Source: an uncultured bacterium | Lineage (GTDB): Bacteria; Patescibacteriota; Kazan-3B-28 | Reading direction: 5' to 3' | Length of the DNA stretch: 64,000 nucleotides | NCBI GenBank assembly: GCA_963695435.1 | Contig: OY968788.1 | Location: 134,330 to 198,329, forward strand | Shown here: one piece after another, positions 1 to 64,000 of the stretch | Layout: each line of letters begins with the position of its first letter | How positions within the stretch are numbered: the stretch's first letter is position 1 | Translations under genes and position numbers: made by a program | Notes under the pieces: generated by a model | What the model was told of the DNA's origin: nothing | Databases searched by the model: none | What the model saw: only the letters and a program-made list of their open reading frames with translations

Positions 1-901
1 TTGCGACCGCAATCACAATAGTTTTACCAGAACCAACATCACCTTCAAGCAGTCGGTTGGTCGGTTTGGTGTCAGCCAAATCCTGCACGATTTCCCACAA
101 TGCTTTTTTCTGTCCGAGAGTTAACTGGTACGGCAGTTTGGTCAAAACTGATTTGATAAATTCAATGTCTTGAGGGATTGGTTCGGCCGATGATGATTTC
201 AAAAATTGTTTTACGCTTTGGATTGCCAGTTGAGTAAGCAAAAGTTCGTCAAATGCCAAACGGTCTTTGGCGGATTGCAGATATTCCAATGAAGCGGGGA
301 AGTGAAGATGAAGTAACGCTTCGGGGAGAGAGGGGAGGTTATATTCTTTCTTAATAAAGTCGGGGAGGTAGTCTTCGATTTGGCGAATAATTGGGGCAAG
401 GTTAGCGCAAAGTCGGCGGAAGATTTTGGTGGTGAGTTTTCCGCTTTCGGGATATATAGGGACAATGCGAAGACTGTGAACGGGCATGTCGGTAGCTCGT
501 TCGATTTCGGGACTGACTAAAGTGAGTTTGCCCGCTCGGCTTTCGACTTTGCCCGTAAGCAAATATTCCTCTCCATTTTTGAGAGTAGTGCGGAGGTAGG
601 GTTGATTGAACCAAATTACAGGTAGTACACCACTAGCATCATGGGCGACTGCTTGGGTTAGCATTATTCGTTTGACGGGGGAGCGGAAGGTGTTGGTACC
701 GGTCAGAGTGGCTCTGACAGTTCGCCTTTGACCGTCCGCGATGAGCTGGGCAATCGGGGTTAGTTGGGTCAGGTCTTCCCAAGCGCGGGGGAAGTAGTAA
801 ATCAGGTCCTCAACGGTCAAAATGCCCAAAACTGCCAACTGGGAGGTTAGGGCAGGACCTATTCGGGGGAGAGAGTCGAGACGGCTTGAGGGAGTAATCA
901 T
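1..901 (-). CDS. recG: ATP-dependent DNA helicase RecG, N-terminal part (gene continues beyond left edge)
   Basis: Reverse-strand translation from ATG at 899-901 gives MITPSSRLDSLPRIGPALTSQLAVLGI... and reaches the helicase Walker A LLEGDVGSGKTIVIAVA at 1-60; typical RecG wedge/N-terminal region. Absent from the ORF track because truncated at the window edge. Confidence 0.85.
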   Translation of the reverse strand, partial: MITPSSRLDSLPRIGPALTSQLAVLGILTVEDLIYYFPRAWEDLTQLTPIAQLIADGQRRTVRATLTGTNTFRSPVKRIMLTQAVAHDASGVLPVIWFNQPYLRTTLKNGEEYLLTGKVESRAGKLTLVSPEIERATDMPVHSLRIVPIYPESGKLTTKIFRRLCANLAPIIRQIEDYLPDFIKKEYNLPSLPEALLHLHFPASLEYLQSAKDRLAFDELLLTQLAIQSVKQFLKSSSAEPIPQDIEFIKSVLTKLPYQLTLGQKKALWEIVQDLADTKPTNRLLEGDVGSGKTIVIAVA

Positions 902-910
902 AGTTTTTCT

Positions 911-945
911 TTCCGTCATTCCCGCGAAGGCGGGAATCTATTTTT
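911..945. repeat. short palindromic element gtcattcccgcgaaggcgggaatctattttt (family D)
   Basis: Hairpin cccgc-gaag-gcggg. A near-identical copy tgtcattccagcgaaggctggaatctattttt lies at 5422-5452. Confidence 0.6.
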
Positions 946-1334
946 CCTGGATCCTCTGGTCAAGCCAGAGGATGACAGACGGGGGCTATAGGAGGAAATG
1001 TGGCCGGGTTGCCCCCGAAAAGCGCCTTTGGCGCCTCGGGGCTGTATCCCAAGAAATACAGTCTGGGAGCGAGAAAACCCTTGACTGGAAGCCGATTTTA
1101 GAGTATACTTAAGTGAAATGAGCTTGGGGGGTGGCATATTTCTAAATATCCACCTGTCTTATGAAAGTGTACCAAAAGATAATCGACTTTACGGGGATGG
1201 AGTTCAATCGGGAGAACCACCCAAGTTCCAGACTGCGTGAGCGGTCGGCTGATTATAAATCAAGAAAAGCATCAGGTAACAACAATGTTGCCCGCAATGT
1301 TCGAAGCATTTTCCAGAGCTTTTTAGGTTTCTAA

Positions 1335-1428
1335 AAAGGATGTCATTCTGAACGAAGTGAAGAATCTATAAGATTCTTCCTTTTGTTTTAGATCCTTCGC
1401 CCCGATAAATCGGGACTCGAGGATGACA
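1335..1428 (+). repeat. ~95-bp MITE/REP-like element, family E copy 1
   Basis: gtcattctgaacg...gaagaatctat...ttttagatccttcgccccgataaatcgggactcgaggatgaca. Matches the reverse complement of 2669-2750 and partially 34163-34256. Imperfect terminal inverted repeats gtcatyc/gratgac. Confidence 0.7.
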
Positions 1429-1431
1429 TTG

Positions 1432-2622
1432 CTATGTCAGTTTTAGGAAATTCCGTTTGCCGACTTGGAGGACCAAGTCGGTTTTTGGTTTCACGACAAA
1501 GCCGATATCAGTAATGGTGATGTCGCCTAGTTTTACCCCGCCCTGATGAATCAGTCGGCGAGCTTCAGAATTGGAACCTGCCAGTTTGTTTTTGACCAGC
1601 AAGTCTAAAATCGACATTGGTTTGGCAAGTTTTATTGTTTTGATGTCGCTTGGTGCGGAGTGTTTCTGGAAGACGGAGACGAAATCATTTTGAGCTTTAT
1701 CAGCTTCTTTTTTGCCGTGATACATCGAAACAATGGTGTGAGCCAACCGCATTTTCAAATCACGAGGGTTATTCTTTTTGTTCGCCAGTTCCTTTTTGAT
1801 TTTGGCGAGTTCCGCCGTGCTGACATTGGTTGCCAAATCAAAGTAGGTGTAAATGATGCTATCTGGAATAGACATCACTTTTCCGTACTGGCTTTTGGCA
1901 TCTTCGGTAATGCCGATGTAGTTATTCAAAGACTGACTCATTTTTTGGACGCCGTCAGTACCGACAAGGAGCGGAACAGCGATGATAGCTTGCGGAATTT
2001 GTCCAAAATCTTTCTGCAAATCTCTTCCTCGCATTTCATTGAAAAGCTGGTCGGTGCCAATTACGGTGGCATCATCTTTCAACATCACCGAATCGTATCC
2101 TTGCAAGATAGGATAGACCAATTCGTGGAAGCCAATCTCTTCGCCTTTTTTGATTCTCTTTTGGAACATATCTCGTTCAATCATTTGGGAGTGGGTGAAG
2201 TGCGACATTATTTTCAGCAAATCTTCGGCGGACATTTTATCGTGCCATTCGCTGTTGTAACGGATTTCAGTCTTTTTCGGATTTAATATGACCATTACTT
2301 GTTTCAGGTAATTGTTCGCTGACTTCAGTACTTCTGCTTTGGTGCGGAGTTTGCGGGATTGGTCGCGGTCAGTTGGGTCGCCAAAACGGCCGGTGAATCC
2401 GCCGATTAAAAATTGAACAGTGTGGCCGAGGTCCTGAAACTCGCGGAGCTTGTGATAGACCACGCCGTAGCCGATATGCAAATCGGGAGTGGTTGGGTCC
2501 ACGCCGTGTTTGATTTTCAGTTTTTTACCTGAAAGAAGTTTTGCGCGAAGCTCTTTTTCGCCAATCATTTTTTCAACTCGGCGAGAGAGCAGGGAATCGA
2601 TTACTTTTTTGTCTATTGCCAT
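1432..2622 (-). CDS. tyrS: tyrosyl-tRNA synthetase
   Basis: GVDPTTPDLHIGYGV (HIGH-like), GGFTGRFGDPT, KMSQS (KMSKS-like), C-terminal S4-like domain. Confidence 0.9.
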   Translation of the reverse strand: MAIDKKVIDSLLSRRVEKMIGEKELRAKLLSGKKLKIKHGVDPTTPDLHIGYGVVYHKLREFQDLGHTVQFLIGGFTGRFGDPTDRDQSRKLRTKAEVLKSANNYLKQVMVILNPKKTEIRYNSEWHDKMSAEDLLKIMSHFTHSQMIERDMFQKRIKKGEEIGFHELVYPILQGYDSVMLKDDATVIGTDQLFNEMRGRDLQKDFGQIPQAIIAVPLLVGTDGVQKMSQSLNNYIGITEDAKSQYGKVMSIPDSIIYTYFDLATNVSTAELAKIKKELANKKNNPRDLKMRLAHTIVSMYHGKKEADKAQNDFVSVFQKHSAPSDIKTIKLAKPMSILDLLVKNKLAGSNSEARRLIHQGGVKLGDITITDIGFVVKPKTDLVLQVGKRNFLKLT

Positions 2623-2668
2623 AAAGATATTGTATCACCCCAAGATTAGAGAATAGAGAGTAGAGAGT

Positions 2669-2750
2669 GGTGTCATCCTCGAGGTCGCCTAGGCGACCGA
2701 AGGATCTAAAATATCTTTCATAGATTCTTCCTAGCGTCAGAATGACAAAG
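2669..2750 (-). repeat. family E element copy 2, inverted relative to copy 1
   Basis: The reverse complement reads ctttgtcattctgacgctaggaagaatctatgaaagatattttagatccttcggtcgcctaggcgacctcgaggatgaca, which aligns with 1335-1428. Confidence 0.7.
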
Positions 2751-2832
2751 TAAGGGGGCGGGAATGACAAAAAATGAGGTCGGGAGACAGGGCGGGTAAA
2801 TGGTATAATAGGGGTCGTATCAGGTTAGAAAT

Positions 2833-5388
2833 ATGAGTGAACTCATGCCGTTTGGTCCCAGACACGAGATAGATAAGATTCGCCGTCAAATGAAGGCGCG
2901 GTCTTTGGGTAGAAAAGCAAAGAAGAGGGTTTTCACTTTTCTGTCTCGGTATGGCATCAATACTCCGCCAAAGTTGTTTTTGGCGGGGTTTATCGCCGTT
3001 CTTTTTGTATTCAGTTTCACGATGGCGGTGGTTTCAGTTGGACTTCCGAACCCTGCTAGATTGGTAATTTATGCGGCGACTGATTCGACTAAAGTATTCG
3101 ATCGTGACGGTGCCGTACTTTATGACATCTCAAACGGGAAAAACCGCACAACGATTCCTTTTGAGCAAATGCCTGAAGATTTGAAGAATGCAACTATCGC
3201 TATTGAGGATAAAGATTTTTATCATCACAACGGTTTTGATATCAAAGGATTTTTGCGCGGGACAATTTTGAAACCACTTGCGGGGCAAGGTTTTCAGGGT
3301 GGCTCAACAATTACCCAGCAGTTTGTGAAAAATGCGTTGTTAAGTTCGGAGAGAAGTGTCTTACGCAAAGCGCGAGAATTGATTTTGGCATTTGAGTTGG
3401 AAGCGGTTTATTCCAAAGATAAGATTTTGGAATTGTATTTGAATGAGATTCCATACGGCAGCGGGGCATACGGGGCGCAACAGGCGGCTAAAATGTATTT
3501 TGGGAAAGATGCCAAGGATATTAATTTAGCAGAAGCAGCGGTGTTGGCGGCGTTGCCGCAAGCACCGGGGAGATATTCCCCTTACGGACAAAATCCGGAT
3601 TTGCTGATGTTGCGTAAAGATTTGGTTTTGGCGCAGATGGAAAAGCAGGGCTACATCACCAAGGCGGAGGAGGTGGATGCCAAAAAGACGGAAATAAAGT
3701 TTCAACCTCGGAGGGATTCGATTCGCGCTCCTCATTTTGTAATGTATGTAAAAGAATTGTTGGCGGCGAAGTATGGCGAAAAGGTGTTGGAAGAGGGTGG
3801 ACTGCAAATCACCACTACATTAGATATTGATAAACAAAAGGCGGCGGAAGATACAATCGCTAATTTAGCGGAATCCAACAAAACGAAATACAACGCAGGC
3901 AACGCGGCGTTAGTTTCAATCGATCCAAATACGGGAGAGATTTTGGCGATGGTGGGGAGTAAAGATTATTTTGATATGGAGGCGGAAGGAAATGTAAATG
4001 TGGCAATTCGTGAACGGCAACCTGGTTCGTCTATCAAACCGCTTGTTTATGCCACTGCGTTCAAAAAAGATTATGCTCCTGCAACAATGCTGGTGGATGT
4101 GTCCACTGATTTTGGTCAGGGGTATCGGCCACGCAACTATGACGGAGGTTTTCGCGGACCGATTTCTGCTCGGGAGGCGTTGGGCAACTCTATCAACGTT
4201 CCTGCGGTAAAGACATTGGCGTATGCGGGGGTGCAGGACACGATTGATACTGCGCATGATATGGGAATCACTACGCTAAACGGCGGAGCAGACAGATACG
4301 GACTTTCGCTCACATTGGGAGGCGGAGAAGTTACTTTGTTTGATTTGACTCGCGCGTATGGTGTGTTTGCGACGGGCGGAAATCTGACACCGACAATGGC
4401 AGTTTTGAAAGTGACGGACAAATTTGGTCATGTGTTGGAAGAAAACGAACCTGAAAAATCTAAGCAAGTTTTGGATCCGCAGGTGGCGTATTTAATAAAT
4501 AGTATTTTGTCGGATGACAGTGCGCGCGCTCGAGTATTTGGAATGGGCGGGCTACTGACGTTGCCTGGCAGAACAGTTGCGGCGAAGACGGGTACAACAA
4601 ACGATTACAAAGATGGTTGGACAATAGGCTACACTCCTGATTTGGTGACAGGAGTTTGGGCGGGGAATAATCACAACGAAGAAATGACTGCCTCATCAGC
4701 AATGGTGGCGGCGCCAATGTGGAATAGATATATGAAGTTGGCACTGGCTGGTGTACCAAATAAATCTTTCAGCAGACCTGATGGAATTTCGGATGTGATG
4801 GTGGATGCCTTGTCGGGCAAGTTGCCGGTTGAAGGTGTGACGCCAACAACAAAGTCAGAAGTGTTTGCGAGCTGGAGCGTACCGAAAGAAATGGACAATG
4901 TGCATGTGGTGAAAAAAGTAATGAAGAGCGACACCAGCAAATTAGCACCAGCAAATGCACCTGCGGAATTAACTGAAGATAAAGTATTTACTGTAATTCA
5001 TTCGGAACGGCCGAGTAGTTCAAATTGGGAAGGTCCAGTTCTGGCATGGGCGGCGGCAAATGGATATAACAATGTCCCAACGGAAACTTATTCTGGTTCG
5101 ATGGATGGGAGTGCGACGGCGGAAATTACTTTGACGAATCCGATAGAGGGGGCAACGGTTACGGGAGATTTGTTAGTTTCAGCGAGTGTTAGAGCGGGGG
5201 TAGGTGTGAAGAGAGTTGAGTTTTATTATGATAATTCGCTGAAAGGACAGGTGACAGGAGCGCCGTATCAATTTACGATTAAAGCTCCCAAGCAAGACGG
5301 GAAGACACATACCGTTAGGGTTAGATTGCTCAAGGCTGATAATAGTACTGCAGAGGATAGTGTAAGTATTGTTGCTGGTGGAGGATAA
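2833..5388 (+). CDS. class A penicillin-binding protein (transglycosylase + transpeptidase) with a C-terminal Ig-like extension
   Basis: GT51 motifs EDKDFYHHNGFD and GGSTITQQFVKN; transpeptidase SSIKP (SxxK) and KTGTTND (KTG). Confidence 0.9.
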   Translation: MSELMPFGPRHEIDKIRRQMKARSLGRKAKKRVFTFLSRYGINTPPKLFLAGFIAVLFVFSFTMAVVSVGLPNPARLVIYAATDSTKVFDRDGAVLYDISNGKNRTTIPFEQMPEDLKNATIAIEDKDFYHHNGFDIKGFLRGTILKPLAGQGFQGGSTITQQFVKNALLSSERSVLRKARELILAFELEAVYSKDKILELYLNEIPYGSGAYGAQQAAKMYFGKDAKDINLAEAAVLAALPQAPGRYSPYGQNPDLLMLRKDLVLAQMEKQGYITKAEEVDAKKTEIKFQPRRDSIRAPHFVMYVKELLAAKYGEKVLEEGGLQITTTLDIDKQKAAEDTIANLAESNKTKYNAGNAALVSIDPNTGEILAMVGSKDYFDMEAEGNVNVAIRERQPGSSIKPLVYATAFKKDYAPATMLVDVSTDFGQGYRPRNYDGGFRGPISAREALGNSINVPAVKTLAYAGVQDTIDTAHDMGITTLNGGADRYGLSLTLGGGEVTLFDLTRAYGVFATGGNLTPTMAVLKVTDKFGHVLEENEPEKSKQVLDPQVAYLINSILSDDSARARVFGMGGLLTLPGRTVAAKTGTTNDYKDGWTIGYTPDLVTGVWAGNNHNEEMTASSAMVAAPMWNRYMKLALAGVPNKSFSRPDGISDVMVDALSGKLPVEGVTPTTKSEVFASWSVPKEMDNVHVVKKVMKSDTSKLAPANAPAELTEDKVFTVIHSERPSSSNWEGPVLAWAAANGYNNVPTETYSGSMDGSATAEITLTNPIEGATVTGDLLVSASVRAGVGVKRVEFYYDNSLKGQVTGAPYQFTIKAPKQDGKTHTVRVRLLKADNSTAEDSVSIVAGGG

Positions 5389-5419
5389 CGCCGTTTTTTG
5401 TTTTTTATTCTTTTTCTTT

Positions 5420-5535
5420 TTTGTCATTCCAGCGAAGGCTGGAATCTATTTTTATTTAATTGTTTTGAAGCGCCGAATCGCGCTTCAGCGATTGTTACTT
5501 TCCGCTTGAGGAAAGTAACCAAAGTCGCTCGCCAG
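5420..5535. repeat. composite dispersed repeat: family D hairpin followed by family A (two hairpins gaagcgccgaatcgcgcttc and gttactttccgcttgaggaaagtaac)
   Basis: A near-identical ~85-bp copy lies at 43975-44057. Partial copies at 6863-6900 and 36598-36625. Confidence 0.8.
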
Positions 5536-5712
5536 TCGCTTTCACTCTGAATCTCCCAAAATCCTCTCCATCTGCTTATCACCAAACTCGCTACGCTCAG
5601 ACATGGGCACGCTGATTGGAGGGATTTTGGGGATTCAGTACGCTCAAGCTCCAATGGCGGAAATAAAAGAGGATTGATACACTAATGGTGTAATAATTAT
5701 ATTATTGACAAT

Positions 5713-5730
5713 ATAACAATTTTGTTATAC
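5713..5730. promoter_or_regulatory. perfect inverted repeat tataacaa-ttt-ttgttata overlapping a ttgaca/tatact promoter-like region; probable TA operator
   Basis: Seen directly upstream of the HigB-like gene start at 5732. Confidence 0.4.
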
Positions 5731-5731
5731 T

Positions 5732-6034
5732 ATGAAAATAGAGCTGAAAGTTTTAGAATATGTTGCAGATTTTTTGGATGACTTACCAGTGGAGTTATAC
5801 GCTAGATGTGTAAAGAAGTTGAAGCTTTTTGAAGAATTTGGCTTTTTATTGTCAAAGACTGATCTAAAGAAGATCAATAAAAATATTTGGGAGTTGCGTC
5901 CGGGGGACATCAGAATTCTAATAGGTAAAGCGAAGGGCTGTATGTGGGCATTACACGCATTTCCCAAGACAAGTCAGAAAACGCCTATAAAAGAGATTAA
6001 GTTGGCAGACAAACGTTTAAGAGAATTAAGATGA
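5732..6034 (+). CDS. HigB/RelE-family (Gp49-like) type II toxin
   Basis: IWELRPGDIRILIG...HAFPKTSQKTP matches the Gp49/HigB pattern. Stop overlaps the next start (ATGA). Confidence 0.7.
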   Translation: MKIELKVLEYVADFLDDLPVELYARCVKKLKLFEEFGFLLSKTDLKKINKNIWELRPGDIRILIGKAKGCMWALHAFPKTSQKTPIKEIKLADKRLRELR

Positions 6035-6330
6035 GCAAGAAAAAATTCTACACAGTTAGTGAGATAGAAAAGAGAGCGATGAAGAGTCCGAGTTTTCGTC
6101 GGGCTTACGAAGCATTAGAGCCCGAGTATCAAATTGCTAGGGCGGTAATACAGGCGCGTCACAAAAAGGGGATGACGCAAGGAGAATTGGCTCGAAAGGC
6201 GGGAACTAAGCAACCTGTTATTGCGCGTTTGGAGAGCATGAAGAGCCCTGCTTCTTCCAAGAGTATGGGGCGAATTGCTCATGCACTTGATCTTCGCTGG
6301 GAACTAAAGTTAGTGCCGAAGACCAGATAA
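6031..6330 (+). CDS. HigA-like XRE-family HTH antitoxin
   Basis: GMTQGELARKAGTKQPVIARLE is a Cro/C1 HTH. 4-bp overlap with the upstream toxin gene. Confidence 0.7.
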   Translation: MSKKKFYTVSEIEKRAMKSPSFRRAYEALEPEYQIARAVIQARHKKGMTQGELARKAGTKQPVIARLESMKSPASSKSMGRIAHALDLRWELKLVPKTR

Positions 6331-6339
6331 CGGTTCTCT

Positions 6340-6415
6340 TTAGGTCACTAGGTCACTAATGGACTTATGGTCTGTCTATTTGTCTATGAGTCTATTGTCT
6401 ATTATTCTACCCTTG
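6340..6415 (+). repeat. family C repeat with reiterated gtctat/tggtct sub-motifs
   Basis: taggtcactaggtcactaatggacttatggtctgtctatttgtctatgagtctattgtctatt. The reverse complement of 22395-22470 is closely similar. Confidence 0.6.
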
Positions 6416-6512
6416 CTATATCTTATCCAAGCTGTTAGAGTGGGCACACACAATCCTGCTGTCCAGCAGGATTAGTGGATAAATATAATAGACTAATTCA
6501 AGGAGAAATATC

Positions 6513-6716
6513 ATGAATGATGATATGAATACCCCATTGGATCCAATGGCTGATCAGATGAAGTCTGAAGATGCCGATGCAGTAACTCCAGCAACTCCAG
6601 TCAGCGATGATGCTGAAATGGATGCTGAAGTGGTCGCCGAAGATGGCGAAGCCGAGGCTCCAGTAGCTCCAGTAGTGGAGGATAAGGAAGTCTCAGATGA
6701 GGAAGCTGCCGCGTAG
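6513..6716 (+). CDS. small highly acidic hypothetical protein (67 aa)
   Basis: ORF with D/E-rich composition followed by a clean intrinsic terminator. No recognisable domain. Confidence 0.4.
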   Translation: MNDDMNTPLDPMADQMKSEDADAVTPATPVSDDAEMDAEVVAEDGEAEAPVAPVVEDKEVSDEEAAA

Positions 6717-6726
6717 GTTTTAGGTA

Positions 6727-6765
6727 GTTTTAGGGAAAAACCGAGGTGGGAGCCTCGGTTTTTTG
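6727..6765 (+). terminator. rho-independent terminator
   Basis: aaaaccgaggtgggagcctcggtttttt. Confidence 0.75.
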
Positions 6766-6862
6766 TATAGATTTTTTTGTTTTCTTGTCCTCGGGCTTGA
6801 CCCGGGGATCCAAACATTTTTTTATTTAGTTTTTCAAGGGTCTGCGCGACCCTTGTACCGCG

Positions 6863-6900
6863 GTTACTTTCCGCTTGAGGAAAGTAACCAAAGTCGCTTG
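6863..6900. repeat. family A partial copy (gttactttccgcttgaggaaagtaaccaaagtcgct)
   Basis: Identical core hairpin to those at 5497-5535 and 44021-44057. Confidence 0.75.
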
Positions 6901-7098
6901 CCCACGTCGTCGGAACTATCAATTGGCAAAAATCATCTTTCCGCTAATGGTCGAAACTCGGTCGTAGCCACTCCCTCAAACATCTCCCCGCGGCGATGAT
7001 TTTACTCAATTGATTACATTCCTCCTCCTATGGCAGGGGAAGTTGACTGAGGGGAGGATTACTGATATAAGGGATATTATAGTAAACTGAATTAGGAC

Positions 7099-7437
7099 AT
7101 GAATTACTTTAAAGTTCTTCGCGACAAACTGGCTCGGATGCTATCAGAGCTGGTTTCAACGCAGGATATGGTTCCTAGAGAGCTCGCTGATTTACACGAG
7201 TATTTTAGGCTATATGGTCCTCTAGAGTTTGACTACTACAAGAGTGAAGATGGCTGGGTGGCTGTTAGTAAAAACTTTCGATATGGGAGCATTGTTGCAA
7301 ATGGGCGTACTGATAAAGAGCTAGAAAAAAATATTCCTGATGCGATTATGACAATGTTTGATTTGCCGTCTTCGTATGCCAAGGAGGCAAAGCTACATAG
7401 AGTTGGGGATTACAAAAAGGGGTATGCCTTCGCTTAG
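7099..7437 (+). CDS. HicB-like antitoxin (UPF0150/RNase-H-fold type)
   Basis: YKSEDGWVAVSKNF...GRTDKELEKNIPDAIMTMFDL resembles the HicB N-terminal domain. Overlaps the downstream HicA-like gene. Confidence 0.5.
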   Translation: MNYFKVLRDKLARMLSELVSTQDMVPRELADLHEYFRLYGPLEFDYYKSEDGWVAVSKNFRYGSIVANGRTDKELEKNIPDAIMTMFDLPSSYAKEAKLHRVGDYKKGYAFA

Positions 7438-7675
7438 TGAACTGCCGAGTGATATAAAAAGACCTAAACTTATTAGGGCTCTTAGTAGGGTTGGTTTTGA
7501 CATAAGTACACGAGGTGGCAACGGGACACATTATAAGGCTACTTGGCCCGTCACCCAGAAAGCCTTTTCTATCCCTATTAGATTAGATAAACAAACGCTT
7601 TATTACCTGTTGAAAGAGATTCAGATAGTCACAGGCGGTCAGGTTGATTGGGATACCATAAAAAACAATTTGTGA
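7424..7675 (+). CDS. HicA-like toxin (YcfA family)
   Basis: LIRALSRVGFDISTRGGNGTHYKAT matches the HicA motif (G-F...GSHhhf). Internal Met start chosen at 7424. Confidence 0.55.
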   Translation: MPSLSELPSDIKRPKLIRALSRVGFDISTRGGNGTHYKATWPVTQKAFSIPIRLDKQTLYYLLKEIQIVTGGQVDWDTIKNNL

Positions 7676-7701
7676 TACGACTTTACTAGGCGAGTTTTGG
7701 G

Positions 7702-8379
7702 GTGGGGTATAATCTAGACATGAGCCAGCTCCCAGCAATACAAATTGTTTCTAAACAGCGAGTCTCTGATCACGGAGAGGTTTTTACATCCGAGAGGGAG
7801 GTAAACGCGATGCTTGATCTCGTAAAGCAGGAAACGGAGCGTATAGACTCACGTTTTCTTGAGCCGGCCTGCGGGACTGGTAACTTTTTAGTCGAGATTT
7901 TAAAAAGAAAGTTAGAAATAGTTAAAGGACGATATTCAAAGAACCAGATCGAATTCGAGCGTTATTCGGTCATCGCAATCTCGAGTATCTATGGAGTGGA
8001 CATCTTAGAGGACAATGTTATTGCATGTCGAGAGAGACTATATTCTGTTTTCGATGAGCACTATAACTCACTTTATACGGATAGGTGTAAAAAGGAATGC
8101 AAAGTAGCCGTCAGATTTATCTTGTCTCGAAATATATTATGGGGTGATGCCTTGACTTTTAAAGAGCCAAACGAAGAGGCTCGGCCAATTATTTTTTCTG
8201 AATGGAGCGCGGTAAACGGCAATCTGATCAAGAGGCGGGATTATACATTGGCTAATCTTCTTGAGAATCGGTCTCCCGAGGAAGGGACTTTGTTCTCTGA
8301 TATGGGGGACCGAGCTTTTGTTCCTAGACCAATTGCAGATTTCCCTTTGACACACTTTTTAGGCCTTGGAGTAGAATGA
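7702..8379 (+). CDS. Eco57I-type N6-adenine DNA methyltransferase N-terminal module (motifs X and I only; truncated paralogue of the next gene)
   Basis: GEVFTSEREVNAMLDL and FLEPACGTGNFLVEIL (motif I), YGVDILE. No NPPY. 4-bp overlap (ATGA) with the next ORF. Confidence 0.6.
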   Translation: MGYNLDMSQLPAIQIVSKQRVSDHGEVFTSEREVNAMLDLVKQETERIDSRFLEPACGTGNFLVEILKRKLEIVKGRYSKNQIEFERYSVIAISSIYGVDILEDNVIACRERLYSVFDEHYNSLYTDRCKKECKVAVRFILSRNILWGDALTFKEPNEEARPIIFSEWSAVNGNLIKRRDYTLANLLENRSPEEGTLFSDMGDRAFVPRPIADFPLTHFLGLGVE

Positions 8380-9875
8380 TGCAGACAAGTTATAACCCAG
8401 ACGTATTATCCTGTCTTGCCAACCTAAGTAATGATGAAGTTTTCACTTCACCAGCACTAGTAAATCAGATTCTAGACCTGCTGCCGAGTGATTTGTGGCA
8501 GAATAAGGGGGCTAAGTTCCTTGACCCGGTTACTAAATCAGGTGTGTTCCTAAGGGAAATTGCCTCTCGTTTAATTGTTGGTCTGGAAAAAGAAATCCCA
8601 GATCTACAAAAACGCATAAACCACATTTATCAAAATCAGCTTTATGGCGTCTCTATCACCGAACTCACCTCGTTTTTATCTCGCCGAAGCGTTTATTGCT
8701 CAAAGACAGCCAAAGGCAAGTACTCAGTTTGTGATAATTTCAAAAATGAACAAGGTAATATCATCTTTGACCGCATAGAGCACGCATGGATGAATGGAAA
8801 ATGTAAGTACTGTAATGCGAGCCAATCACTACACGATAGAGGTGAACTATTAGAAACTCATGCATATCAATTTATTCATACAAATGAACCAAATAAAATA
8901 TTTAATAATATGAAATTTGATGTAATCGTAGGTAATCCACCCTATCAGTTAAATGATGCTGGTGCACAATCTAGCGCAAGCCCGATTTATCATTATTTTG
9001 TCGAGCAGGCTATTAAGCTGAAACCTCAATATCTTTCAATGATTATTCCTGCTCGCTGGTATTCGGGCGGAAAGGGGCTTGATGATTTTAGAAGTAAAAT
9101 GTTGAATGATGAGAGGATCTCTGAAATTCATGATTATCCAGAGACTTCTGATTGTTTTCCGGGATTGAATATTAGAGGTGGTGTTTGTTATTTTCTTTGG
9201 GATAAGGAGCATACCGGTAAGTGTAAAGTGACTACGCATAAATCTGGAACTGTTGGAAAAACAGTTGAACGATCTTTGTTGGAGAAAGGTAGAGATGTGT
9301 TCATTAGATACAATGAGGCAATAAACATTTTACGGAAAGTTCAAGCATCAGATGAAGATTCTTTTTCAAGCTACGTCAGCGTTCGCAAGCCTTTTGGTTT
9401 ATCAACTGACACTAAGGGTAGGCCAGAACATTTTAAAGATAGCGTAAAGCTCTATCAAAATGGTGGGGTTGGGTATATCAAAAGGTCAGAAGTGGCAAAA
9501 AATGCTGGGTGGATAGATAAAACCAAGGTAATAGTTCCATATTCTAGTCCCGGGGACGATTCGTATCCACATTTGATTTTAAGTAAACCGATTATTGCTG
9601 AGACTAACTCATGCAGTACGGAAACCTATTTAGTTGTGGGTCCTTTTGACTCGAAACTTACATGCGAAAACGTAAGCTCTTACCTTAAAACTAGATTTGT
9701 AAGATTCTTAATACTTCTTCTTAAGCCGACTCAGCACGTTACCCAGAAAACATATGGCTTTGTCCCTGTCCAAAATTTTAAAGAAAAATGGACGGATGAA
9801 AAATTGTATAAGAAGTATGGTATCACGCAAGACGAAGTCAAATTTATAGAGTCGCTGATTCGGCCGATGGATTAA
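8376..9875 (+). CDS. Eco57I/Type IIG-III-like N6-adenine DNA methyltransferase
   Basis: DEVFTSPALVNQILDLL, a degenerate motif I FLDPVTKSGVFLREI, YGVSITE, motif IV VIVGNPPYQ. Confidence 0.7.
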   Translation: MMQTSYNPDVLSCLANLSNDEVFTSPALVNQILDLLPSDLWQNKGAKFLDPVTKSGVFLREIASRLIVGLEKEIPDLQKRINHIYQNQLYGVSITELTSFLSRRSVYCSKTAKGKYSVCDNFKNEQGNIIFDRIEHAWMNGKCKYCNASQSLHDRGELLETHAYQFIHTNEPNKIFNNMKFDVIVGNPPYQLNDAGAQSSASPIYHYFVEQAIKLKPQYLSMIIPARWYSGGKGLDDFRSKMLNDERISEIHDYPETSDCFPGLNIRGGVCYFLWDKEHTGKCKVTTHKSGTVGKTVERSLLEKGRDVFIRYNEAINILRKVQASDEDSFSSYVSVRKPFGLSTDTKGRPEHFKDSVKLYQNGGVGYIKRSEVAKNAGWIDKTKVIVPYSSPGDDSYPHLILSKPIIAETNSCSTETYLVVGPFDSKLTCENVSSYLKTRFVRFLILLLKPTQHVTQKTYGFVPVQNFKEKWTDEKLYKKYGITQDEVKFIESLIRPMD

Positions 9876-9880
9876 TTAAA

Positions 9881-12385
9881 ATGAGTAAATTTTTTCCACA
9901 ACGGCCGGAGGCGAACCCAGCAATTTACGCCTACGAAGACACAAACCCACAATACGAGGGTTTATTAAAAGTTGGTTTTACCACTACGGATGCTCGAGCT
10001 CGAGTGGCACAACAATACCCAACACGACGCCCAGGGGTATTACCTTACAAGATAGTTTTTGAAGAATCGGCTATGCGCAATGATGGCACTATTTTAACTG
10101 ACCATGATGTGCATCGTTATTTGCGCAAAAAAGGTATCGCAAACCCCAAAGGAGAATGGTTTAAGTGCAGTATAAAGGAAATCACTGCAGCTGTATTGGC
10201 TATTAAGAGTGGCGTTAAGAACGAAGATGATCGGACTCTTAGTTTTAGCATGCGGCCAGAGCAAGAAGAAGCAGTAGAGAAAACTATTTCGTATTTTAAG
10301 AGCTTTAGTAAAGAGAACAAGGGTAAAACTCCACACTTTCTTTGGAATGCAAAAATGCGTTTTGGGAAAACATTCGCTACATATCAGTTGGCAAAAAAAA
10401 TGGGATGGAAAAAAATACTAGTACTTACATTTAAGCCGGCAGTGCAGAGTGCTTGGGATGAGGATCTTCAAACACACATCGATTTTAAGGGTTGGCAATT
10501 TATTGCACCAAATGGTTTAACATTTGGGAGAGCTAATAAGAAAAATCCTTTTGTGTGCTTTGGTTCATTTCAGGATTATTTGGGGAAAAATACATCAACA
10601 GGCGGGATTAAAACGAAGAATGAATGGGTGCATGCTACCAATTGGGATTGTGTGGTATTTGATGAATATCATTACGGAGCTTGGCGAGAGAATGCAAAGG
10701 ATTTATTTGAAGCAGAGGGGGAAAGAGAGTTGGAATTTGGAGAGGGGGAGGGTATTGAGTATTTTGATGAAGGTGCAATGCCGATCACTACTAACGCGTA
10801 TCTGTATTTGTCTGGTACGCCATTTAGAGCTATTGCGTCTGGTGAGTTTATTGAAGAACAAATTTTCAACTGGACCTATTCGGATGAGCAGCGGGCAAAA
10901 GAGAATTGGAAGGGTGAGCCAAACCCGTATGCTTCTTTGCCAAGAATGGTGATGCTGACTTATCAACTGCCTGATTCTATCCGTGAAGTTGCCATGAAGG
11001 GGGAATTTAATGAGTTTGATTTAAACCTCTTTTTTAGTGCGGAGGGACTAGGAAGGAATGCAAAATTTAAATATGAAGATGAGGTTCAAAAATGGTTGGA
11101 CTTGATTCGAGGCTCTTTTTCCGAAACAACGATAGATAATTTAAAATTGGGGGCAAAAAAACCACCATTACCTTTCTCACACGCACCTTTACTAAATGTT
11201 CTATCACATACATTTTGGTTCTTGCCAAGTGTTGCTTCTTGCTATGCGATGAGAAATTTACTTGAACAAAGGCAAAATAAGTTTTATCACAACTACAAGG
11301 TGATTGTTGCGGCTGGGACTAGCGCGGGAATTGGTGTAGCGGCGCTCCCGCCAGTACAGCAGGCAATGGAAGATCCTCTAAGCTCAAAAACCATAACTCT
11401 ATCTTGTGGCAAACTTACAACAGGGGTGTCGGTCAAGCCATGGACAGGGATTTTTATGCTACGTAATTCGTCAAGTCCTGAAACTTATTTTCAAGCGGCT
11501 TTTCGTGTACAAACGCCTTGGACCGTGAATAACCCTGATAGTAAATCGCCCAATAAAGAAGAGGTTATCAAACAAGAGTGCTATGTTTTTGACTTTGCGC
11601 CGAACCGAGCTCTCAGACAAATTGCCGACTACGGTTGCCGTCTGAATGTAAATGAGTCTAACCCTGAAAAGAAAATTGATGAATTTATCCATTTTTTACC
11701 TGTGCTTGCTTATGACGGTAGTGCCATGAAGCAAATTGATGCGGCAGGTATCTTGGATATGGCAATGAGCGGCACTACCGCCACCTTGCTTGCAAGAAGG
11801 TGGGAAAGTGCGCTACTGGTCAATGTCGATAACAACACCTTGCAGCGTTTGATGAATAACCAAGACGCGATGGATGCCTTAATGAGTATTGAAGGTTTCC
11901 GTAGTTTAAATAAAGACATTGAGACTATTATTAATAAATCGGAAGCTGTACAAAAAATAAAGAAAGAGGCAAACGATAAAGAGTTAACTCCCAAGAAAGA
12001 GAAAGAGTTGAGCAAAGAGGAGAAAGAGTACAAAAGTATAAGAAAACAGATTCAGGAAAAACTTATAAAATTTGCTACTCGCATTCCGGTATTTATGTAT
12101 CTAACTGATTATCGCGAGAGAAGCTTGAAGGATGTTATTACCAAGCTTGAACCAGGTTTATTTAAAAAAGTAACAGGTCTTTCTGTTAAAGATTTTGAAC
12201 TATTGGTTAGCCTTGGTGTTTTTAATAGCGCACTCATGAATGATGCGGTGTATAAGTTTAAGAGATATGAGGACGCAAGTCTAGCGTATACGGGTATTAA
12301 TAAGCATGAGGGTGAGGATATTGGTCTTTATGACACAGTTATCAGTAACAAAGAATATAGGCAGACATTTGAAAATCATGAATAA
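9881..12385 (+). CDS. T5orf172 (GIY-YIG-like) domain fused to an SF2/ResIII-type helicase; candidate restriction (Res-like) subunit
   Basis: N-terminus IYAYEDT..EGLLKVGFTTTDARARV..GEWFKCSIKEI (T5orf172 pattern). Helicase motif I MRFGKTF, motif II VVFDEYHYG, motif III LSGTPFR, motif VI QAAFRVQTP. K/E-rich C-terminus. Confidence 0.7.
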   Translation: MSKFFPQRPEANPAIYAYEDTNPQYEGLLKVGFTTTDARARVAQQYPTRRPGVLPYKIVFEESAMRNDGTILTDHDVHRYLRKKGIANPKGEWFKCSIKEITAAVLAIKSGVKNEDDRTLSFSMRPEQEEAVEKTISYFKSFSKENKGKTPHFLWNAKMRFGKTFATYQLAKKMGWKKILVLTFKPAVQSAWDEDLQTHIDFKGWQFIAPNGLTFGRANKKNPFVCFGSFQDYLGKNTSTGGIKTKNEWVHATNWDCVVFDEYHYGAWRENAKDLFEAEGERELEFGEGEGIEYFDEGAMPITTNAYLYLSGTPFRAIASGEFIEEQIFNWTYSDEQRAKENWKGEPNPYASLPRMVMLTYQLPDSIREVAMKGEFNEFDLNLFFSAEGLGRNAKFKYEDEVQKWLDLIRGSFSETTIDNLKLGAKKPPLPFSHAPLLNVLSHTFWFLPSVASCYAMRNLLEQRQNKFYHNYKVIVAAGTSAGIGVAALPPVQQAMEDPLSSKTITLSCGKLTTGVSVKPWTGIFMLRNSSSPETYFQAAFRVQTPWTVNNPDSKSPNKEEVIKQECYVFDFAPNRALRQIADYGCRLNVNESNPEKKIDEFIHFLPVLAYDGSAMKQIDAAGILDMAMSGTTATLLARRWESALLVNVDNNTLQRLMNNQDAMDALMSIEGFRSLNKDIETIINKSEAVQKIKKEANDKELTPKKEKELSKEEKEYKSIRKQIQEKLIKFATRIPVFMYLTDYRERSLKDVITKLEPGLFKKVTGLSVKDFELLVSLGVFNSALMNDAVYKFKRYEDASLAYTGINKHEGEDIGLYDTVISNKEYRQTFENHE

Positions 12386-12812
12386 ATTGAGACCGAATTT
12401 GCAGGCAGAGTTATTTAAATATCCTTGGGATGAGGTAGAGGCATGGGGCTGTAGTCGAGACCAGGCCAAATTGTTGTTCGATCAGGGCTTGGCATCATTT
12501 AACCCGGCCGAAAAAGAAGCATTCGAAGGATACGAGGTAAGAGAGTTAGTTTTTCTTAAGACTTTGTATTTCGATTCTGGTTTGCCCAAGGAGAATGTTT
12601 TAGCAATGTTGGCAGGTCTAGAAAAGCCATATAGTTATTCTTTTGATGAAATATATTGGAATTTTTATCGCAAGGAATGGAACTATCTTCCAGCACCAGA
12701 ACAACCAGAGATTGAAGAATTAGTTGATCAGCTTGTAGAGGACGAAGATTTTAGCCGCTTGAAGTCGGTAAAAGAATCCATCGAAGTGATATTAAAAGAA
12801 AATGAATCCTAA
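12378..12812 (+). CDS. hypothetical protein (144 aa), start overlaps helicase stop (ATGAATAA)
   Basis: ORF translationally coupled to the upstream gene. No recognisable motif. Confidence 0.45.
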   Translation: MNKLRPNLQAELFKYPWDEVEAWGCSRDQAKLLFDQGLASFNPAEKEAFEGYEVRELVFLKTLYFDSGLPKENVLAMLAGLEKPYSYSFDEIYWNFYRKEWNYLPAPEQPEIEELVDQLVEDEDFSRLKSVKESIEVILKENES

Positions 12813-12839
12813 ATATGCGGGGAAAATTAGAAGGAAAAT

Positions 12840-13562
12840 ATGGAAGATTTAAGATATATCCAAAGTGAAGAAAAGTTTTTAAACTATTCTTTTGATGTAT
12901 TGAAAAAATATTTCTGCGATGATCGAAAAAAATTTGACTTGTTTTACAACAACATTTTGGGAAAAAAGAAAAATAAATTCCTTAAAATTGCCTCATTTTA
13001 TAAGTTTTTCGTCGTTGATGGTAGATTCATTGTCGAAAATAATAAACCCGATGATTACATAGATTACTTGGATCACACATATAAATATATTGCTATATTT
13101 TCCTTTATCGAAGACTTATATACGACAGAAGAATATGAAGATTTTTATTCATGGTTAAGGAATAAGAAAACAAACATTAAACTTCCTATCAAAAACACGG
13201 ATGCACTAGACGCATTGCACAAACAATATTTAGATATGCACGGTTCAACTCAAAAGGCAGTCAAGTTTTTTGAGTCATTAGATGATGGAACGAAAAAATA
13301 CATAAGCGATAATTTTAAGATCGGGAAAAATGAAATGACGCAACCACTGCTTTTTGCTCAGTTGGCGGGGTTTCTTTATCAAATTAGAAGTGATTTTATT
13401 CACAAATCGAGAATCATCGCTCAATTTAATGAAGGTACTACTATGCACACAGTTAGAAATAAACTAGTTACAAATGATTTAGATTTTGAAAAAATTAAGA
13501 CGATTTTTGAAGAAGGATTTTTATTATTCTTTGGTTACAAAAAAACTAGGGGTTTTTCTTGA
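12840..13562 (+). CDS. hypothetical protein, very AT-rich; possible HEPN-like (Rx4H) Abi-type protein
   Basis: GC content is markedly lower than in flanking genes. C-terminal IRSDFIHKSR contains an R-x4-H motif. Confidence 0.4.
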   Translation: MEDLRYIQSEEKFLNYSFDVLKKYFCDDRKKFDLFYNNILGKKKNKFLKIASFYKFFVVDGRFIVENNKPDDYIDYLDHTYKYIAIFSFIEDLYTTEEYEDFYSWLRNKKTNIKLPIKNTDALDALHKQYLDMHGSTQKAVKFFESLDDGTKKYISDNFKIGKNEMTQPLLFAQLAGFLYQIRSDFIHKSRIIAQFNEGTTMHTVRNKLVTNDLDFEKIKTIFEEGFLLFFGYKKTRGFS

Positions 13563-13595
13563 TAGAGAAGGGGTTTTGTTGTAGGGTAGTGAGGT

Positions 13596-14882
13596 ATGAA
13601 AGTTACGAAATCACAGGGAGAGAAGAATAAGGTTAGATTATCCATTGCGCTGGAGGCGTCTGAATGGAACGCCATTTTGGATAAGGCGAGTGGGAAGGTG
13701 AGTGAGGGGTTGAAGGTGGATGGGTTTAGGGAGGGGAAGGCGCCGAGGGATATTGTGATTGCGAAGGCGGGCGAAGCCCGCGTGATTAGTGAAGCGATTG
13801 AGTTGGCGGTGGAGCAGTATTATCCAATGGCGGTGAAGGAAGAGAATTTGAAGCCCATTGCGTTCCCGAAGATTTCTGTAGAAAAAGGTAATTTGACTGA
13901 GCCGTTGGAGTTTACGGCGGAAGTTGCCATATTGCCGGAAGTTGTTTTGGGAGATTATTCGAAAATCAAATTGACGAAGAAGACAGACGAAGTCGGTGAT
14001 GCGGATGTGGAGGCCGTTTTGAAGAATTTGCAGAAGAAGGCGGTGGAGTTTCAGGAAGTGGAGCGCGTAGCGCAATTGGGAGATTGGGCGGAAATTGATT
14101 TTGAAGGATTTGTTGAAGGTAAGCCATTTGAAGGCGGTGCATCCAAGAAGCATCCGTTGATTTTGGGTGATAAAGTTTTTATCCCCGGTTTTGAAGAAGG
14201 ATTGGTTGGTTTGGGGAAGGGCGAGGAAAAAGAAATCGAAGTGACTTTCCCGAGTGATTATCACAACAAAGATTTAGCGGGGAAGTCAGCGAAATTTAAG
14301 GTGAAGATGAATTTGGTGAAGGCGGTAAATTATCCTGAAATAAATGATGAGTTTGCGAAGAAGCATGCGGGGCAGGAGAGTTTGGAAGTTTTGAAGACGG
14401 ACATCAAAAAATATTTGGAAGAGGAGTCGGCGAAAAAAGCGGAGGAAACTTTGCGGGAAAATGCGTTGCTGGAATTAGTAAAAGTCGCGAAGATTGATTT
14501 GCCTGAAGAGATGATTGAGCAGGAATTGGATAGTATGGTGCATGACCTCAAACATCAGGCGGAACATAGTGGCATGAGTTTTGAAGATTATTTGAAAAAA
14601 GCGGGAGTGAATGAAGCTGGGCTGAAAGCCCAATGGCGGGAACAGGCGGAAAGTCGGGTGCGGATTGGTTTGGCGCTGGAAGCTTTTCGCGATAAAGAAG
14701 GAATTTCGGCTGACGATTCGGATGTTGATGCGGAAATAAAGAAACTGAAAGTGATGTACCCGCAGGACGGGGAGAACATCGATAAAGAATACGGCAAAGG
14801 TTCGAATGGACGCAGTAAGTTGCAGAGAATGTTGGGAAGTCGGAAAGCCATCGACAAATTAGCCGAACTCTTCACGAAATAG
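13596..14882 (+). CDS. tig: trigger factor
   Basis: GFREGKAP, FIPGFEEGLVGLGKGEEKEIEVTFPSDYH (PPIase/FKBP-like segment), overall three-domain layout. Confidence 0.9.
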   Translation: MKVTKSQGEKNKVRLSIALEASEWNAILDKASGKVSEGLKVDGFREGKAPRDIVIAKAGEARVISEAIELAVEQYYPMAVKEENLKPIAFPKISVEKGNLTEPLEFTAEVAILPEVVLGDYSKIKLTKKTDEVGDADVEAVLKNLQKKAVEFQEVERVAQLGDWAEIDFEGFVEGKPFEGGASKKHPLILGDKVFIPGFEEGLVGLGKGEEKEIEVTFPSDYHNKDLAGKSAKFKVKMNLVKAVNYPEINDEFAKKHAGQESLEVLKTDIKKYLEEESAKKAEETLRENALLELVKVAKIDLPEEMIEQELDSMVHDLKHQAEHSGMSFEDYLKKAGVNEAGLKAQWREQAESRVRIGLALEAFRDKEGISADDSDVDAEIKKLKVMYPQDGENIDKEYGKGSNGRSKLQRMLGSRKAIDKLAELFTK

Positions 14883-14936
14883 GGTAGAGGAGCAAGCAAA
14901 AAGGAACTTTTGTTTTTCTATTTGTTTTATCTTTGC

Positions 14937-14975
14937 ACAATTAGCTGAACGGCCGTTCAGCTAATTGTGAGGGTA
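14937..14975. repeat. 35-bp palindromic element caattagctgaacggccgttcagctaattgtg (copy 1)
   Basis: Perfect palindrome ttagctgaacggccgttcagctaa. A second copy lies at 15510-15545. Confidence 0.8.
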
Positions 14976-15045
14976 TTTTTTAAATATTTGTGTGTTTTTT
15001 GATATTTTTCAATATTTTTGAAGTAATTTGGGGGTATGATAAAAG

Positions 15046-15517
15046 GGTGAAGAACAGTCGGGGGGCGTACAGACTGATGAAAGCATTGTTCCGTTTGATG
15101 GACGGCAATGGTGTAGTCCGACTCAATAAACATTGGCAAGAAAAACTTCGCGACCCTCGCCAACATGGCGATGGTCGCTCGTTTAAATATTTGCGTGATG
15201 CGGAATATCTTATTGAGCTGGGGCCGGATAAATATGAAGTGACGGATTTGGCAAAAATTAACTTATTGAAAGAAATTGTTAAGACGCGTAAGAGGGACGG
15301 GAAGTTGAGGCTTGTGATTTTTGATATTCCTGAAAGATTGAAAGCGAATAGAAATTTTTTCCGTCGGCATTTGGTGGATATGGAATTTCAGATGAGACAG
15401 CAAAGTGTATGGGTATCGCCATATCCATGCGAGGACTTAGTTGCTTTGGCTGTGAAATATCACGGTTTGCAGAAATATGTCGAACTAATAGTCGGCAAAG
15501 TAGGCACAATTAGCTAA
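15046..15517 (+). CDS. winged-helix regulator with C-terminal Cas2-like (PaaX-like) domain
   Basis: C-terminal LRLVIFDIPERLKANRNFFRRHLVDMEFQMRQQSVWVS follows the Cas2/PaaX_C pattern (LVxYDI...R..FRR.L...GF...Q.SVW). Start is ambiguous (GTG at 15046 or ATG at 15077). Confidence 0.55.
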
Positions 15518-15545
15518 ACGGCCGTTCAGCTAATTGTGTAGGGGA
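15510..15545. repeat. 35-bp palindromic element copy 2 (overlaps stop codon of the preceding gene)
   Basis: caattagctaaacggccgttcagctaattgtg. Confidence 0.8.
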
Positions 15546-15637
15546 TTTGAGGGGATGGAGCTTTAGTTTTTCTTGACTGGGAGTGGGTTTTTTGGTATAT
15601 AAAGAGTGGCAACTTGCCAATTAGGAGGTGATTAAAG

Positions 15638-16162
15638 GTGCGTCCGATAATCATCATTATTATTGTCTTGCTGACTCTTACTCTCGGCTTTTTATCTGTT
15701 CGGGCTCAAGCCGAAGAGAAGCATGTCGTGAAAGGACCAGTAAAACACATCAAAGGCGACACTATGGTTTTGGGTAACAAAGCGAAGCCGTTTGAAAAAG
15801 TTCCCCCTAAAGAGCAAGCGGCAAACCCCAATACTTCTTTGCCACAGTCTTCGAACAATGGCAGCCATAGCCAGACAAACTCGCCCCCTCGGGAACGCGC
15901 GTGGTTTCCACATCCATGTCGTTTGACCAACTTTATGGGTTGGCTGTTCTGGATAGGGCTTGTCCTGTTAGTTTTAGCCGGAGTGACTGCTTTGGGAATG
16001 GGCGGTGGTTCGGGAGGTGTTTTGGCCGGTATTGGATTGGTTACTCTTATACTTTGGCTAGTGATTCTTTTGCTCCCGATATTAATCGGCATTGTAATCG
16101 TTATTGTCGTCCTTGGCAGTTTGGGGAAACCTGATATTATCTGCTTCTGTTTTCGCAGATAG
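15638..16162 (+). CDS. hypothetical membrane protein (poly-Ile signal/TM, Ser/Pro-rich linker, C-terminal TM helices)
   Basis: aggagg RBS 7 nt upstream of a GTG start. The antisense ORF 15706..16350 is judged spurious. Confidence 0.55.
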   Translation: MRPIIIIIIVLLTLTLGFLSVRAQAEEKHVVKGPVKHIKGDTMVLGNKAKPFEKVPPKEQAANPNTSLPQSSNNGSHSQTNSPPRERAWFPHPCRLTNFMGWLFWIGLVLLVLAGVTALGMGGGSGGVLAGIGLVTLILWLVILLLPILIGIVIVIVVLGSLGKPDIICFCFRR

Positions 16163-16199
16163 CAGGAGGAGGTGCATCGTGAGAGTTGGCTATGTTCTT

Positions 16200-16232
16200 T
16201 GACCGGTCGCGCTTGATGGCGACCGGTTTTTA
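16200..16232 (+). terminator. rho-independent terminator
   Basis: gaccggtcgcgcttgatggcgaccggttttta. Confidence 0.7.
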
Positions 16233-16321
16233 TTTTGTCTGATATAATAGGGGGGCATAACCCTTCTTCGCTCTGACGAGCTACGCAGGGCTTCGCAGAT
16301 ATAAGATTAACTTTTACTGAC

Positions 16322-16921
16322 ATGAGTTTGATTCCGATGGTGATAGACAAGTCCCCGATGGGCGAGCGGGCGTACGATATTTACTCCCGACTTTTGAAAG
16401 ACAGGATTATTTTTATCGGGGGGCCGATTGATGATGAACTGGCGAATTCGGTAATTGCCCAGCTTTTGTTTTTGGAGAGTGAAGATTCGAAGAAAGATAT
16501 TGCGTTGTATATCAACAGCCCCGGTGGTTCGGTAAGTGATGGGATGGCGATTTACGACACGATGCAACACATCAAGCCTGACATCTCAACGATTTGTGTC
16601 GGGATGGCGGCATCAATGGGCGCGATTTTGCTGGCGGGCGGAGCGAAGGGAAAAAGATTTGCTTTGCCGAATTCCCGCGTGATGATTCATCAAGTTTTGG
16701 GTGGAGCGCAGGGACAGGCGAGTGATATCGAAATTCACGCCAAAGAAATTCTGAAATGGAAGAGTAAATTGAATGACCTTTTGGCTCGTCATAGCGGACA
16801 GAAATTGGATAGGATTGAAAAAGATACTGACCGTGACTTCTTTATGGAAGCGCCGGAAGCGAAGGAATACGGGATTATCGACGAGGTATTAGAGAAGAGG
16901 ATTCCTGCGGGAGTTAAATAA
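16322..16921 (+). CDS. clpP: ATP-dependent Clp protease proteolytic subunit
   Basis: [26 protein letters not shown] (catalytic Ser), MIHQ. Extended -10 tgatataat at 16242-16250. Confidence 0.92.
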
Positions 16922-16936
16922 TAATTTTAGAAACTA

Positions 16937-16982
16937 AAAAGAGCTTGGACTGTCTAGGATGACAGCCAAGCTCTTTAGTTCG
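16937..16982. terminator. bidirectional intrinsic terminator
   Basis: aaagagcttggactgtctaggatgacagccaagctcttt lies between convergent genes. Confidence 0.65.
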
Positions 16983-16986
16983 GGGT

Positions 16987-17673
16987 TCACTTGCGCTTGG
17001 GAGAGCGCGGTTTGGGAGATTTCTTGGATGTCTTCTTCTGATGTTTCTTTATCCAAGTCCTTGCCCACTTGATGGTGTCCTTGTCGATGCGTAGATCGTC
17101 ATTGGGTGGGAGTTCTAGAGCCTTGATGATGTCTGGAGCAACGACCCAACCGAAGTTGTCACAGATTGGGCAGACATACTTTTCGGAACTGCATTCGTAT
17201 CCACGGTTGCGGTTGGGGCAAGGGACAATATCGTTGCCATAGGGATTCCCTTCTGCCCAAATGAATTCCTCCATCTTCTTAATGACCCTATTCAGTAGTT
17301 GGTGTTTGTAGAAGCGATAGTACATAGAGTCTACAGAAGAACGGAAATCATAGTGATCCCTTATCCGCTTGGGATCTTTCAGTAACGCTAACACATCCAT
17401 GTAACGCTTGTGGGGGGATTCCATCGAAAAGTTTTCACTTTTCGGATTGAGTTGTTGAAATAAGTAATCTTGGCCGAGATCGTGAATTGCATCTAGAGTG
17501 AAGGATGCTTCAATCAACTTATAGATGTCGGAACAATTGTCGACAGAGGTGTTTCTGCAATACTCACATAAACTCTTTACATAGAGGTATGTTTGACCAC
17601 AGAGCTTTACCCAGTCGATATAGTTCTTGAATCTATCAATAAATTTTTCAAGGTCAGATACCATTTGAATCAC
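16987..17673 (-). CDS. hypothetical protein with C-terminal Cys cluster and Lys-rich tail
   Basis: CPNRNRGYECSSEKYVCPICDN is zinc-ribbon-like. KKHQKKTSKKSPKPRSPKRK tail. Confidence 0.5.
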   Translation of the reverse strand: MIQMVSDLEKFIDRFKNYIDWVKLCGQTYLYVKSLCEYCRNTSVDNCSDIYKLIEASFTLDAIHDLGQDYLFQQLNPKSENFSMESPHKRYMDVLALLKDPKRIRDHYDFRSSVDSMYYRFYKHQLLNRVIKKMEEFIWAEGNPYGNDIVPCPNRNRGYECSSEKYVCPICDNFGWVVAPDIIKALELPPNDDLRIDKDTIKWARTWIKKHQKKTSKKSPKPRSPKRK

Positions 17674-17770
17674 CTCCTTTGGTTTGGTATCCGTGAGAAT
17701 AGCTTAGTCTAGGGGCGGGGGTGGGGAGATGTCAAGGAAGCCCGTTTTTGGTCTGGTGTAAAATGGGTTT

Positions 17771-18673
17771 ATGGAGACTTCAGAGGTATTCGGAGGTTTA
17801 ATTGGGCAGAGTTCGGCAAAGAAAATGTTGTCTGCGTGTTTGGAGTCGGGGAATTTGCCGCAGACGATGATATTTGCGGGACAGAAAGGGGTGGGGAGAA
17901 GGACGGCGGCGAAGTTATTGGCGGGGTATTTACATAGTCAAAATAAAAAAGATGCTTCGGTAGATCCTTCGACTGCGCTCAGGATGTCAGGGCGATTCGA
18001 GAATCACCCTGACACTTTTTGGTTTTCGCAGATTTTAGAAGAAGTAAGTAAAGGCGAGACGCATGAATGGATTGATGCGGTGCGGGAAATGATTCGGAAA
18101 CTGACGATGTCGCCGTTCTCATCAAAATATAAAGTGGCGATTATTGAAGATGCAGATAGGTTGAGCGAAGAAGCGCAGAATGCGTTATTGAAAACTTTGG
18201 AAGAGCCGAGAGAAGATACGGTAATTATTTTGATAGTGCCGAGTGAAGAAACTTTATTACCGACAATTGTGTCACGCTCGCAAGTGGTGAGGTTCGGGCC
18301 TCTTACAAGTGAGGAGATAAAACAAATTGTTCCGAAAGCAAGTGATGAACAAATTATTGCTAGTGGCGGAAGTGCGGGGAAGGTAAAAGATTGGGTGGAG
18401 ATGCCTGTGTGGTGGGAAGACGAAAAAGCAATGCGAGCGTTTTGGAAGAATGTCGGAACGGCTGATGTGAAAACTAAATTTGAATGGGCGGCGAAATATA
18501 AAGAACGAGGTGATGCGATAGAGTTTATTCGAACGGGGATGTTGGTTTGGGAGGGGATGTTGCCGGACGAGAGAGCGGCTAAGGGATTAGCTCGGATGGG
18601 GGTTGCCGTTCAGCAAATTAGAGACAACGTCAATCTGAGAGGAGCAGTAGATACTCTGCTTCTTGCCTTATAG
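17771..18673 (+). CDS. holB: DNA polymerase III delta-prime subunit
   Basis: AGQKGVGRRTAAKLLAGYL and NALLKTLEEP motifs. Confidence 0.8.
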   Translation: METSEVFGGLIGQSSAKKMLSACLESGNLPQTMIFAGQKGVGRRTAAKLLAGYLHSQNKKDASVDPSTALRMSGRFENHPDTFWFSQILEEVSKGETHEWIDAVREMIRKLTMSPFSSKYKVAIIEDADRLSEEAQNALLKTLEEPREDTVIILIVPSEETLLPTIVSRSQVVRFGPLTSEEIKQIVPKASDEQIIASGGSAGKVKDWVEMPVWWEDEKAMRAFWKNVGTADVKTKFEWAAKYKERGDAIEFIRTGMLVWEGMLPDERAAKGLARMGVAVQQIRDNVNLRGAVDTLLLAL

Positions 18674-18725
18674 ATTAGCTGGACTGGGGGCGTCTTTCTG
18701 ATATACTATTTGCGTCTAACTAAGG

Positions 18726-18787
18726 CCCCGGTACCAACCAAACCGGAAATCGCTAAACCGCAATTTCAACGGGTTGGTGGTACGGGG
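18726..18787 (+). other. long imperfect hairpin (ccccggtaccaaccaaaccg ... cgggttggtggtacgggg)
   Basis: ~18-bp arms with a 24-nt loop, in the intergenic region upstream of the TPR gene. Confidence 0.4.
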
Positions 18788-18802
18788 TAAAGTCAATTTA
18801 TT

Positions 18803-19381
18803 ATGTGGGAAGTAATTGTATTTTTGGCGACCGTACTGGTTCTTATCATGATTCTCCGGAAATTGCCGGTGGATTTGGCGATGACGGATAGGAACAAGGA
18901 TGGGGTGATCAATGAGGAGGACAAGGAGAAGACGCCACGAGAAACGGCGGATGAGCATTTTGAAAAAGGAGAGCTGAAGAAGGCGGAGAATATGTATTTG
19001 AAGATTCTTTCCAAAGAGCCAGATGATGCCACGCTGTACAACAAGCTTGGGCTAATTTATCTTCAAGATAAGAATTTCAAAGATGCGAAGTCGGCTCTGA
19101 AACAGGCATTGAAGTTGGAACCGGAAAATGATACTTTTTACAACAACCTCGGACTTTTGTATTACCAGATGGAAGATTATGACGAGGCGATTGAGGCTTA
19201 TGAGAAATCGGCGGCAATCAATGATAAGATCCCGTCAAGATTGGTGAACTTGGGTCTGGCGTACTTTATGACTAAGAAGTATCGTAAAGCGGCGGATAAT
19301 TACGAGAAAGCGATTATCTTGGATCCGAGAGACGAGCAGACGAAAGAACTTTTAAAACAAGCGGAAGAGAAGTTGAAATAA
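18803..19381 (+). CDS. TPR-repeat protein with N-terminal TM helix
   Basis: Several 34-aa TPR-like units (YNKLGLIYLQ..., YNNLGLLYYQ..., LVNLGLAYFM...). Confidence 0.7.
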   Translation: MWEVIVFLATVLVLIMILRKLPVDLAMTDRNKDGVINEEDKEKTPRETADEHFEKGELKKAENMYLKILSKEPDDATLYNKLGLIYLQDKNFKDAKSALKQALKLEPENDTFYNNLGLLYYQMEDYDEAIEAYEKSAAINDKIPSRLVNLGLAYFMTKKYRKAADNYEKAIILDPRDEQTKELLKQAEEKLK

Positions 19382-19397
19382 ACCAGCTGGAAGAGTT

Positions 19398-19472
19398 GCC
19401 GGAGTAGCTCAACGGTAGAGCAGCACTTTTGTAAAGTGAAGGTTGGGGGTTCGATTCCTCTCTCCGGCTCCA
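19398..19472 (+). tRNA. tRNA-Thr (anticodon TGT)
   Basis: Cloverleaf: acceptor gccggag/ctccggc, D-arm gctcaacggtagagc, anticodon loop tttgtaa, encoded CCA. Close to E. coli tRNA-Thr. Confidence 0.85.
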
Positions 19473-19473
19473 C

Positions 19474-19559
19474 GCCAAGGTACCGAAGCGGTCAAACGGG
19501 GCTGACTGTAAATCAGCTGGCTTACGCCTTCCTAGGTTCGAATCCTAGCCTTGGCACCA
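19474..19559 (+). tRNA. tRNA-Tyr (anticodon GTA), long variable arm
   Basis: Acceptor gccaagg/ccttggc, anticodon loop ctgtaaa, long variable arm, T-arm tagg-ttcgaat-ccta, CCA. Confidence 0.85.
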
Positions 19560-19562
19560 GAT

Positions 19563-19638
19563 GCCGACGTAGCTCAGCTGGTAGAGCACCTCCATGGTAA
19601 GGAGGGGGTCACCGGTTCAATCCCGGTCGTCGGCTCCA
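19563..19638 (+). tRNA. tRNA-Thr (anticodon GGT)
   Basis: Acceptor gccgacg/cgtcggc, D-arm tagctcagctggtagagc, anticodon loop atggtaa, T-arm accgg-ttcaatc-ccggt, CCA. Confidence 0.85.
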
Positions 19639-19800
19639 CGTCGAAATGGCTTCGCCCGACGCGCGAACAAGTAAAACTTGTTCGGCTATTGAGGCTCAGC
19701 ATTTCTCCTTTCAAAATCACAAACAGTCGTTTTACTCCTTGGTTTGCGATTTTGGCTTAGGGGAGGACATAGTTGACAGATAGGGCGACCTATTTCATAA
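19639..19800 (+). repeat. post-tRNA conserved element, family B copy 1 (ends in a ttgaca-17-cataat promoter)
   Basis: cgtcgaaatggcttc...cggctattgaggctcagcatttctcc...ccttggtttgcgattttggctt...ttgaca. The homologous copy lies at 54925-55100. Confidence 0.75.
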
Positions 19801-19802
19801 TG
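19773..19802 (+). promoter_or_regulatory. sigma70-like promoter (ttgaca-17 nt-cataat)
   Basis: Seen directly, upstream of rplK. Confidence 0.6.
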
Positions 19803-19814
19803 CCCCTTGTTATG

Positions 19815-19960
19815 CCCCGTAGAGAAATTTAGAACGCCCTTGGGCTAAAGCTATATTCTCTGCGGAAAAGCATGATTCTGATGAGTTATCGTTAGGGCAG
19901 GTTTATTAGGATAATGCCCAAGGCGAGGAGAGAATATAACTTCTAAATTCTTCTACGGGG
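19815..19960 (+). repeat. MITE-like structured element, family F copy 1, forming the 5-prime leader of rplK
   Basis: ccccgtagagaaatttagaa ... agagaatataacttctaaattcttctacgggg (terminal and internal inverted repeats). The second copy lies at 41303-41450. Confidence 0.75.
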
Positions 19961-19961
19961 T

Positions 19962-20384
19962 ATGGCAAAGAAAGTTAAATCAGTTGTGAAGATCCAGCTC
20001 GAGGCTGGTAAAGCAAATCCCGCCCCTCCGGTGGGTACGGCTTTGGGGCCCCATGGCATTGCGATCATGGATTTTTGCAATCAGTACAACGAAGCGACCA
20101 AGTCGATGATGGGGAATGTAATCCCTGCTGTCGTTACGATTTTTGAAGACCGGTCATTCAACTTTATTTTGAAGCAGCCGCCAGCGGCCGAGCTTATCAA
20201 AAAAGCGCTTGGCATTGAAAAGGGCGCTAAAGTTCCGAACAAAGAAAATGTCGGTACATTGACGAAAGCACAACTTAGAGAAATTGCCGAAAAGAAAATG
20301 CCTGACATGAATGCTAATGATATTGAAGCGGCGATGAAGATTATTGCGGGGACCGCCAAAAACATGGGAGTGAAGATAGAATAA
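19962..20384 (+). CDS. rplK: 50S ribosomal protein L11
   Basis: [20 protein letters not shown]. Confidence 0.95.
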
Positions 20385-20463
20385 ATATATTTCTTTGAGG
20401 TGGGACCCATCCCCAGTTTGAAAAACTGGAGATGGGGATAATACCACGTAAAAGGAGAACGAA

Positions 20464-21282
20464 ATGCTAGAGAAGAAAGTTGTCACTAAAAAAGTGACGA
20501 AGAAGGCGGTTAAGAAACCTAGTGCGGGAGATGAATCCTCCTACGCCAAGGCTACGAAGGACATCGGAGCTAAGAAAAAGATAGCTCCTCGTAAGTTTGG
20601 GCGAGGGAAGAAATATCTCGCTGTTTTGCCGAAGGTAGATAAGGAAAAGTTTTATCCGGCAGATGAGGCGATTAAGTTAGCGCAGGAAACTTCCCCGAGC
20701 AAATTTGATGCAACGATAGAGTTGCATGTTTGTATGGGGTTGGATCCAAAGAAGCCTGAGCAAAATATCCGCGGAACTGTTTCGATGCCAGCCGGAACGG
20801 GCAGAACTAAAAAGATCTTGGTTTTGGCGGAGGAAGCAGATGCAAAGAAAGCATTGAGCGCGGGAGCAGATTACGCTGGTCTTGAAGATATGATTAAGAA
20901 AATCCAAGAAGGTTGGATGGATTTTGATTTGGTAATTGCAACACCAACAGCAATGCCTCAAGTTGGAAAACTTGGGCAGACATTGGGGACCAAAGGTTTG
21001 ATGCCAAATCCAAAATCAGGAACTGTTGCGCCTGATGTCGCGAAGGCAGTTGAAGAATTCAAAAAAGGAAAAGTTGAATTTCGTTTAGACAAAGACGCGA
21101 TTATTCATTTGGGGTTTGGGAAAGTTTCATTTAAGACAGAAGATTTGATGACGAACTTCAAAACGATTGTGAGCGCTATTCAATCGGCGAAACCTGCGGC
21201 GTCTAAAGGGTCTTACATCAAACGGATGTCAGTGGCTTCGACGATGGGGCCGGGGATCAAAATCGATCTTCAATCAATCTAA
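20464..21282 (+). CDS. rplA: 50S ribosomal protein L1 with Lys-rich N-terminal extension
   Basis: ELHVCMGLDPKKPEQNIRGTVSMPAGTG. Confidence 0.92.
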   Translation: MLEKKVVTKKVTKKAVKKPSAGDESSYAKATKDIGAKKKIAPRKFGRGKKYLAVLPKVDKEKFYPADEAIKLAQETSPSKFDATIELHVCMGLDPKKPEQNIRGTVSMPAGTGRTKKILVLAEEADAKKALSAGADYAGLEDMIKKIQEGWMDFDLVIATPTAMPQVGKLGQTLGTKGLMPNPKSGTVAPDVAKAVEEFKKGKVEFRLDKDAIIHLGFGKVSFKTEDLMTNFKTIVSAIQSAKPAASKGSYIKRMSVASTMGPGIKIDLQSI

Positions 21283-21284
21283 AG

Positions 21285-21390
21285 CTCTCGAGAGAAGAAC
21301 GAAGGTATGTTCCTCTCTCGACGCTCGTGGGCAAAGCCCATTTCGACAAGTCGAAACAAGCTCACTGCTCTTACCTCCACCTAAAAGATA
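21285..21390 (+). repeat. ~105-bp structured repeat, family G copy 1 (directly after rplA stop)
   Basis: ctcgagagaagaacgaaggtatgttcctctctcgacgctcgtgggcaaagcccatttcgacaagtcgaaacaagctcactgctcttacctccacctaaaaga. Almost identical to 23564-23668. Confidence 0.85.
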
Positions 21391-21520
21391 GAAAAGGAGA
21401 CCGTCCTGCTGTACAGCGGGGCGGTTTTTGTTTGGTGTATAATTTGGGTAAGGAACGACCGACCGATTTTGTAGGGGGCGGGGTTTCGGTATTGTAACTT
21501 ACAAATGAGGAGGTGAGGGG

Positions 21521-22183
21521 ATGCCTCACAGGAAGAAGGATCTGGAAAAGATTCTCAAGAACTTCTTCGTTTTCGAAGGTATAGACGGCTGTGGCAAAGG
21601 AACACAGACGCTGTTGCTAAAAGATCTCCTCGAGCACCATGGGTACGAGGTCTTAGCGACAGAAGAACCAACCAACGGAGAGATAGGCCGTAATATTCGG
21701 CGGGTTCTAGGAGAAGATGAGGGGATTATCAGACCGTCTATGGAGGTGTTGCAGTGTGAATGGTACACACAAGATAGACGGGAGCACCAATTCGAAATTC
21801 GTCGTGCTTTGGGTGGTGCAAAAAGAGTGGTTTTATGTGACAGATATTATCACTCAACCATCGCCTATGGTGCTGCCGCCAAGGACAACGTGCCGTTCGA
21901 TAAGACCTGGACGGTCAACCAAGAGTTCTACAAGCCGGGACTAACGATCTGGCTGAAAATTCCTCCCAAGGATGCGTTCAGAAGGCTCAACTCGCGAAAG
22001 CGCGACCTGTTTGAGAAGGACCCAGACTTTCAGATGAGGGTCCATCAGGAGTATGAGCGGCTGGCGGCGAGACCCGAGTTTTCGGAGATCGTGACAATTG
22101 ACGCCTCTCGATCCGTGGAGTTGGTAGCGCTTGATGTCCAAAAAGTAGTGGCTGCGCATTTAAACCCGCAGCGCGCTGCCTAG
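21521..22183 (+). CDS. tmk: thymidylate kinase
   Basis: FVFEGIDGCGKGTQ P-loop; DRYYHS. Confidence 0.85.
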   Translation: MPHRKKDLEKILKNFFVFEGIDGCGKGTQTLLLKDLLEHHGYEVLATEEPTNGEIGRNIRRVLGEDEGIIRPSMEVLQCEWYTQDRREHQFEIRRALGGAKRVVLCDRYYHSTIAYGAAAKDNVPFDKTWTVNQEFYKPGLTIWLKIPPKDAFRRLNSRKRDLFEKDPDFQMRVHQEYERLAARPEFSEIVTIDASRSVELVALDVQKVVAAHLNPQRAA

Positions 22184-22213
22184 CAGGGTAAAACCTGTCT
22201 GTGTAACTTGATT

Positions 22214-22245
22214 CGAAAAGAGCCCGTGAAAGCGGGCTCTTTGCC
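22214..22245 (+). terminator. rho-independent terminator
   Basis: aaaagagcccgtgaaagcgggctctttgcc. Confidence 0.7.
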
Positions 22246-22394
22246 TATGGGGTTGACAGGGGGTTGGCTGTCAGATAAGATGCTTTTGTCCTTTAGAGAC
22301 AGTAGGTGTTCGCGTCAAAGCGAAGTAAATCCTGCCGAGAGGGAGAAGACAGCTTTTATAGAGCTGTGACTACCTGCTCGGCGAGAGCAGATTT

Positions 22395-22470
22395 TTATAA
22401 CTAGACTAATAGACGATAGACCAATAGACAAATAGCTATAAGTCCATTAGTCCATAGACCATAAGTCCAA
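22395..22470 (-). repeat. family C repeat copy 2 (inverted)
   Basis: ctagactaatagacgatagaccaatagacaaatagctataagtccattagtccatagaccataagtcc is the reverse complement of the 6340-6415 pattern. Confidence 0.6.
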
Positions 22471-22475
22471 TTATT

Positions 22476-22997
22476 ATGCCTAAAACTAAGGTACAAAAAG
22501 GAGTGGTGATTGATGAGCTTACACAGGCGCTGAAGCAAAGCGCGAATAGCGTGGTGACCGATTTCAATAAGCTTACGATGGTAGATTTGGATAGTTTCCG
22601 CAAAGAAGCGCGGGCTAAGGGTTTGAAGTACACAGTAATCAAACCAACCTTGGTGCAGATTGCCGCTAAACAAGCCGGAATTGATGGACTGGCAATTTCC
22701 AAGACAGGGAAAAGCTACGGACTGGTTTGGGGTAATGCGGACGAGGTTAGTGTCTCCAAAGCAGCTTATGAATTTGCAAAAAAGAGTGATGATAGGGTGC
22801 ATATTACTTTGGGCATCATTGACGGAAAGATTGTCGCCGCGGATATGATTATGCAACTTGCAATGCTCCCGTCTTATGAAGAATTAATGGGTCGAGTGGT
22901 GGGAAGTATGAATGCACCGATTGCGAATTTTGTTTACGGATTGAATTACAATTTGCAGTCGTTTTATAACGTGGTCAAAGCGATTGCAAGCAGATAA
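22476..22997 (+). CDS. rplJ: 50S ribosomal protein L10
   Basis: L10 pattern, and position upstream of L7/L12. Confidence 0.9.
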   Translation: MPKTKVQKGVVIDELTQALKQSANSVVTDFNKLTMVDLDSFRKEARAKGLKYTVIKPTLVQIAAKQAGIDGLAISKTGKSYGLVWGNADEVSVSKAAYEFAKKSDDRVHITLGIIDGKIVAADMIMQLAMLPSYEELMGRVVGSMNAPIANFVYGLNYNLQSFYNVVKAIASR

Positions 22998-23017
22998 TTA
23001 TAGAAATTAAATAATTA

Positions 23018-23560
23018 ATGGAGAATATTATGGCAGATGAAAATACAATTCCAGAAGAGCAAGCTCCAGAAGCTTCCACCTCCGCTGAAGCTACGGTGGA
23101 CGTTCCGGTAGAAGCTCCAAAGGAAGATAAGAAAGTAGACAGTATGTCTACTGAAGCCTCGGCGAAGGTAGATGCAAGCAAGTTGTCAGGCAATGCCAAA
23201 AAAGTTTTGGACATGGTTAGTGAGATGACAGTGCTTGAGTTGGCTGAGCTCGTGAAAGTATTGGAAGACAAGTTCGGCGTGAGTGCCGCGCCTGTTGCCG
23301 TTGCCGCCGCTGGTGGTGCTGGTGCTGGAGCTGCAGCCGTCGAAGAGAAGAGCGAATACAACATTAACTTGGTTAATGCTGGTGCCAACAAAATCAACGT
23401 GATTAAGGCAGTTCGCGAAGTGACCGAGTTGGGCTTGAAAGAAGCCAAAGACTTAGTCGAAGGCGCACCAAAAATGGTGAAAGAAAATGTAAAGAAGGCG
23501 GACGCAGAAGAGATTAAGAAGAAATTAGAAGCCGCAGGTGCCAAAGTCGAGTTACAATAA
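23018..23560 (+). CDS. rplL: 50S ribosomal protein L7/L12 (with acidic N-terminal extension; true start may be internal)
   Basis: Ala/Gly-rich hinge and [28 protein letters not shown]. Confidence 0.9.
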
Positions 23561-23563
23561 AAT

Positions 23564-23668
23564 ATCTCGAGAGAAGAACGAAGGTATGTTCCTCTCTCGA
23601 CGCTCGTGGGCAAAGCCCATTTCGACAAGTCGAAACAAGCTCACTGCTCTTACCTCCACCTAAAAGAA
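23564..23668 (+). repeat. family G copy 2 (directly after rplL stop), followed by terminator at 23680-23710
   Basis: ~99% identical to 21285-21390. Terminator is gaagccccgccgaaaggcggggcttttt. Confidence 0.85.
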
Positions 23669-23817
23669 AGAATAAAGAAGCCCCGCCGAAAGGCGGGGCT
23701 TTTTGGTCTCTATTTGACCTTGGGGGCAGATGTGCTATCTTGCGGGTGGCGTGTTTTTGGCTCTAGAAGCCAAAAAGCGACTACTAGCTATTTGACATTT
23801 AGAAGGGGGTGATAACA

Positions 23818-24852
23818 ATGCGAAACGTTATTCTGTTTCTGTTAATAATGGGTCTGGTATCTTGCGTAACATCAAGAGTAACACGATGGACCAAGATGTC
23901 TGATCTAACGCCAAACAATCGAACAGCCTGGGAGAATCAGCTAAAACAATTGGTTCGGTATCCATCTAACCAAATACCCAGCGAGGATGGCGTTTGGGTG
24001 GACAACGGCTATGGCTGGCAAGGGTCATACTCTGACTCGGTGCCAGTACTGTTTTGTTCTCCGGAGTTTAGGGTGGTTCATGTGGGTTCCCACGGAGCAC
24101 CTTGGGTTTTGAAAGAGGGCGGCGTAGAAATCTTTTCAGAAAGTGAGTTCAGTCTCACTTCGGTCGATAGTGCCAATCATCCTGTTGAGAGGAAGGTTTT
24201 CAATCGAACAGTTGTTGGGAAGATTTCTCCGTTAGCGCAACTGACTTCGGATAAAGCGAAGGTGTTTCAGGTAATAATGCAGAAACGTTCAAAGACAGGA
24301 CTCTATTGGGTAGAAGATGGTAGCGGTATTGGTTTCATCTATGTTGATCCCAAGATGTCTTTCAATCTTTTCAATAGGGGGGAGAAACTAGACGGTACGG
24401 TTTCTATCTATGATGGGGACGGAAAGCTTTTGGAACAACATCCCGATATGTTCCAAAAGGAGCTTGGTATTCGGTTGGACAAGAGTATGAAAAAGTTTTC
24501 AGTGGAATGGAAAATGGATGGTTCAACCACCCTTTTCAACCACTGGGCGACTGTGATGGATTATTCTTACCCAATTCTGATAGATGCGCAGGGGGAGGTT
24601 GGGGTACCGACCTCGAGCTGGAACTTAACACAGGCTGATGTAATTTATGGCACTACCCCACCTAGCCCTTGGGCAAATTGCTATCGGGAGGGCTGGGTGC
24701 AAGTTAACATTGCCAGAAGTACTAATCTTAGCGCTTGGGTTGATGTGACGATTGATCTAGACGCTTCCACTCCTACTGGGATTATCCCAGTAGGAATAGC
24801 TTTTGTGACGATTACGGTGCCTTGCGATTCTACATCTACTATAGGAAGGTGA
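23818..24852 (+). CDS. hypothetical lipoprotein/secreted protein
   Basis: Signal peptide with lipobox-like LVSC. No known domain. Confidence 0.55.
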   Translation: MRNVILFLLIMGLVSCVTSRVTRWTKMSDLTPNNRTAWENQLKQLVRYPSNQIPSEDGVWVDNGYGWQGSYSDSVPVLFCSPEFRVVHVGSHGAPWVLKEGGVEIFSESEFSLTSVDSANHPVERKVFNRTVVGKISPLAQLTSDKAKVFQVIMQKRSKTGLYWVEDGSGIGFIYVDPKMSFNLFNRGEKLDGTVSIYDGDGKLLEQHPDMFQKELGIRLDKSMKKFSVEWKMDGSTTLFNHWATVMDYSYPILIDAQGEVGVPTSSWNLTQADVIYGTTPPSPWANCYREGWVQVNIARSTNLSAWVDVTIDLDASTPTGIIPVGIAFVTITVPCDSTSTIGR

Positions 24853-24857
24853 TTACA

Positions 24858-25388
24858 ATGCGAATTATTCTGATGTTTGTCGCGGTAGCGACCGTGATGT
24901 TGATGGCGGGGTGCAAGGCCATCTCGGGTCCGAAAGGGCCGAGCCAGCCCGGGACGTATCTCAATAAGCAGTGGGGACATCCGATTGTGCTGGTAAACCC
25001 GCTAGAGACCAAAGAAGAACAGAAGGCATGGAGCAATGATTTCGGTGCTAGCGGGGTAGACACTTTTCGGGTGGTAGACATTGATAAGACATTTGAAGTC
25101 CACTCGGAAGCTGTCATACACCCCGGTAGCGCGGAGTTTGAGCTCGATGTCTACCCTGGGTCATCGATGTACGGGTTACTGGGGGGGATGACCGCTGCTC
25201 CGGCTGACTATTTTAAGGACTACAAGGGTTCGACGGATAGTATCAAAGTTCTCTACATAGGGGAGTTTGACTTGGGCTCGAAAGACGATCCGAAGCCTAT
25301 ATCAAAATTCAGCGTGTTCCTTATTTCTCGGGGTCGGTATCTTATTGATGCCGTTGAAGGGGAGGGAAGGATACTCGTTGAATGGTAG
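24858..25388 (+). CDS. hypothetical lipoprotein
   Basis: Signal peptide with LMAGC lipobox. Its upstream RBS context resembles that of the preceding gene. Confidence 0.55.
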   Translation: MRIILMFVAVATVMLMAGCKAISGPKGPSQPGTYLNKQWGHPIVLVNPLETKEEQKAWSNDFGASGVDTFRVVDIDKTFEVHSEAVIHPGSAEFELDVYPGSSMYGLLGGMTAAPADYFKDYKGSTDSIKVLYIGEFDLGSKDDPKPISKFSVFLISRGRYLIDAVEGEGRILVEW

Positions 25389-25569
25389 GGAGATGAATGA
25401 ACATTGAAGTGGGCGGTCTGCTATGCAGATCCGCCCACTTTTAATATCCAAATATAACTAGAAAAACAGAAATAAAAAATCGCCAACTCCTTGACGATGA
25501 ATCTATCATAGCACACCCAAAACCAAAAAACTAGATTGTGCGAAAAAATAGACCAAGTAGAATTTAGTT

Positions 25570-27357
25570 GTGAGGGATTTTAAGAGATTACTTATAGAAA
25601 TGAAGCCGATGTATCCGGTTTTGTTTTTGATTACAGTCTTGGCGTTGATTAGTACCAGTGCCATTATGGCGACTCCTTGGTTGTATCGGGAGCTGATTAA
25701 TTTTCTGACCAGCTATAAGCTAAGTAAGCTATTCGCGGAGATTATCTCAACAAGAGATCCGGTAGAGATATTGCTCTGGTTGATAGGGATGTATTTTGTT
25801 CTGCAGATTCTGCTTACGGTGACTAGGGCGATAGAATTGTATTTTCGTAATGTATCTAGCACTCGGGCATATCTTTATTTTTCAGTTAAAGGGTTGCAGA
25901 AGTTGCATACTTTGCCGGTAGAGTATTTTGAGAAACGGTCGGCGGGGGCTTTGCGGGAAAGAGTTCAGAGTGGGGCAAGTGAAATGTTTGGAATTTCCCG
26001 AAATATTGTTTCGGAAGTTTTGCCGACTTTGCTGACTTTTATTGTTGCGGTGGTTGTGTTGATGAGGTTCGATTTTAGATTGTCTTTGGGTTTGGCAATT
26101 GCAGCGCCGATTTATATTGTGATTTCAATTTGGAGAGCGAAGATACTACGCTTTTGGCAAAAGAAATTCCGCAATGTGATGGAGAAGGGCGGAAAGTTGT
26201 TTATGGAGAATTTGTTTCACTATCAGCTGATAAAAGAATTTAGTAGGCAAACTTATGAAGAACAGCGGTTGGGCAAAACCTATGACAAGGGAGTAGAAAT
26301 TTCAAAACGAAAGGAGCGGGCAGTACGGGTGATGGGAATTGTCCGAGAGGTAGTGGCGGATTCTGCGTATATGTGGGTCTATGGGTATGGTGGCTATTTG
26401 GTGTTGAAGGGTCAGCTTTCTCTGGGTGACTTGATTTTATTTGTTGCTTATTTGGATAGGGTGTTTAGCCCTCTGCGTTGGGTGACGGATATTTACGATC
26501 AACTGCAGGTGGGGTTTGTATCGATTGGACGGTTGTTTAAAATTTGGGATATCAAACCGGCGGTGGATGATATTCCGAATGCTAAACCTTTGAAGGTGAC
26601 TAATGGTGAAATAAAGTTTGAGAAAGTTTCATTTACATACAGAAGTAGTAAGAGGCAAAAAGGAGAGCGAACGGTATTTCGCAACTTTAATCTGACGATT
26701 TACCCGCATGAGATGTTGGCGATTATCGGACCATCAGGCGGAGGAAAATCGACGCTGACTAAACTACTACTTCGATTGTATGACCCAGAAAAAGGGAGAA
26801 TTGTAATTGATGGGCAGGACATTAGCCAAGTGAAGCAGAATTCGGTGCGGGATAATATCGGAACTGTGATGCAGGAAGTCGGGGCGGTGAATCATACTTT
26901 GCAATACAATATCAAATATGGAAAACTGCAGGCGTCGATGGACAAAGTAATATTGGCAACGAAGGTCGCGAATTTGTATCAGTTCGTGATGTCTTTGAGA
27001 AACAAATTCAAAACTCGGATTGGGGAGCGGGGAGTGAAGTTGTCGGGCGGAGAGAAACAGCGATTGGCGATTGCGAGAGCGCTTTTGAAGAATGCGCCGA
27101 TTTTGGTTTTGGATGAGGCTACTAGTGCGCTTGATTCGGAGAATGAAAAATTGATTCAGGAAGCGTTGTGGAAATTGATTGAAGGACGGACGACAGTGGT
27201 GATTGCTCATCGGCTTTCGACGGTGAAACGGGCGGATAGGATTATTGTGGTGGAAAAGGGGAAGATTACCGAGCAGGGAACTCACAAGGAGCTGATGAAG
27301 AAGAGCGGATATTACCGCCGGCTGTTCACTTTGCAGGGGGCGATGTTGGAGGAGTAG
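25570..27357 (+). CDS. ABC transporter, fused permease/ATP-binding protein (MsbA-type exporter)
   Basis: N-terminal 6-TM domain; IIGPSGGGKSTL Walker A; LSGGEKQRLAIARAL signature; ILVLDEATSALD Walker B. Confidence 0.9.
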   Translation: MRDFKRLLIEMKPMYPVLFLITVLALISTSAIMATPWLYRELINFLTSYKLSKLFAEIISTRDPVEILLWLIGMYFVLQILLTVTRAIELYFRNVSSTRAYLYFSVKGLQKLHTLPVEYFEKRSAGALRERVQSGASEMFGISRNIVSEVLPTLLTFIVAVVVLMRFDFRLSLGLAIAAPIYIVISIWRAKILRFWQKKFRNVMEKGGKLFMENLFHYQLIKEFSRQTYEEQRLGKTYDKGVEISKRKERAVRVMGIVREVVADSAYMWVYGYGGYLVLKGQLSLGDLILFVAYLDRVFSPLRWVTDIYDQLQVGFVSIGRLFKIWDIKPAVDDIPNAKPLKVTNGEIKFEKVSFTYRSSKRQKGERTVFRNFNLTIYPHEMLAIIGPSGGGKSTLTKLLLRLYDPEKGRIVIDGQDISQVKQNSVRDNIGTVMQEVGAVNHTLQYNIKYGKLQASMDKVILATKVANLYQFVMSLRNKFKTRIGERGVKLSGGEKQRLAIARALLKNAPILVLDEATSALDSENEKLIQEALWKLIEGRTTVVIAHRLSTVKRADRIIVVEKGKITEQGTHKELMKKSGYYRRLFTLQGAMLEE

Positions 27358-27412
27358 GGGGTAGGGGTAGTATCTAGTATCTAGAGGCGAAAAGGATGAA
27401 AAATGAAGAAGG

Positions 27413-27892
27413 ATGATTAATAAGACTTTGGTTACCAGTTTGTCGAAGATGGTTAAGCGTGACCAGCAACTGCGTAAGCGCGCAGTTATTTCTGGTAATT
27501 TAAAAGATGGGCTGGCTATCAAAAAGATAGACGATTCTCACCACAAATGGCTAAAGAGTTTTATTCAAAAATATGGTTATCCCAATGTTCGATTAGTAGG
27601 GAAGAGGGGGATGCATGATTTTTGGTTACTCATTCAACACCAAGATGATAATTTAAAGCTACAAGAGGACTGTTTGGCTCACTGCAATTTTGAACAGAAA
27701 GACAAAGCATTTCTTACTGACAGGGTTTTATTGGCGCAGGGGAAAAAGCAGATTTATGGCACACAGTTCCATCGTGATACAAAAGGACAGTTGGTGCCTC
27801 GTCCAATACGCAATAAGGCTGGTCTAGATGCTAGGAGACGGTCAGTGGGTTTGGGATCTTTCAAGAAATATCAAGAGCATTTTGAGGGGTAG
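27413..27892 (+). CDS. hypothetical protein (159 aa)
   Basis: ORF only. Intrinsic terminator ccgcttctagagcgggtttttt at 27934-27956. Confidence 0.45.
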   Translation: MINKTLVTSLSKMVKRDQQLRKRAVISGNLKDGLAIKKIDDSHHKWLKSFIQKYGYPNVRLVGKRGMHDFWLLIQHQDDNLKLQEDCLAHCNFEQKDKAFLTDRVLLAQGKKQIYGTQFHRDTKGQLVPRPIRNKAGLDARRRSVGLGSFKKYQEHFEG

Positions 27893-27977
27893 GCTGGACG
27901 CTTGACTTTGGGGGGTTCTGTGGTATGATTTATCCGCTTCTAGAGCGGGTTTTTTATACCTAGTATAATCAGGTGTT

Positions 27978-30900
27978 ATGGGTAATGGAGGCAACAATAT
28001 GGAGAAGTTCGAAGTGCCGGATCAAATCTCGGCGGACTTGGTTACTCCAGAAGAGTCGGCTTTGGCTGAATTGATTGGTAAGGCTGAGCAGGCCGATAGA
28101 GAATCTTATGATGGAGCTTTTGTATCCTCTTCGGAGGTTCCTAAGCTGGCAGAAATATCGGATGAATGGGTGATGAGCGAAAGATGCCTTGAAGACCCCG
28201 AATATCTAAAATTTTTAAGTTCGCTAGAACAAGAATATATAGAACCTTCCCTAGAGAAAGGGCCGAAGCTGCTGAAGGATGTGGCTATTTTGTCGATCGA
28301 CTACGAAGGATTTACTCGTTTTGCTCGCCGTCTTACGGAAACAGTAGATTACTCCAAGTATGCCTCTCGCGAGATGGCTAAACACATGAGTTTGGGTTTG
28401 AACGAAGCCAGACGGCTTGTTGGGGCCTACGGGGGAATGATGGATGGTGTATTTGGTGATGGGACATCAGCTATTTTTTATGGCGATAAGGCGGTTGCCA
28501 AGGCAGTCTTGGCTGCTCAGGCGATAGAAGAAAAGATTAAAACATTGCAGGACATTAGTGTTCGTGGTGTTGAAGCTCCTTGGAAGGTACGATTTGGTAT
28601 CTCTTTTGGAGATGCAATGTTGGTTAGTTATGGTGACAACGAAAGAAGGGCAGACCTAACTGGTTCGGTTGTGGCGCAGGCCGAGGACTTGCAAAAAAAG
28701 GCTATCCCAGGCAAGTCCAGTATCGTGCTTTCAGAATCAGCCCAAGGGAAATTGAGCAGTGAGAGCGAGGTGTCATTTAGTGAAGATTTGAACGCCTATG
28801 CAGTGGGCAAGCTGGACAAGAAAGATAAAGAGATTGATCTCACGGAGGGAGGGATGCAGGCACCCCAAGAGCCTGAAGAGATACGCCGTTGGGCGGCTTT
28901 TCGCGAAAAACATTTTAGCCAGACTCGTCGCAAAGAAATAAGAAACCAATACTTCCGCGAACAAGAGCCAGATCCAGACATGCTGCCGATCAGCACTCTT
29001 TTTATACGCTTGAAGGGCTTGGATATGAGCGGAGAAAATTTTGAACAGACCAATTCCTACATGACATCTATTTTTGAAATTGCTAATAATTTTCGCGGTA
29101 AGGTTGATAAAGTACATCACGATTCAGTGATGATCAACTTTGTAGCTGGTGATCATGAGCTTAATAGCGCAATGGCAGCAGTACGAATTAGAGAAGAAAT
29201 AGAAACACTTAGGCAGCAGTTCGATGATTCGAAGCTTGATCCTAAAATGTCATGTACAAAAGGTGATGCCTTTTTGCTGGTCGTTGGCGGGAACAGAACT
29301 GTTTACGGAGAAAGTGTAAACCGAGCCTCACGCTTGCTGTATGCCAATAACCCAGGCGGTGGTTTGGTGGTAGATGAGTCAACCTTTTTGAAAATTAACC
29401 GAGCGCGGGTAGATGCAGAAGCGCTTAGACCGGTAGTGCTGAAAGACTATGAAGATAAACCGATCAACATCTATCTCATAAAGAACATTGAGCAAATAAC
29501 CTTCCGCCATGTTGATGTGGAGAAGGTGGTGGGCTTGGAACGAGAAACAAAATTATTGAATCAGTATTATGACGAGGCTAAGGCCGAAGGACGAGTGGTA
29601 GCGGTCAAAGGTCCTTCTGGTGCTGGTAAAACGCTGTTGGTGGCTCGCTTTATTCACGACAAAGAAGAAAAGGGCGTGAAGGTTATTGAGGGGCGTGCCG
29701 AAAGGTCACGCCAGAACATATCTTTTGCTGTTTGGAGAGATATTTTGGAAAGTGCCTTTGTTGTTCAGAATGTGGCCGACAAGGAAAGAAGGGGGGCAAT
29801 CGTTGAGGAGCATTTTAGGGTCAATGGACTAAGCGATGTCTATGGCGACAAGCTAGCATTGTTCAATGCTGTTTTGGATACAAAATTTAGTGAGACAGAC
29901 GCAACTCGATATCTTTCTACTGATGAGCGGGAAGAAAAAAGAGCCGAACTGATTGCTGAAACATTGAAGAGTTTTGCTAGCTTGAACCAGCCGGCGATTG
30001 TCTTTTTGGAAGATGTTCACTTTTTTGATAAAGACTCGGCTCAACTGGCCGCGAAGGTTATGCCAAAGCTTGAGCAGAATAGTTGTTTGGAAGTTCTGAC
30101 CACTTGGATTGAAGAAGAGGGCGATGAGCGGACAGAGCGATTAATGAACTTCCTAAAAAACCTTTCTCATTTTAGAGAAGTTCCAGTTGAATCTTTGCCG
30201 CTTTATAAAGAAAAGTATTACGATGATATTCCTGCGGCGCGAGAGTGGTGGCATCAAGCCAAAGAGAAATACCTCGCGTTGGCGAGCAATATCGGCATTG
30301 AATTCTTGCCCAGCGATCTTGATGAGAACGATAAAAACTATGAGAAAAAGGACAAGGCCTATGCGAGATTCTTTATTAATGTAGCTAGAACTTCTAAGGG
30401 GGTTCCGCGGCATGTGCTAGAGATATTGGAATATTTCACACTTTACAAGGGACGCGGCAAGGACTATTTCCGAGAGAAAGAACTTTCAGTTGACGGAGAA
30501 TCAAAGGTTTTTTATGCCCTGGGAGAAACTCGTATCGGCGACGAAGACTTGTTTGGCGAAGAGGAAATTAGTGATATTTATAAAATTGAACAACAAAAAC
30601 TGGAGAATCTCGGAGGAGACTCCAAGGCTATCTTGAGGGACGCTTCGGTAGTAGGTATGGTTTTTGACGAGAAGGTCTTGCAACACATATCGGGGTTAAG
30701 CGGAGAGAGAATTCAAAGAGCATTGCGTAACGCAAAAGTGGCTCGCATGGTTCGCTCTTTGGGTGAGGGTGAATGGGAGTTTATCCATGGTGTTACCCAA
30801 CATGCCATCTATGAAAGTATCGGTAAGATTCGTGAACGCCAAGCGAATCACCGGCTGATTGCTGAATATTTAGTAGAGTCCACGCCCGACAGCTTGAGAA

Positions 30901-32351
30901 ATATTGTGCATCACTATCGCCACAGTGATGATTACTTGAATGCGCTGAGATATTTGGATGAATATACTGAACAGCTGAAGAAGGTGCATTTGTGGGGAAC
31001 GGCCTTGGATCAAATTCGGTATGCTACTAATCTAGGTTTCGAGAGCGAAAAAAAGGAAGGTGTCTTTGAAAAAATCCAAGAAAGAGGTTGGCAGGTCTTT
31101 GATGAAACAAAGGGTTTTAGAACCTTGCGGCGTCTGGCCCCAGAGGAGAGGGATTGGCTAGTAGACGGGCAGGCCAAGCGTGCATTTAGGGCGGTATCTA
31201 TTTGGCGAGCTTCAGCAGGTGACAGAAAAAAAGCATTGGCTATTCTTGAATCGGCGAAGAAGGTATTTACAGAAAACCATTCTAGCACCGAAGAAGCTGA
31301 GCCGCATGATCAGATCATTTTGGCTCGTTTCCATAGAGAATTGGGAAAGGATAAAACCTATCTGGCTCTTTATGACGAAGCTCAAGCTGATTTGGATAAG
31401 GCCGGAGAGTTATTGGATGAAGTAGAGGCGGGTTTAGTTAGTAAGGATAGTTTGTTGTCCGACTATCGGGAGATGAGAGCTGATTTGTATGATGCCTTAG
31501 GGTGGCTAAATAAAAGAATGCGTAACTACCCGAAGGCTTTGGAGTGTTATCAAAAAGGGCTTCCATTTTCTGACAATTACGAAACAGAATTCTCTCTTCG
31601 TAACGGACTAGCATTCTCTTATAAAGACTTGGGCAGACCCAAGAAGGCACAAGACACATATGCAAAACTGTTAGAGTTGGCGGAGAGGGAGAATGATAAG
31701 GGGAACTTAGTAGTGATACTGAACAATAGCGCTAGTTTGAATGCTAGAATGGGGCGTCTGGAAGAGGCCGAGGGACTTCATAGAAGAGCAATAGAGCTAG
31801 GGGAACAAATATCTAAGACAACTAGTGTCTATTACTCTAAAGGTGGGCTGGCTTTCATTCTACGAATGAAAGGAGAGTATGAAAAGGCAGCTGATTTGTT
31901 TCGAGAATCTTCAGAATTTTTTGGCGACAGAGGGTCATCATATAATGCGAATGTTTCTAGGGCAGAGCTTGCTTTTTGTTTAATAAAATCGGGTGAGTTG
32001 GCTGAAGCGGAGCAAATTATAGATGGGCTAAGAAATAGTAAAGAAGCTCTTTTCCGGGGTAGGTCATATACCTTGGGAGCGATGATGGATATAGGGAGAG
32101 AGGGCTATCAAGTAGACGAGGAAATTTTGAGGGAATTTAATCGGGGAGTGGAACTTCTGAAAGAAAGCGGCAAAGAAGATGACTTGGCCTTTGATCTTTT
32201 GTACTTTGGTGAGCTTGAGATAGAAAACGGAAGAACAGAGGAAGGGTTGACAAAAGTAAGGGAAGCGAAAGATATTTACGAAAGAATCCAGGATTTGTCA
32301 GAGATGGGGAAGATAGAAAAAATATTGAAACGGTATCCTGCGGGGGAGTAG
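27978..32351 (+). CDS. tandem class III nucleotidyl cyclase (CHD) domains + STAND/AAA P-loop NTPase + TPR repeats
   Basis: CHD1 ILSIDYEGFTRFA and FGDGTSAIFYG (metal-binding Asps). CHD2 YGESVNRASRLL (Asn/Arg transition-state motif). P-loop VVAVKGPSGAGKTLL. Walker B IVFLEDVHFFD. C-terminal TPR units. Confidence 0.8.
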   Translation: MGNGGNNMEKFEVPDQISADLVTPEESALAELIGKAEQADRESYDGAFVSSSEVPKLAEISDEWVMSERCLEDPEYLKFLSSLEQEYIEPSLEKGPKLLKDVAILSIDYEGFTRFARRLTETVDYSKYASREMAKHMSLGLNEARRLVGAYGGMMDGVFGDGTSAIFYGDKAVAKAVLAAQAIEEKIKTLQDISVRGVEAPWKVRFGISFGDAMLVSYGDNERRADLTGSVVAQAEDLQKKAIPGKSSIVLSESAQGKLSSESEVSFSEDLNAYAVGKLDKKDKEIDLTEGGMQAPQEPEEIRRWAAFREKHFSQTRRKEIRNQYFREQEPDPDMLPISTLFIRLKGLDMSGENFEQTNSYMTSIFEIANNFRGKVDKVHHDSVMINFVAGDHELNSAMAAVRIREEIETLRQQFDDSKLDPKMSCTKGDAFLLVVGGNRTVYGESVNRASRLLYANNPGGGLVVDESTFLKINRARVDAEALRPVVLKDYEDKPINIYLIKNIEQITFRHVDVEKVVGLERETKLLNQYYDEAKAEGRVVAVKGPSGAGKTLLVARFIHDKEEKGVKVIEGRAERSRQNISFAVWRDILESAFVVQNVADKERRGAIVEEHFRVNGLSDVYGDKLALFNAVLDTKFSETDATRYLSTDEREEKRAELIAETLKSFASLNQPAIVFLEDVHFFDKDSAQLAAKVMPKLEQNSCLEVLTTWIEEEGDERTERLMNFLKNLSHFREVPVESLPLYKEKYYDDIPAAREWWHQAKEKYLALASNIGIEFLPSDLDENDKNYEKKDKAYARFFINVARTSKGVPRHVLEILEYFTLYKGRGKDYFREKELSVDGESKVFYALGETRIGDEDLFGEEEISDIYKIEQQKLENLGGDSKAILRDASVVGMVFDEKVLQHISGLSGERIQRALRNAKVARMVRSLGEGEWEFIHGVTQHAIYESIGKIRERQANHRLIAEYLVESTPDSLRNIVHHYRHSDDYLNALRYLDEYTEQLKKVHLWGTALDQIRYATNLGFESEKKEGVFEKIQERGWQVFDETKGFRTLRRLAPEERDWLVDGQAKRAFRAVSIWRASAGDRKKALAILESAKKVFTENHSSTEEAEPHDQIILARFHRELGKDKTYLALYDEAQADLDKAGELLDEVEAGLVSKDSLLSDYREMRADLYDALGWLNKRMRNYPKALECYQKGLPFSDNYETEFSLRNGLAFSYKDLGRPKKAQDTYAKLLELAERENDKGNLVVILNNSASLNARMGRLEEAEGLHRRAIELGEQISKTTSVYYSKGGLAFILRMKGEYEKAADLFRESSEFFGDRGSSYNANVSRAELAFCLIKSGELAEAEQIIDGLRNSKEALFRGRSYTLGAMMDIGREGYQVDEEILREFNRGVELLKESGKEDDLAFDLLYFGELEIENGRTEEGLTKVREAKDIYERIQDLSEMGKIEKILKRYPAGE

Positions 32352-32428
32352 AGATCTGGGATTTACTTTAGAAACTAAAACAGCCCCGAATGATATTCGG
32401 AGCCGTTTTGACTGTTTAAAGGTTTTAC

Positions 32429-32626
32429 TTATCTTGTTGCTTCTTCGTCATCAAAACTTGCGCCTATCGTTGAAGAGGGTACAGGTCGTGTTCCTGTTGG
32501 TGTCGGAGTAGTATTTTTGATTGAGGCAGCCAAAGAATAACCAACTATGACTCCCAAGAGTAGGACTATGGCGAGGACGACTATTAGTTCTTTTTCTGCA
32601 AGTTTTAGTAAACTCTTTTTGTTCAT
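32429..32626 (-). CDS. small N-anchored membrane protein (65 aa), paralogous termini to the next gene
   Basis: KELIVVLAIVLLLGVIVGYSLAAS TM helix and acidic C-terminal tail FDDEEATR. Confidence 0.5.
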   Translation of the reverse strand: MNKKSLLKLAEKELIVVLAIVLLLGVIVGYSLAASIKNTTPTPTGTRPVPSSTIGASFDDEEATR

Positions 32627-32629
32627 GAT

Positions 32630-34003
32630 TTATTGCATCGTTTCTTCCTCATCAAGGCTTGAGCCAAGTGGGTTGGCGCTGGAGCCTTTGGCGCCACCCA
32701 AGAGATTGCCAAAGAATGTAATTATGGTTTTGATGGCGCTGGGTTTTTCGACAACAACTTTGCCGGCAGAATCAAAAATCTTTGTACCAACAGCTATTTG
32801 TTTAAAGTCGTTGATTATTTGATTAAATCCGACTTGAAGTTTGGTAATAGCTTTTTGAGTTGCAGTCATGCCAGTAGTGACGGTATTAAGTTCTGCTTGA
32901 GAAACGACGGTAGAGTTTGTGGCTTCTACACGTGCGATAACTGCGGCATCAGAGAACAAAGTCGTGGTAGCGACTGAAGGTGTGATAGTAGTAGGAGCTG
33001 GGGTAGTGGTAGAAGCGCTAGCTGGACCAGCTAGAATGTTGCTGATTGCGTCGAGCAAAGTTTGCTTGGATGTGTCGTCAGTAGTTGTGGTTGGAGTAGT
33101 AGCAGTTGGTGTAGTTGTGCTTGGTGTAGTAGTGGCTGGAGTGACGGCTACAGGTTCTGGAACAACAGTAATACTGGCAGATGCAGATTTGCCATCTGCT
33201 GTAACTTTCACTGTTATGACGCCAGCCTCCGTTGTGGTGACTAACCCATCCTGATTTATCGTTGCAATTCCGTTTGGAATAGTAGCAAGACTCCACTTGA
33301 GGGGCAGTTGGCTGGAAGATATTGAAGAGCCGACTTGGTCCGTAGCTATGACAACGAATCTGCGGCTTTCTCCAGCAAGCATTTTTGTGGTAGAGGGGAG
33401 CACTGCGAGAGTTGCGACTGTATCAGCTGATACTGAAGGAGCAGCGCTTGGAGGGTTGATGCTAAGAGCGCGAATGGAATGAGTACCACCTACAAAATTA
33501 AGAGTCAATTCATTTGCGCCTGTGATAACTACTGGTTGACTTGAGCTAACAATATTAATTCCATTTAAGCTGATGCCACCGACATTACCCCAAGCATAAA
33601 TTGCACCGCTGAATGGGCTACCAAGTTTGATAGAAGCGGTGTATTTTTCACCTACAACGGTACCAGCCATACCTTTATTAGCGAGAGTGGAGACGCTGGA
33701 AGGAGTAAGTGTTAGTCTTCTAACACGATAAGTGTTTGTATCGCTGAGGATTGCGGGGTCAAAGGATAAAGTACTGTATGTAGTAGTACCTATAGTAAAA
33801 GCACTAGTTTCAGCATCTTGGGCGGTTAGGGCGGCGGAAGTAACGGCTTCGGTGCCAGCTAAGGTGTAGCCGACCACGGCCGCGAGCAATATAAGAATAG
33901 CTAGAGTAGCTTCTAGCTCCCGTTCGACCCAACCAATCCCCCGGTGGAGAAAGTTGTGCTTTTTCATATGTGTTTTTATTTTTGTTGGCGCTATTTTTGC
34001 CAA
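32630..34003 (-). CDS. N-anchored surface protein with Big_2 (Ig-like) domain and Thr/Pro-rich linker
   Basis: TM helix ELEATLAILILLAAVVGYTLAG. Big_2-like ATINQDGLVTTTEAGVITVKVTADGKSASASITV. TTTP repeats. Acidic tail SSLDEEETMQ. Confidence 0.7.
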   Translation of the reverse strand: MAKIAPTKIKTHMKKHNFLHRGIGWVERELEATLAILILLAAVVGYTLAGTEAVTSAALTAQDAETSAFTIGTTTYSTLSFDPAILSDTNTYRVRRLTLTPSSVSTLANKGMAGTVVGEKYTASIKLGSPFSGAIYAWGNVGGISLNGINIVSSSQPVVITGANELTLNFVGGTHSIRALSINPPSAAPSVSADTVATLAVLPSTTKMLAGESRRFVVIATDQVGSSISSSQLPLKWSLATIPNGIATINQDGLVTTTEAGVITVKVTADGKSASASITVVPEPVAVTPATTTPSTTTPTATTPTTTTDDTSKQTLLDAISNILAGPASASTTTPAPTTITPSVATTTLFSDAAVIARVEATNSTVVSQAELNTVTTGMTATQKAITKLQVGFNQIINDFKQIAVGTKIFDSAGKVVVEKPSAIKTIITFFGNLLGGAKGSSANPLGSSLDEEETMQ

Positions 34004-34162
34004 CTTATTATTTCATTTTAGCACAAAAGAGAGATTGTGTCAAGATAGGGCGAGGAGAGAGTGTGGAGTGGGAGTTGATTTTTTGGGGGGAACAGGGTAG
34101 ATTGGGGGCTGTGGTAAGCGAGTTATGAGTAATGAGTTACGAGTAATGAGCGAAGCCACGGG

Positions 34163-34256
34163 ATATATAGTATAGATCCTTCCCCCGACAAGTCGGGGTC
34201 GAGGATGACAAATTTTTATGAGATTCTGAAATAAATTCAGAATGACGGGATAATAC
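34163..34256. repeat. family E partial copy 3 plus gattctgaa..ttcagaatgac hairpin
   Basis: tagatccttcccccgacaagtcggggtcgaggatgacaaa matches the 3-prime half of 1335-1428. Confidence 0.6.
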
Positions 34257-34260
34257 ATAT

Positions 34261-35574
34261 ATGTTTAAACGGGTTGCTGTAATTAGTTTGATTGTGATTG
34301 CCCTGATTGGGTCGGCGATTGTCGATTTTCCTTCAGTGGCGAATTTTGTGGGTCTTAAGAGCAATTTCAAAATCCGCGAGGGTTTGGATTTGCAGGGAGG
34401 CACACAGCTTGTTTATCAAACTGATTTGTCGAAAGTAAAACCTGCCGATCAAGCCAATGCGGCGCAAGGTGTGGTGGAAGTCATTGATAAACGAATTAAC
34501 GCGCTTGGTGTGACGGAACCGTCAATTCAGAAGACGCGTGATAATTCGCGAGTGATTGTGGAACTGCCGGGTATTAAAGATATTGATTCCGCTATCAAGC
34601 TGATTGGTCAAACGGCACAACTGGAGTTTCGTGAAGGGATTGAGGGGAAGAGCCTGAAGGACGGTAAATATAGTTCTCCAAATTATGACGATTGGAAAGA
34701 CACAGGACTGACCGGTGCTCATTTTGCAAAGGCGGAAGTTCAATTCCAGCAGGGGCAAAGTACTGTTGTGCCGAAGCCTGAAATCAGTATTCAGTTTGAT
34801 GCAGAAGGCAGAAAGCTTTTTGCGGAAATTACAGGCAGAAATGTAGATAAACCGTTGGCGATTTTCTTGGATAAGAACTTGTTGTCTGCTCCGAATGTGG
34901 AGGAGAAAATCGATAGCGAATCGGCCGTGATATCTGGCAGTTTTGATTTGCAGGAGGCGAAGACTTTGGCGATTCAGCTCAATGCTGGTGCGTTGCCTGT
35001 GCCAATTACGCTGGTGTCGCAGAACAATGTCGGTGCCACGATGGGAACAGAATCGGTGCAGAAAAGCATTGTGGCGGGGCTTCTCGGGCTTCTGCTGGTT
35101 ATTTTATTTATGATAATTTACTATCGCCTGCCAGGATTTTTGGCATCATTGGCGTTGCTTTTCTACGCGATGCTTACCATGGCGATTTTCATTGCGATTC
35201 CAGTGACGATTACTTTGCCTGGTATCGCTGGTTTCATTCTATCTATAGGGATGGCGATTGATGCCAACATTTTGATATTTGAGAGGACAAAAGAAGAATT
35301 GCGGTCTGGTGCGCCGTTGATTTCGGCAATTGATACCGGTTTCAATCGGGCGTGGAGCTCAATTCGTGATTCTAACTTCTCTTCTCTTATTACCGCGGTC
35401 ATTCTTTATTATTTTGGTTCGGGAATGATTAAAGGATTTGCAATGACTTTGGGTCTTGGTATTTTGGTGAGCTTGTTCACTGCACTGACAGTTACGCATA
35501 CTATTTTGCGGGCAGTAGCGGGGACGAGTTTGAAGAATAAAATGAGCTGGTGGATGGCGGGAGTGAAGCAATGA
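34261..35574 (+). CDS. secD: protein translocase subunit SecD
   Basis: LDLQGGTQLVYQ, ELPGIKD, C-terminal 6-TM domain. Confidence 0.9.
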   Translation: MFKRVAVISLIVIALIGSAIVDFPSVANFVGLKSNFKIREGLDLQGGTQLVYQTDLSKVKPADQANAAQGVVEVIDKRINALGVTEPSIQKTRDNSRVIVELPGIKDIDSAIKLIGQTAQLEFREGIEGKSLKDGKYSSPNYDDWKDTGLTGAHFAKAEVQFQQGQSTVVPKPEISIQFDAEGRKLFAEITGRNVDKPLAIFLDKNLLSAPNVEEKIDSESAVISGSFDLQEAKTLAIQLNAGALPVPITLVSQNNVGATMGTESVQKSIVAGLLGLLLVILFMIIYYRLPGFLASLALLFYAMLTMAIFIAIPVTITLPGIAGFILSIGMAIDANILIFERTKEELRSGAPLISAIDTGFNRAWSSIRDSNFSSLITAVILYYFGSGMIKGFAMTLGLGILVSLFTALTVTHTILRAVAGTSLKNKMSWWMAGVKQ

Positions 35575-36503
35575 ATATTGTAAAAGCGACAAGAGTTTGG
35601 TTGGGAATCTCCTCCGTACTGGTGGTGGCGAGTTTGGTTGTTATTTTCACATTCCGCTATCACTTAGGGACTGATTTTGCTGGTGGTACCGCTTTGGAAG
35701 TACAGACTGGTCCAGCTAGTACCTATCAATTGCCAGCAAATACGGGTATCAACCAATATCTGACTACTACATATAAGGAAGCGACGGGGCAAGATGGGAT
35801 TGTACAGAGTGCCGGAAGCGCGGAGCGGTTTATTTTGCGGAGCAAGACAATTACCAATGACCAGAAAAATGCGTGGCTGACTAAAGCCAAAACAGGTATT
35901 CCTGCTCTCACTGAAATGCAGTTTACCAGCGTGAGTCCGACTGTGGGTGCGGATGTTGTGCGTAAGGCTATCTTAGCGGTAATCGTAGCAATGCTGGCGA
36001 TTCTACTTTATTTGGCATATGCCTTCCGCAAAGTTCCAAAGCCGACTAACTCATGGCGATTTGGTGTGACAGCCGTAGCAGCTTTGCTTGCTCATGACGT
36101 TATTATTTTGCTGGGTGTGTATTCCCTCTTGAGTCATTTCTTTGGAGCGGAAGTGGACAGCATGTTTATTACGGCGCTTCTGACTCTGCTTGGTTTTTCG
36201 GTGCATGACACTATCGTTACTTACGACAGACTACGGGAGAATTTGATTCGCAAAGGTGCTTCTAATTTTGAACAAACAGTAAACGACAGTATTGTGGAAA
36301 CTATTACTCGTTCTATCAACACCACATTTACTTTGGTGCTGGTGCTTCTCGCAATGACATTGATGGGCGGACGGAGTACTTTCTTCTTTACGCTGTCACT
36401 TTTGATTGGTGTGATATTGGGGACTTACTCTTCAATTTTTGTAGCATCACCGCTACTTCTTATGTGGCAAAAGGCGGCTGACCGGCAAAAACCAGTACAG
36501 TAG
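35571..36503 (+). CDS. secF: protein translocase subunit SecF
   Basis: Start ATG overlaps the secD stop (ATGA). GTDFAGGTALEV. Confidence 0.88.
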   Translation: MNIVKATRVWLGISSVLVVASLVVIFTFRYHLGTDFAGGTALEVQTGPASTYQLPANTGINQYLTTTYKEATGQDGIVQSAGSAERFILRSKTITNDQKNAWLTKAKTGIPALTEMQFTSVSPTVGADVVRKAILAVIVAMLAILLYLAYAFRKVPKPTNSWRFGVTAVAALLAHDVIILLGVYSLLSHFFGAEVDSMFITALLTLLGFSVHDTIVTYDRLRENLIRKGASNFEQTVNDSIVETITRSINTTFTLVLVLLAMTLMGGRSTFFFTLSLLIGVILGTYSSIFVASPLLLMWQKAADRQKPVQ

Positions 36504-37138
36504 ATTTTTCTTTTTCTTTATTCTTTTTTGTCATTCTGAACTTATTTCAGAATCTTTTTATTTATTTTTTCCAGCACTCACGCCGTGCTGATGGTGGCGG
36601 TTACTTTTCTAGAAAAGTAACACAAAAGTTCCCGCCAGTCGTCGGGATTGTTCGCCCCTGCCTACCGGTAGGCAGGTAACAAAATTAGCTTTCTTCGCTA
36701 TCGGCAAACTCCCCCGATAGCCATCGGGGTCAAACATGCCTTCGCCTGCGCTAATTTTGTCGGCTCAATACATCCCTCCTCCAATGGCGGACTAAAGAAA
36801 GGATGGGGGATAAAAAACAGTCCTGCACTTGGGGCAGGACTGCTTGGTTCGGGTGGAGATGAGCTACAACCGTATCTGGCGAAAGGCGCGGTGGTACTTT
36901 TCCGAACCAACGGACAAAGGTGCGGCTGTTTTTTGCGATGGGAGGAGTTGGAAATTATTTTTTCCAGAAGTCCAGTGTCGGGTGTGTGAATATCAAGGGG
37001 GGATGAGGGGTAGACCGAGTATCCCTAGCAGGAGGGCTGGTCTACATTGAAGCCGACATTGGAATATCTCCGCACCTAATCGCAAAAATGTGCCGCAATG
37101 AATTGTAGCACTTATCTGATAGTAGGCAATAGAGGGTC
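36504..37138. other. 635-bp non-coding region dense in palindromes/hairpins (candidate structured ncRNA or repeat cluster)
   Basis: No ORF above 75 aa. Hairpins gtcattctgaa..ttcagaatc, gttacttttctagaaaagtaac, cctgcctaccggtaggcagg, cagtcctgcacttggggcaggactg. Confidence 0.4.
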
Positions 37139-37909
37139 TTATTTTGGCGAAATGTGTTCTTCGGTGACTTGGTCAACGGCGTAGCGGTATTTGCAATAAT
37201 CACAGTCAGGATCGGGGTCAGGAATCTCGTCTGACATTAGACAATCCTTTATTTTCACCAGAGTCTGGTCAATCCAGTCGGTTTTACCGATGTAGGGGAT
37301 TACCTTGATGTCGAATTCTAATTTGCCATCAAATGCCGCGAGGTCTTTTTTGCCATTGCAGTAAACAAAGTAGGCGGTATCGGAAACTTCAAATCCGTTT
37401 TTGCGGAAAAGCCATTGGTAGATTTCTACCTGCCGTTTGTAGCCATCTTGCCACTCGGCATCCAATGTTACTTCTTTTTCTTTGCTGGTGGCTTTGTAGT
37501 CCACAATCATTATTTCGCCTTTGGGGTTTACCCAAACATCATCGATGCCGCCGTAAATTTTTAGGTTGGTGGCAGGGTCGATGTATTGAATACCAGAACG
37601 CGCGTTACGCCAGACCTCTAAGTCTTCGTGGGAATATGGTACGGCATCAATCCCATAAGCTGACATCAGTGGATGCGGAGTGCCGTTAGCGCGGTGTATA
37701 TCAAATTCTTTTTTGAGAAGATGATCCACGGCCGAGTTCAAAGTAAAGGGATAGCCCGGTGGCTGACCGACGCCCAAACGAATATCAATATAAAAACAAC
37801 GCGGACATTTGATAAAGTTGTCGATTTTGCTTCGGCTAAGTTTTTGAGGGGTTTCCCCGTTTGGATCAAAGAGGTCTCGGGTACGTTTTCCTGTGTAGTA
37901 TTCAGACAT
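37139..37909 (-). CDS. Cas4/RecB-like PD-(D/E)xK nuclease with Cys clusters
   Basis: GIDDVWVNPKGEIMIVDYKATSK (D...DYK nuclease motif). N-terminal CPRC and C-terminal CDYC cysteines. Confidence 0.6.
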   Translation of the reverse strand: MSEYYTGKRTRDLFDPNGETPQKLSRSKIDNFIKCPRCFYIDIRLGVGQPPGYPFTLNSAVDHLLKKEFDIHRANGTPHPLMSAYGIDAVPYSHEDLEVWRNARSGIQYIDPATNLKIYGGIDDVWVNPKGEIMIVDYKATSKEKEVTLDAEWQDGYKRQVEIYQWLFRKNGFEVSDTAYFVYCNGKKDLAAFDGKLEFDIKVIPYIGKTDWIDQTLVKIKDCLMSDEIPDPDPDCDYCKYRYAVDQVTEEHISPK

Positions 37910-37980
37910 GATGACTCCTTAAAATTTACGCTTTCATATCATATCACACCCCTTGAGGCGGTATGATAATATAACAAGGT

Positions 37981-39255
37981 ATGGGAAGGAGTTTTCAAAA
38001 GCCGAGGGGGACACAAGATATTCTGCCGAGCGAGCAGAAGTATTGGATGTTTGTGGAAGATACTTTTCGGGAGATGATGCTCGCGGCGGGTTTTGGGAAA
38101 ATTGCTACTCCAACATTTGAAGATACGGATTTGTTTACTCGCGGTGTTGGTGAAGTGACTGACATTGTGAGCAAAGAAATGTATACCTTTAAGGACAGAG
38201 GCGGTAATTCAGTTACTTTGCGTCCTGAAGGAACAGCGGGTGTGGCGCGGGCGTACATTGAGCACGGTATGCATAAAGAACCGCAGCCAGTGAAATTATT
38301 TTATTTTGGACAGATGTTTCGTTATGATCGCCCGCAGGCGGGAAGATTCAGAGAGTTCTATCAAGCGGGTGCGGAACTATTCGGCGAATTGGACCCAACA
38401 ACCGACGCGCAGATGATTGCGGTGATGATGAAGTTTTATGAAAAGTTGGGACTAAAAGATTTGAAAGTGCGGGTGAACAGTATTGGGGACACGCGAAGTC
38501 GGACAAAAATAAATAAAGCATTGATTGATTTTTTGTCCGCACACAGACGCAGGCTTTGTAATGACTGCAAAATCAGACTCTCGAAAAATCCGCTTCGGGT
38601 GCTGGATTGTAAGGAAAAGGGGTGTCAGGCAATTTTGGATGAGGCGGGGAGTGTCTTGTTGGATAGTCTAACGCCGGATTCGCGTAATTTCTTTACGAAA
38701 GTTTTAGAATATTTGGACGACATGGGTGTGAATTATGAATTGACTCCGCGACTTGTTAGGGGATTGGATTATTACACACACACAGTTTTTGAAGTTATAA
38801 GTAAGGATGACAATAATGCGTTGGGTGGCGGCGGACGGTATGACGGATTATTGAAAATGCTGGGCGGCCCGGATATTCCCGCGGTGGGATTTGCGGTGGG
38901 GATTGAACGCACAATTGAACTACTCAAAAAACAAGCGGTCAAAGTTCCTGAACCTGCAATGAGTGATATTTTTGTGGCACAGCTTGGTGATGAAGCAAAG
39001 AAGAAAGCGATAAAAGTAATTACGCAAGTGCAGGATGCGGGATTCCGAGTAGCGCACGCGTTGGGCAGAGAAAGCATCAAAGGACAATTGCGGGTGGCGG
39101 ACAGACTGGGAACCAAAATTGCTATTATTATTGGGGAGAGAGAAGTCCACGATGGGAGCGTAATAATTAGAGATTTGAAGGATGGGACACAAGAGTCGGT
39201 GCTAGACAGAAATCTGGTGAAAGCCATCCAGCGTAAGTTGAAGGAGAAAAAATGA
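37981..39255 (+). CDS. hisS: histidyl-tRNA synthetase
   Basis: Class II motifs: TLRPEGTAG, FRYDRPQAGRFREFYQ, GGGRYD. Confidence 0.92.
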   Translation: MGRSFQKPRGTQDILPSEQKYWMFVEDTFREMMLAAGFGKIATPTFEDTDLFTRGVGEVTDIVSKEMYTFKDRGGNSVTLRPEGTAGVARAYIEHGMHKEPQPVKLFYFGQMFRYDRPQAGRFREFYQAGAELFGELDPTTDAQMIAVMMKFYEKLGLKDLKVRVNSIGDTRSRTKINKALIDFLSAHRRRLCNDCKIRLSKNPLRVLDCKEKGCQAILDEAGSVLLDSLTPDSRNFFTKVLEYLDDMGVNYELTPRLVRGLDYYTHTVFEVISKDDNNALGGGGRYDGLLKMLGGPDIPAVGFAVGIERTIELLKKQAVKVPEPAMSDIFVAQLGDEAKKKAIKVITQVQDAGFRVAHALGRESIKGQLRVADRLGTKIAIIIGEREVHDGSVIIRDLKDGTQESVLDRNLVKAIQRKLKEKK

Positions 39256-39575
39256 ACGATGACAAGTGGGGAGAATTATTAGACCGAATTAAAGACCAGT
39301 TCGGTATTTTGGAAGAAGGTGATGAGCCTATTCCCGACATGCCAAGCGGGCGAAGAGAGTTTGTTGTTTTTGAAGGACCGATGGGGAAAATGATGTTGGA
39401 ACGGACGACAAAACCAAGAGTGATGGGCGAAAAAAGTTTTGGCGGAAGTAAATATGGGACAGGAAGTGGAGTAGAAAAGATTTATTCGCCAGACGAAACA
39501 GTAAAGATAATGAAAGCGTATAAATTTGTTGGGGAAGATTGGGAAGAAGTAAGAGCGGATAATTTTACGATGTAG
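39252..39575 (+). CDS. hypothetical protein (107 aa)
   Basis: ORF overlapping hisS stop (ATGA). No recognisable domain. Confidence 0.5.
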   Translation: MNDDKWGELLDRIKDQFGILEEGDEPIPDMPSGRREFVVFEGPMGKMMLERTTKPRVMGEKSFGGSKYGTGSGVEKIYSPDETVKIMKAYKFVGEDWEEVRADNFTM

Positions 39576-39580
39576 AAAAT

Positions 39581-39946
39581 ATGGAAGATTGTATTTTTGC
39601 GAAATTTGCACGGGGGGAAATAAAACCGGACAAGATTCGGTATGAGGATGATGAGATTTTAGCTTTTGATGATATTCATCCCAAAGCGCCGACTCATATT
39701 TTGATATTGCCGAAAAAGCCGATTCAAGGGGTCGCTCAGATGGAGGCGGGGGATGAGGTGCTTGTTGGCAAGATGGTTTATCGGGCAAAACTGCTGGCGG
39801 AGGAAATGGGAATAGCCGAAAACGGTTATCGACTGACTATCAATGTCGGGAAGTGGGGAGGGCAGGAAGTTCCCTATCTCCATATTCATCTGTTGGGCGG
39901 AGCGCCCCTGAATCCAGATATAGAGCATTTAAGCTCCGCGAGCTAA
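39581..39946 (+). CDS. HIT-family (histidine triad) protein
   Basis: HLHIHLLGG histidine triad. Confidence 0.85.
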   Translation: MEDCIFAKFARGEIKPDKIRYEDDEILAFDDIHPKAPTHILILPKKPIQGVAQMEAGDEVLVGKMVYRAKLLAEEMGIAENGYRLTINVGKWGGQEVPYLHIHLLGGAPLNPDIEHLSSAS

Positions 39947-39987
39947 AAACTCTTGCCATATCTGATGTAAGGAGGTATTATTTTGGC

Positions 39988-40191
39988 ATGTCAACTTTCG
40001 TAAAAAAGAAGGAACGGGAGAGCTTCGACGCTATGCTGCGGCGGTTCAATCGGATGGTAATGTCCAGTAAGGTGCTGGCGGAATACAAAGAACGCCGGTT
40101 TTTTGCTAAACCAACCTCTAAGAGAGAGCTGAAATCAACGGCTTTGCGGAGAGAGAAAATCCGCGTACAAAAGCAGAAGGAACTGTATTAG
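39988..40191 (+). CDS. rpsU: 30S ribosomal protein S21
   Basis: ESFDAMLRRFNRMVMSSKVLAEYKERRFFAKPTSKRE. aggagg RBS upstream. Confidence 0.85.
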   Translation: MSTFVKKKERESFDAMLRRFNRMVMSSKVLAEYKERRFFAKPTSKRELKSTALRREKIRVQKQKELY

Positions 40192-40298
40192 CTCTTGAGG
40201 AAAGAACGAGGGCGTGTTCTTCCCTCAACGGTCAGTCGGCTAAGCCGAGTTTCGCAAGCGAAACCAAGCTGACCTGCTCTCATCTCCACCCTAAAGAG
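40192..40298 (+). repeat. family G diverged copy 3 (directly after rpsU stop)
   Basis: ctcttgaggaaagaacgagggcgtgttcttccctcaacgg...gagtttcgcaagcgaaac...gctctcatctccaccctaaaga parallels the G1/G2 hairpin layout. Confidence 0.65.
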
Positions 40299-40343
40299 AT
40301 AGATGACGAGTTTACAGCTTCCCCTCCTTTTTAGAAAATAACA

Positions 40344-40790
40344 ATGGGATTGAAGGAACAAATTACGGGAGAGATGAAGGAAGCGATGAAGGCGGGAGAC
40401 GCCTTGAGGCTTTCAACTTTGCGTATGTTAATTGCGGCGTTCAATAATATGGAAATTGAGAAACGGGCGCAGGGAGTTGAACATCCAGAAGAAAAAGATT
40501 ATCAGGCAGTAATAAAGAAAGAAGTGAAGAAGCGCCAAGAAGCAATTGAGGCGTACAAAATGGCGGGACGAATTGAATCGCAAGAACAAGAAGAAAAAGA
40601 ATTGAAAATGCTGTCAGTTTATTTGCCTGAAGAAATGAGTGAAACGGAAGTAAAAGTGGTAGTGGATGCGGTAATTTCCGAAATGGGAGTTGGTAATATG
40701 GGAGCAATTATCGGAGAAGTGAAGAAAAGAACCGATGGTCGCGCAGATGGCGGGATGATAGCCAAACTGGTGAAAGAAAAATTAGGGTAG
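40344..40790 (+). CDS. GatB/YqeY domain protein
   Basis: YqeY pattern EAMKAGD..RLSTLRML, and conserved linkage after rpsU. Confidence 0.8.
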   Translation: MGLKEQITGEMKEAMKAGDALRLSTLRMLIAAFNNMEIEKRAQGVEHPEEKDYQAVIKKEVKKRQEAIEAYKMAGRIESQEQEEKELKMLSVYLPEEMSETEVKVVVDAVISEMGVGNMGAIIGEVKKRTDGRADGGMIAKLVKEKLG

Positions 40791-40792
40791 CA

Positions 40793-41251
40793 ATGGCAAG
40801 AGTTTATGTTGGCTACGAGACTTATGGATTGGAAAGCATTGATGATGAGCTTGTCCAGTTTATTTTTGATGTAGTAATTAGTTTGACCAAGCTTGATTCT
40901 GAAAGTGAAGCAGGATTGATATTGGCGACAGACAAACGGATGTGGGAACTGAATAAAAAATATCGGGACAAGGACACTCTCGCTAATATTTTGACATTTA
41001 CATATGCGGAATCTACTCCGAAAGAAATGAGGAGCACGGAGGATAAAAATTATTTGGGAGATATTTTCATTTCTCGGGCGGAGCTGATTCGTGAAGCAAA
41101 GGCACAAAAAATATCCAACAAAGAGAGATTTGTCCATTTGTTCGCTCATGGACTGCTTCATTTGGCTGGAATCCACCACCCCAACGAGCGTGCTGCGGTG
41201 AAGATGGAAAAACTCGAAGATAAGGTGATAGAGCTGGTTTTATCAGCTTGA
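40793..41251 (+). CDS. ybeY: rRNA maturation RNase YbeY
   Basis: HGLLHLAGIHH metal-binding motif. Confidence 0.85.
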   Translation: MARVYVGYETYGLESIDDELVQFIFDVVISLTKLDSESEAGLILATDKRMWELNKKYRDKDTLANILTFTYAESTPKEMRSTEDKNYLGDIFISRAELIREAKAQKISNKERFVHLFAHGLLHLAGIHHPNERAAVKMEKLEDKVIELVLSA

Positions 41252-41302
41252 ACCGTTGCCAAGCCCGTTCCATAGGATAGAATAGGGACAGGTTTCAGCA
41301 TG

Positions 41303-41450
41303 CCCCGTAGAGAAATTTAGAACGTCTTGGGCGTAGATTATATTCTCTGATGGGGAAATACAACCACAACTGGTTTGTAATGCTATAGTTGAAGGTTCAT
41401 ACATGTCCAAGCCGAGTGAGAGAATATAATTTCTAAATTCTTCTACGGGG
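41303..41450 (+). repeat. family F copy 2, forming the leader of ftsA
   Basis: ccccgtagagaaatttagaacgtcttgggcgtagattatattctct...gagagaatataatttctaaattcttctacgggg. The last g is the first base of the GTG start at 41450. Confidence 0.75.
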
Positions 41451-42670
41451 TGAAAGAGAAAATTGCTGTTGGTATAGACATCGGCGATTCTAAAGTGGTG
41501 ACAGTAATTGGTCACCGTGCCGAAGGTGAAATACACCCCAGTGTTGTGGGAGTGAGTATTCATGAAGGTTCAGGAATGCGGCGTGGTGTGGTGACGGACG
41601 TAGAAGAAGCAGTATCAGCAATTGCAAGTTCGATTGAAGAAGCGGAACGAATGGCGGGATTGCCTGCAGAAGCGGTTTACATCTCACTTGTGGGTGACCA
41701 CATCAATGCAACTAATAATAAAGGATTGGTGACGATTGCGCGGGGTAGAGAAGAAATTACTTACGAAGATGTTGTGCGGGTAAGAGAAGTGGCGCAGTCA
41801 GTGCCAATGTCGGTCAATCGGGAAATTTTGCATGTTATTTCCAAAACCTACACGGTGGACGGGCAGGACGGTATCAAGGACCCGGTGGGGATGTCGGGGG
41901 TGAGGTTGGAGGTGGATGCTCATGTGATTACTGGTTCAACTCCTTTTATCAAGAATATTAGGAAGACGGCAGAGCAGGCGGGGGTGGCAGTTGCTGGTTT
42001 TGTTTTAGGTCCATTGGCCGCCGCTAAGGCGGTACTTTCAAAAAAGCAGAAAGAACTGGGAGTGGCGCTGATCGATATTGGCGCAAGTACAACCGGGATG
42101 GTGGTTTTTGAAGAGGGTGGGATTTATCATTCGGCAGTGCTTCCCATTGGTTCCGATCATTTGACTCATGATATTGCGATTGGTTTGAGAGTTTCGTTAG
42201 ACACGGCGGAGAAAATAAAATTGGAATACGGTGTGGCTAGCCCGGTTATGTTATCGGACAAAGACACAATTGATTTATCTAAAATTGATAAAGATGAAGA
42301 ACAGATAATTTCGCGCAGATATGTTGCCGATATTATTGAAGCAAGATTGGCGGAATTATTTTTGATGATAAAGTCGGAGTTACGGAAAGTCGGTCGCGAC
42401 GGCGTATTACCAGCCGGAGCGGTGTTGGTGGGCGGAGGAGCGAAGTTGGCCGGGATTGTTGAATCAGCCAAAAGTCACCTCGGTCTTCCCACACAACTGG
42501 GTTTTCCAGTCGAATTGAAGGGGATGGTTGACAAACTAGATGACCCCCGGTTCGCGACCGCCATCGGATGCATGCTGTGGGGTATGGATGAGGACAGTAG
42601 CCAGAGCAATTTCCCAACTTTGGATTTTGCGGCGATCGTCTCTCGGATAAAAAACATCTTCACCAAATAA
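41450..42670 (+). CDS. ftsA: cell division protein FtsA
   Basis: Actin-like fold motifs VGIDIGDSKV, LIDIGASTTGMVVFE. Confidence 0.88.
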   Translation: MKEKIAVGIDIGDSKVVTVIGHRAEGEIHPSVVGVSIHEGSGMRRGVVTDVEEAVSAIASSIEEAERMAGLPAEAVYISLVGDHINATNNKGLVTIARGREEITYEDVVRVREVAQSVPMSVNREILHVISKTYTVDGQDGIKDPVGMSGVRLEVDAHVITGSTPFIKNIRKTAEQAGVAVAGFVLGPLAAAKAVLSKKQKELGVALIDIGASTTGMVVFEEGGIYHSAVLPIGSDHLTHDIAIGLRVSLDTAEKIKLEYGVASPVMLSDKDTIDLSKIDKDEEQIISRRYVADIIEARLAELFLMIKSELRKVGRDGVLPAGAVLVGGGAKLAGIVESAKSHLGLPTQLGFPVELKGMVDKLDDPRFATAIGCMLWGMDEDSSQSNFPTLDFAAIVSRIKNIFTK

Positions 42671-42711
42671 ATCCGCGCTAGTCGCGGGTTAGGGGGCAGG
42701 GAGGAAGAGGC

Positions 42712-42735
42712 GTAGTTTGACATTGTCAAACTACG
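42712..42735. promoter_or_regulatory. perfect palindrome gtagtttgac-attg-gtcaaactac containing ttgaca; putative ftsZ promoter/operator
   Basis: Followed by tgtacaat (-10-like). Confidence 0.4.
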
Positions 42736-42815
42736 GTTTGTACAATGCTTGGTTGTAAACTTTTGTTTACCACAGATATATTAGTTTTTGTTAAGGGAGG
42801 TCGAAAGATAGGATA

Positions 42816-43919
42816 ATGGCAACCAAAAAACGGACCATGAGTGCGAACATTGCGTCGGACACCTTTGAAGAGGCGGATGTTTTTGCACGAATTAAGGTTG
42901 TCGGTGTGGGCGGCTCCGGCTGCCACGCGGTGAATCGAATGATTCAATCCAGAATCAAGGGGGTAGAATTCGTCGCGGTAAACACAGACGCGCAGGATCT
43001 GCATCACAATGATGCGCCTGTTAGGGTTCAGATTGGCCAAACCACTACCCGTGGTCTTGGCGCCGGCTCGGACCCTGAGCTGGGACGGAAGTCAGCGGAA
43101 GAGGACAAGGAAGCTATCTACACAGCGCTGAAAGATGCCGACATGGTTTTTGTGACCTGCGGCATGGGTGGCGGCACCGGTACAGGTGCTGCGCCGATCG
43201 TGGCAGAAATCGCCAAAGAGTTGGGTGCGCTGACGGTGGCGGTAGTGACGAAGCCGTTCTCGTTCGAGGGTATGCGGCGTAAGCGGGTAGGTGACGAAGG
43301 TATTCAGGAGCTGCAAAGCAGAGTGGATACTCTAATCACTATTCCAAACGACCGACTGCTCCAAGTTATCGATAAGAAAACATCACTATACGATGCTTTC
43401 TCTGTGGTGGATGACATTCTCCGCCAAGGTGTGCAGGGTATTTCAGATTTGATTACCATGCACGGGATGATCAACGTCGACTTTGCTGATGTGAAGACGA
43501 TTATGCAGAATGCCGGAAGCGCTTTGATGGGAATCGGGCGTGGTACTGGCGATAATCGTGCACTCGAGGCTGCAAAGATGGCGATTGATTCACCTTTGCT
43601 GGAATTGTCCATTGATGGCGCGAAGGGAATTCTGTTCAACATTACCGGTGGCCCGGATATGTCGATGTATGAAATCGACGAGGCTGCTCGGGTGATTACC
43701 GAAGCGTCTGACCCGGATGCTAACATCATCTTTGGTGCGGTAGTAGACGAAGCGATGCAGGGTGAAATTAAAATTACCGTTATCGCAACGGGGTTTGATG
43801 AAGCCTACACCCAAAGACGGAAGATGGAGGTGAAACCGGCGGTGAAGATGGAACATTCTAGAGAAGACGACAGGGATGAGTTAGATGTCCCCGCCTTCAT
43901 TCGTAAAAAAATTAAATAA
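42816..43919 (+). CDS. ftsZ: cell division protein FtsZ
   Basis: [31 protein letters not shown] tubulin signature. Confidence 0.95.
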
Positions 43920-43940
43920 ATATTATAGTGCGATTACATC

Positions 43941-43975
43941 GCGAGAGACGACCGCTAATTGGCGGTCGTTTTCTT
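43941..43975 (+). terminator. rho-independent terminator
   Basis: gagacgaccgctaattggcggtcgttttcttttt. Confidence 0.7.
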
Positions 43976-44057
43976 TTTATTTAATTGTTTTGAAGCGCCG
44001 AATCGCGCTTCAGCGATTGTTACTTTCCGCTTGAGGAAAGTAACCAAAGTCGCTCCC
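43975..44057. repeat. family A copy 2 (two-hairpin element)
   Basis: tttatttaattgttttgaagcgccgaatcgcgcttcagcgattgttactttccgcttgaggaaagtaaccaaagtcgct is near-identical to 5452-5535. Confidence 0.85.
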
Positions 44058-44250
44058 CACTCACAAATTGCTATCCAAAATAGAAAATCAGACCTTTCTG
44101 GACTATACGCTATACTCGCTACGCTCAAACAACGCTATCCATACCGGCTGATTTTCTAATTGGATAACGCAATTTGCTCGATGGGGTTGGGACAAAGGAG
44201 AAAGCCCGGCGCGGAGACGCAGGGCTTTGAGGAATGCAGGTTTGGGCATG

Positions 44251-44448
44251 TTAGCCGGCACCCCAGTGCCAGTGTGGTGATACTGGTGGATTTCCTGTTA
44301 CTACGTCTAGCTGGTAGAGGCCTAGACATATTAGGATGACTGTAGCAAAGAGCCCGATGTTATAAGCCCAATTGACCCACTTTGCCTTGCCGAGTAGGGG
44401 CATCAGCAATAAGAGACCTGCTGACATGGTCAGCGCAACAATGTTCAT
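44251..44448 (-). CDS. small hydrophobic membrane protein (65 aa), hypothetical
   Basis: Two TM helices. Downstream hairpin on this strand (aagcccggcgcggagacgcagggctt). Confidence 0.4.
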   Translation of the reverse strand: MNIVALTMSAGLLLLMPLLGKAKWVNWAYNIGLFATVILICLGLYQLDVVTGNPPVSPHWHWGAG

Positions 44449-44687
44449 GATTGACTCCGATGGTACAAATTCATCAGCAGTGTAAGGGAGGGTGGGGATA
44501 AAAGCAAGGGATAGGTGGTGTGAGAGCTGATTTAGGGTAGTACAAGATATAGGGGTATTATTAGTCTTACATACACAACATACGGTAGAGAGTAGAGTTT
44601 AGAGAGTAGAGTCTGGCTGGTAACTCTTGGAACTTGTTTGTAAATTTTTCTCTATTCTCTCGTCTCTGTTCTCTAATCTCTAATTTT

Positions 44688-45167
44688 ATGAAGTGCCCGC
44701 AGTGTGGTGACTTAAATAGCGCGGTAGTGGATTCCCGCGAGGCAGAAGACAGCGCTACTGTTCGGCGTCGGCGAGAGTGTGTGAAGTGTCAGTTTCGATT
44801 TACAACTTATGAAAGAGCGGAGCAGTCGCGATTGATGGTGGTAAAGCGAGACGGCACACGGGAATTGTTTGAACGGGAAAAAATGGCGGCGGGGATTTAT
44901 AAAGCATTTCATAAACGGCCATTGTCCGCGGCGGACATTGAAAAAGTAATTGATGATATTGAGCGGGAGATTTACGAATTGAATCGGGAGGAAGTCCCAT
45001 CTTCGGATGTTGGAGAAATGGTTATCAAAAAATTGGAACAAGTGGACGGTGTGGCATACATTCGCTTTGCCGCGGTGTATCGAAAATTTACGGACTTAGA
45101 AACTTTTGATAAAGAAATTAAAAAAATGATTGAAAAGCAAAATAAAAAAACTATATCAAATAATTAA
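44688..45167 (+). CDS. nrdR: transcriptional repressor NrdR
   Basis: MKCPQCGD...CVKC zinc ribbon plus ATP-cone (MVVKRDGTRELFEREK). Confidence 0.9.
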   Translation: MKCPQCGDLNSAVVDSREAEDSATVRRRRECVKCQFRFTTYERAEQSRLMVVKRDGTRELFEREKMAAGIYKAFHKRPLSAADIEKVIDDIEREIYELNREEVPSSDVGEMVIKKLEQVDGVAYIRFAAVYRKFTDLETFDKEIKKMIEKQNKKTISNN

Positions 45168-45181
45168 AAACGATTTTCAGA

Positions 45182-48016
45182 ATGGAAGACACTACGACTG
45201 AACGGGGGCTTGTGGGCAGACACTTTACCAAAGAAGGCGAAGATGTTTTCGGTATGACCGAATGGGGGACGCGACAGGTTAGCTTGAAGGATACAGATGG
45301 CACAATGCTTCTCGATCGGGAAGTAGAATCACCGACCAATTGGTCTGAAACGGCGGTGACGATTGCAGCGTACAAATATTTGCGGAAGCGGGGAGTGGGT
45401 TCGCCGGAAGGAATGGAAATCTCCATCAAACAGCTGGTGCATCGGGTAGCGCACACGATTCGGATTGGCGGTGAGCAATTAGGACATTTGATTGAAAAAT
45501 CCGAAGCGGATGCTTTTGAGGAAGAATTAAAATTTATTTTGATGACGCAACGGGCGGCATTCAATTCTCCGGTTTGGTTCAATGTTGGTCTGTTCCACGA
45601 GTATGGTATTACTGGCAATTCGCAGAATTGGCATTGGGATCAAAAGAAAAATGAAGCCGAATCAGCGGTGAACGGATACGAACATCCACAGGCATCGGCA
45701 TGTTTTATCCAGTCGGTGAGAGATGACATGGTAGATATTTTTGATTTATTGAAAAAAGAATCGCAATTGTTCAAGTATGGTAGCGGCTCGGGAACTAATT
45801 TTTCTACATTGCGTTCCAAGTACGAAAGGTTGTCGGGCGGTGGAACTTCGTCAGGAGTGTTATCTTTCCTAAAAGTTTTTGATGCTGGTGCTGGCGCGAC
45901 TAAATCGGGTGGCACTACTCGCCGGGCGGCAAAGATGGTCATTCTGAATGTGGATCACCCGGAAGTCATGGAATTTATTCGCTGGAAGGCTCGGGAGGAA
46001 GATAAGGCCAAGATGCTAATCGAGCATGGCGGGCTCCCATCAGATTTCAACGGAGAGGCTTACCAGACTGTGGGTGGGCAGAATTCAAATAATTCGATAC
46101 GGGTGACGGATGAATTTATGCAAGCTTATCTAGACGGAACCAATTGGGACTTGCGTGCGGTGACAACGGGAGAAATTACTAAAACTTTGCCAGCGCGGCA
46201 GATTATGCGGGAAATTGCTCAAGCGGCGTGGCGATGCGCTGATCCGGGGATGCAATACGATACCACGATCAACAAATGGAACACATGCAAGGTCAGTGGT
46301 CGGATAAATGCCAGTAACCCATGCAGCGAATATATGTTTCTAGACGATTCGGCATGCAATTTGGCATCAATCAACCTGGTGAAATATTTGAAGGATGACG
46401 GAACATTTGATGTTGAGGGATACCGTCATACGGTGGACATTATGGTTACCGCTCAAGAAATTCTGGTTGATTTTTCATCGTATCCGGGGGAAACGATTGC
46501 TGAAAATTCTCATGAGTTTAGACCATTGGGATTGGGGTATGCCAACCTGGGTGCGTATTTGATGCGAGTGGGAATGCCGTACGATTCCGACAAGGGGAGA
46601 GCTTTGGCTTCGGCAATGACAGGGATAATGACGGGCAGAGCGTACGGTCAATCGGCAAGGATTGCCAAGAGACTGGGTGCATTCAATTCATTTGCTCCGA
46701 ATCGTGAATCAATGTTGGGCGTAATCAGGATGCACCAGACGGCGGCTTACGCAGTTGATGCAGGCAGTCTTGTACCGGAGCTTTTTGCGGCGGTCAAACA
46801 AGATTGGGACGAGGCGTACGCGCTAGGCGAACAGGCGGGTTATCGTAACGCGCAGGTGTCGGTGTTGGCGCCAACTGGGACGATCGGTCCCTTGATGGAT
46901 GCGGACACAACTGGCATTGAGCCGGAGTTTGCGTTGGTGAAGTATAAGAAATTGGCCGGTGGTGGCGGATACTCGATCGTGAATCATTCCGTCAGCGCGG
47001 CGCTGGAACATTTGGGTTACAACCAGACGGAAACAAAAGAGATCAATGATTACATTTTGGAAAACGGAACAGCCGAGGGCGCGCCGCATTTAAGAGAAGA
47101 ACACTTGCCGATATTTGATTGTGCCAGCCGAGTTGGAAACGGAGTTCGGTTTATTCGGCCGATGGCGCATGTTGAAATGATGTCGGCGGTTCAGCCATTT
47201 ATCAGCGGAGCAATTAGCAAAACAGTAAATATGCCGGAAGAAACAACGGTAGAAGAAATCGAACAAATTTATGTTGAAGCATGGAAGGCGGGGATAAAAG
47301 CGCTGGCGTTGTATCGTGATAATTGCAAAGCATCACAACCGTTGACGGTGAAGAAAAAAGATGAAGAAAAAGATTCCAAAGAAACGGAATTATTGAAACC
47401 GCAGGAAGCTGATATGCCCAAAACTCGTCGGGGGCTGACGCATAGTTTTGTGGTGGGCAATCACAAAGTTTATATCACCGCCAATCATTACGCTGACGGT
47501 CGGTTGGGAGAGATTTTCCTAAGAACTGCCCGCGAAGGTTCGGCATTCTCTGGGTTGATGGATACATTAGCGCGATTGCTGTCCAAAGCATTGCAGAGAG
47601 GTGAATCGGTGGAGTCGTTGGTGGATTCGCTTTTGAACATGCGGTTTGAGCCATGGGGACCAACTGATGACATGGATGTTCCTTTTGCCAAATCAATCCC
47701 AGACTATATCGCGCGGTGGGTGGGACATCATTATTTGCCAGTCGAGAGACAAGTAATGATGGGGATTATCGGTGAGGATGTAGCAAAGTCCTTGGAACAA
47801 TCCGATATCACTAATGTTAATGTGGCTGCGGTTGCTTCGGAGCAGGAAATGCCGGAGCCAATCCCGATGCAAACTTCGCTGGATATGATCCCAGATAAAA
47901 ATGGTGATGTGCGGGAAAGTAGCGCGCCACCCTGTCCGACTTGCGGGGCACTGATGGTAAGAAATGGCACTTGTTATTCGTGTCGGGAGTGCGGAACAAC
48001 AACAGGTTGCAGTTAG
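45182..48016 (+). CDS. nrdJ: class II (adenosylcobalamin-dependent) ribonucleotide reductase
   Basis: N-terminal FTKEGEDVFGMTEWGTRQVSL...WSETAVTIAAYKYLRK. C-terminal Zn-ribbon CPTCGALMVRNGTCYSCRECG. Confidence 0.85.
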   Translation: MEDTTTERGLVGRHFTKEGEDVFGMTEWGTRQVSLKDTDGTMLLDREVESPTNWSETAVTIAAYKYLRKRGVGSPEGMEISIKQLVHRVAHTIRIGGEQLGHLIEKSEADAFEEELKFILMTQRAAFNSPVWFNVGLFHEYGITGNSQNWHWDQKKNEAESAVNGYEHPQASACFIQSVRDDMVDIFDLLKKESQLFKYGSGSGTNFSTLRSKYERLSGGGTSSGVLSFLKVFDAGAGATKSGGTTRRAAKMVILNVDHPEVMEFIRWKAREEDKAKMLIEHGGLPSDFNGEAYQTVGGQNSNNSIRVTDEFMQAYLDGTNWDLRAVTTGEITKTLPARQIMREIAQAAWRCADPGMQYDTTINKWNTCKVSGRINASNPCSEYMFLDDSACNLASINLVKYLKDDGTFDVEGYRHTVDIMVTAQEILVDFSSYPGETIAENSHEFRPLGLGYANLGAYLMRVGMPYDSDKGRALASAMTGIMTGRAYGQSARIAKRLGAFNSFAPNRESMLGVIRMHQTAAYAVDAGSLVPELFAAVKQDWDEAYALGEQAGYRNAQVSVLAPTGTIGPLMDADTTGIEPEFALVKYKKLAGGGGYSIVNHSVSAALEHLGYNQTETKEINDYILENGTAEGAPHLREEHLPIFDCASRVGNGVRFIRPMAHVEMMSAVQPFISGAISKTVNMPEETTVEEIEQIYVEAWKAGIKALALYRDNCKASQPLTVKKKDEEKDSKETELLKPQEADMPKTRRGLTHSFVVGNHKVYITANHYADGRLGEIFLRTAREGSAFSGLMDTLARLLSKALQRGESVESLVDSLLNMRFEPWGPTDDMDVPFAKSIPDYIARWVGHHYLPVERQVMMGIIGEDVAKSLEQSDITNVNVAAVASEQEMPEPIPMQTSLDMIPDKNGDVRESSAPPCPTCGALMVRNGTCYSCRECGTTTGCS

Positions 48017-48050
48017 AGAAGAATGATGAATTACGAATTATGAATTAAGG

Positions 48051-48659
48051 ATGGAACAAGAAAGATTGGAAACAATTGAGCGGGAGGATTATGAGCAACG
48101 GCTTGAAGAGGCGGAAGCGTTGTGGAGGATTTTGGCTGCCCGTATAAACATACTCGTTCATGAGGGGATTTTTACTTCTCGCGAAGCTCAACTGTGGTTT
48201 GATGAGGAAGAAAATTGCAAGGCTCATCCGGAATGGGTGCAGGGATTGTTGGACCATTTAGGGGATTTCGAGGATTCAGGAGAGGCTGTTTTGGAAAGGG
48301 TTAGAGATATTTTGGAGAGCTCTCTTTTTTCTAGCAAAGAAAGAGCTGTGTATATGCGGTACGCCGAAGAAGCGAGTTATTGGGAGAAGTTAGCTCTGGT
48401 GGGTAAGTTGGAGTTGGTGGTGGAAAAGCGTTTGAAAGAGAAGGAAGAAGCTAAAAAAATAAAGTACAAATCTATTACGGAACTGATGGATAAAATTAAA
48501 GTGGCAATTTCTGGTGGTCGGTTAGATGAAGCGACTGCACTTTTGTCGGGAATGAATCCTGCTGAAAATCCTGTTGGATACGAAAAATTGAGTCGCGACT
48601 TAGAAAGAGAGAAGATTGTCCAAACTCGCAATCAAATCAACGCAATGATGGCGGCGTAA
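48051..48659 (+). CDS. hypothetical protein (202 aa)
   Basis: ORF, no recognised domain. Confidence 0.5.
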   Translation: MEQERLETIEREDYEQRLEEAEALWRILAARINILVHEGIFTSREAQLWFDEEENCKAHPEWVQGLLDHLGDFEDSGEAVLERVRDILESSLFSSKERAVYMRYAEEASYWEKLALVGKLELVVEKRLKEKEEAKKIKYKSITELMDKIKVAISGGRLDEATALLSGMNPAENPVGYEKLSRDLEREKIVQTRNQINAMMAA

Positions 48660-48710
48660 GGAGGGGGATAATCCAACAATTCGTCAATTCAACAATTGGG
48701 GGAGGCAACA

Positions 48711-48929
48711 ATGAGAATTAAAGTAAAAGTTATTACTAGGGCTTCTCGGAATGCAATTGAAAAAATTTCCGATGAAAGTTTTCGGGTTTGGGTGACGGAG
48801 GTGCCGGAGAGGGGAAAGGCGAATGAAAAAGTGCGGGAACTACTAGCGCTTGAATTTGGGGTTACAAAAACTGCTGTTCACCTTACAAGAGGGCAGACCT
48901 CCAGCCAGAAGGTATTTGAGATAGGGTAG
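48711..48929 (+). CDS. DUF167/YggU-family protein
   Basis: IKVKVITRASRNAI...VTEVPERGKANEKVRELLALEFGV..VHLTRGQTSSQKV. Confidence 0.7.
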   Translation: MRIKVKVITRASRNAIEKISDESFRVWVTEVPERGKANEKVRELLALEFGVTKTAVHLTRGQTSSQKVFEIG

Positions 48930-49009
48930 GGGGTATAAGGAGAAAAGTTTGACCTAGAGCGGGTTTTTTGATACAGTGGGGGCATTCTAATTCAGAGAGG
49001 GGGTCTGAT

Positions 49010-49420
49010 ATGGACCTTATTATTGTTTGGGTTGCCATCTTGGTTTTGGGCGGCATAATTGTCGTCACCAAGTGGGCTTTTCCGAAGAAGGTTGCGGCTG
49101 GTCTCTCGCTGGTCTCGGTTTCTGCCGAGGCTTCGCCAGAGGGAAGGGCGGCGACGGTGCAATTGGCTTATAGCGGACTTCCGGCAGAGGGTGAACAAGC
49201 CCTCGAGACAAAAGAGACTGCCAAGCCTGCCTGGTACTTGGTCGCGCTAAAGCCAAGTAGTCGTCGACATCTTCAGCGTCGTCTTCCTAAGAGGCTTCGT
49301 AAGGCAGAACCGATGAGAGTTGTGGCGACTAACCCGTTTGACGCGAAGGAGTCGCTCGCTTGTCGGCATTCCTTAGGAACGAAGCACTTTATGGCGCTTC
49401 GTCTGGAAGAGGTGGCGTAA
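49010..49420 (+). CDS. hypothetical membrane protein
   Basis: N-terminal TM helix. agagaggggg RBS upstream. Confidence 0.5.
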   Translation: MDLIIVWVAILVLGGIIVVTKWAFPKKVAAGLSLVSVSAEASPEGRAATVQLAYSGLPAEGEQALETKETAKPAWYLVALKPSSRRHLQRRLPKRLRKAEPMRVVATNPFDAKESLACRHSLGTKHFMALRLEEVA

Positions 49421-49707
49421 TGGCACACCAGGTCTGGGCGGTATTGTTTGTAGCCGTCGTTGCCGCCATTTTGGTGGCAGCATTCTTTACGCTTGAGATT
49501 CTCATCAACTTTTGGCCTTGGCCGAAGGGCAAAAGTATCAATTTTTCTAAGACTGATAGGTTTCTTTACAGTCTTGGAGAGGAGCTGGTTGATTTGGATT
49601 TCAAAGTCAAAAGTTCATTAGCCAGGCTGGTTTGGTATCGCAAGGCTGATAACCACTACCATGGTCGTCACAAGAAGAGGCCGAAGTATCGGGGGAAGTG
49701 GAAGTGA
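49420..49707 (+). CDS. hypothetical small membrane protein
   Basis: Start overlaps the previous stop (TAATG). TM helix. Basic C-terminus. Confidence 0.5.
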   Translation: MAHQVWAVLFVAVVAAILVAAFFTLEILINFWPWPKGKSINFSKTDRFLYSLGEELVDLDFKVKSSLARLVWYRKADNHYHGRHKKRPKYRGKWK

Positions 49708-49715
49708 TATGTAAT

Positions 49716-49772
49716 CTTTCGCCCAGCTCCCAGTTCGTACCGTTTCGGTACAACTGGAGCTGGGCTTTTTCT
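49716..49772 (+). terminator. rho-independent terminator
   Basis: cccagctcccagttcgtaccgtttcggtacaactggagctgggcttttt. Confidence 0.75.
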
Positions 49773-49833
49773 TTGTCCGTTAGGAGGAGGCAGATGGGGT
49801 ATAATAGGGGGGATATTTTTTAGATATTAGATT

Positions 49834-50376
49834 ATGGCTAGTCAATATACGGAACAACGGGTAGGGGTCTTTGTGGACGTCTCCAATATGTATTACTCCG
49901 CTAAGGCGATGTACCAGAGGAAGGTCAACTTCAAGGCGGTTCTGGAGGCGGCGGTGGGCGATAGGAATCTGATTAGAGCTATTGCTTATGTGATTCAGGC
50001 GGATATTCCTGAAGAGGGCAATTTCTTCGAGGCACTGGAGCACATTGGTTTTGAGGTCAAAGCCAAAGAGTTGCAGATTTTTTATGGTGGCAACAAAAAG
50101 GGCGACTGGGATGTTGGCATCGCAATGGATACGATTAAATTGGCACCCAAGGTGGATGTGGTGGTAATTGTATCGGGAGACGGTGATTTTGTGCCGTTGG
50201 TGGAATATCTGCAAAGTTTGGGTCAAAAAGTAGAAGTCGTGGCGTTTGGGCGGAGCGCGTCCGGGAAATTGCAAGAGAAGGCCGATAGATTTATTGATCT
50301 CGACAAAGACACCAGAAAATATTTGATTGTAGATAGACGCAGAACTGCTAAACCCGAAGAAGGAAATGGCATTTAG
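49834..50376 (+). CDS. NYN-domain (LabA-like) protein
   Basis: VGVFVDVSNMYYSA and VVIVSGDGDF motifs. Confidence 0.75.
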   Translation: MASQYTEQRVGVFVDVSNMYYSAKAMYQRKVNFKAVLEAAVGDRNLIRAIAYVIQADIPEEGNFFEALEHIGFEVKAKELQIFYGGNKKGDWDVGIAMDTIKLAPKVDVVVIVSGDGDFVPLVEYLQSLGQKVEVVAFGRSASGKLQEKADRFIDLDKDTRKYLIVDRRRTAKPEEGNGI

Positions 50377-53263
50377 GAAAGTTGATGCAAAAGCAGATTT
50401 CTCCAAACAGGAGGAAGAAATTCTTTCGTTTTGGGATAAAGAAAAAATCTTTGAAAAAAGTTTGGAATTGCGTAAGGATGCGAAACGGTATGTATTTTTC
50501 GAAGGACCTCCGACTGCAAATGCCAAGCCCGGACTTCATCATGCATTAGCGCGTTATTTCAAAGATTTGTTTCCGCGTTACAAAACAATGCAGGGGTTTT
50601 TGGTAGAACGAAAAGCGGGATGGGACACGCATGGGTTGCCTGTGGAAATCGCGGTGGAAAAAGAATTGGGAATTTCTACCAAACCGGAAATTGAAAAATA
50701 TGGCGTAGAAAAGTTCAACGCTAAAGCTTGCCAGAGTGTGTGGGAATACAAGGAAGACTGGGAGAAATTCACCCGTCGAAGCGGATTTTGGCTGGACTTG
50801 GAACATCCGTATATCACCTATGATGCGGACTATGTTGAGTCGGTCTGGGCGATTTTGAAGAAGGCATGGGACGATAAACTGATTTATCAGGGGTATCGGG
50901 TAGTGCCTCGTTGTCCGCGATGCGGAACAGCATTGTCGAGCCATGAGGTAGCGCAGGGGTATAAAGAAGTTGAAGAGACTTCAGTTTTTCTGAAATTCAA
51001 AGTTAAGGGCAAAGACAATACTTATATTTTGGCGTGGACTACTACGCCGTGGACATTGCCCGGGAATGTTGCGTTGGCGATAAATCCCACGATTCAGTAT
51101 GCGATAATTGAACATACACAGAGCCGAGAAAAGTGGATTGTGTCGATGGCATACGCTAACGCGTTGATGGCTAGCGGTGGGTTTGGTGTTCCGACACTTA
51201 TAGAAACCAAAGATTTGGTTGGTTTGGAATATGAGCCGTTATTTGATGGGGCAGTTCCGAGGAATGTAGAGAATTACAAAAACGCCTTTAAAGTATACTC
51301 GGCAGAGTTTGTGAATACGATGGAGGGTACTGGGGTGGTACATGTCGCGCCTATGTATGGCGAGGACGACTATAATCTTGGTGAAAAAGTCGGTTTGCCT
51401 AAATTCCATACGGTTTTGCCGGACGGGACTTTTGGTTCAACGGTAAAACAATGGGCGGGTCATCCCATCATGAGGCAGGGAGGGAAAAATCAAGAATTGA
51501 GTCAGGCAATCATTGATTATCTGCGAAATAATCAGTCATTGTTTAGGGAGGAGAAAATTACTCACGATTACCCGTTCTGTTGGAGGTGTGAAACTCCGCT
51601 TTTGTATTACGCATCTGAATCGTGGTTTATCGCGATGACTAAGTTGCGCGACAAGATGATTAAGAGTAACCAGAAAATAAACTGGGTGCCCGATTATTTC
51701 AAAGAGGGACGATTTGGCGAGTGGCTCCGAGAAATAAAAGATTGGGGGATTTCTCGCGAACGGTATTGGGGAACACCGTTGCCGTTTTGGATGAATACTG
51801 ATGGCGATAGCTTCTGTGTTGGTTCATTTGAAGAATTGAAGAAGTTAGCGAAAGATTCTAAAAAAGTCGGTGACAATTTTGATCCGCACAAACCGTTTGT
51901 TGATGACATTGTTTTAGTGAAAGACGGTAGGGAATATAAGCGAGTTCCCGAAGTTTTGGATGTTTGGTTCGATAGCGGTTCAATGCCTTTTGCGCAGTGG
52001 CATTATCCATTTGAAAATAAGGAAAGAATTGATAAAGGACTCGCCTATCCTGCAGATTTTATTAGCGAAGCGGTGGATCAGACTCGGGGTTGGTTTTACA
52101 CCTTGTTGGCAGTGGCGACGCTGATGGGCAAAGAAGCGCCGTACAAAAATGTGATTTGTCTCGGACACATAATGGACAAGAACGGAAAGAAGATGAGCAA
52201 GTCCAAGGGAAATGTGGTGGACCCGTGGAAGATTTTTGATAATTACGGTTCGGATTCATTGCGGTGGTATCTTTACACAATCAATCAGCCCGGTTTGCCG
52301 AAGAACTTTGATGAAGAAGGCGTGAAACAAGTTGTGCGCAGATTTATGTTGACGCTTTGGAATACCTATTCGTTTTTTGTGACTTACGCGAATATCGATA
52401 AGTTCGAAGCTAGCCGAGACCCAAAAATAGTGCCAAAGAATATTTTGGATCAGTGGATTTGGGCGAGGCGAAATCGATTGGTTGAGCAAGTTTCGAAAGA
52501 GTTGGACGATTACAACCCGATGCAGGCATGTCTTGCTATTGAAGCGTTTGTAGATGATTTATCCAATTGGTATGTCAGGAGAAGTCGACGCAGATTTTGG
52601 AAAGGCGAAAATGATGCCGACAAACAGATGGCTTATATTGTGTTGTATTCGGTCTTGAAGGATATGACAAAATTGTTGGCGCCGTTTATGCCGTTCTTGG
52701 CAGAAACTATGTATTCCAATCTGAAATCAGACGAGGAACCAATCTCGGTTCATCTGGCTGATTGGCCAAAAGCAGGAAAGGTGGACGAAAAGATTTTGGA
52801 GCAGATGAAGCTACTTAGGGAGTTAGTTGAAGATGGGCTCAATCAGAGGGAGCAGGCGGGTGTCAAAGTCCGCCAGCCGTTGGCGAAGTTTACGGTAAGT
52901 GCGTCGTCGGCTGATTTGCCCGAAGCGATGGAGGAGATTTTGAAAGATGAATTGAATGTAAAAACGATAGAGCGTGGCAAAGAAAATAAATTGGATACCA
53001 AACTAACCCCGCAGTTACGGTCGGAAGGACTTGCTAGGGAAATTGTGCGGACGATTCAAATATTACGAAAAGAAGGGGGACTCAATATTACTGACAGAAT
53101 AAAACTTTCATGGAATTCTGACGCAAAAGAAGTCAAGCAAGCGATGGAAGAATTCGGTGATTACATCAAAGCGGAAGTATTGGCAGATGAAATACTGGGA
53201 GGAGACGGGCAGGAGTACGCGATCAATGGCTTTATGGTAAAGTTGAGAGTGGAGAAAAAATGA
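50366..53263 (+). CDS. ileS: isoleucyl-tRNA synthetase
   Basis: PPTANAKPGLHH (HIGH region), CWRCETPLLYYASESWFI, KMSKSKGNVVDP. Confidence 0.85.
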   Translation: MAFRKVDAKADFSKQEEEILSFWDKEKIFEKSLELRKDAKRYVFFEGPPTANAKPGLHHALARYFKDLFPRYKTMQGFLVERKAGWDTHGLPVEIAVEKELGISTKPEIEKYGVEKFNAKACQSVWEYKEDWEKFTRRSGFWLDLEHPYITYDADYVESVWAILKKAWDDKLIYQGYRVVPRCPRCGTALSSHEVAQGYKEVEETSVFLKFKVKGKDNTYILAWTTTPWTLPGNVALAINPTIQYAIIEHTQSREKWIVSMAYANALMASGGFGVPTLIETKDLVGLEYEPLFDGAVPRNVENYKNAFKVYSAEFVNTMEGTGVVHVAPMYGEDDYNLGEKVGLPKFHTVLPDGTFGSTVKQWAGHPIMRQGGKNQELSQAIIDYLRNNQSLFREEKITHDYPFCWRCETPLLYYASESWFIAMTKLRDKMIKSNQKINWVPDYFKEGRFGEWLREIKDWGISRERYWGTPLPFWMNTDGDSFCVGSFEELKKLAKDSKKVGDNFDPHKPFVDDIVLVKDGREYKRVPEVLDVWFDSGSMPFAQWHYPFENKERIDKGLAYPADFISEAVDQTRGWFYTLLAVATLMGKEAPYKNVICLGHIMDKNGKKMSKSKGNVVDPWKIFDNYGSDSLRWYLYTINQPGLPKNFDEEGVKQVVRRFMLTLWNTYSFFVTYANIDKFEASRDPKIVPKNILDQWIWARRNRLVEQVSKELDDYNPMQACLAIEAFVDDLSNWYVRRSRRRFWKGENDADKQMAYIVLYSVLKDMTKLLAPFMPFLAETMYSNLKSDEEPISVHLADWPKAGKVDEKILEQMKLLRELVEDGLNQREQAGVKVRQPLAKFTVSASSADLPEAMEEILKDELNVKTIERGKENKLDTKLTPQLRSEGLAREIVRTIQILRKEGGLNITDRIKLSWNSDAKEVKQAMEEFGDYIKAEVLADEILGGDGQEYAINGFMVKLRVEKK

Positions 53264-53763
53264 ACAGGTTTCTATCAAACTTAATTTTAGGATTTTTTGT
53301 GCTGGCGCTAATGGCGGTGTATGGCTTTGCCAAGCAGCCGACAGTCTACAGCACGCTGATGGGTAAAAGTCAGGTGGCAACACAAGCGGAAGATACTCGG
53401 CGCGTAATTTTGCCGAATGGTACGACCATTGCTGTCGAGGTTGCTGCTACCGAAGCGCAGCAGAGCCAAGGCTTGGCAGGAGTAGAGCAATTAGAAAATA
53501 ACACCGGTATGCTGTTCACATTTGCTCAAGCGGGGGCTCATTCGATGTGGATGCAGGGGATGAAAACCTCAATTGATATGGTTTGGCTGAATGATGAAGG
53601 ACAGGTGGTGTATCTGGCAAGCAAGGTGCCTGTGCCAACAGAAGGGCAGACCGAGCTCCCGACTTACACAAATGTTGAGCCGGCGAGATATGTGTTGGAG
53701 CTGGCGGCGGGGACGGTGGAGTCTACGGATATAAAGGAAGGTTCGAAGCTGATTTTGTCCTAG
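53260..53763 (+). CDS. DUF192-family protein
   Basis: GLAGVEQLENNTGMLFTF...SMWMQGMKTSIDMVWLNDEGQVV...PARYVLELAAG. Confidence 0.75.
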   Translation: MNRFLSNLILGFFVLALMAVYGFAKQPTVYSTLMGKSQVATQAEDTRRVILPNGTTIAVEVAATEAQQSQGLAGVEQLENNTGMLFTFAQAGAHSMWMQGMKTSIDMVWLNDEGQVVYLASKVPVPTEGQTELPTYTNVEPARYVLELAAGTVESTDIKEGSKLILS

Positions 53764-53802
53764 TTCTTGCCAGAGTTGCCCAGAGGTGTTAGCCTGTAAG
53801 CT

Positions 53803-54114
53803 ATGACTTTAGCAGTGATAAAAACAGGTGGGAAACAGTATCTCGTTACCGAGGGCGATACTTTAGATATCGAGACAATAGAGGGAGCGAAAACTCCTTT
53901 GAAGTTGGAAGAAGTATTGCTGGTGGATGACGGTAAAACCACGCAGATCGGTACTCCTTTTATAGAGAAAGCATCAGTTGAAGCCGAGGTGGTTACTGAA
54001 CTCCGCGACAAAAAAGTGATCGTCTTCAAAATGAAACGGCGCAAGCGGTATCGCCGGACTCAAGGACATCGGCAGAACAAACTCCGAATCAAAATAACAA
54101 AAATCACCGCTTAG
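53803..54114 (+). CDS. rplU: 50S ribosomal protein L21
   Basis: AVIKTGGKQYLVTEGD. Confidence 0.9.
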   Translation: MTLAVIKTGGKQYLVTEGDTLDIETIEGAKTPLKLEEVLLVDDGKTTQIGTPFIEKASVEAEVVTELRDKKVIVFKMKRRKRYRRTQGHRQNKLRIKITKITA

Positions 54115-54125
54115 TAGCGGTGATT

Positions 54126-54776
54126 TTATAGATTCTTGCTGTATGCCGGATGAGGGATGGTGTGGAAGTCCTCGAACGGATAAATTACCACCCAAACCTT
54201 CCCGGTAATAAGATGGCGGGCAACTGGTCCCCACATCCGTGAATCAGAACTGTTGTTGCGGTTGTCGCCCATTACAAAATATTCGTCTTTTCCAAGAGTC
54301 CGTTTGACATTAGTAGAAGTGGGTACATTGATGTAGGGTTCATTCAAGAGAACTCCATTGGGGAACTTTGGGTTGTAGATAAATACTTGACCGTCTCGGA
54401 CTTCCACTGTTTCACCAGGGGTAGCGATGATTCGTTTGATGAAGGAAACAGCAATATTCTGCGGCCATTTGAAAACTATTACGTCGCCGCGGTGAGGCGA
54501 GCGGAAGCGGTAAGTAACCTGATCGACAATGATATATTCGTTGTTGTGGAAGTTTGGTTCCATCGAGGGACCGGAAACATAAAACGGCTGGATCAGGAAG
54601 AAACGAATCATAAACGCCACACCAAGAACAGTCGCGACTGTTTTGAAAACATCATAAATAAACAGCGCAGTTGCGACTACGACCGTTAGCCAAGCACTGC
54701 GACGAGGAACTCGCTGGTGTTGGTGAGACGACTTGTGCCCTCCGTCATCGACGGATTCGAACATATCTTCGACCAT
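54126..54776 (-). CDS. lepB: signal peptidase I
   Basis: GPSMEPNF (catalytic Ser box), GDNRNNSSDSRMWG. Confidence 0.9.
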   Translation of the reverse strand: MVEDMFESVDDGGHKSSHQHQRVPRRSAWLTVVVATALFIYDVFKTVATVLGVAFMIRFFLIQPFYVSGPSMEPNFHNNEYIIVDQVTYRFRSPHRGDVIVFKWPQNIAVSFIKRIIATPGETVEVRDGQVFIYNPKFPNGVLLNEPYINVPTSTNVKRTLGKDEYFVMGDNRNNSSDSRMWGPVARHLITGKVWVVIYPFEDFHTIPHPAYSKNL

Positions 54777-54847
54777 AAGTTTTCACAAATTCCTTTTCAT
54801 TATATAGTACAACTTACTTTTGTGGTTATAATTTAGATGTTTCGTTT

Positions 54848-54924
54848 GGGCTTGTAGCTCAGTTGGTTAGAGCGTTCGGTTCACATCCGAAAGGTCACTG
54901 GTTCGAGTCCAGTCAGGCCCACCA
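54848..54924 (+). tRNA. tRNA-Val (anticodon CAC)
   Basis: Acceptor gggcttg/caggccc, D-arm gctcagttggttagagc, anticodon loop ttcacat, T-arm actgg-ttcgagt-ccagt, CCA. Confidence 0.85.
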
Positions 54925-55100
54925 CGTCGTCGAAATGGCTTCACGCTACGCACGAGCTCGACAAGTTTGCTCGGCTATTGGCGTTCAGCATTTCTCCTCT
55001 CCCCAAAATGTTCGCTACGCTGGAACATTTCGGGGACCCCATTTTAGGGCTCCTTGGTTTGCGATTTTGGCTTTGGGACTGGGGAAGGTTGACTTATGGG
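54925..55100 (+). repeat. post-tRNA conserved element, family B copy 2 (ends in ttgact-17-taagat promoter-like region)
   Basis: cgtcgaaatggcttc...cggctattggcgttcagcatttctcct...ccttggtttgcgattttggctt...gttgac parallels 19639-19800. Confidence 0.75.
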
Positions 55101-55262
55101 GGAGAGTCGGATAAGATGCCGACTGTATATTAACGCACCCCGCCATTTTTACTTATCGGTAAAACGACAGAGTAAAATCGTCCACTCCTGCTGATTACTA
55201 GATAATTAGCTCAGGACGAAACACTAAAATGGCGAGGGGAGGTATAAAAAGGAGAATTAGGT

Positions 55263-56036
55263 ATGAAGCAGAATATTTCAGTTGAGGCGATGATGGAGGC
55301 GGGGATGCATTTTGGGCACCAAACGCATAGGCGTAACCCGAAGATGGACCCGTATATTTTTGATGCCCGCTCGGGTATTCACATTATTGATCTGACCAAA
55401 TCCATGCCAATGTTGGAAAGAGCGTTGGAGTTTGCGCGGGAAACTGTTTCAGAGGGCAAGCAAGTTTTGTTTGTCGGCACTAAGAAGCAAGCTGGAGGCA
55501 TTATCAAAGCACACGCAACAGAATGCGGAATGCCGTATGTAGATGAGAGATGGATGGGTGGGCTTTTGACCAACTTCGACACATTGAAGAAAAGATTAAA
55601 GTATCTGCGCGAATTGGACGAGAAATATGCCAAAAATGATTTTGGCGATATGACCAAGAAGGAACGGGTGGAATTGGATCGTGTGTACAAATCTTTGAAC
55701 ATCACGATGGGAGGGCTCCGGGATTTGAAGGCTTTGCCGGCTGCAGTGTTTGTGGTTAGTGTTTTGCAGGACGCAATTGCGGTGCGGGAAGCTAAGAAGC
55801 TAAAACTCCCTGTCGTTGCTATGGTGGACACCAACGGCGATCCAACATCGGTTACTTATCCGATTCCTTCTAATGATGATGCCAAGAAAGCGATCGATTA
55901 TGTGGTTAGTCTAATGGCGGAAGCGTGTTCTATTAGCAAGGCTCCGGAAAAGACAGTTGAGAAGAAAAAGGAAGAAACGACTAGCACAGAACCAGAATTA
56001 GTCGCTAATATAGAAGAGGGGAATGATGGAAATTAA
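55263..56036 (+). CDS. rpsB: 30S ribosomal protein S2
   Basis: MHFGHQTHRRNPKMDPYIF. Confidence 0.95.
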   Translation: MKQNISVEAMMEAGMHFGHQTHRRNPKMDPYIFDARSGIHIIDLTKSMPMLERALEFARETVSEGKQVLFVGTKKQAGGIIKAHATECGMPYVDERWMGGLLTNFDTLKKRLKYLRELDEKYAKNDFGDMTKKERVELDRVYKSLNITMGGLRDLKALPAAVFVVSVLQDAIAVREAKKLKLPVVAMVDTNGDPTSVTYPIPSNDDAKKAIDYVVSLMAEACSISKAPEKTVEKKKEETTSTEPELVANIEEGNDGN

Positions 56037-56496
56037 AGCAGAATTAGTAAAAAAATTAAGAGATTTGACTTCTGCCGGAATGATGGAAGCCAAGCAGGCT
56101 TTGATGGAAGCAGGCGGTGATTTTGATAAAGCGGTAGAACTTCTAAAGGCGCGCGGTGCAGCCATTGCCGCTAAAAAGGCAGAACGGATAGCCGCTAACG
56201 GTATCGTTGCTTCATATGTTCATATCGGTAGCAAAATTGGCGTGCTGGTGGAAGTAATGGTGGAAACAGATTTTGTCGCTCGCGATGAAAAGTTTGTCAC
56301 TTTTGCTAAAGATTTAGCAATACACATTGCGGGAATGAATCCAGCCAATCTAGAGGAGCTGATGAGCCAACCTTTTGTCAAAGACCCTAGTATAACGGTG
56401 GCTGATTTGCTAAACGAGCAAGTTGCTCACTTCAAGGAAAATATTAAAATTGGCCGATTTGTACGGATGGAATTAGGGGTAGTACCAACATGTTAG
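56023..56496 (+). CDS. tsf: elongation factor Ts (short form)
   Basis: TSAGMMEAKQALMEAGGDFDKAVELLKARG. Confidence 0.88.
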   Translation: MMEIKAELVKKLRDLTSAGMMEAKQALMEAGGDFDKAVELLKARGAAIAAKKAERIAANGIVASYVHIGSKIGVLVEVMVETDFVARDEKFVTFAKDLAIHIAGMNPANLEELMSQPFVKDPSITVADLLNEQVAHFKENIKIGRFVRMELGVVPTC

Positions 56497-57035
56497 ATGA
56501 ACTTAAATCCAAGTTGGATCAGAGTTTGGCAGTGTTTCGCGAAGATTTGAATGGTGTACGCACGGGCAGAGCCGGTGCGGGTTTGGTAGAAAATCTGGTG
56601 GCGGATGTTTACGGCAGTAAGATGCCGTTGAAGCAGATTGCGAGTGTGATGGTACCAGACTCCCGCTCTATCGCTATTCAACCGTGGGACAAGGCAAATC
56701 TGGCATCAATTGAGAAAGCGATTCGGGAATCTGATTTGGGATTTAATCCTGTAAACGATGGAACGATGGTGCGAATCAATGTCCCTCCGCTTTCAGAAGA
56801 GCGCAGAGCTGAGTTGGCAAAGATTGCATCCAGTAAGGCGGAAAATGCTAAGGTGGTTATTCGCAATGTGCGGCGAGAAGTGATGGATAAGATTACCGGG
56901 CAAGTAAGAGATAAGCAGATCGGTGAGGACGAACAGAATCGCTTAGAAAAACAGGTGCAGGAAAAAGTTGACGGAGCAATCGCTTCCATTGACGAATTAT
57001 TCAAACAAAAAGAAGCCGAGATCAAAACAGTCTAA
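56490..57035 (+). CDS. frr: ribosome recycling factor
   Basis: RTGRAGAGLVENLVADVYGSKMPLKQIA. Confidence 0.92.
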   Translation: MLDELKSKLDQSLAVFREDLNGVRTGRAGAGLVENLVADVYGSKMPLKQIASVMVPDSRSIAIQPWDKANLASIEKAIRESDLGFNPVNDGTMVRINVPPLSEERRAELAKIASSKAENAKVVIRNVRREVMDKITGQVRDKQIGEDEQNRLEKQVQEKVDGAIASIDELFKQKEAEIKTV

Positions 57036-57057
57036 GTTGCTCGGAGTGAAAACCCAG

Positions 57058-57140
57058 AAATAGGGTTTTCCCTTCCGACGCTCGCTAACGCTCACTGCCT
57101 CCCTTTCCAAGAGGAGTTCGCAGTCCGAAGTGAATTCGAG
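57058..57140 (+). repeat. possible diverged family G copy after frr
   Basis: cgacgctcgctaacgctcactgcctcc resembles cgacgctcgtgggc...gctcactgctcttacctcc. Weak. Confidence 0.3.
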
Positions 57141-57194
57141 ACTGCTCACGGGCAGAATCTAGAATATAGAATTGATGATTCAGAGGGATTTGGG

Positions 57195-57887
57195 TTGAAT
57201 CAGATAACTCCGCAACATATTTCGTTTGTGCTGGACGGTAATCGGCGCTGGGCTAAGGCGCAGGGGTTGCCAACATTAGAGGGGCATCTGCGAGGAACGG
57301 ATGCGGTGTTTAATATTATTCAGTGGTGCAGTGAGGTGGGCGTGAAATATCTGACCACTTATGCTTTTTCGACAGAAAACTGGGATCGGCCGCAGGAGGA
57401 ATTGAATTATTTGTTTGGGATTGTGTTTGAGCAGGGCATCAAAAAATATTTGCCACAGTTGCTGAAAGATAATGTAAAAGTAAATTTGTTTGGGCGTCTT
57501 GATAGATTTCCGGCAAAAATGCAGGCCGTTATTAATGATCTGTTAGCAAAGACGGCGGGGGGCACGGGTTTGATATGGAATGTTTGCATGGATTATGGCG
57601 GGCGAGCAGAGATTATCCAGGCGGTAAAGAAAATCGTGGAGGCAGGGGTAGTACCAGAGGAGATTACTGACCAGGCTATTACCAACCAGATGTATTCTGC
57701 GGGGGTGCCAGACCCGGATTTGATGATTCGTACTGGCGGGGAACACCGGTTGAGCAACTTCTTGCTATGGCAGCACGCCTATACGGAACTGTATTTCGCC
57801 GAGATTTATTTGCCTGCTTTTTCTAAAAAAGATTTTGATGAGGCGTTGGAGTGGTACGCTAATAGGGAACGGAGATACGGGAAATAG
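57195..57887 (+). CDS. uppS: undecaprenyl diphosphate synthase
   Basis: VLDGNRRWA, YLTTYAFSTENW. Confidence 0.9.
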   Translation: MNQITPQHISFVLDGNRRWAKAQGLPTLEGHLRGTDAVFNIIQWCSEVGVKYLTTYAFSTENWDRPQEELNYLFGIVFEQGIKKYLPQLLKDNVKVNLFGRLDRFPAKMQAVINDLLAKTAGGTGLIWNVCMDYGGRAEIIQAVKKIVEAGVVPEEITDQAITNQMYSAGVPDPDLMIRTGGEHRLSNFLLWQHAYTELYFAEIYLPAFSKKDFDEALEWYANRERRYGK

Positions 57888-57934
57888 AGAATAGAGAATA
57901 GAGAATAGAGAATAGAGAATAGAGAATAGAGAAT
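57883..57934. repeat. tandem heptamer (agagaat) x7 filling the uppS-rseP gap
   Basis: atagagaatagagaatagagaatagagaatagagaatagagaatg runs from the uppS stop to the rseP ATG. Confidence 0.9.
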
Positions 57935-59015
57935 GACTTTTGTTACAGTAATAGTTTTCATTTTGATTTTCAGCCTGCTGGTGCTGGTGCACGAGGCGGG
58001 TCATTTTATGGCCGCCAAAAGAGCGGGAGTGAAGGTGGAAGAATTCGGGCTTGGATTGCCACCGCGAATTTGGGGCAAAAGAAAACACGGGACAATTTGG
58101 TCATTCAACTGGATTCCATTTGGCGGGTTTGTTCGGCTGAAGGGCGAGGATGGTGAACACGCGCACGATAAAGATTCGATGGCGCACAAAAAAGCCGGTC
58201 CAAGACTTTGGATCATTGTCGCGGGAGTGTTGATGAACTTTTTATTGGCGTATGTTTTGTTGATGCTTGGTTTTTGGTTTGGGATGGCGCCACTGGCACT
58301 TGATTTAAAAGCATTGGGCGAAGGAGAATATCAATCAAAGGTGATAGTGCTGGATGTGGTAAAGGGTTCCCCGGCAGAAACTGCTGGTATCAAGTCGGGA
58401 GATACAATTGTTTCTGTAGGGGGAACACAGATTACTTTAGTTAGCCAGTTACAGAGTATTTTGGCCGCAAAGACTAGTGCCAAAATAATCGTGGAACGGG
58501 ACGAGAAACCTGTGGCGCTGACAGTCGCAACTAAGGCGGAAGATGGAAAACGAATTATTGGGGTGTTGATAGATGAGGTGGTGGCATCGGTGAAATACAC
58601 TTGGTGGAAGGTGCCGTATTACGCGCTGTTAGATTTTATTTTGTTAGTGAAGCAAATTGCTGCCGCGTTGGTAGCGTTTGTGGTGCATTTATTTACAACT
58701 GCTTCAATTCAGGAATCAGTATCGGGGCCGGTGGGGATTGCTAAAGTTACTAGTGAGGCGGTGAAACTGGGATGGCTCTATACATTACAGTTGGTGGCAT
58801 TTTTGAGCGTGAACTTGGGGTTGATCAATATTGTTCCGTTCCCGGCACTGGATGGCGGGAGGTTGATATTTATTCTGCTTGAAATGGGAAGGGGCGGGAA
58901 GAAGGTCAGCAAAAAAGTTGAGAATGCGATTCACAGTCTCGGATTTATTTTATTGTTAGCACTAATTTTTGCAGTTACTTACCGAGACATCATTCATCTA
59001 TTCAATCCGGCCTAA
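57933..59015 (+). CDS. rseP: RIP zinc metalloprotease RseP (M50, with PDZ)
   Basis: LVHEAGHFMAAK (HExxH), PDZ segment, NIVPFPALDGG. Confidence 0.88.
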   Translation: MTFVTVIVFILIFSLLVLVHEAGHFMAAKRAGVKVEEFGLGLPPRIWGKRKHGTIWSFNWIPFGGFVRLKGEDGEHAHDKDSMAHKKAGPRLWIIVAGVLMNFLLAYVLLMLGFWFGMAPLALDLKALGEGEYQSKVIVLDVVKGSPAETAGIKSGDTIVSVGGTQITLVSQLQSILAAKTSAKIIVERDEKPVALTVATKAEDGKRIIGVLIDEVVASVKYTWWKVPYYALLDFILLVKQIAAALVAFVVHLFTTASIQESVSGPVGIAKVTSEAVKLGWLYTLQLVAFLSVNLGLINIVPFPALDGGRLIFILLEMGRGGKKVSKKVENAIHSLGFILLLALIFAVTYRDIIHLFNPA

Positions 59016-59018
59016 TTC

Positions 59019-59816
59019 ATGAGATTACTTGAGGGGAAGAAGTTGGCGGATAAAATGACTCGCAGTTTAGCGGGGAAGTTTAGGGGTGTAGGGACACTTG
59101 CAGGGGTACTGGTGGGCGATAATTCTGCCTCTATCCTGTATTTAAAGAAGAAGAAGGAGTTGGCGGAGACGCTTGGGGTAAAGTTTGTTTTGCACAAATT
59201 GCCCTCTAAGGCGACGCTTAAACAAGTAGTCGGTCTAATTGAGAAATTGAATTGCGACAAAAAGACAGCGGGGATTATTGTTCAACTTCCATTACCGAAA
59301 CATTTAGATACAGACGCGATTGTGAATATGGTTGAGCCAAAAAAAGATGTTGATGGATTGACGGATGCGAATAATATTTCAGGGGAAGTGTTGCCAGCAA
59401 CGGCAACGGGAATTTTGAAACTGCTTGCGGAATATAAAATATCGTTAGCGAATAAAAAGATTGTATTGGTTGGATGGACTAGGCTTTTGAATATTCCATT
59501 GAGTTTGTATTTTGCAAGAAAAGGGAATCAAGTGGTGGTAATTCAAGAAGGAACGAAGAATTTTGGCGAACTTAAACAAGCCGACATTATTATTACCGCA
59601 GTTGGAAAAGCGAATTTAATTAAGGGCAAAGATATCAAAGAAGGAGCAGTAGTGGTGGATGCAGGGATAAGTCGGGCAGGGGGCAAGTTAGTGGGGGACT
59701 GCGAGTTTGCTTCGGTCAGTAAAAAGGCGAGTTTTATAACGCCGGTGCCGGGTGGGGTAGGACCGATGACGGTGGTGAGTCTGTTGATAAACCTGAAAAC
59801 ACTGTCTAAAAAGTAG
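59019..59816 (+). CDS. folD: bifunctional methylenetetrahydrofolate dehydrogenase/cyclohydrolase
   Basis: GIIVQLPLP, DVDG, PVPGGVGPMT. Confidence 0.85.
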   Translation: MRLLEGKKLADKMTRSLAGKFRGVGTLAGVLVGDNSASILYLKKKKELAETLGVKFVLHKLPSKATLKQVVGLIEKLNCDKKTAGIIVQLPLPKHLDTDAIVNMVEPKKDVDGLTDANNISGEVLPATATGILKLLAEYKISLANKKIVLVGWTRLLNIPLSLYFARKGNQVVVIQEGTKNFGELKQADIIITAVGKANLIKGKDIKEGAVVVDAGISRAGGKLVGDCEFASVSKKASFITPVPGGVGPMTVVSLLINLKTLSKK

Positions 59817-59916
59817 CTCTGGGAGTGGATTTTAGACGGGGTTGACAGGAGAAAGCGTTTCCTTATAATTCATTTGTGCTAGGTCTAGATAGACCTAGTG
59901 GGGAGAAGTTTTTATT

Positions 59917-60393
59917 ATGATGGACGTTCAAGAATTGTATTTGTCAAAAGAGGGTTGGACCAAGCTGAAAGAGGAGCTGGCCGATCTTCAACTTCAAAGA
60001 GTCGAAGTAACGCAAAAAATCCGCGAAGCGCGGGAGTTTGGTGATTTGTCAGAAAACGCAGAATATCAGGAAGCAAAAACTCGCCAAGCGTTTATTGAAG
60101 GACGAATTGAAGAAATTGAAACAACGCTGAAGACAGCGAAGATTATCAATGGCAACGGTAACGGCGGGATCAATGGCGGTGAAGTGACAGTTGGTTCACA
60201 AGTGACAGTGAAGTTCAATGGTAAAGAAATTACTTACGACATTACCGGCTCCAATGAAGCTAGTCCTGAAGAAGGGAAGATCTCTAACGAATCGCCGTTG
60301 GGCAGAACTCTTATTGGCAGAAGAATTGGTGAAAAAGTGAAACTTGCGACTGGTGAAGGGGAGAGAGAATACCAGATCGTCAAAGTCAGCTAA
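59917..60393 (+). CDS. greA: transcription elongation factor GreA
   Basis: GDLSENAEYQEAK. Confidence 0.9.
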   Translation: MMDVQELYLSKEGWTKLKEELADLQLQRVEVTQKIREAREFGDLSENAEYQEAKTRQAFIEGRIEEIETTLKTAKIINGNGNGGINGGEVTVGSQVTVKFNGKEITYDITGSNEASPEEGKISNESPLGRTLIGRRIGEKVKLATGEGEREYQIVKVS

Positions 60394-60473
60394 ATTGGGT
60401 TGTTTGCGGAGAGGCGGTTCTGCCGTTCGGCAGAGCTGTTTTTGTGTATCCGACCTGATATAATAGTCAGGTT

Positions 60474-61943
60474 ATGGATAGTATCGACCAGATTATTTCA
60501 TTTAGATTAGAGAAGCTTCGGAAGCTACGGGAGAAGGGTGTTGACCCTTATCCTGCGAAATCTAACCGTACTTTGCGGGTGGATGAATTTGTAGAGAAGT
60601 TTGCTACTCTCAAGCGCGGTGGTAAAGCAGTGACGCTGGTAGGCAGGGTGATGGCGTTCCGAGAATTTGGCGGGCTTTCTTTTGGAAGAATAAAAGACGG
60701 ACACGGGGAAACGCAGATTTTGTTCAAGAAAGATGAAATAGGAGAGAAGGCTTACAAAGATTTAGGGTTGCTGGATATCGGTGACATTGTGCAGGTGCGC
60801 GGGAAAGCAATGCTCACTAAAAAAGGCGAAAAAACTTTGCTTGTGAGTACGCTCACAATGTTAGCGAAGAGTTTGCGTCCATTGCCCGAAAAATGGCACG
60901 GATTGACGGATCAAGAATCAAGATTCCGCCAAAGATATTTGGATTTGTTATTTAATTCCGAAATTAAAGAAAGATTTATTGTTCGGCACAAATTGGTGCA
61001 GACTATCCGCGAATTTTTGTTGAAGAGAGATTATGTCGAAGTAGATACTCCTGCGCTTCAGCCAATGCCCGGAGGCGCTCTCGCAACGCCATTTAAAACG
61101 CATTACAACGCGACTAATTCGGATGTGTATCTGCGGATTGCGCCAGAGCTGTATCTGAAGAGATTGATTATCGGGGGATTTGAGCGGGTGTTTGAGTTTG
61201 CCCGAGTATTTAGAAACGAAGGGGTTTCTACCCAGCATTTGCAGGATTTCACGATGCTGGAGTTTTATCAGGCGTATGCGACTTATGAAGATTTGATGAA
61301 GTTGACGGAAGATATGTTCACAGAAGTTTTGAAAAAAGTTTTCAAGACGACAAAGATAAAGTTTGGTGATAAAAATATCGATTTCAAAACGCCGTGGCCG
61401 AGAAAAACTTTTGGCCAACTAATCAAACAATATGCCGATATTGATATCGAAGCGTTCCCGACTGTCGAAAAACTGCAGGCGGAAATAAAGCGCAAGAAAA
61501 TAAAGATGAATTATTCAGGAAAGGCTGGGAGAGGAAAATTGATTGACGAACTATACAAAGAAAAAGTTCGGGCGAATTTGGTGAACCCGATTTTCTTAAT
61601 CGATCATCCGCTGGATTTGTCTCCGCTTTCCAAACAAAAAGATAATGACGAGACGAAAGTTCAGCGATTCCAGCTGGTGGTTTGCGGGATGGAAATCGTG
61701 AATGCGTTTTCGGAGCTGAATGATCCGATTGATCAGAAGGAGCGGTTCAAGGCGCAGGCGAAAATGAAAAAAGAGGGTGATGCGGAAGCTCACTCGATGG
61801 ATGATGATTTTGTGAAAGCATTAGAATATGGAATGCCACCGACAGCAGGTTTTGGGATGGGGATTGATAGGCTGGTGGCTATTCTGACTGATGCCGAGTC
61901 GGTACGGGAAGCGGTGCTATTTCCATTTGTAAAAGACAAATAA
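60474..61943 (+). CDS. lysS: lysyl-tRNA synthetase (class II)
   Basis: Class II motif 2 FRNEG in RVFRNEGVSTQH. OB-fold N-terminus. Extended -10 tgatataat at 60449-60457. Confidence 0.9.
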   Translation: MDSIDQIISFRLEKLRKLREKGVDPYPAKSNRTLRVDEFVEKFATLKRGGKAVTLVGRVMAFREFGGLSFGRIKDGHGETQILFKKDEIGEKAYKDLGLLDIGDIVQVRGKAMLTKKGEKTLLVSTLTMLAKSLRPLPEKWHGLTDQESRFRQRYLDLLFNSEIKERFIVRHKLVQTIREFLLKRDYVEVDTPALQPMPGGALATPFKTHYNATNSDVYLRIAPELYLKRLIIGGFERVFEFARVFRNEGVSTQHLQDFTMLEFYQAYATYEDLMKLTEDMFTEVLKKVFKTTKIKFGDKNIDFKTPWPRKTFGQLIKQYADIDIEAFPTVEKLQAEIKRKKIKMNYSGKAGRGKLIDELYKEKVRANLVNPIFLIDHPLDLSPLSKQKDNDETKVQRFQLVVCGMEIVNAFSELNDPIDQKERFKAQAKMKKEGDAEAHSMDDDFVKALEYGMPPTAGFGMGIDRLVAILTDAESVREAVLFPFVKDK

Positions 61944-61944
61944 T

Positions 61945-63153
61945 ATGTTGGATTTTAAAGCAATCAAAAACAATCAGGACGAATGGGAAGCAGGGCTAAA
62001 GCGCAAGGGCGCTAAAGTTAATTTGGATAATCTGATAGAGCTTTCGGGCAAATACAGCGATTTACTGCAAAAAGTAGAAGCTTCGCGGGCAGACAAAAAT
62101 GCGGCGGCGAAGCATAAGGATGTTGAAGCGGGGAAGAAAATTGGCAAGGAGCTGGAAAAACTGGAAAAAGATTTGGCAAAATTGGAAGCTGAATTGGAGA
62201 AAGAATCTGTCGAGATTCCAAATCTGCCTTTGGCGGATGTGCCCGAAGGTGGGGAAGCGGATGGAAAAGTTTTGGGCAAAAACGGCGAAGTTTCAAAAAT
62301 AAAACATCCCAAAGACCATGTTGAATTAGGCAAGACATTAAACATTATTGATATTGAGCGGGGAGCGAAAGTTTCGGGCGCAAGATTTTACTTTCTGAAG
62401 AATCAAGCGGTGCAGTTAGAATTTGCGTTGGTGAATTATGTTTTGGAAATTTTAGGGAAGAAAGGCTTTGATTTTCTGATGGGTCCGCAGTTGCTTTCTG
62501 AAAAAGTGATGATGGCGGGCGGATATTTGGGGAAGGCGAAAGATGAAGTTTACAAAACGCAGGACGATTTGTATTTGGCGGGGACATCCGAGCAAATTAT
62601 TTTGGGATATCATTTGGACGAAATTATTGAAGTGCCGAAGCGGTACGCCAGTTTTTCAACTTGTTTTAGAAGAGAGGCGGGAAGCTACGGCAAAGATGTG
62701 AAGGGGATTATTCGCACTCATCAATTCGACAAAGTAGAAATGTTTTCATTTGTTATTCCCGAACAGTCAGAAAAGGAACTTGAATTTTTGGTGAGTGTTC
62801 AGGAGGAGATTTTGCAAGGGCTGGAAATCCCGTATCAAAAAATAATGTTGGCGGGAGGGGATTTGAGTATTGCCAGCGCCAAGACGATTGATTTGGAAAG
62901 TTGGATTCCATCCCAAGAGAAATATCGGGAAACTCATTCGTGCAGTAACTGCACCGATTGGCAGGCGAGACGAGGAAATATCCGATACAAGGGCAAGGAT
63001 GGCAAATCGGAATTCGTGCATACACTAAACGGCACAGCTATTGCTATCGGGAGAATCTTGGCAGTATTTTTGGAAAATCATCAGCAGGAAGATGGAAGTG
63101 TCAGTATCCCCAAGGCGCTTCAGCCGTATTTAGGATTCAAGGAAATTAAGTAA
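61945..63153 (+). CDS. serS: seryl-tRNA synthetase
   Basis: N-terminal coiled coil. [27 protein letters not shown]. Confidence 0.9.
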
Positions 63154-64000
63154 TGGTGAAATTTCTCGAGCGGATTTTGGGGGATCCGAACAAACAGGCA
63201 ATCAAGAAACTAAAGCCGATCGTTGATCGGGTTAATTTGCTGGAGCCTTCTATTGAGCCATTGTCAGATGAAGAACTAAAGGCAAAAACGGAATATTTTA
63301 AGGAACTTCTGGCGGGCGGAAAAACTTTGGATGATATTTTGCCTGAAGCTTTTGCCGTGGTGCGCGAATCAGCCAAGAGAGTTTTGGGCGAACGGCATTT
63401 TGATGTTCAGTTGATGGGAGGCGCAGCACTTCACCAAGGAAAAATTGCGGAGATGAGAACGGGTGAAGGAAAAACTTTGGTTGCCACTTTGCCTGTCTAT
63501 TTGAATGCTTTGAGCGGAAAAGGTGTGCATGTTGTTACCGTAAACGATTACCTGGCTAAGCGTGACTCGGAATGGATGGGTAAGGTTTATGAATTTTTGG
63601 GGCTGACCGTGGGTGTGATTACGCACGATACCAGCCCAACGGATAGAAAGATGGCGTATGCGGCTGATATTACTTACGGAACAAACAATGAATTCGGGTT
63701 TGATTATTTGCGGGACAATATGGCGGGGCGGAAAGAGGATCAAGTCCAGCGAGGGCTGAACTTTGCCATCGTGGACGAAGTTGACTCTATTTTGGTTGAT
63801 GAAGCGAGAACTCCTTTGATTATTTCCGCACCCGACGAGGAATCGACCCAGCATTACAAACAATTTGCGGCACTGGTACCGCAACTGCAAAAAGATACCG
63901 ATTATACGACTGACGATAAAACTAAGTCGGCGATTTTGACGGAAGCGGGAATTGAGAAAATCCAAAAGCTTCTTGGCATTGATGATATTTATGAATCGGG
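63154..64000 (+). CDS. secA: preprotein translocase ATPase SecA, N-terminal part (continues beyond right edge)
   Basis: [56 protein letters not shown]. Absent from the ORF track because truncated. Confidence 0.9.

Follow-up and report, generated by a model that had tools for sequence, protein, structure and literature searches.

The repeats that bracket tyrS in the 64-kb stretch of DNA analysed here, which we call the window, are probably paired and oriented DNA hairpins of the SRM/NTS type that represent gene-less miniatures of a cassette carrying an ssn nuclease gene, and that were placed where they stand by lineage-specific insertion. An earlier note, made from the letters of the window, had described them as a MITE-like "family E"; we place the element within the known SRM/Ssn system, as a MITE-like variant from a Patescibacterium. 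The hairpins belong with the published family in plan and in flanking bases, the same two ends surround a gene for a small GIY-YIG nuclease in related genomes and in metagenomes, and occupancy of the corresponding sites varies among close relatives.

Genomic setting and composite elements

The window has a G+C content of 44.8%, and the best named relatives of its TyrS come from genomes labelled 'Patescibacteria group' and candidate division Kazan. The tyrS gene (1432-2622, minus strand; Pfam tRNA-synt_1b, 4e-69) is bracketed by two of the composites described below and serves as their context, not being part of the element. It is convergent with a conserved 57-aa ORF (1161-1334, plus strand), beyond which lies recG (start at 901, minus strand), and it is divergent from PBP1A (2833-5388, plus strand). 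Pfam searches of 45 window ORFs returned housekeeping genes, a restriction-modification system, the toxin of a toxin-antitoxin pair and a PD-(D/E)XK protein only, and Rfam at gathering thresholds returned nothing in the whole window except 4 tRNAs.

The claim that tyrS is bracketed by inverted copies of one element stood up to closer analysis, the two copies being c2 (1342-1427) and c3 (2672-2746) in opposite order. The 86 nt of c2 run from GTCATTC at 1342 to GGATGAC at 1427 and occupy nearly all of the 97-nt gap between the stop codons of the 57-aa ORF and tyrS, and the 75 nt of c3 run from GTCATCC at 2672 to GAATGAC at 2746. The further statement that 1335-1428 is the reverse complement of 2669-2750 is right as regards the inverted blocks and wrong as regards a simple reverse complement, given that a global alignment of c2 with the reverse complement of c3 yields 65 matches in 95 columns (68%). 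The identity is concentrated in four blocks, GTCATTCTGA, GAAGAATCTAT, TTTTAGATCCTTCG and CTCGAGGATGAC, and the inner hairpins differ. Terminal inverted repeats of the form GTCATYC/GRATGAC are present, as had been described, at the ends of c1, c2 and c3.

A search for the further copies that the earlier note had called for found, within the window, a fourth composite (c1, 915-976), solo arms, a decayed arm and a half-site. The third copy, placed by that note near 34163-34256, is real (c4, 34175-34246) and does lie upstream of secD, but it was taken to be partial and in fact carries both arms, which stand in tandem on the minus strand and are not inverted.

Anatomy and folding of the modules

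Each composite consists of two hairpin modules in which GTC is followed by a stem from ATYC to GRAT and then by C, the two modules facing each other except in c4, where they are in tandem instead. This plan of GTC, palindrome (ATYC...GRAT) and C was found in 10 of the 10 intact modules of the window, every one of which is intergenic (10/10). The arms are of two kinds, A arms with ATTC...GAAT and B arms with ATCCTC...GAGGAT, the latter often containing an inner hairpin.

The A arm of c1 (GTCATTCCCGCGAAGGCGGGAATC; 915-938, plus strand) is followed by a B arm (GTCATCCTCTGGCTTGACCAGAGGATCC; 949-976, minus strand) that lies upstream of recG. The A arm of c2 (1342-1366, plus strand) has GTC, the palindrome ATTCT...AGAAT and C, and its B arm (1391-1427, minus strand) has GTC, ATCCTCGAG, an inner hairpin, CGAAGGAT and C, with its end 4 nt from the tyrS stop codon. 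The B arm of c3 (2672-2706, plus strand; inner hairpin GGTCGCC/GGCGACC) lies between the divergent -10 boxes of tyrS and PBP1A, and its A arm occupies 2723-2746 on the minus strand. Close to c3 is a half-site, GTCATTCCCGCCCC (2755-2768, minus strand), a truncated A module that forms part of a GAATGAC-unit repeat in which 22 nt occur twice (2740-2785). In c4, the B arm (34175-34209, minus strand) has the inner hairpin CCCCGAC/GTCGGGG and the A arm stands at 34222-34246 on the same strand. Solo A modules follow PBP1A (5423-5446, plus strand), where the module is succeeded by a terminator-like CTATTTTTATTT, and secF (36530-36554, plus strand), where it is succeeded by a terminator-like T run. A decayed B-like module (6787-6811, plus strand) reads GTC--CTCGGGCTTGACCCGGGGATCC and has lost the AT.

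The stems are under structural constraint. The inner hairpins of the B arms vary in sequence among copies and keep their pairing (CCCGA/TCGGG, GGTCGCC/GGCGACC, CCCCGAC/GTCGGGG), and position 3 of the stem, which was left free in the scan, forms a Watson-Crick pair in 62 of the 66 modules taken from the window and from the other loci examined (T-A in 45, C-G in 15 and G-C in 2). Folding of modules and composites as single-stranded DNA gave z-scores from -3.0 to -5.5, which bears out the internal hairpins that had been reported in the element. Upon sequence inspection the flanks of c1, c2 and c3 shared no direct repeat of 3 nt or more, and the check for target-site duplications that the earlier note had proposed thus came out negative for these three composites. 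Half-sites such as GGAATGAC may be a footprint of the mechanism of spread.

Relationship to the NTS/SRM hairpin family

The NTS of Neisseria (the NTS/dRS3 repeat) has been given as CGTCATTCCCGCGMAVGCGGGAATCYRG, and a degenerate 'Ssn-related motif' (SRM) has been defined along with it (Chenal et al. 2025, Nat Commun, PMC11893778). SsnA, a 94-aa GIY-YIG protein, binds these hairpins as single-stranded DNA only and on one strand only, and cuts a few nucleotides upstream of the hairpin; cleavage depends critically on the three bases that precede the palindrome, and binding depends critically on the C that follows it (PMC11893778). The ssnA gene is typically flanked by the repeat (NTS-ssnA-NTS), on whose likeness to an insertion sequence the authors merely speculate, and the 'NTS-gene-NTS' layout lowered transformation in Neisseria (PMC11893778).

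In common with this system, the repeats of the window are (semi-)palindromes of 20-50 nt that can form hairpins as single-stranded DNA, they are oriented by GTC in front of the palindrome and C behind it, and they are likewise intergenic, multi-copy and clustered around genes. With its flanks included (914-941), the A arm of c1 differs from the Neisseria NTS consensus by 1 mismatch, and the exact NTS is present in the Patescibacterial locus L034. The published SRM pattern matches the window twice (914-941 and 5422-5449) against 0.2 matches expected; taken with the z-scores of the single-stranded folds and with the GTC/C flanks of all ten intergenic modules, this argues that the repeats are not due to chance. 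The pattern matches the short perfect hairpins at 914 and 5422 only, and the arms of c2, c3 and c4 fall outside it with longer or bulged stems. Most arms here, those of c2 and c3 included, thus differ from the published ones in being longer semi-palindromes. Two further differences are that the host here is a Patescibacterium, a group absent from PMC11893778, and that a gene-less two-arm miniature with retained 3' codons of ssn is absent from that study as well. A literature search for the element sequence, or for GIY-YIG together with REP, found nothing besides PMC11893778.

c1 also shows a likeness to FtrB, an sRNA of Francisella (RF02748), which scored 37.8 bits over 897-1001, below the gathering threshold of 66 and with the flanking parts of the model not aligning; this sub-threshold match was the only one that Rfam gave at E<=5 over 850-2900. 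FtrB and c1 have the same hairpin pair, consisting of NTS-like GTCATTCCCGCGTAGGCGGGAATC and a GATCC...GGAT hairpin, and the Northern probe used for FtrB contains GTCATTCCCGCGTAGGCGGGAATC (PMC3091763). The resemblance therefore reflects a shared repeat and not a shared sRNA gene.

The Ssn-like gene and its cassette

When a genome collection was scanned for the B frame (GTCATCCTCGA-N8-26-GAAGGATCTA), 41 loci belonging to many phyla came up, three Patescibacteria and one Saccharibacterium among them; the source genome of the window was not among the returned loci. In Patescibacterial relatives and in many metagenome contigs, a B-type module stands just upstream of a gene for a single-domain GIY-YIG (Ssn-like) protein of ~100 aa, and an inverted A-type module stands at its 3' end or overlaps it. 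A GIY-YIG ORF in L034 (PF01541, 1.6e-13) is immediately preceded by a composite near-identical to c3, and its stop codon is overlapped by a further A arm, which is inverted. The L034 protein was matched at 1e-28 by GIY-YIG queries, which were approximate sequences, and had no family match in NCBIfam. In L047, L048 and L049, the B arm GTCATCCTGAGCGAAGCGAAGGATCT abuts the ATG of ssn, and the ORF ends as ...FIDSSLRSE* inside an inverted A arm, its TGA stop codon lying within GAATGAC. The same cassette ends were also seen in L050, L034 and several metagenome loci, and the association between repeat and ssn gene extends to L050/51. The arrangement matches NTS-ssnA-NTS in that the arms surround a single-domain GIY-YIG gene of ~94-102 aa, and the genes neighbouring ssn differ from genome to genome.

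A protein search with the L034 ORF identified P0127, a protein of 102 aa with 70% identity to it. The Ssn-like proteins have 94-102 aa, with Y17 and E64 at the positions of residues mutated in PMC11893778, and DSS-type tails occur in 11 of the first 60 homologues listed. Judged by the Pfam GIY-YIG domain, by size, by the positions of Y17 and E64 and by approximate SsnA queries, the Patescibacterial proteins appear to be Ssn-like and may belong to the clade (cd10448) of N. meningitidis SsnA. A search of the PDB returned no Ssn structure, the nearest entries being UPF0213 proteins at 1e-5. Within the 64-kb window no GIY-YIG ORF was detected, either by phmmer with approximate GIY-YIG queries or by Pfam on 45 ORFs, and tblastn of P0127 against the window gave an 11-aa tail in c2 and c3 only. 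For P0127 the NCBI/ENA source is one contig, 560,194 nt long, and the same holds for a TyrS identical to that of the window; from the agreement of these contigs in size and sources we infer that the source genome encodes an Ssn-like nuclease outside the window, elsewhere on that contig.

The composites of the window carry the marks of this cassette. Over the 31 nt with which the ssn genes of L047 and L050 end, the A arm of c2 agrees with them at 29 positions, and when read in reverse (its reverse complement encodes ...LIDSSLRSE*) it gives KNLIDSSLRSE*, to be compared with the P0127 tail ESFIDSSLRSE*. The A arm of c3 retains SFIDSS*R from the 3' coding end of ssn and is preceded by TTTCATAG, as in L034. 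In c2 and c3, and less clearly in c1, both ends of the cassette are joined by a spacer of 13-26 nt. Since they have the same two ends, and since c2 still holds the last codons of the gene, we regard c1-c3 as gene-less miniatures of the cassette. Gene-less composites, in which a B arm is joined to ...AGATTCTTC...GAATGAC, adjoin ssn in L047, L050 and L034 and occur in several phyla. A scan of metagenomes found them at no fewer than 120 loci, with at least 123 matches; the matches listed have a median length of 72 nt and comprise 102 distinct sequences, GTCATCC stands upstream in 104 of these matches, and among the loci listed, 7 also carry an ssn-like ORF, which in 6 of these lies within 230 nt of the composite.

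Comparison with relatives

The order PBP1A-tyrS is kept in 6 of 6 relatives, whose TyrS identity is 79-90%. In L001 and L003 the small ORF and recG follow tyrS as well; the L002 contig stops a short way past tyrS, and in L052 and L054 the region downstream is a different one. Upstream of tyrS, L001, L002 and L003 have 48-68 nt, including two conserved extended -10 boxes, where the window has 210 nt with c3, the half-site and a heptamer array. Downstream, the tyrS stop codon in L001 and L003 leads almost directly to the small ORF, where the window has c2 between them, and before recG both c1 arms are missing in these two genomes. As far as the contigs reach, then, c1, c2 and c3 are missing from the corresponding sites of L001, L002 and L003. 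L052 and L054, with 90% TyrS identity, have a different mosaic, whose five or six modules all lie upstream of tyrS, the downstream side having none. Elsewhere in the related loci, module density is 1.5-17 per 10 kb in most, and L001 has none.

The PBP1A-tyrS-small ORF-recG block is conserved, and c1-c3 entered its intergenic DNA recently, as lineage-specific insertions, although divergence of the intergenic sequence blurs their exact boundaries. Because relatives keep this block without the composites, the composites are insertions rather than a conserved leader, a T-box or a transposon carrying tyrS. The comparison disposes of several suggestions in the earlier note. The inverted arrangement is not conserved in the related genomes, which are without c2 and c3 or, in L052/L054, have a different array; a 'composite cassette' carrying tyrS is contradicted by the PBP1A-tyrS order of all six relatives, in which c2 and c3 are missing; and a conserved structured leader or trailer RNA does not agree with the absence of the elements from the orthologous sites of relatives with 79-90% TyrS identity. 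The remark that no T-box was recognisable upstream of tyrS was correct, as no T-box match was found in 850-2900 on either strand at E<=5. A Logan contig with an identical tyrS is just 1,302 nt long and breaks within ~80 nt of each end of the gene, so that its breaks nearly coincide with the flanking elements.

Alternative explanations

Hairpins that lie next to genes could owe their likeness to function only, being primarily cis-acting RNA or DNA signals of those genes (intrinsic or bidirectional terminators, stabilisers of mRNA 3' ends, or a leader or trailer of tyrS), which we consider unlikely. The 918-937 arm of c1 was called terminator-like in the scan, the solo modules at 5423 and 36530 follow plus-strand genes and are themselves followed by T runs (identified by eye), modules of L002 and L003 also trail genes and have T runs, c2 occupies a gap between convergent genes, and Francisella transcribes an NTS-like pair as its sRNA FtrB. 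Against these observations, c1, c3 and c4 are situated 5' of genes or between divergent promoters, an invariant GTC ahead of the stem and a C behind it do not belong to terminators, several genomes have a nuclease gene between these same arms, and neither a T-box nor another Rfam family was found at threshold. A purely regulatory RNA reading fails on the lack of positional conservation, orthologous sites in close relatives being without the elements, and on the conserved flanks that a terminator does not have.

Much of what is seen here would also be familiar from REP/BIME/REPIN elements mobilised by a RAYT, an IS200/IS605-like Y1 HUH transposase. These too are extragenic palindromic hairpins with a conserved 5' flank that form inverted doublets and mosaic arrays or clusters without target-site duplications, and they resemble the Ssn cassette in that the repeats flank the gene of their cognate enzyme and that the DNA is presumably recognised in single-stranded form. 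The gene between the arms in relatives and metagenomes nevertheless encodes a GIY-YIG nuclease and not a Y1 HUH transposase, a Y1_Tnp or transposase family was found in 0 of the 45 window ORFs scanned, and the conserved flank is GTC instead of the GTAG of REP. With a GIY-YIG gene between the arms and no Y1 gene among the 45 window ORFs, this reading fails, and we rate it as very improbable; compared with a RAYT, a role of Ssn in strand transfer is putative.

Least probable of all, to the point of being nearly negligible, is a classical MITE or composite transposon, that is, a deletion derivative of a DDE-type insertion sequence whose inverted copies move tyrS as a unit. The terminal inverted repeats GTCATYC/GRATGAC and the two copies that bracket a gene in inverted order are what such an element would present, and there is a further likeness to the Correia elements of Neisseria, the elements here being, like those MITEs, short (75-90 nt), non-coding and present in many copies at gene boundaries, with inverted ends, able to supply promoters or terminators, and related to a longer gene-carrying unit with the same ends. 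The likeness ends where target-site duplications are concerned, with none at c1, c2 and c3; the partner here encodes no known transposase, and no DDE transposase was found among the 45 window ORFs; and each end here is a hairpin module in its own right, of a kind that is also met alone, in tandem or in some other combination. The tyrS gene, moreover, is an essential single-copy housekeeping gene whose neighbours are unchanged in relatives without the elements, and tyrS as a mobile cassette is ruled out by synteny. Having ends in common with a longer element, as a MITE does, was observed here with the ssn cassette, 3' codons included, Ssn being a nuclease for which a role as transposase is putative. 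The proposal of a mobile miniature element at gene boundaries accordingly survives in part: the element is multi-copy, hairpin-ended, sited at boundaries and variable among relatives, but it is not a classical MITE. It is MITE-like in the sense that it shares its ends with a longer gene-carrying unit and that its occupancy varies.

Proposed mechanism and implications

If the miniatures of the ssn cassette are served by a nuclease that behaves as SsnA does, P0127 would bind each hairpin as single-stranded DNA only, and on the GTCAT... strand only, and would nick it a few nucleotides 5' of GTC. The arms face each other, as in the NTS-gene-NTS layout, so that in either strand of the tyrS region a cut would fall on each side of the gene. 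The miniatures probably spread through the nuclease acting in trans or through recombination between hairpins.

More tentatively, and as an idea that we think more apt to prove wrong than right, the ~340-bp unit 'B hairpin - ssn - inverted A hairpin' could be a minimal selfish mobile element with Ssn as its sole gene, and the gene-less composites of 60-110 nt could be its non-autonomous, MITE-like derivatives mobilised in trans. If this is true, Ssn would be the enzyme behind a class of mobile DNA not recognised before, with hairpin ends and without target-site duplications, that spans many phyla, including the reduced genomes of Patescibacteria. The idea bears on the role of Ssn nucleases outside Neisseria and on the origin of their hundreds of hairpin targets. 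The likeness to insertion sequences becomes testable with gene-less copies that have both ends and the last codons of the gene, with filled and unoccupied orthologous sites in close relatives, and with P0127 as the candidate nuclease. The interest of the repeats is moderate, and it derives from the fact that gene-less miniatures make the idea of a selfish Ssn cassette testable.

For tyrS itself the result is deflationary, leaving it with no T-box, no conserved leader and no mobile cassette. The SRM/Ssn system is extended to Patescibacteria, which have small genomes believed to rely on the uptake of DNA, and in which a nuclease cutting incoming single strands at self-marked sites could matter. 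Some modules with a T run behind them, namely those at 5423 and 36530 and the 915-938 arm, probably double as transcription terminators.

Variants and associations of Ssn-type modules

The arms of the Ssn-type modules were found singly and in other combinations as well as in complete elements. Half-sites corresponding to one A-module arm (GGAATGAC) occur in runs adjoining full elements, with a spacing of ~15–22 nt, at 2740–2785 in the window and at 5270–5350 of L034, a Patescibacterial locus that carries a GIY-YIG (Ssn-like) gene; these runs may be the footprints of truncated insertions. Arms have also been reshuffled between copies, since a composite in the tyrS locus of a 90% relative (L052, 1535–1589) unites the A arm of the window's c3 composite (2672–2746) with the inner hairpin of the B arm of its c4 composite (34,175–34,246). 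In the genome-collection scan, the exact B-arm frame (the outer B-arm sequence) occurred once in a contig assigned to an archaeal (Promethearchaeota) MAG and once in an IMG/VR viral contig.

An 89-nt repeat composed of two other hairpins (GAAGCGC.../GTTACTTTCC...) is present in three copies (5449–5537, 6818–6906, and 43,974–44,062), and because two of these sit directly after an Ssn-type module, their placement suggests that the two kinds of repeat form mosaic arrays like BIMEs or NIMEs. The published Francisella sRNA FtrB (Rfam RF02748), to which window positions 897–1001 are a sub-threshold match, contains an NTS-like hairpin pair, and, judging by this content, FtrB is apparently an Ssn-type repeat that is transcribed.

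Other repeats in the window

Two copies of a 113-nt direct repeat (21,281–21,393 and 23,560–23,672; 97% identical) bracket tmk-rplJ-rplL; one copy follows rplA, and its partner follows rplL. The copies of a 74-nt repeat (19,639–19,712 and 54,928–55,001; 78% identical) are directly 3′ of tRNA-Thr(ggt) and of tRNA-Val(cac). A ~150-nt repeat with mutually complementary ends (CCCCGTAGAGAAATTTAGAA / TTCTAAATTCTTCTACGGGG) is located upstream of rplK and upstream of an ORF at 41,450 (copies at 19,812–19,961 and 41,300–41,451), and could represent either a further miniature element or a leader that has been conserved. Two near-identical, perfect 35-nt palindromes (14,935–14,969 and 15,504–15,538) flank an ORF of 175 aa whose product contains a PaaX central (Cas2-like) domain.

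Intergenic tandem arrays of 7–8-nt units (AGAGTAG, GAGTAAT, AATAGAG × 7.4, and others) were located at 2643–2668, 6374–6409, 22,402–22,469, 34,120–34,150, 44,585–44,682, and 57,883–57,934, several of them just 5′ of genes; a similar short-unit array precedes the tyrS −10 box in L052.

Neighboring genes

A plus-strand ORF of 57 aa (1161–1334; sequence beginning MKVYQKIIDFTGMEF), convergent with tyrS, is kept in two relatives (L001 and L003) and belongs to no Pfam family. A hairpin directly precedes its start codon, and a promoter-like site lies at 1081–1109. Farther along, a Gp49/HTH toxin-antitoxin pair (5732–6330) adjoins a gene cluster of an Eco57I/MmeI-like restriction-modification methylase (7702–12,385).

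Follow-up and report, generated by a model that had tools for sequence, protein, structure and literature searches.

What is the short hairpin block that recurs between the genes of this Patescibacterial chromosome? A preliminary description, made from the letters of the DNA, offered two readings, a REP/BIME-like element or a family of small RNAs. We addressed the question in a window of 64,000 nucleotides (the whole stretch of DNA analysed) and in related loci. The window was found to be an ordinary segment of bacterial chromosome with a GC content of ~45%, a strongly positive GC skew and nearly all of its genes on the plus strand; the genes recognised in it are those for TyrRS, PBP1A, HigBA, trigger factor, L1, S2, SecF, HisRS, FtsZ and NrdR. 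Its closest relatives are Saccharibacteria/Patescibacteria MAGs. One relative, L076, is syntenic with the window at ~83% nucleotide identity, and the FtsZ of the window is 93% identical to that of the JBAZNQ01 521-kb scaffold; an exact-protein look-up of the window FtsZ gave no record.

All of the copies first reported were present at the positions given for them. The hairpin said to be shared by the shorter copies, searched as GTTACTTT-N(4-14)-AAAGTAAC, matches four times (5494, 6863, 36600 and 44019, all on the plus strand), with none expected from 100 shuffles. The 36-nt sequence of hairpin plus CAAAGTCGCT has three exact occurrences against 0 expected, and a second type of palindrome, the D hairpin GTCATTCCNGCGAAGGCNGGAATC, lies at 915-938 and 5423-5446, also against 0 expected. 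A repeat finder recovered an 89-nt family with 5449-5537 as reference, to which 43974-44062 is 98% identical and 6818-6906 is 67% identical. These data confirm that the four reported copies are real and far beyond chance. They were further described as intergenic and downstream of genes, which holds for 4/4, the genes before them being those for PBP1A, a small acidic ORF, SecF and FtsZ, each on the plus strand.

The unit itself is larger than was first thought. The ~85-bp two-hairpin block is indeed nearly identical at two loci (98%), but it makes up only one end of a larger element: when 300 nt around each copy were aligned, the conserved unit was found to extend a further ~140 nt to the right, ending at 5662, 7038, 36792 and 44189. 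Its core spans 5489-5662, 6858-7038, 36595-36792 and 44014-44189, and the full element is about 155-200 nt long. In the core, a 10-bp hairpin (GTTACTTTcc/ggAAAGTAAC) is joined through a CAAAGTC linker to a long imperfect rod, whose closing pair is CGCCA/TGGCG. On the strand first described, hairpin and CAAAGTCGCT are followed to the right by the motif CGCCAGTCG and then by a long hairpin whose arms are wholly different in sequence between copies and always keep their pairing; further right come an internal CTCAAACA motif and the closing motif CTCCAATGGCGG, which pairs with CGCCA. This closing pair covaries among copies, appearing as CGCCA/TGGCG, CCCCA/TGGGG and CGGGCA/TGCCCG.

A covariance model (R1), built from 18 Patescibacteria copies found by the pattern scan described below, was run over the whole window with filters off and returned exactly four copies (101, 82, 56 and 50 bits) and no fifth. 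The core of copy 1, rod and terminal hairpin together (5489-5662, better folding on the minus strand), scores 101.1 bits at full length (E = 2e-23) and has a minimum free energy of -70.9 kcal/mol (z = -6.6). Its conserved 10-bp hairpin, located by pattern match at 5494-5519, reads GTTACTTTCC-GCTTGA-GGAAAGTAAC and is followed by CAAAGTCGCT; a neighbouring hairpin, A1 (tgaagcgc/gcgcttca, 5466-5487), was read directly from the sequence. Copy 2 (6858-7038, minus strand, 81.8 bits, E = 1e-18) has a hairpin of other sequence in the place of A1 (caagggtc/gacccttg, 6835-6855). Since A1 differs in sequence in copies 2 and 3 and is missing from most relatives, we regard this variable, clade-specific hairpin as accessory and outside the core. 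Copy 3 (36595-36792, minus strand, 50 bits, E = 7e-10) is diverged, with a hairpin, recovered by pattern match, of the form GTTACTTTT-CTAG-AAAAGTAAC. Inserted within it is a separate 20-nt palindrome, CCTGCCTACCGGTAGGCAGG (36657-36676), which also interrupts remnants of the element in L076. Copy 4 (44014-44189, minus strand, 56.5 bits, E = 2e-12) shares a left block of 98% identity with copy 1, while the rod sequences of the two are unrelated.

Read 5' to 3' on the minus strand of the window, CCGCCATTGGAG opens the long imperfect rod, which contains the conserved purine-rich internal loops AUUGGAG/CGAC and GAGAACGGAAAG and has at its tip either a simple hairpin or a UGUUUGA-hairpin-GAGUU junction. 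The rod closes with CUGGCGG, after which come GACUUUG and the 10-bp terminal hairpin GUUACUUUCC..GGAAAGUAAC. The window copies fold far better than dinucleotide shuffles (z -4 to -9). The rod varies too much for a plain MAFFT alignment of the full set of 35 copies, from which RNAalifold recovered only two helices, so a subfamily alignment and a covariance model were needed. A plain MAFFT alignment of a subfamily gave the terminal hairpin and a multi-helix rod, with compensatory double changes in 24/37 pairs, and the covariance model was then built from 18 copies. The resulting structure-aware alignment comprises 64 distinct sequences; pairing is kept in 95.2% of its cells compared with 74.9% in shuffles (0/500 reach the observed value) and double changes occur in 33/37 pairs, while control pairings with the 3' partner shifted by 1-3 columns reach 35-48%. 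A coding reading was rejected, as the small ORFs that run across the copies are unconserved while the base pairs covary.

The element had first been described on the plus strand, yet it is the reverse complement that folds best. The minus strand is more stable in 35/35 copies (z-scores of -6.9 vs -6.0), although about two thirds of the energy difference survives shuffling and is thus compositional, the minus strand being G-rich. Among the consensus pairs on the minus strand we counted 45 G·U and 9 A·C, in an alignment that leans towards the model; strand-symmetric folding with Watson-Crick pairs only gave 14 G·U and 1 A·C among isolated 1x1 mismatches. The reverse pattern would be expected from the common leading-strand bias towards C-to-T mutation. 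Given the stability, the pair counts and the mismatch counts, we take the minus strand, with moderate confidence, to be the folding strand. A pseudoknot between the hairpin loop and the 3' flank was dropped as a core feature in Patescibacteria, where it amounts to only ~2 nt, even though the same complementarity is significant outside this group (see below).

We searched for further copies with the pattern GTTACTTT-N(4-12)-AAAGTAACCAAAGT over 185,579 species genomes and found at least 80 loci, where by our own estimate fewer than one is expected by chance. About half of the matches listed (80 loci) are from Patescibacteria (Kazan, Saccharibacteria and unclassified) and have the whole hairpin-plus-rod element. 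R1 identified at least 35 further full-length copies in the listed genome loci. Among 80 metagenomic ftsZ loci, 7 were found to carry the element; R1 scores six of these, three strongly and three weakly (variant hairpins), and the seventh, in L086, was missed by R1 and read directly from the sequence. At least 42 full-length copies thus lie outside the window, in Saccharibacteria, Kazan and unclassified MAG loci representing at least 10 other Patescibacteria MAGs plus metagenome contigs. The preliminary description had pointed out that confinement to the window would suggest a recent local duplication rather than a family, and this census of a dispersed family rules confinement out. Duplication or gene conversion within this region could account for the 98% identical 89-nt block of copies 1 and 4, but it is refuted by the copies elsewhere in Patescibacteria and by the rods of these two copies, which have the same fold and unrelated sequences, and we give it practically no probability.

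Known families did not account for the element. A gathering scan of the window against Rfam 15 returned tRNAs only, a scan of 5350-7100 (copies 1 and 2) at E <= 10 returned nothing relevant, and a gathering scan of 18 related loci returned only tRNAs and one SECIS. BLAST against 72,556 plasmids and 50,697 phages found no match to the element. The hairpin sequence turned up no papers in a literature search, and a keyword search for CPR repeats or RNA motifs gave nothing specific. Five viral contigs with the hairpin pattern were judged unrelated, as they contain iteron-like AAGTAAC arrays in phage DNA.

The placement of the copies is highly regular, with plus-strand terminators directly upstream of 4/4 window copies. 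Copy 1 follows a dRS3-like D hairpin with a T-run that is terminator-like for the PBP1A gene (5423-5456, plus strand; terminator scan 5426-5445 + CTATTTTTAT; fold -12.2 kcal/mol). Upstream of copy 2 are two plus-strand hairpins, each with a T-run (6740-6826; fold -37.7 kcal/mol, z = -4.8), the second of which (6787-6811) is D-like. A D hairpin with a T-run (36530-36565, plus strand) lies downstream of secF and upstream of copy 3, and the ftsZ terminator, a 12-bp hairpin with a T-run, is directly upstream of copy 4 (43943-43985, plus strand; terminator scan 43945-43972 + CTTTTTATTT; fold -19.1 kcal/mol). Minus-strand terminator hairpins also abut copies 3 and 4, leaving ~10-20 nt before the element. 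An intrinsic terminator (hairpin + UUUUUUAU, 36807-36845; fold -18.7 kcal/mol, z = -6.1) ends ~15 nt before the minus-strand 5' end of copy 3, and a GC-rich hairpin with a weak U-run (44201-44228; fold -18.3 kcal/mol, z = -4.0), which follows a small minus-strand ORF, abuts copy 4. Flanked by terminators in this way, the unit occupies DNA that is transcriptionally quiet, and no space is left for a promoter of its own. We found no promoter within the unit, minus-strand promoter scans gave nothing convincing, and no U-tract follows the element hairpin on either strand, so that neither the A2 hairpin nor the rod qualifies as a terminator. What follows the hairpin is CAAAGTC on one strand, and AGAAA or AATTA when the other strand is read; the flank next to it is often TTTCT but is not constant.

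The link between D hairpins and the element, proposed from the window, extends to its relatives: in 19/41 elements a D-type hairpin lies no more than 160 nt away on the hairpin side, in constant orientation, while 3/41 have one on the other side and 0 have it inverted. The D hairpin resembles an intrinsic terminator in being GC-rich, with a T-run and a same-strand gene upstream, and its plus-strand tetraloops are GAAG, GCAG or GTAG (G-N-A/R-type). A solitary D hairpin, GTCATTCCCGCGAAGGCGGGAATC (915-938, plus strand), matches the dRS3 pattern exactly, and other D-type hairpins occur at 36530-36554 (plus strand, linked to copy 3), 34222-34246 (minus strand) and 950-976 (minus strand). Orientation with respect to the flanking genes is also biased. 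Along the folding strand, the hairpin at the 3' side points towards the 3' end of a convergent gene in 29/37 cases, and the 5' end points towards a divergent gene in 19/29, so that the element is antisense and lies between co-directional genes. The hairpin starts 3-10 nt past the stop codon in Saccharibacteria, and in L045 the two overlap, the stop codon TAG sharing its G with the hairpin GTTAC. Other small palindromes are inserted in elements (CCTGCCTACCGGTAGGCAGG in copy 3) and in the loops of D hairpins, and extra CCATTGGAG modules repeat ~30 nt apart upstream of many copies. Copies and small palindromes together may thus be seen as piling up into mosaics that resemble NIMEs and BIMEs.

A conserved partner gene beside the element (transposase, TnpB/IscB, reverse transcriptase or integrase) was rejected, as what lies there is a set of unrelated housekeeping genes. 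A scan of 30 window ORFs gave no transposase, reverse transcriptase or integrase. Further, no RAYT/Y1 transposase was detected in the scanned ORFs of the 64-kb window or beside any copy in 2-11-kb pieces of relatives, and all-against-all BLASTP of 873 nearby ORFs revealed no recurrent protein family next to the copies.

Comparison of relatives shows that the unit is discrete and that copies are gained, lost and replaced. Three copies, two of them on separate contigs of Kazan METE01 and the third on a JBAZHL01 contig, share 98-99% identity over exactly CCGCCATYGGAG...GGAAAGTAACA, with sharp edges and unrelated flanks, and neither terminal inverted repeats nor a target duplication is visible at their junctions. 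At the site downstream of secF, L076 has an element 93% identical to window copy 1 where the window holds copy 3. The spacer between a PD-(D/E)XK gene and hisS is ~470 nt in L076, with an element and a truncated older copy, and ~40 nt in the window, and one L076 copy lies between divergent genes. We also compared the ftsZ-nrdR spacer among relatives with 90-94% FtsZ identity. In L088 the ftsZ terminator is present and the element absent; a copy-4-like rod occurs in L086, L089 and L090, with the variant hairpin GGCACTTTTTG/CAAAAAGTGCC in L089 and L090 and the same hairpin interrupted by extra sequence in L086; L087 has a copy-1-like element; and L091 has GATAC/GTATC, a compensatory variant of the hairpin. 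The half-repeat after the hairpin co-varies with the arm in such variants (CAAAGT -> TCAAAAAAG). No element was found downstream of ftsZ in more distant relatives. This pattern of gain, loss and swapping at orthologous sites suggests, from distribution alone, that the element may be mobile, although site replacement could instead reflect recombination between copies. We found neither a mobilising enzyme nor a transposition intermediate, and no highly identical pair of sites of which one was cleanly empty and the other filled.

How does the element compare with known repeats? A REP is a palindrome of 20-40 bp that bears an unpaired GTAG or CGTC tag on one of its ends (PMC3733652). The unit described here measures 152-198 nt and contains GTAG anywhere in 5/35 copies, and its conserved unpaired motif CAGTCG extends to CGTC in only 10/35. 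REPINs and REPs are extragenic, multi-copy and non-autonomous, are predicted to form long imperfect hairpins in ssDNA or mRNA, and lie mostly downstream of coding regions, between unidirectional or convergent genes (PMC3116915, PMC3733652). The element shares with them its multi-copy, extragenic, non-autonomous character, its placement behind coding regions and its persistent, structure-preserving variation. Unlike a REPIN, however, it is not a doublet of inverted 20-40-bp REPs: its rod is a long imperfect inverted repeat whose two arms carry different conserved internal-loop sequences, and the asymmetric loops are accompanied by a separate, extra terminal hairpin. It also differs in its hosts, which are Patescibacteria, and in having no GTAG tag. 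The label REP/BIME-like is therefore apt for behaviour (multi-copy, intergenic, palindromic, mosaic and downstream of genes) but not as formal REP membership.

Similar limits apply to other classes. The dRS3 inverted repeat of Neisseria follows the pattern ATTCCCN8GGGAAT, i.e. ATTCCCNNNNNNNNGGGAAT (PMC1797815), and positions 918-937 of the window read ATTCCCGCGAAGGCGGGAAT, with 11 further exact matches in related loci. As in NIMEs, small palindromes rich in GC take turns with repeat blocks of lower GC content, 50-200 nt long and of many sequence families, in arrays that grow and vary between relatives (PMC1797815). However, the D hairpin is one-sided here (19 vs 3 of 41), with no dRS3-RS-dRS3 bracketing, the block that would correspond to 'RS' has a strongly conserved secondary structure, and NIMEs are reported as Neisseria-specific whereas this element is from Patescibacteria. 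ERIC/IRU, Correia, BOX, RUP and bcr1-type repeats are likewise 100-200-nt intergenic long stem-loops within or close to 3' UTRs with variable presence between strains. Unlike these MITE-like repeats, the element has no terminal inverted repeats or target-site duplication, as its ends, CCGCCATYGGAG... and ...GGAAAGTAAC, are not inverted repeats and no direct repeat occurs at its junctions; it has no known related IS element, and its rod keeps the fold while varying wholly in sequence. Integron attC sites also have conserved ends, a variable and imperfectly palindromic centre, one functional folded strand and a position downstream of ORFs. We rejected attC because the element has no R''/R' core (RYYYAAC/GTTRRRY), the hairpin GTTAC breaking GTTRRRY; unlike attC, it has no cassette array or integrase, and its neighbours are housekeeping genes. 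Group IIC introns target terminators, but the element is far too small to be one and lacks the intron ends. SINE-like retroposition, considered for an A-rich tail on the folding strand, was rejected too, as the T-run belongs to the upstream terminator and there is no target duplication. The element is thus more substantial than first described, and REP/BIME-like is a reasonable analogy, while membership of REPs, NIMEs or MITEs fails on their defining features.

Our best explanation, in which we place even confidence, is that the element may be a non-autonomous, structure-dependent dispersed repeat behind terminators, analogous to REPINs and NIMEs and moved by a putative trans-acting mobiliser. 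It would spread as a discrete non-coding unit, about 155-200 nt in length, whose propagation or retention would depend on the fold of one DNA or RNA strand. A trans-acting enzyme may recognise the folded single strand, as RAYT does for REPINs, and the compensatory changes would then reflect selection for copies still able to propagate. Copies lie directly behind intrinsic terminators, a transcriptionally quiet 'safe haven' often lying between convergent terminators, with their orientation fixed relative to the terminator or the dRS3-like D hairpin. Two observations sit uneasily with this explanation: the better-folding strand is the leading-strand template, the opposite of IS200/IS605-type single-strand transposition, and strong compensatory evolution with conserved purine-rich loops is also expected of a functional RNA. 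The first of these also counts against a palindrome-associated element (PATE) of IS200/IS605 type or a REPIN proper, carried as ssDNA by a Y1/HUH transposase (TnpA or RAYT). Such an origin would fit the asymmetric ends with hairpins, the lack of terminal inverted repeats and of an obvious target duplication, the strong orientation bias with respect to genes and replication, and the hairpins nested within other hairpins. Yet GC skew places the folding strand on the leading-strand rather than the lagging-strand template, the two end structures are unlike each other, the junctions show no constant 4-5-nt target motif and there is no GTAG tag, and no Y1 transposase occurs in the scanned window ORFs or next to any copy; we consider it quite improbable.

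The element could instead act as RNA. The small-RNA reading of the preliminary description found no positive support in the unit itself, which lacks both a promoter and a U-tract terminator, has terminators next to it on one or both sides and finds no match in Rfam. A broader form of this reading, a structured non-coding RNA family transcribed from the minus strand, antisense to the flanking genes and perhaps protein-sponging or regulatory, is in our view somewhat unlikely; the strength of the covariation, seen across at least 40 copies, and of the strand signal keeps it in contention. G·U exceeds A·C on the minus strand, which folds better in 35/35 copies, single-stranded GGA-containing motifs are conserved and the CCATTGGAG modules are repeated, and in Fusobacteria and Firmicutes a related hairpin sits this way round just upstream of gene starts. 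One possibility is that the loops (AUUGGAG, ACGGAAAG) and the tandem 'CCAUUGGAG' modules bind a protein, for instance a CsrA-like factor. Against an RNA, the foot of the rod is exactly where the repeated unit starts, with no promoter inside it, copies 3 and 4 begin only ~10-20 nt from a minus-strand terminator, there is no U-tract 3' of the hairpin, promoter scans are unconvincing, Rfam has no match, and copies are gained, lost and swapped among close relatives. A host function on the plus strand, as a cis-acting 3'-end element of the upstream gene, would be in keeping with the roles proposed for REPs and BIMEs in termination, operon insulation and protection of mRNA 3' ends from exonucleases. 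In 29/37 cases the element follows a gene in the same orientation, its hairpin lies 3-10 nt past the stop codon in Saccharibacteria and overlaps it in L045, it is found downstream of ftsZ in several lineages, and either strand is very stable (z -4 to -9). Every window copy, however, follows a canonical hairpin-plus-T-run terminator, so little plus-strand transcription should reach it; the plus strand carries A·C mismatches, L088 has the ftsZ terminator without the element, and one L076 copy lies between divergent genes. We therefore regard a host 3'-end element as unlikely.

Parts of the element may also extend beyond the Patescibacteria. Among the matches listed, the hairpin-CAAAGT module was found in multiple copies, often at contig ends, in Oscillospiraceae, Eubacteriales, Fusobacteriaceae, Acinetobacter, Lysobacterales, Bacteroidota and others. 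The genes beside it are unrelated (glycosyltransferase, MFS transporter, AsnS, RsgA and others). R1 matched only the hairpin in these phyla, at ~30 bits. Some copies nonetheless have a downstream rod with AAAAT/ATTTT arms or a UGUUUGA-hairpin-GAGUU junction, the latter seen in Fusobacteria, Acinetobacter and Lysobacterales. In copies from outside Patescibacteria, complementarity between the hairpin loop and the 3-7 nt that follow CAAAGT is more frequent than in any of 200 shuffles. Phage contigs and one Acinetobacter locus are a different thing, iteron-like AAAGTAACC arrays. Because R1 matches the hairpin only, while some rods and junctions recur, homology of the element across phyla is no more than plausible. 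Tentatively, and with more doubt than conviction, we suggest that hairpin-CAAAGT and the 'AACTC-hairpin-TCAAACA' junction mark an undescribed cross-phylum class of folded elements, either structure-dependent mobile DNA of a new kind or a widespread structured RNA missing from Rfam.

The genomes of Patescibacteria (CPR), ~1 Mb in size, are commonly regarded as streamlined. The window nonetheless contains one ~250-nt folded repeat per 16 kb, along with several kinds of palindrome behind terminators. If the element is mobile, a copying or transposition mechanism acting on folded single strands would be at work in Patescibacteria; if it is an RNA, it would be a large, strongly covarying family absent from Rfam. 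On a practical level, these elements break MAG assemblies, given that many copies lie at contig ends, and create spurious ORF calls, and the covariance model is ready for annotating Patescibacteria genomes. They also mark rearrangement hot spots beside core genes, namely ftsZ, secF and that for PBP1A.

We identified a 20-nt palindrome family (CCTGCCTNCCGGNAGGCAGG) that is separate from the hairpin-plus-rod element but was found inserted within elements and element remnants. These palindromes lie at 36657-36676 of the window, at ~2880-2900 and ~4640-4660 of the syntenic locus L076, and in the flank of L070, another of the loci compared with the window. Three additional D-type hairpins, which resemble the dRS3 repeat of Neisseria and were absent from the preliminary description, were observed at 950-976 (minus strand), 34222-34246 (minus strand) and 36530-36554 (plus strand). 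Within relatives, the loops of D hairpins have other hairpins nested inside them.

A HigB/HigA toxin-antitoxin pair and a small acidic ORF lie between element copies 1 and 2, and directly 3' of this interval is a restriction-modification or defence-like block whose members include an MmeI/Eco57I-type methylase and a T5orf172+ResIII helicase (all in the 5732-12385 region). Further along, an ORF with a PaaX_M (Cas2-like) domain (14990-15517) is bracketed by two copies of a 35-nt palindrome, GCACAATTAGCTGAACGGCCGTTCAGCTAATTGTG, at 14935-14969 and 15504-15538, the second differing by 1 base (97% identity). This pair looks like two operator sites or element ends.

Other repeats are found close to genes. 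At two sites separated by 35 kb, tRNA genes are followed directly by a 74-nt repeat (19639-19712 and 54928-55001; 78% identical) and a 28-nt repeat (19735-19762 and 55050-55077; 96% identical), which may represent a tRNA trailer or a processing element that has been conserved. A 113-nt direct repeat, family D2, occurs around the thymidylate kinase gene (21521-22183) and its flanking ORFs; its copies at 21281-21393 and 23560-23672 are 97% identical and spaced 2.3 kb apart. Upstream of genes, we found a 34-nt repeat, GAGAGAATATAAYTTCTAAATTCTTCTACGGGGT, just 5' of a plus-strand ORF at both 19928-19961 and 41418-41451 (97% identical), as well as AGAGTAGAG-type purine repeats at 2643-2669, 44589-44615 and 57888-57935. 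One such purine repeat lies immediately 5' of nrdR and is also present upstream of nrdR in L093, another ftsZ-nrdR locus.

The ftsZ-nrdR spacer itself harbors a small minus-strand ORF (44251-44448) between the element and nrdR, with a hydrophobic product of 65 aa, and comparable small minus-strand ORFs occupy the same position in L087 and L089. L092, from a relative that lacks the element, has a tandem repeat of ~34 nt, tttccctccgttcgtcgggacctggtacagcggg, ~480-640 nt downstream of ftsZ and upstream of nrdR, composed of several full copies along with variant copies.

Finally, direct and inverted iteron-like arrays of AAAGTAAC(C) were identified in an Acinetobacter MAG (L003, 6246-6310) and in IMG/VR phage contigs (L081-L085). 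The hairpin motif of the element is also common to these arrays, but their appearance is that of protein-binding iterons.

Follow-up and report, generated by a model that had tools for sequence, protein, structure and literature searches.

The window, i.e. the whole stretch of 64,000 nucleotides that was analysed, contains five open reading frames on the forward strand between positions 7702 and 13562. Their coordinates agree with those of the preliminary description. The genes and the domains that can be assigned to them are as follows:

7702 to 8379, + strand: ORF1 (225 aa), M1, a half-methyltransferase of about 220 aa
8376 to 9875, + strand: ORF2 (499 aa), M2, an Eco57I-family gamma-class N6-adenine methyltransferase with an NPPY motif, conserved in residues 1-280
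9216 to 9755, + strand: C-terminal part of M2 from about aa 281 to aa 460, variable in sequence and presumably its target-recognition domain (TRD)
9881 to 12385, + strand: ORF3 (834 aa), R, in which a T5orf172/GIY-YIG-type nuclease is joined to an SF2 helicase-like translocase
9926 to 10201, + strand: nuclease domain at aa 16-107 of R, of the T5orf172 family (GIY-YIG-type; Pfam E 4.5e-9)
10244 to 11560, + strand: SF2 ATPase motor, covering about aa 122-560 of R, with Walker A RFGKTF, DEYH, SGTP and QAAFRVQ (ResIII)
12378 (ATG) to 12812, + strand: ORF4 (144 aa), a member of an uncharacterised family, outside the core of the cassette
12840 to 13562, + strand: ORF5 (240 aa), of low GC content, carrying a HEPN-like R-x4-H motif and likewise outside the core of the cassette

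The genes are closely packed. ORF1 and ORF2 overlap by 4 nt, ORF2 and ORF3 are separated by 5 nt, and the ATG of ORF4 lies inside the end of ORF3 with an overlap of 8 nt (ATGAATAA). ORF5 follows ORF4 after 27 nt, and its start is preceded by GAAGGA. The region has a lower GC content than its surroundings, with 38-40% for ORF2 to ORF4 and 29.0% for ORF5 compared to 44.8% for the window, and ORF5 is the stretch of 723 nt with the lowest GC content of the whole 64 kb. The values of 28% and 47% suggested previously for the last gene and its background were thus slightly off, while the low GC content itself is real. The cassette is chromosomal and located between toxin-antitoxin modules and tig. 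Neither an adjoining tRNA gene nor flanking direct repeats were found, so that the boundaries of an insertion are not definable. A search of positions 5000-14000 against Rfam gave no match, and a promoter and terminator scan of positions 6800-14000 was uninformative, with counts at or below those expected from shuffled sequence.

The methyltransferase pair and the nuclease-translocase

ORF1 probably starts at the ATG at position 7720, resulting in a protein of 219 aa; alignments with homologues begin at about residue 14. It contains the methyltransferase motifs X, I (EPACGTGNF), II (YGVDI) and III (GDAL), and carries GEVFTS...FLEPACGTGNFL. The NPPY motif is missing, and its place is taken by a conserved PIIFSEW together with KRRDY. 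ORF2 carries DEVFTS...FLDPVTKSGVFL as well as VGNPPYQ, so that the motifs quoted in the preliminary description were found as given. Over its full length, ORF1 is homologous to M1.DrdVI (45% identity over 204 aa, E 2e-52), which bears out the proposal that the small first gene encodes a genuine methyltransferase-like partner. A homolog of ORF1 is located directly upstream of the ORF2 homolog in 61 of the 61 related loci with enough upstream sequence, which stem from many bacterial and archaeal phyla. Judged by this conservation, ORF1 is an obligate M1 subunit rather than a pseudogene or the product of a tandem duplication. The need for M1 is deduced from this co-occurrence and from its REBASE label, while M2 alone looks like a complete methyltransferase. 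In the Pediococcus plasmid pRS5, R and M2 are fused, yet the M1-like gene remains separate.

A tandem duplication of the methyltransferase N-terminal module had been considered as the origin of the pair. The N-terminal regions of ORF1 and ORF2 share 32% identity over 90 aa (E 2e-7 in a single comparison), which indicates distant paralogues and no recent duplication. As each protein also belongs to a large conserved family of its own, this origin was rejected.

ORF2 matches Eco57I in Pfam (E 3e-40) and, among the PADLOC models, MTase_II (PDLC03375, 4e-65) and REase_MTase_IIG (PDLC03626, 8e-55). It is 51% identical to M2.DrdVI over 521 aligned positions, i.e. over its full length. The NPPY and DPxxKxGxF motifs are conserved across 67 sequences, and the frequency of the majority residue per column in 67 homologues falls from about 0.8 in residues 1-280 to 0.41-0.59 in residues 281-460. 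Searches of the PDB with single sequences and profiles gave no match for M2 and only marginal methyltransferase matches for M1.

ORF3 is 56% identical to the R protein of DrdVI over 847 aligned positions, again over its full length. Its Pfam matches are T5orf172 (4.5e-9; 37 bits at a cut-off of 20), MUG113 (25 bits at a cut-off of 22) and ResIII (7e-7), and residues 118-757 align to positions 152-801 of PADLOC model PDLC03626. No PD-(D/E)xK family was matched in Pfam, PADLOC or NCBIfam. This corroborates the earlier assignment of ORF3 as a helicase that carries an N-terminal T5orf172/GIY-YIG-type nuclease instead of a C-terminal PD-(D/E)xK domain. Within the nuclease domain, 35 sequences have Y16, Y18, K30, G32, T34, R41, E92, W93 and F94 without exception; judging from other GIY-YIG enzymes, we take Y16, Y18, R41 and E92 to be catalytic. 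Together with the profile match, the invariant Tyr, Arg and Glu residues place R in the T5orf172 branch of the GIY-YIG superfamily.

All four motifs of the SF2 motor are invariant. R shares 75-91% identity with hundreds of homologues, and between phyla its identity is still 75-89%, although synonymous divergence (pS) is saturated; pN is 0.06-0.15. According to these sequence comparisons, purifying selection on R has been very strong in the different phyla. An AF2 model of R calculated from the alignment of 35 sequences was poor overall (mean pLDDT 48.9), with confident prediction limited to the T5orf172 domain and the first RecA lobe. The T5orf172 domain, with a pLDDT of 70-88, shows a beta-beta-alpha-beta-alpha-alpha topology. 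A Foldseek search with this low-confidence model retrieved only generic SF2 translocases (Snf2/ISWI, XPB and ZorD; TM 0.13-0.19). Because of the poor model and these generic matches, the motor of R is not placeable among those of Type ISP, Type I or Type III enzymes. PDB searches with single sequences and profiles identified no relatives of R with a solved structure.

Relation to the DrdVI family and to other restriction systems

DrdVI is encoded on plasmid pDrdVI of Deinococcus wulumuqiensis NEB 479 by M1.DrdVI, M2.DrdVI and DrdVI and belongs to the 'split methylase' Type IIG family of REBASE, of which MaeIV of Methanococcus aeolicus is the second characterised member. The family appears in PMC6430315, PMC4996451 and PMC10113651, and DrdVI has been described as a fused GIY-YIG nuclease and translocase (PMC4996451). 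The window encodes homologs of M1, M2 and R in the order M1-M2-R, by which the family is recognised at the sequence level, with full-length identities to the pDrdVI proteins of 45%, 51% and 56%, respectively. Both cassettes also share a pattern of partial PADLOC matches. In contrast to the plasmid-borne cassette of pDrdVI, the one in the window is chromosomal and followed by two extra genes. The M2 proteins of the two diverge in their TRD region, and the recognition sequence of the window system therefore probably differs from that of DrdVI. For relatives with M1 and M2 cloned together, SMRT data revealed m6A on one strand of the asymmetric sites GCAGCC (DrdVI) and GCACY (MaeIV).

The order M1-M2-R on one strand is found in the window, on pDrdVI, on a Rhizobium plasmid and in 61 metagenomic and genomic loci, and the cassette is conserved in 80 related loci from many phyla including archaea. 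At least 589 GTDB species genomes encode members of the family, and clustering at 90% identity gave more than 8000 protein clusters for R and likewise for M1. Genes for Bro-N, YhcG and RhuM proteins lie between M2 and R in 24 of 66 loci, as they do in other restriction-modification (R-M) operons. Based on these sequence comparisons, ORF1 to ORF3 (positions 7702-12385) very probably form an intact R-M system of the DrdVI family, with ORF4 and ORF5 as separately acquired cargo. The earlier view that the locus is an R-M system departing from the textbook Type I, II and III layouts is correct. Its supposed novelty did not hold, because this three-gene cassette is already known, the family being named in REBASE and in publications, and does not constitute a new kind of system. 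No solved structure was found for the family, and the open literature yielded no paper with biochemical cleavage data or a cleavage mechanism for a DrdVI-type R.

Several known systems resemble the cassette in part. A standard Type III system of Mod and Res, with ORF1 as an extra methyltransferase fragment, would account for the ResIII match of ORF3 and for the modification of one strand of asymmetric sites by the relatives, both of which are shared with Type III enzymes. In Type III enzymes such as EcoP15I, however, Res carries a C-terminal PD-(D/E)xK nuclease, and Mod belongs to a different methyltransferase class. Neither such a Res nor a Type III Mod was found among these genes. The nuclease of R is N-terminal and of the GIY-YIG type, and the region beyond the motor, after about residue 570, is predicted to be exclusively helical in the low-confidence model. 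Moreover, the methyltransferase belongs to the Eco57I/gamma class with a C-terminal TRD, with ORF2 matching only Eco57I and Type II/IIG models; none of the five ORFs matches a Type III model of PADLOC or NCBIfam, and ORF1 represents a conserved family of full-length proteins and not a fragment. This reading has next to no probability and is refuted by the architecture of the proteins.

Type ISP enzymes such as LlaGI and LlaBIII are described in PMC3553950 as one polypeptide with an Mrr-type PD-(D/E)xK nuclease. The window genes do not encode a single polypeptide combining an Mrr-type nuclease, an SF2 motor, a methyltransferase and a TRD, but three polypeptides with a T5orf172/GIY-YIG-type nuclease and an additional M1 subunit. 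PDB sequence searches with R gave no match to the LlaBIII and LlaGI chains, including 4XQK.

A related three-component cluster is DnmA(YeeA)-YeeB-YeeC of Bacillus subtilis, which likewise combines a methyltransferase, an SF2 helicase and a T5orf172/GIY-YIG nuclease in a defence island and modifies an asymmetric site with m6A. There, the helicase and the T5orf172 protein are separate, and one large MmeI-like protein serves as the methyltransferase with no M1 partner, whereas in the window the helicase carries T5orf172 at its own N-terminus and the methyltransferase consists of two proteins. The B. subtilis system provided no phage protection and its motif is not avoided (PMC9973331), and the MmeI-like YeeA had no endonuclease activity in vitro (PMC2731913). 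By analogy, M1 and M2 could serve as a methyltransferase of the orphan or epigenetic kind, with R playing no part in defence, as has been concluded for DnmA-YeeB-YeeC. However, all three window genes are of full length with intact catalytic motifs, and the strong constraint on R across phyla would be unexpected for a relic. In addition, a Vibrio deletion of dnmA and yeeB homologs raised the sensitivity to some phages, as cited in PMC9973331, and the authors of REBASE term DrdVI a restriction endonuclease. A relic or non-restricting system is thus unlikely.

The two downstream genes

ORF4 had no family match in Pfam, PADLOC, NCBIfam or PHROG. It has 194 representative homologues, and the only fusion partners retrieved were VWA and a zinc ribbon. 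Homologues are encoded in contexts unrelated to the cassette, namely beside a Type IIG-like methyltransferase and a Type I R-M system, in the neighbourhood of CBASS and within a DISARM-like cluster. ORF4 is a small protein of uncharacterised function with repeated occurrence in defence islands. As its start overlaps the stop of R, it may be co-transcribed with R and have some functional link with it.

ORF5 has an R-x4-H motif (IRSDFIH, R183 and H188, positions 13386-13403), whose arginine and histidine each show at least 90% conservation among 19 members of the family, in agreement with the HEPN-like motif proposed before. One of its 20 homologues, 71% identical, is named 'Apea-like HEPN domain-containing protein' in UniRef. 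ORF5 shares the conserved R-x4-H near the C-terminus with this superfamily. No HEPN family was among the Pfam matches of the 19 members at E values up to 1, and searches of PADLOC, NCBIfam, PHROG and PDB sequences gave no HEPN match for ORF5. ORF5 is probably a stand-alone HEPN-type RNase or toxin.

The preliminary description had combined all five genes into a composite R-M/Abi system, in which ORF4 and ORF5 would act with M1-M2-R, e.g. as an abortive-infection back-up when restriction fails. The tight spacing on one strand, in particular the overlap of ORF4 with R, the conserved R-x4-H of ORF5 and the repeated occurrence of ORF4 relatives directly after methyltransferase or R-M genes in other defence islands are consistent with such a system. 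Against it, neither gene occurs in any of the 80 related cassettes, including the closest ones with 88-89% identity in R, and for this reason ORF4 and ORF5 are not regarded as core components. No protein family downstream of R recurs in three or more loci. Homologues of ORF5 occur alone in unrelated, non-defence contexts and never beside a homolog of ORF4, so that a two-gene module of ORF4 and ORF5 was also rejected. The ORF5 homologues are poorer in GC than their surroundings everywhere, as is ORF5 itself compared to the 38-40% of its neighbours. The composite system is accordingly an improbable reading, and the three-gene DrdVI-type cassette with separate cargo is preferred.

Proposed function and significance

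For the three-gene cassette, homology, gene order, linkage of M1, M2 and R, intact catalytic motifs and purifying selection form the basis of the following scheme. M2 would be the catalytic N6-adenine methyltransferase, reading a short asymmetric DNA sequence via its variable C-terminal domain. M1, which lacks the catalytic NPPY but has a canonical half-fold for SAM binding, would be its obligate small partner, and the two proteins presumably form a heteromer, together constituting the 'split methylase'. R may be recruited at unmethylated sites, would move along the DNA by means of its SF2 ATPase and would cut with its N-terminal T5orf172/GIY-YIG-type nuclease, possibly depending on the orientation of the sites. 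Overall, this would resemble a Type ISP-like enzyme distributed over three polypeptides and equipped with a nuclease of a different family.

A more far-reaching proposal is put forward only tentatively. The DrdVI family might represent a distinct class of translocating R-M systems, in which a catalytically dead, SAM-binding M1 is an obligate third subunit that either completes a split active site with M2 or acts as a SAM-sensing bridge from recognition by M2 to the GIY-YIG motor. The nearly complete constraint on the sequence of R in bacteria and archaea might then reflect a multi-partner machine, and ORF4 might be a new accessory factor associated with R-M and DISARM systems.

Since dedicated models for the unfused R or M1 of this family are missing from PADLOC and NCBIfam, DrdVI-family loci are likely to appear as an orphan methylase next to a 'GIY-YIG nuclease family protein' or a 'DEAD/DEAH box helicase'. 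Recognising the cassette avoids repeated calls of novel systems. The locus adds nothing categorically new to a family that is very common and poorly studied; the role of the obligate, NPPY-less M1 is a tractable question raised by this family.

Gene content and identity of the cassette

The preliminary description had placed five ORFs between 7702 and 13562, and all five were recovered there, on the plus strand:

ORF1 (M1), 7702-8379, plus strand, 225 aa
ORF2 (M2), 8376-9875, plus strand, 499 aa
ORF3 (R), 9881-12385, plus strand, 834 aa
ORF4, ATG at 12378, end at 12812, plus strand, 144 aa
ORF5, 12840-13562, plus strand, 240 aa

The motifs quoted for the two MTase-like ORFs were also found, namely GEVFTS/FLEPACGTGNFL in ORF1, in which NPPY is absent, and DEVFTS/FLDPVTKSGVFL together with VGNPPYQ in ORF2. 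In Pfam, ORF2 is identified as Eco57I (E 3e-40), ORF1 has sub-threshold MTase matches only, ORF3 matches T5orf172 (4.5e-9), MUG113, and ResIII (7e-7), and nothing credible was obtained for ORF4 and ORF5. The junctions are tight: ORF1 and ORF2 overlap by 4 nt, ORF2 and ORF3 are spaced by 5 nt, and the ATG of ORF4 overlaps the end of ORF3 (ATGAATAA). ORF5 starts 27 nt past ORF4 and is preceded by GAAGGA. Its low GC content stood as well, with 29.0% compared to 44.8% for the window and 38-40% for ORF2-ORF4; ORF5 is the lowest-GC 723-nt stretch in the entire window.

A protein search of plasmids revealed the same three genes M1-M2-R (the cassette, 7702-12385) on pDrdVI of Deinococcus wulumuqiensis NEB 479, with identities of 45% (M1), 51% (M2), and 56% (R) over essentially the full length. 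The pDrdVI entry reads 'M1-2.DrdVI, GCAGCC, 6mA, IIG', and the MTase genes have been cloned in E. coli (Fomenkov et al. 2019; PMC6430315); the family has also been described by Anton et al. and in another paper by Fomenkov et al. Based on this match and these papers, the cassette is assigned to the known, REBASE-catalogued DrdVI family of 'split methylase' R-M systems, and every feature of this family that can be checked in sequence is present at the window locus. Similar arrangements have been mentioned elsewhere: the MmeI paper reports MTases whose flanking genes encode a helicase and a GIY-YIG protein, and remarks that systems of this helicase-associated kind 'have received little attention' (PMC2731913), and a passage of a Type ISP paper refers to related enzymes with 'different endonuclease families (e.g. 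GIY-YIG)' (PMC3553950).

Conservation of the cassette among relatives

ORF3 has more than 8000 homologues, the best 120 of which share 80-91% identity over the full length. In a GTDB scan with one genome per species, at least 589 relatives were found and 80 loci were kept, in which R identity is 74-89%. These loci belong to CPR, Proteobacteria, Bacteroidota, Planctomycetota, Chloroflexota, Cyanobacteria, Actinobacteria, and Spirochaetota as well as to the archaeal Thermoplasmata and Woesearchaeota. Directly upstream of the ORF3 homologue, homologues of ORF2 (50-67%) and ORF1 (50-69%) are encoded. Wherever the ORF2 homologue is full-length and at least 700 nt of sequence precede it (61 loci), an ORF1 homologue is present, usually at a distance of 5-26 nt. 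Homologues of ORF1 also number more than 8000, with sizes of 214-235 aa among the matches listed. Judged by the number and size of these homologues and by their upstream position in 61 of 61 loci, ORF1 is a conserved protein, which rules out a fragment. A recent duplicate of ORF2 is rejected as well, because ORF1 forms its own large family and its identity to the N-terminal part of ORF2 is no more than 32% over 90 aa; the tandem duplication of an MTase module considered in the preliminary description was thus abandoned.

The PADLOC model REase_MTase_IIG PDLC03626 (1359 positions) matches ORF3 with positions 152-801 and ORF2 with positions 863-1359, so fused relatives are already contained in this REBASE-derived library. 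Such a fused variant, consisting of T5orf172, helicase, and M2 (1417 aa), is encoded on Pediococcus pentosaceus pRS5 (L088, 2188-7364) and matches PDLC03626 with E 1e-117. A separate gene for a 306-aa M1-like protein lies upstream (hhalign probability 87%; PDLC03390, E 1e-73), and its retention beside the R-M2 fusion argues for M1 as a distinct and necessary subunit. The M1-like protein of pRS5 has an insertion within motif I. In the list of plasmid matches, those below 60% identity are commonest in Enterococcus (32 records), followed by Lactococcus (9).

An insert of 0.3-2.9 kb separates M2 and R in 24 of 66 related cassettes, among them L005, L011, L012, L022, L026, L027, L034, L038, L040-L044, L051, L055, L059, L067, L068, L073, L075, and L080. 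Recurrent insert families are Bro-N (~286 aa, 13 loci), YhcG/DUF1016 PDDEXK (8), and RhuM (5), all of which are hitch-hikers of Type I R-M operons; the M1-M2 gap carries insertions in 5 loci. In a Methylococcaceae MAG (L007, 8302-12487), R is full-length, M2 is reduced to its last 134 residues, and no M1 was found in 10 kb of upstream sequence; this copy may be decaying or rearranged.

ORF4, ORF5, and the surrounding islet

The preliminary description had combined all five ORFs into one composite system. Homologues of ORF4 and ORF5 are found in none of the 80 related loci, the closest ones included, and downstream of R no protein family is shared by as many as three loci. The homologues occur in separate contexts, for which the following genes were compared:

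ORF4 family, homologue contexts: window 12378-12812; L090 1387-1821; L091 5001-5471; L092 258-725
ORF5 family, GC: window 12840-13562; L081 6001-6978; L082 2822-3526; L083 2450-3172

About 20 homologues of ORF5 exist, one of which is named 'Apea-like HEPN domain-containing protein' in UniRef. The R-x4-H motif noticed earlier is present as IRSDFIH, with R183 and H188 conserved to at least 90% in the family; no HEPN profile and no PDB chain was matched. The contexts of ORF5 homologues are mutually unrelated: one, with a ~90-residue N-terminal extension, is surrounded by metabolic genes, others follow unknown genes, and none adjoins an ORF4 homologue in the contexts examined. In four out of four distinct contexts, GC is lower than in the surroundings (0.29/0.45, 0.43/0.58, 0.28/0.46, 0.26/0.32), which suggests that ORF5 is a singleton gene that moves independently.

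The family of ORF4 is unannotated and consists of ~150-aa proteins, with 194 representative homologues, some with a VWA-domain fusion. Of four close homologues, the first is encoded 3 nt past a Type IIG-like MTase gene and is itself followed by a Type I system, another adjoins an MmeI/Eco57I MTase within a DISARM-like cluster, and a third shares its contig with CBASS genes; the contig of the fourth is too short for an assessment. A loose functional link to MTase/R-M genes is possible, and ORF4 may represent an accessory of methylation-based defence that has gone unrecognised. Given their absence from the 80 loci and their own unrelated contexts, ORF4 and ORF5 are regarded as independent cargo and not as parts of a five-gene system.

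Together with the cassette, they are located between the PBP1A gene and tig, in a small islet of TA and defence genes. This accessory islet of ~8 kb comprises two addiction-type modules, the R-M cassette, and ORF4/ORF5. The modules, and an intergenic element that also occurs elsewhere in the window, map as follows:

5732-6330, TA module just upstream of the cassette: Gp49-like toxin (PF05973, 6e-16) and HTH_3 antitoxin
7099-7675, TA-type module just upstream of the cassette: HicA-like ORF 7358-7675 (sub-threshold), overlapping an unannotated 112-aa ORF (7099-7437)
5449-5533, 6819-6902, and about 43975-44058: three copies of a ~90-nt intergenic element

The Gp49/HTH module is flanked by two copies of this element, which ends in a perfect hairpin GTTACTTTCC-GCTTGA-GGAAAGTAAC plus CAAAGTCGCT. 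All three copies share an identical 36-nt core (0 expected by chance), and an Rfam scan of 5000-14000, covering two of them, yielded no match.

Constraint, proposed working, and relation to other R-M types

Residues 1-280 of M2 are conserved (majority frequency ~0.8), including NPPY and motif I DPxxKxGxF, and residues 281-460 are variable (0.41-0.59), presumably as expected of a target-recognition domain diversifying specificity. As had been proposed, the helicase R carries an N-terminal T5orf172 domain, a GIY-YIG-type nuclease domain, in which Y16, Y18, K30, G32, T34, R41, and E92-W-F are invariant, and it matches no PD-(D/E)xK family in Pfam, PADLOC, or NCBIfam. Invariant in the motor are Walker A RFGKTF, DEYH, SGTP, and QAAFRVQ; the part past the motor is predicted to be helical, with low confidence in the structure model.

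In comparisons of the window with eight relatives, synonymous sites are saturated (pS 0.76-1.04, with 0.77-1.04 for R). The pN values amount to 0.06-0.15 in R, 0.19-0.31 in M1, and 0.22-0.34 in M2, so that the evolutionary rate of M1 and M2 is two to four times that of R. About 440 of 834 columns of R are invariant in 35 sequences. The cross-phylum identity of R thus reflects strong purifying selection and not recent spread. Such constraint, with 74-89% identity between bacterial and archaeal phyla across the window and the 80 loci, is unusual for a restriction enzyme. The selection on R speaks against the cassette being a decaying relic, a reading that, even taken jointly with a non-restricting cassette, is improbable.

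Type III systems are defined by a Res with a C-terminal PD-(D/E)xK and a Type III Mod, whereas the window locus has neither; the standard Type III layout against which the preliminary description had set this locus is further contradicted by ORF1 representing a genuine MTase-like family. The single chain and Mrr nuclease that define Type ISP are likewise absent. The system probably works like Type ISP. In both known DrdVI-family motifs, the methylated adenine is on one strand (PMC6430315 among sources), from which we infer that cleavage by R would be translocation-coupled and sensitive to site orientation, as in Type ISP and Type III. For M1, two roles are conceivable: that of a dead paralogue with a scaffolding or regulatory function for M2, or that of one half of an active site that is truly split.

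The window locus adds no new architecture. It represents a very abundant and under-studied family without a solved structure for R, in which the role of M1 is a testable question.
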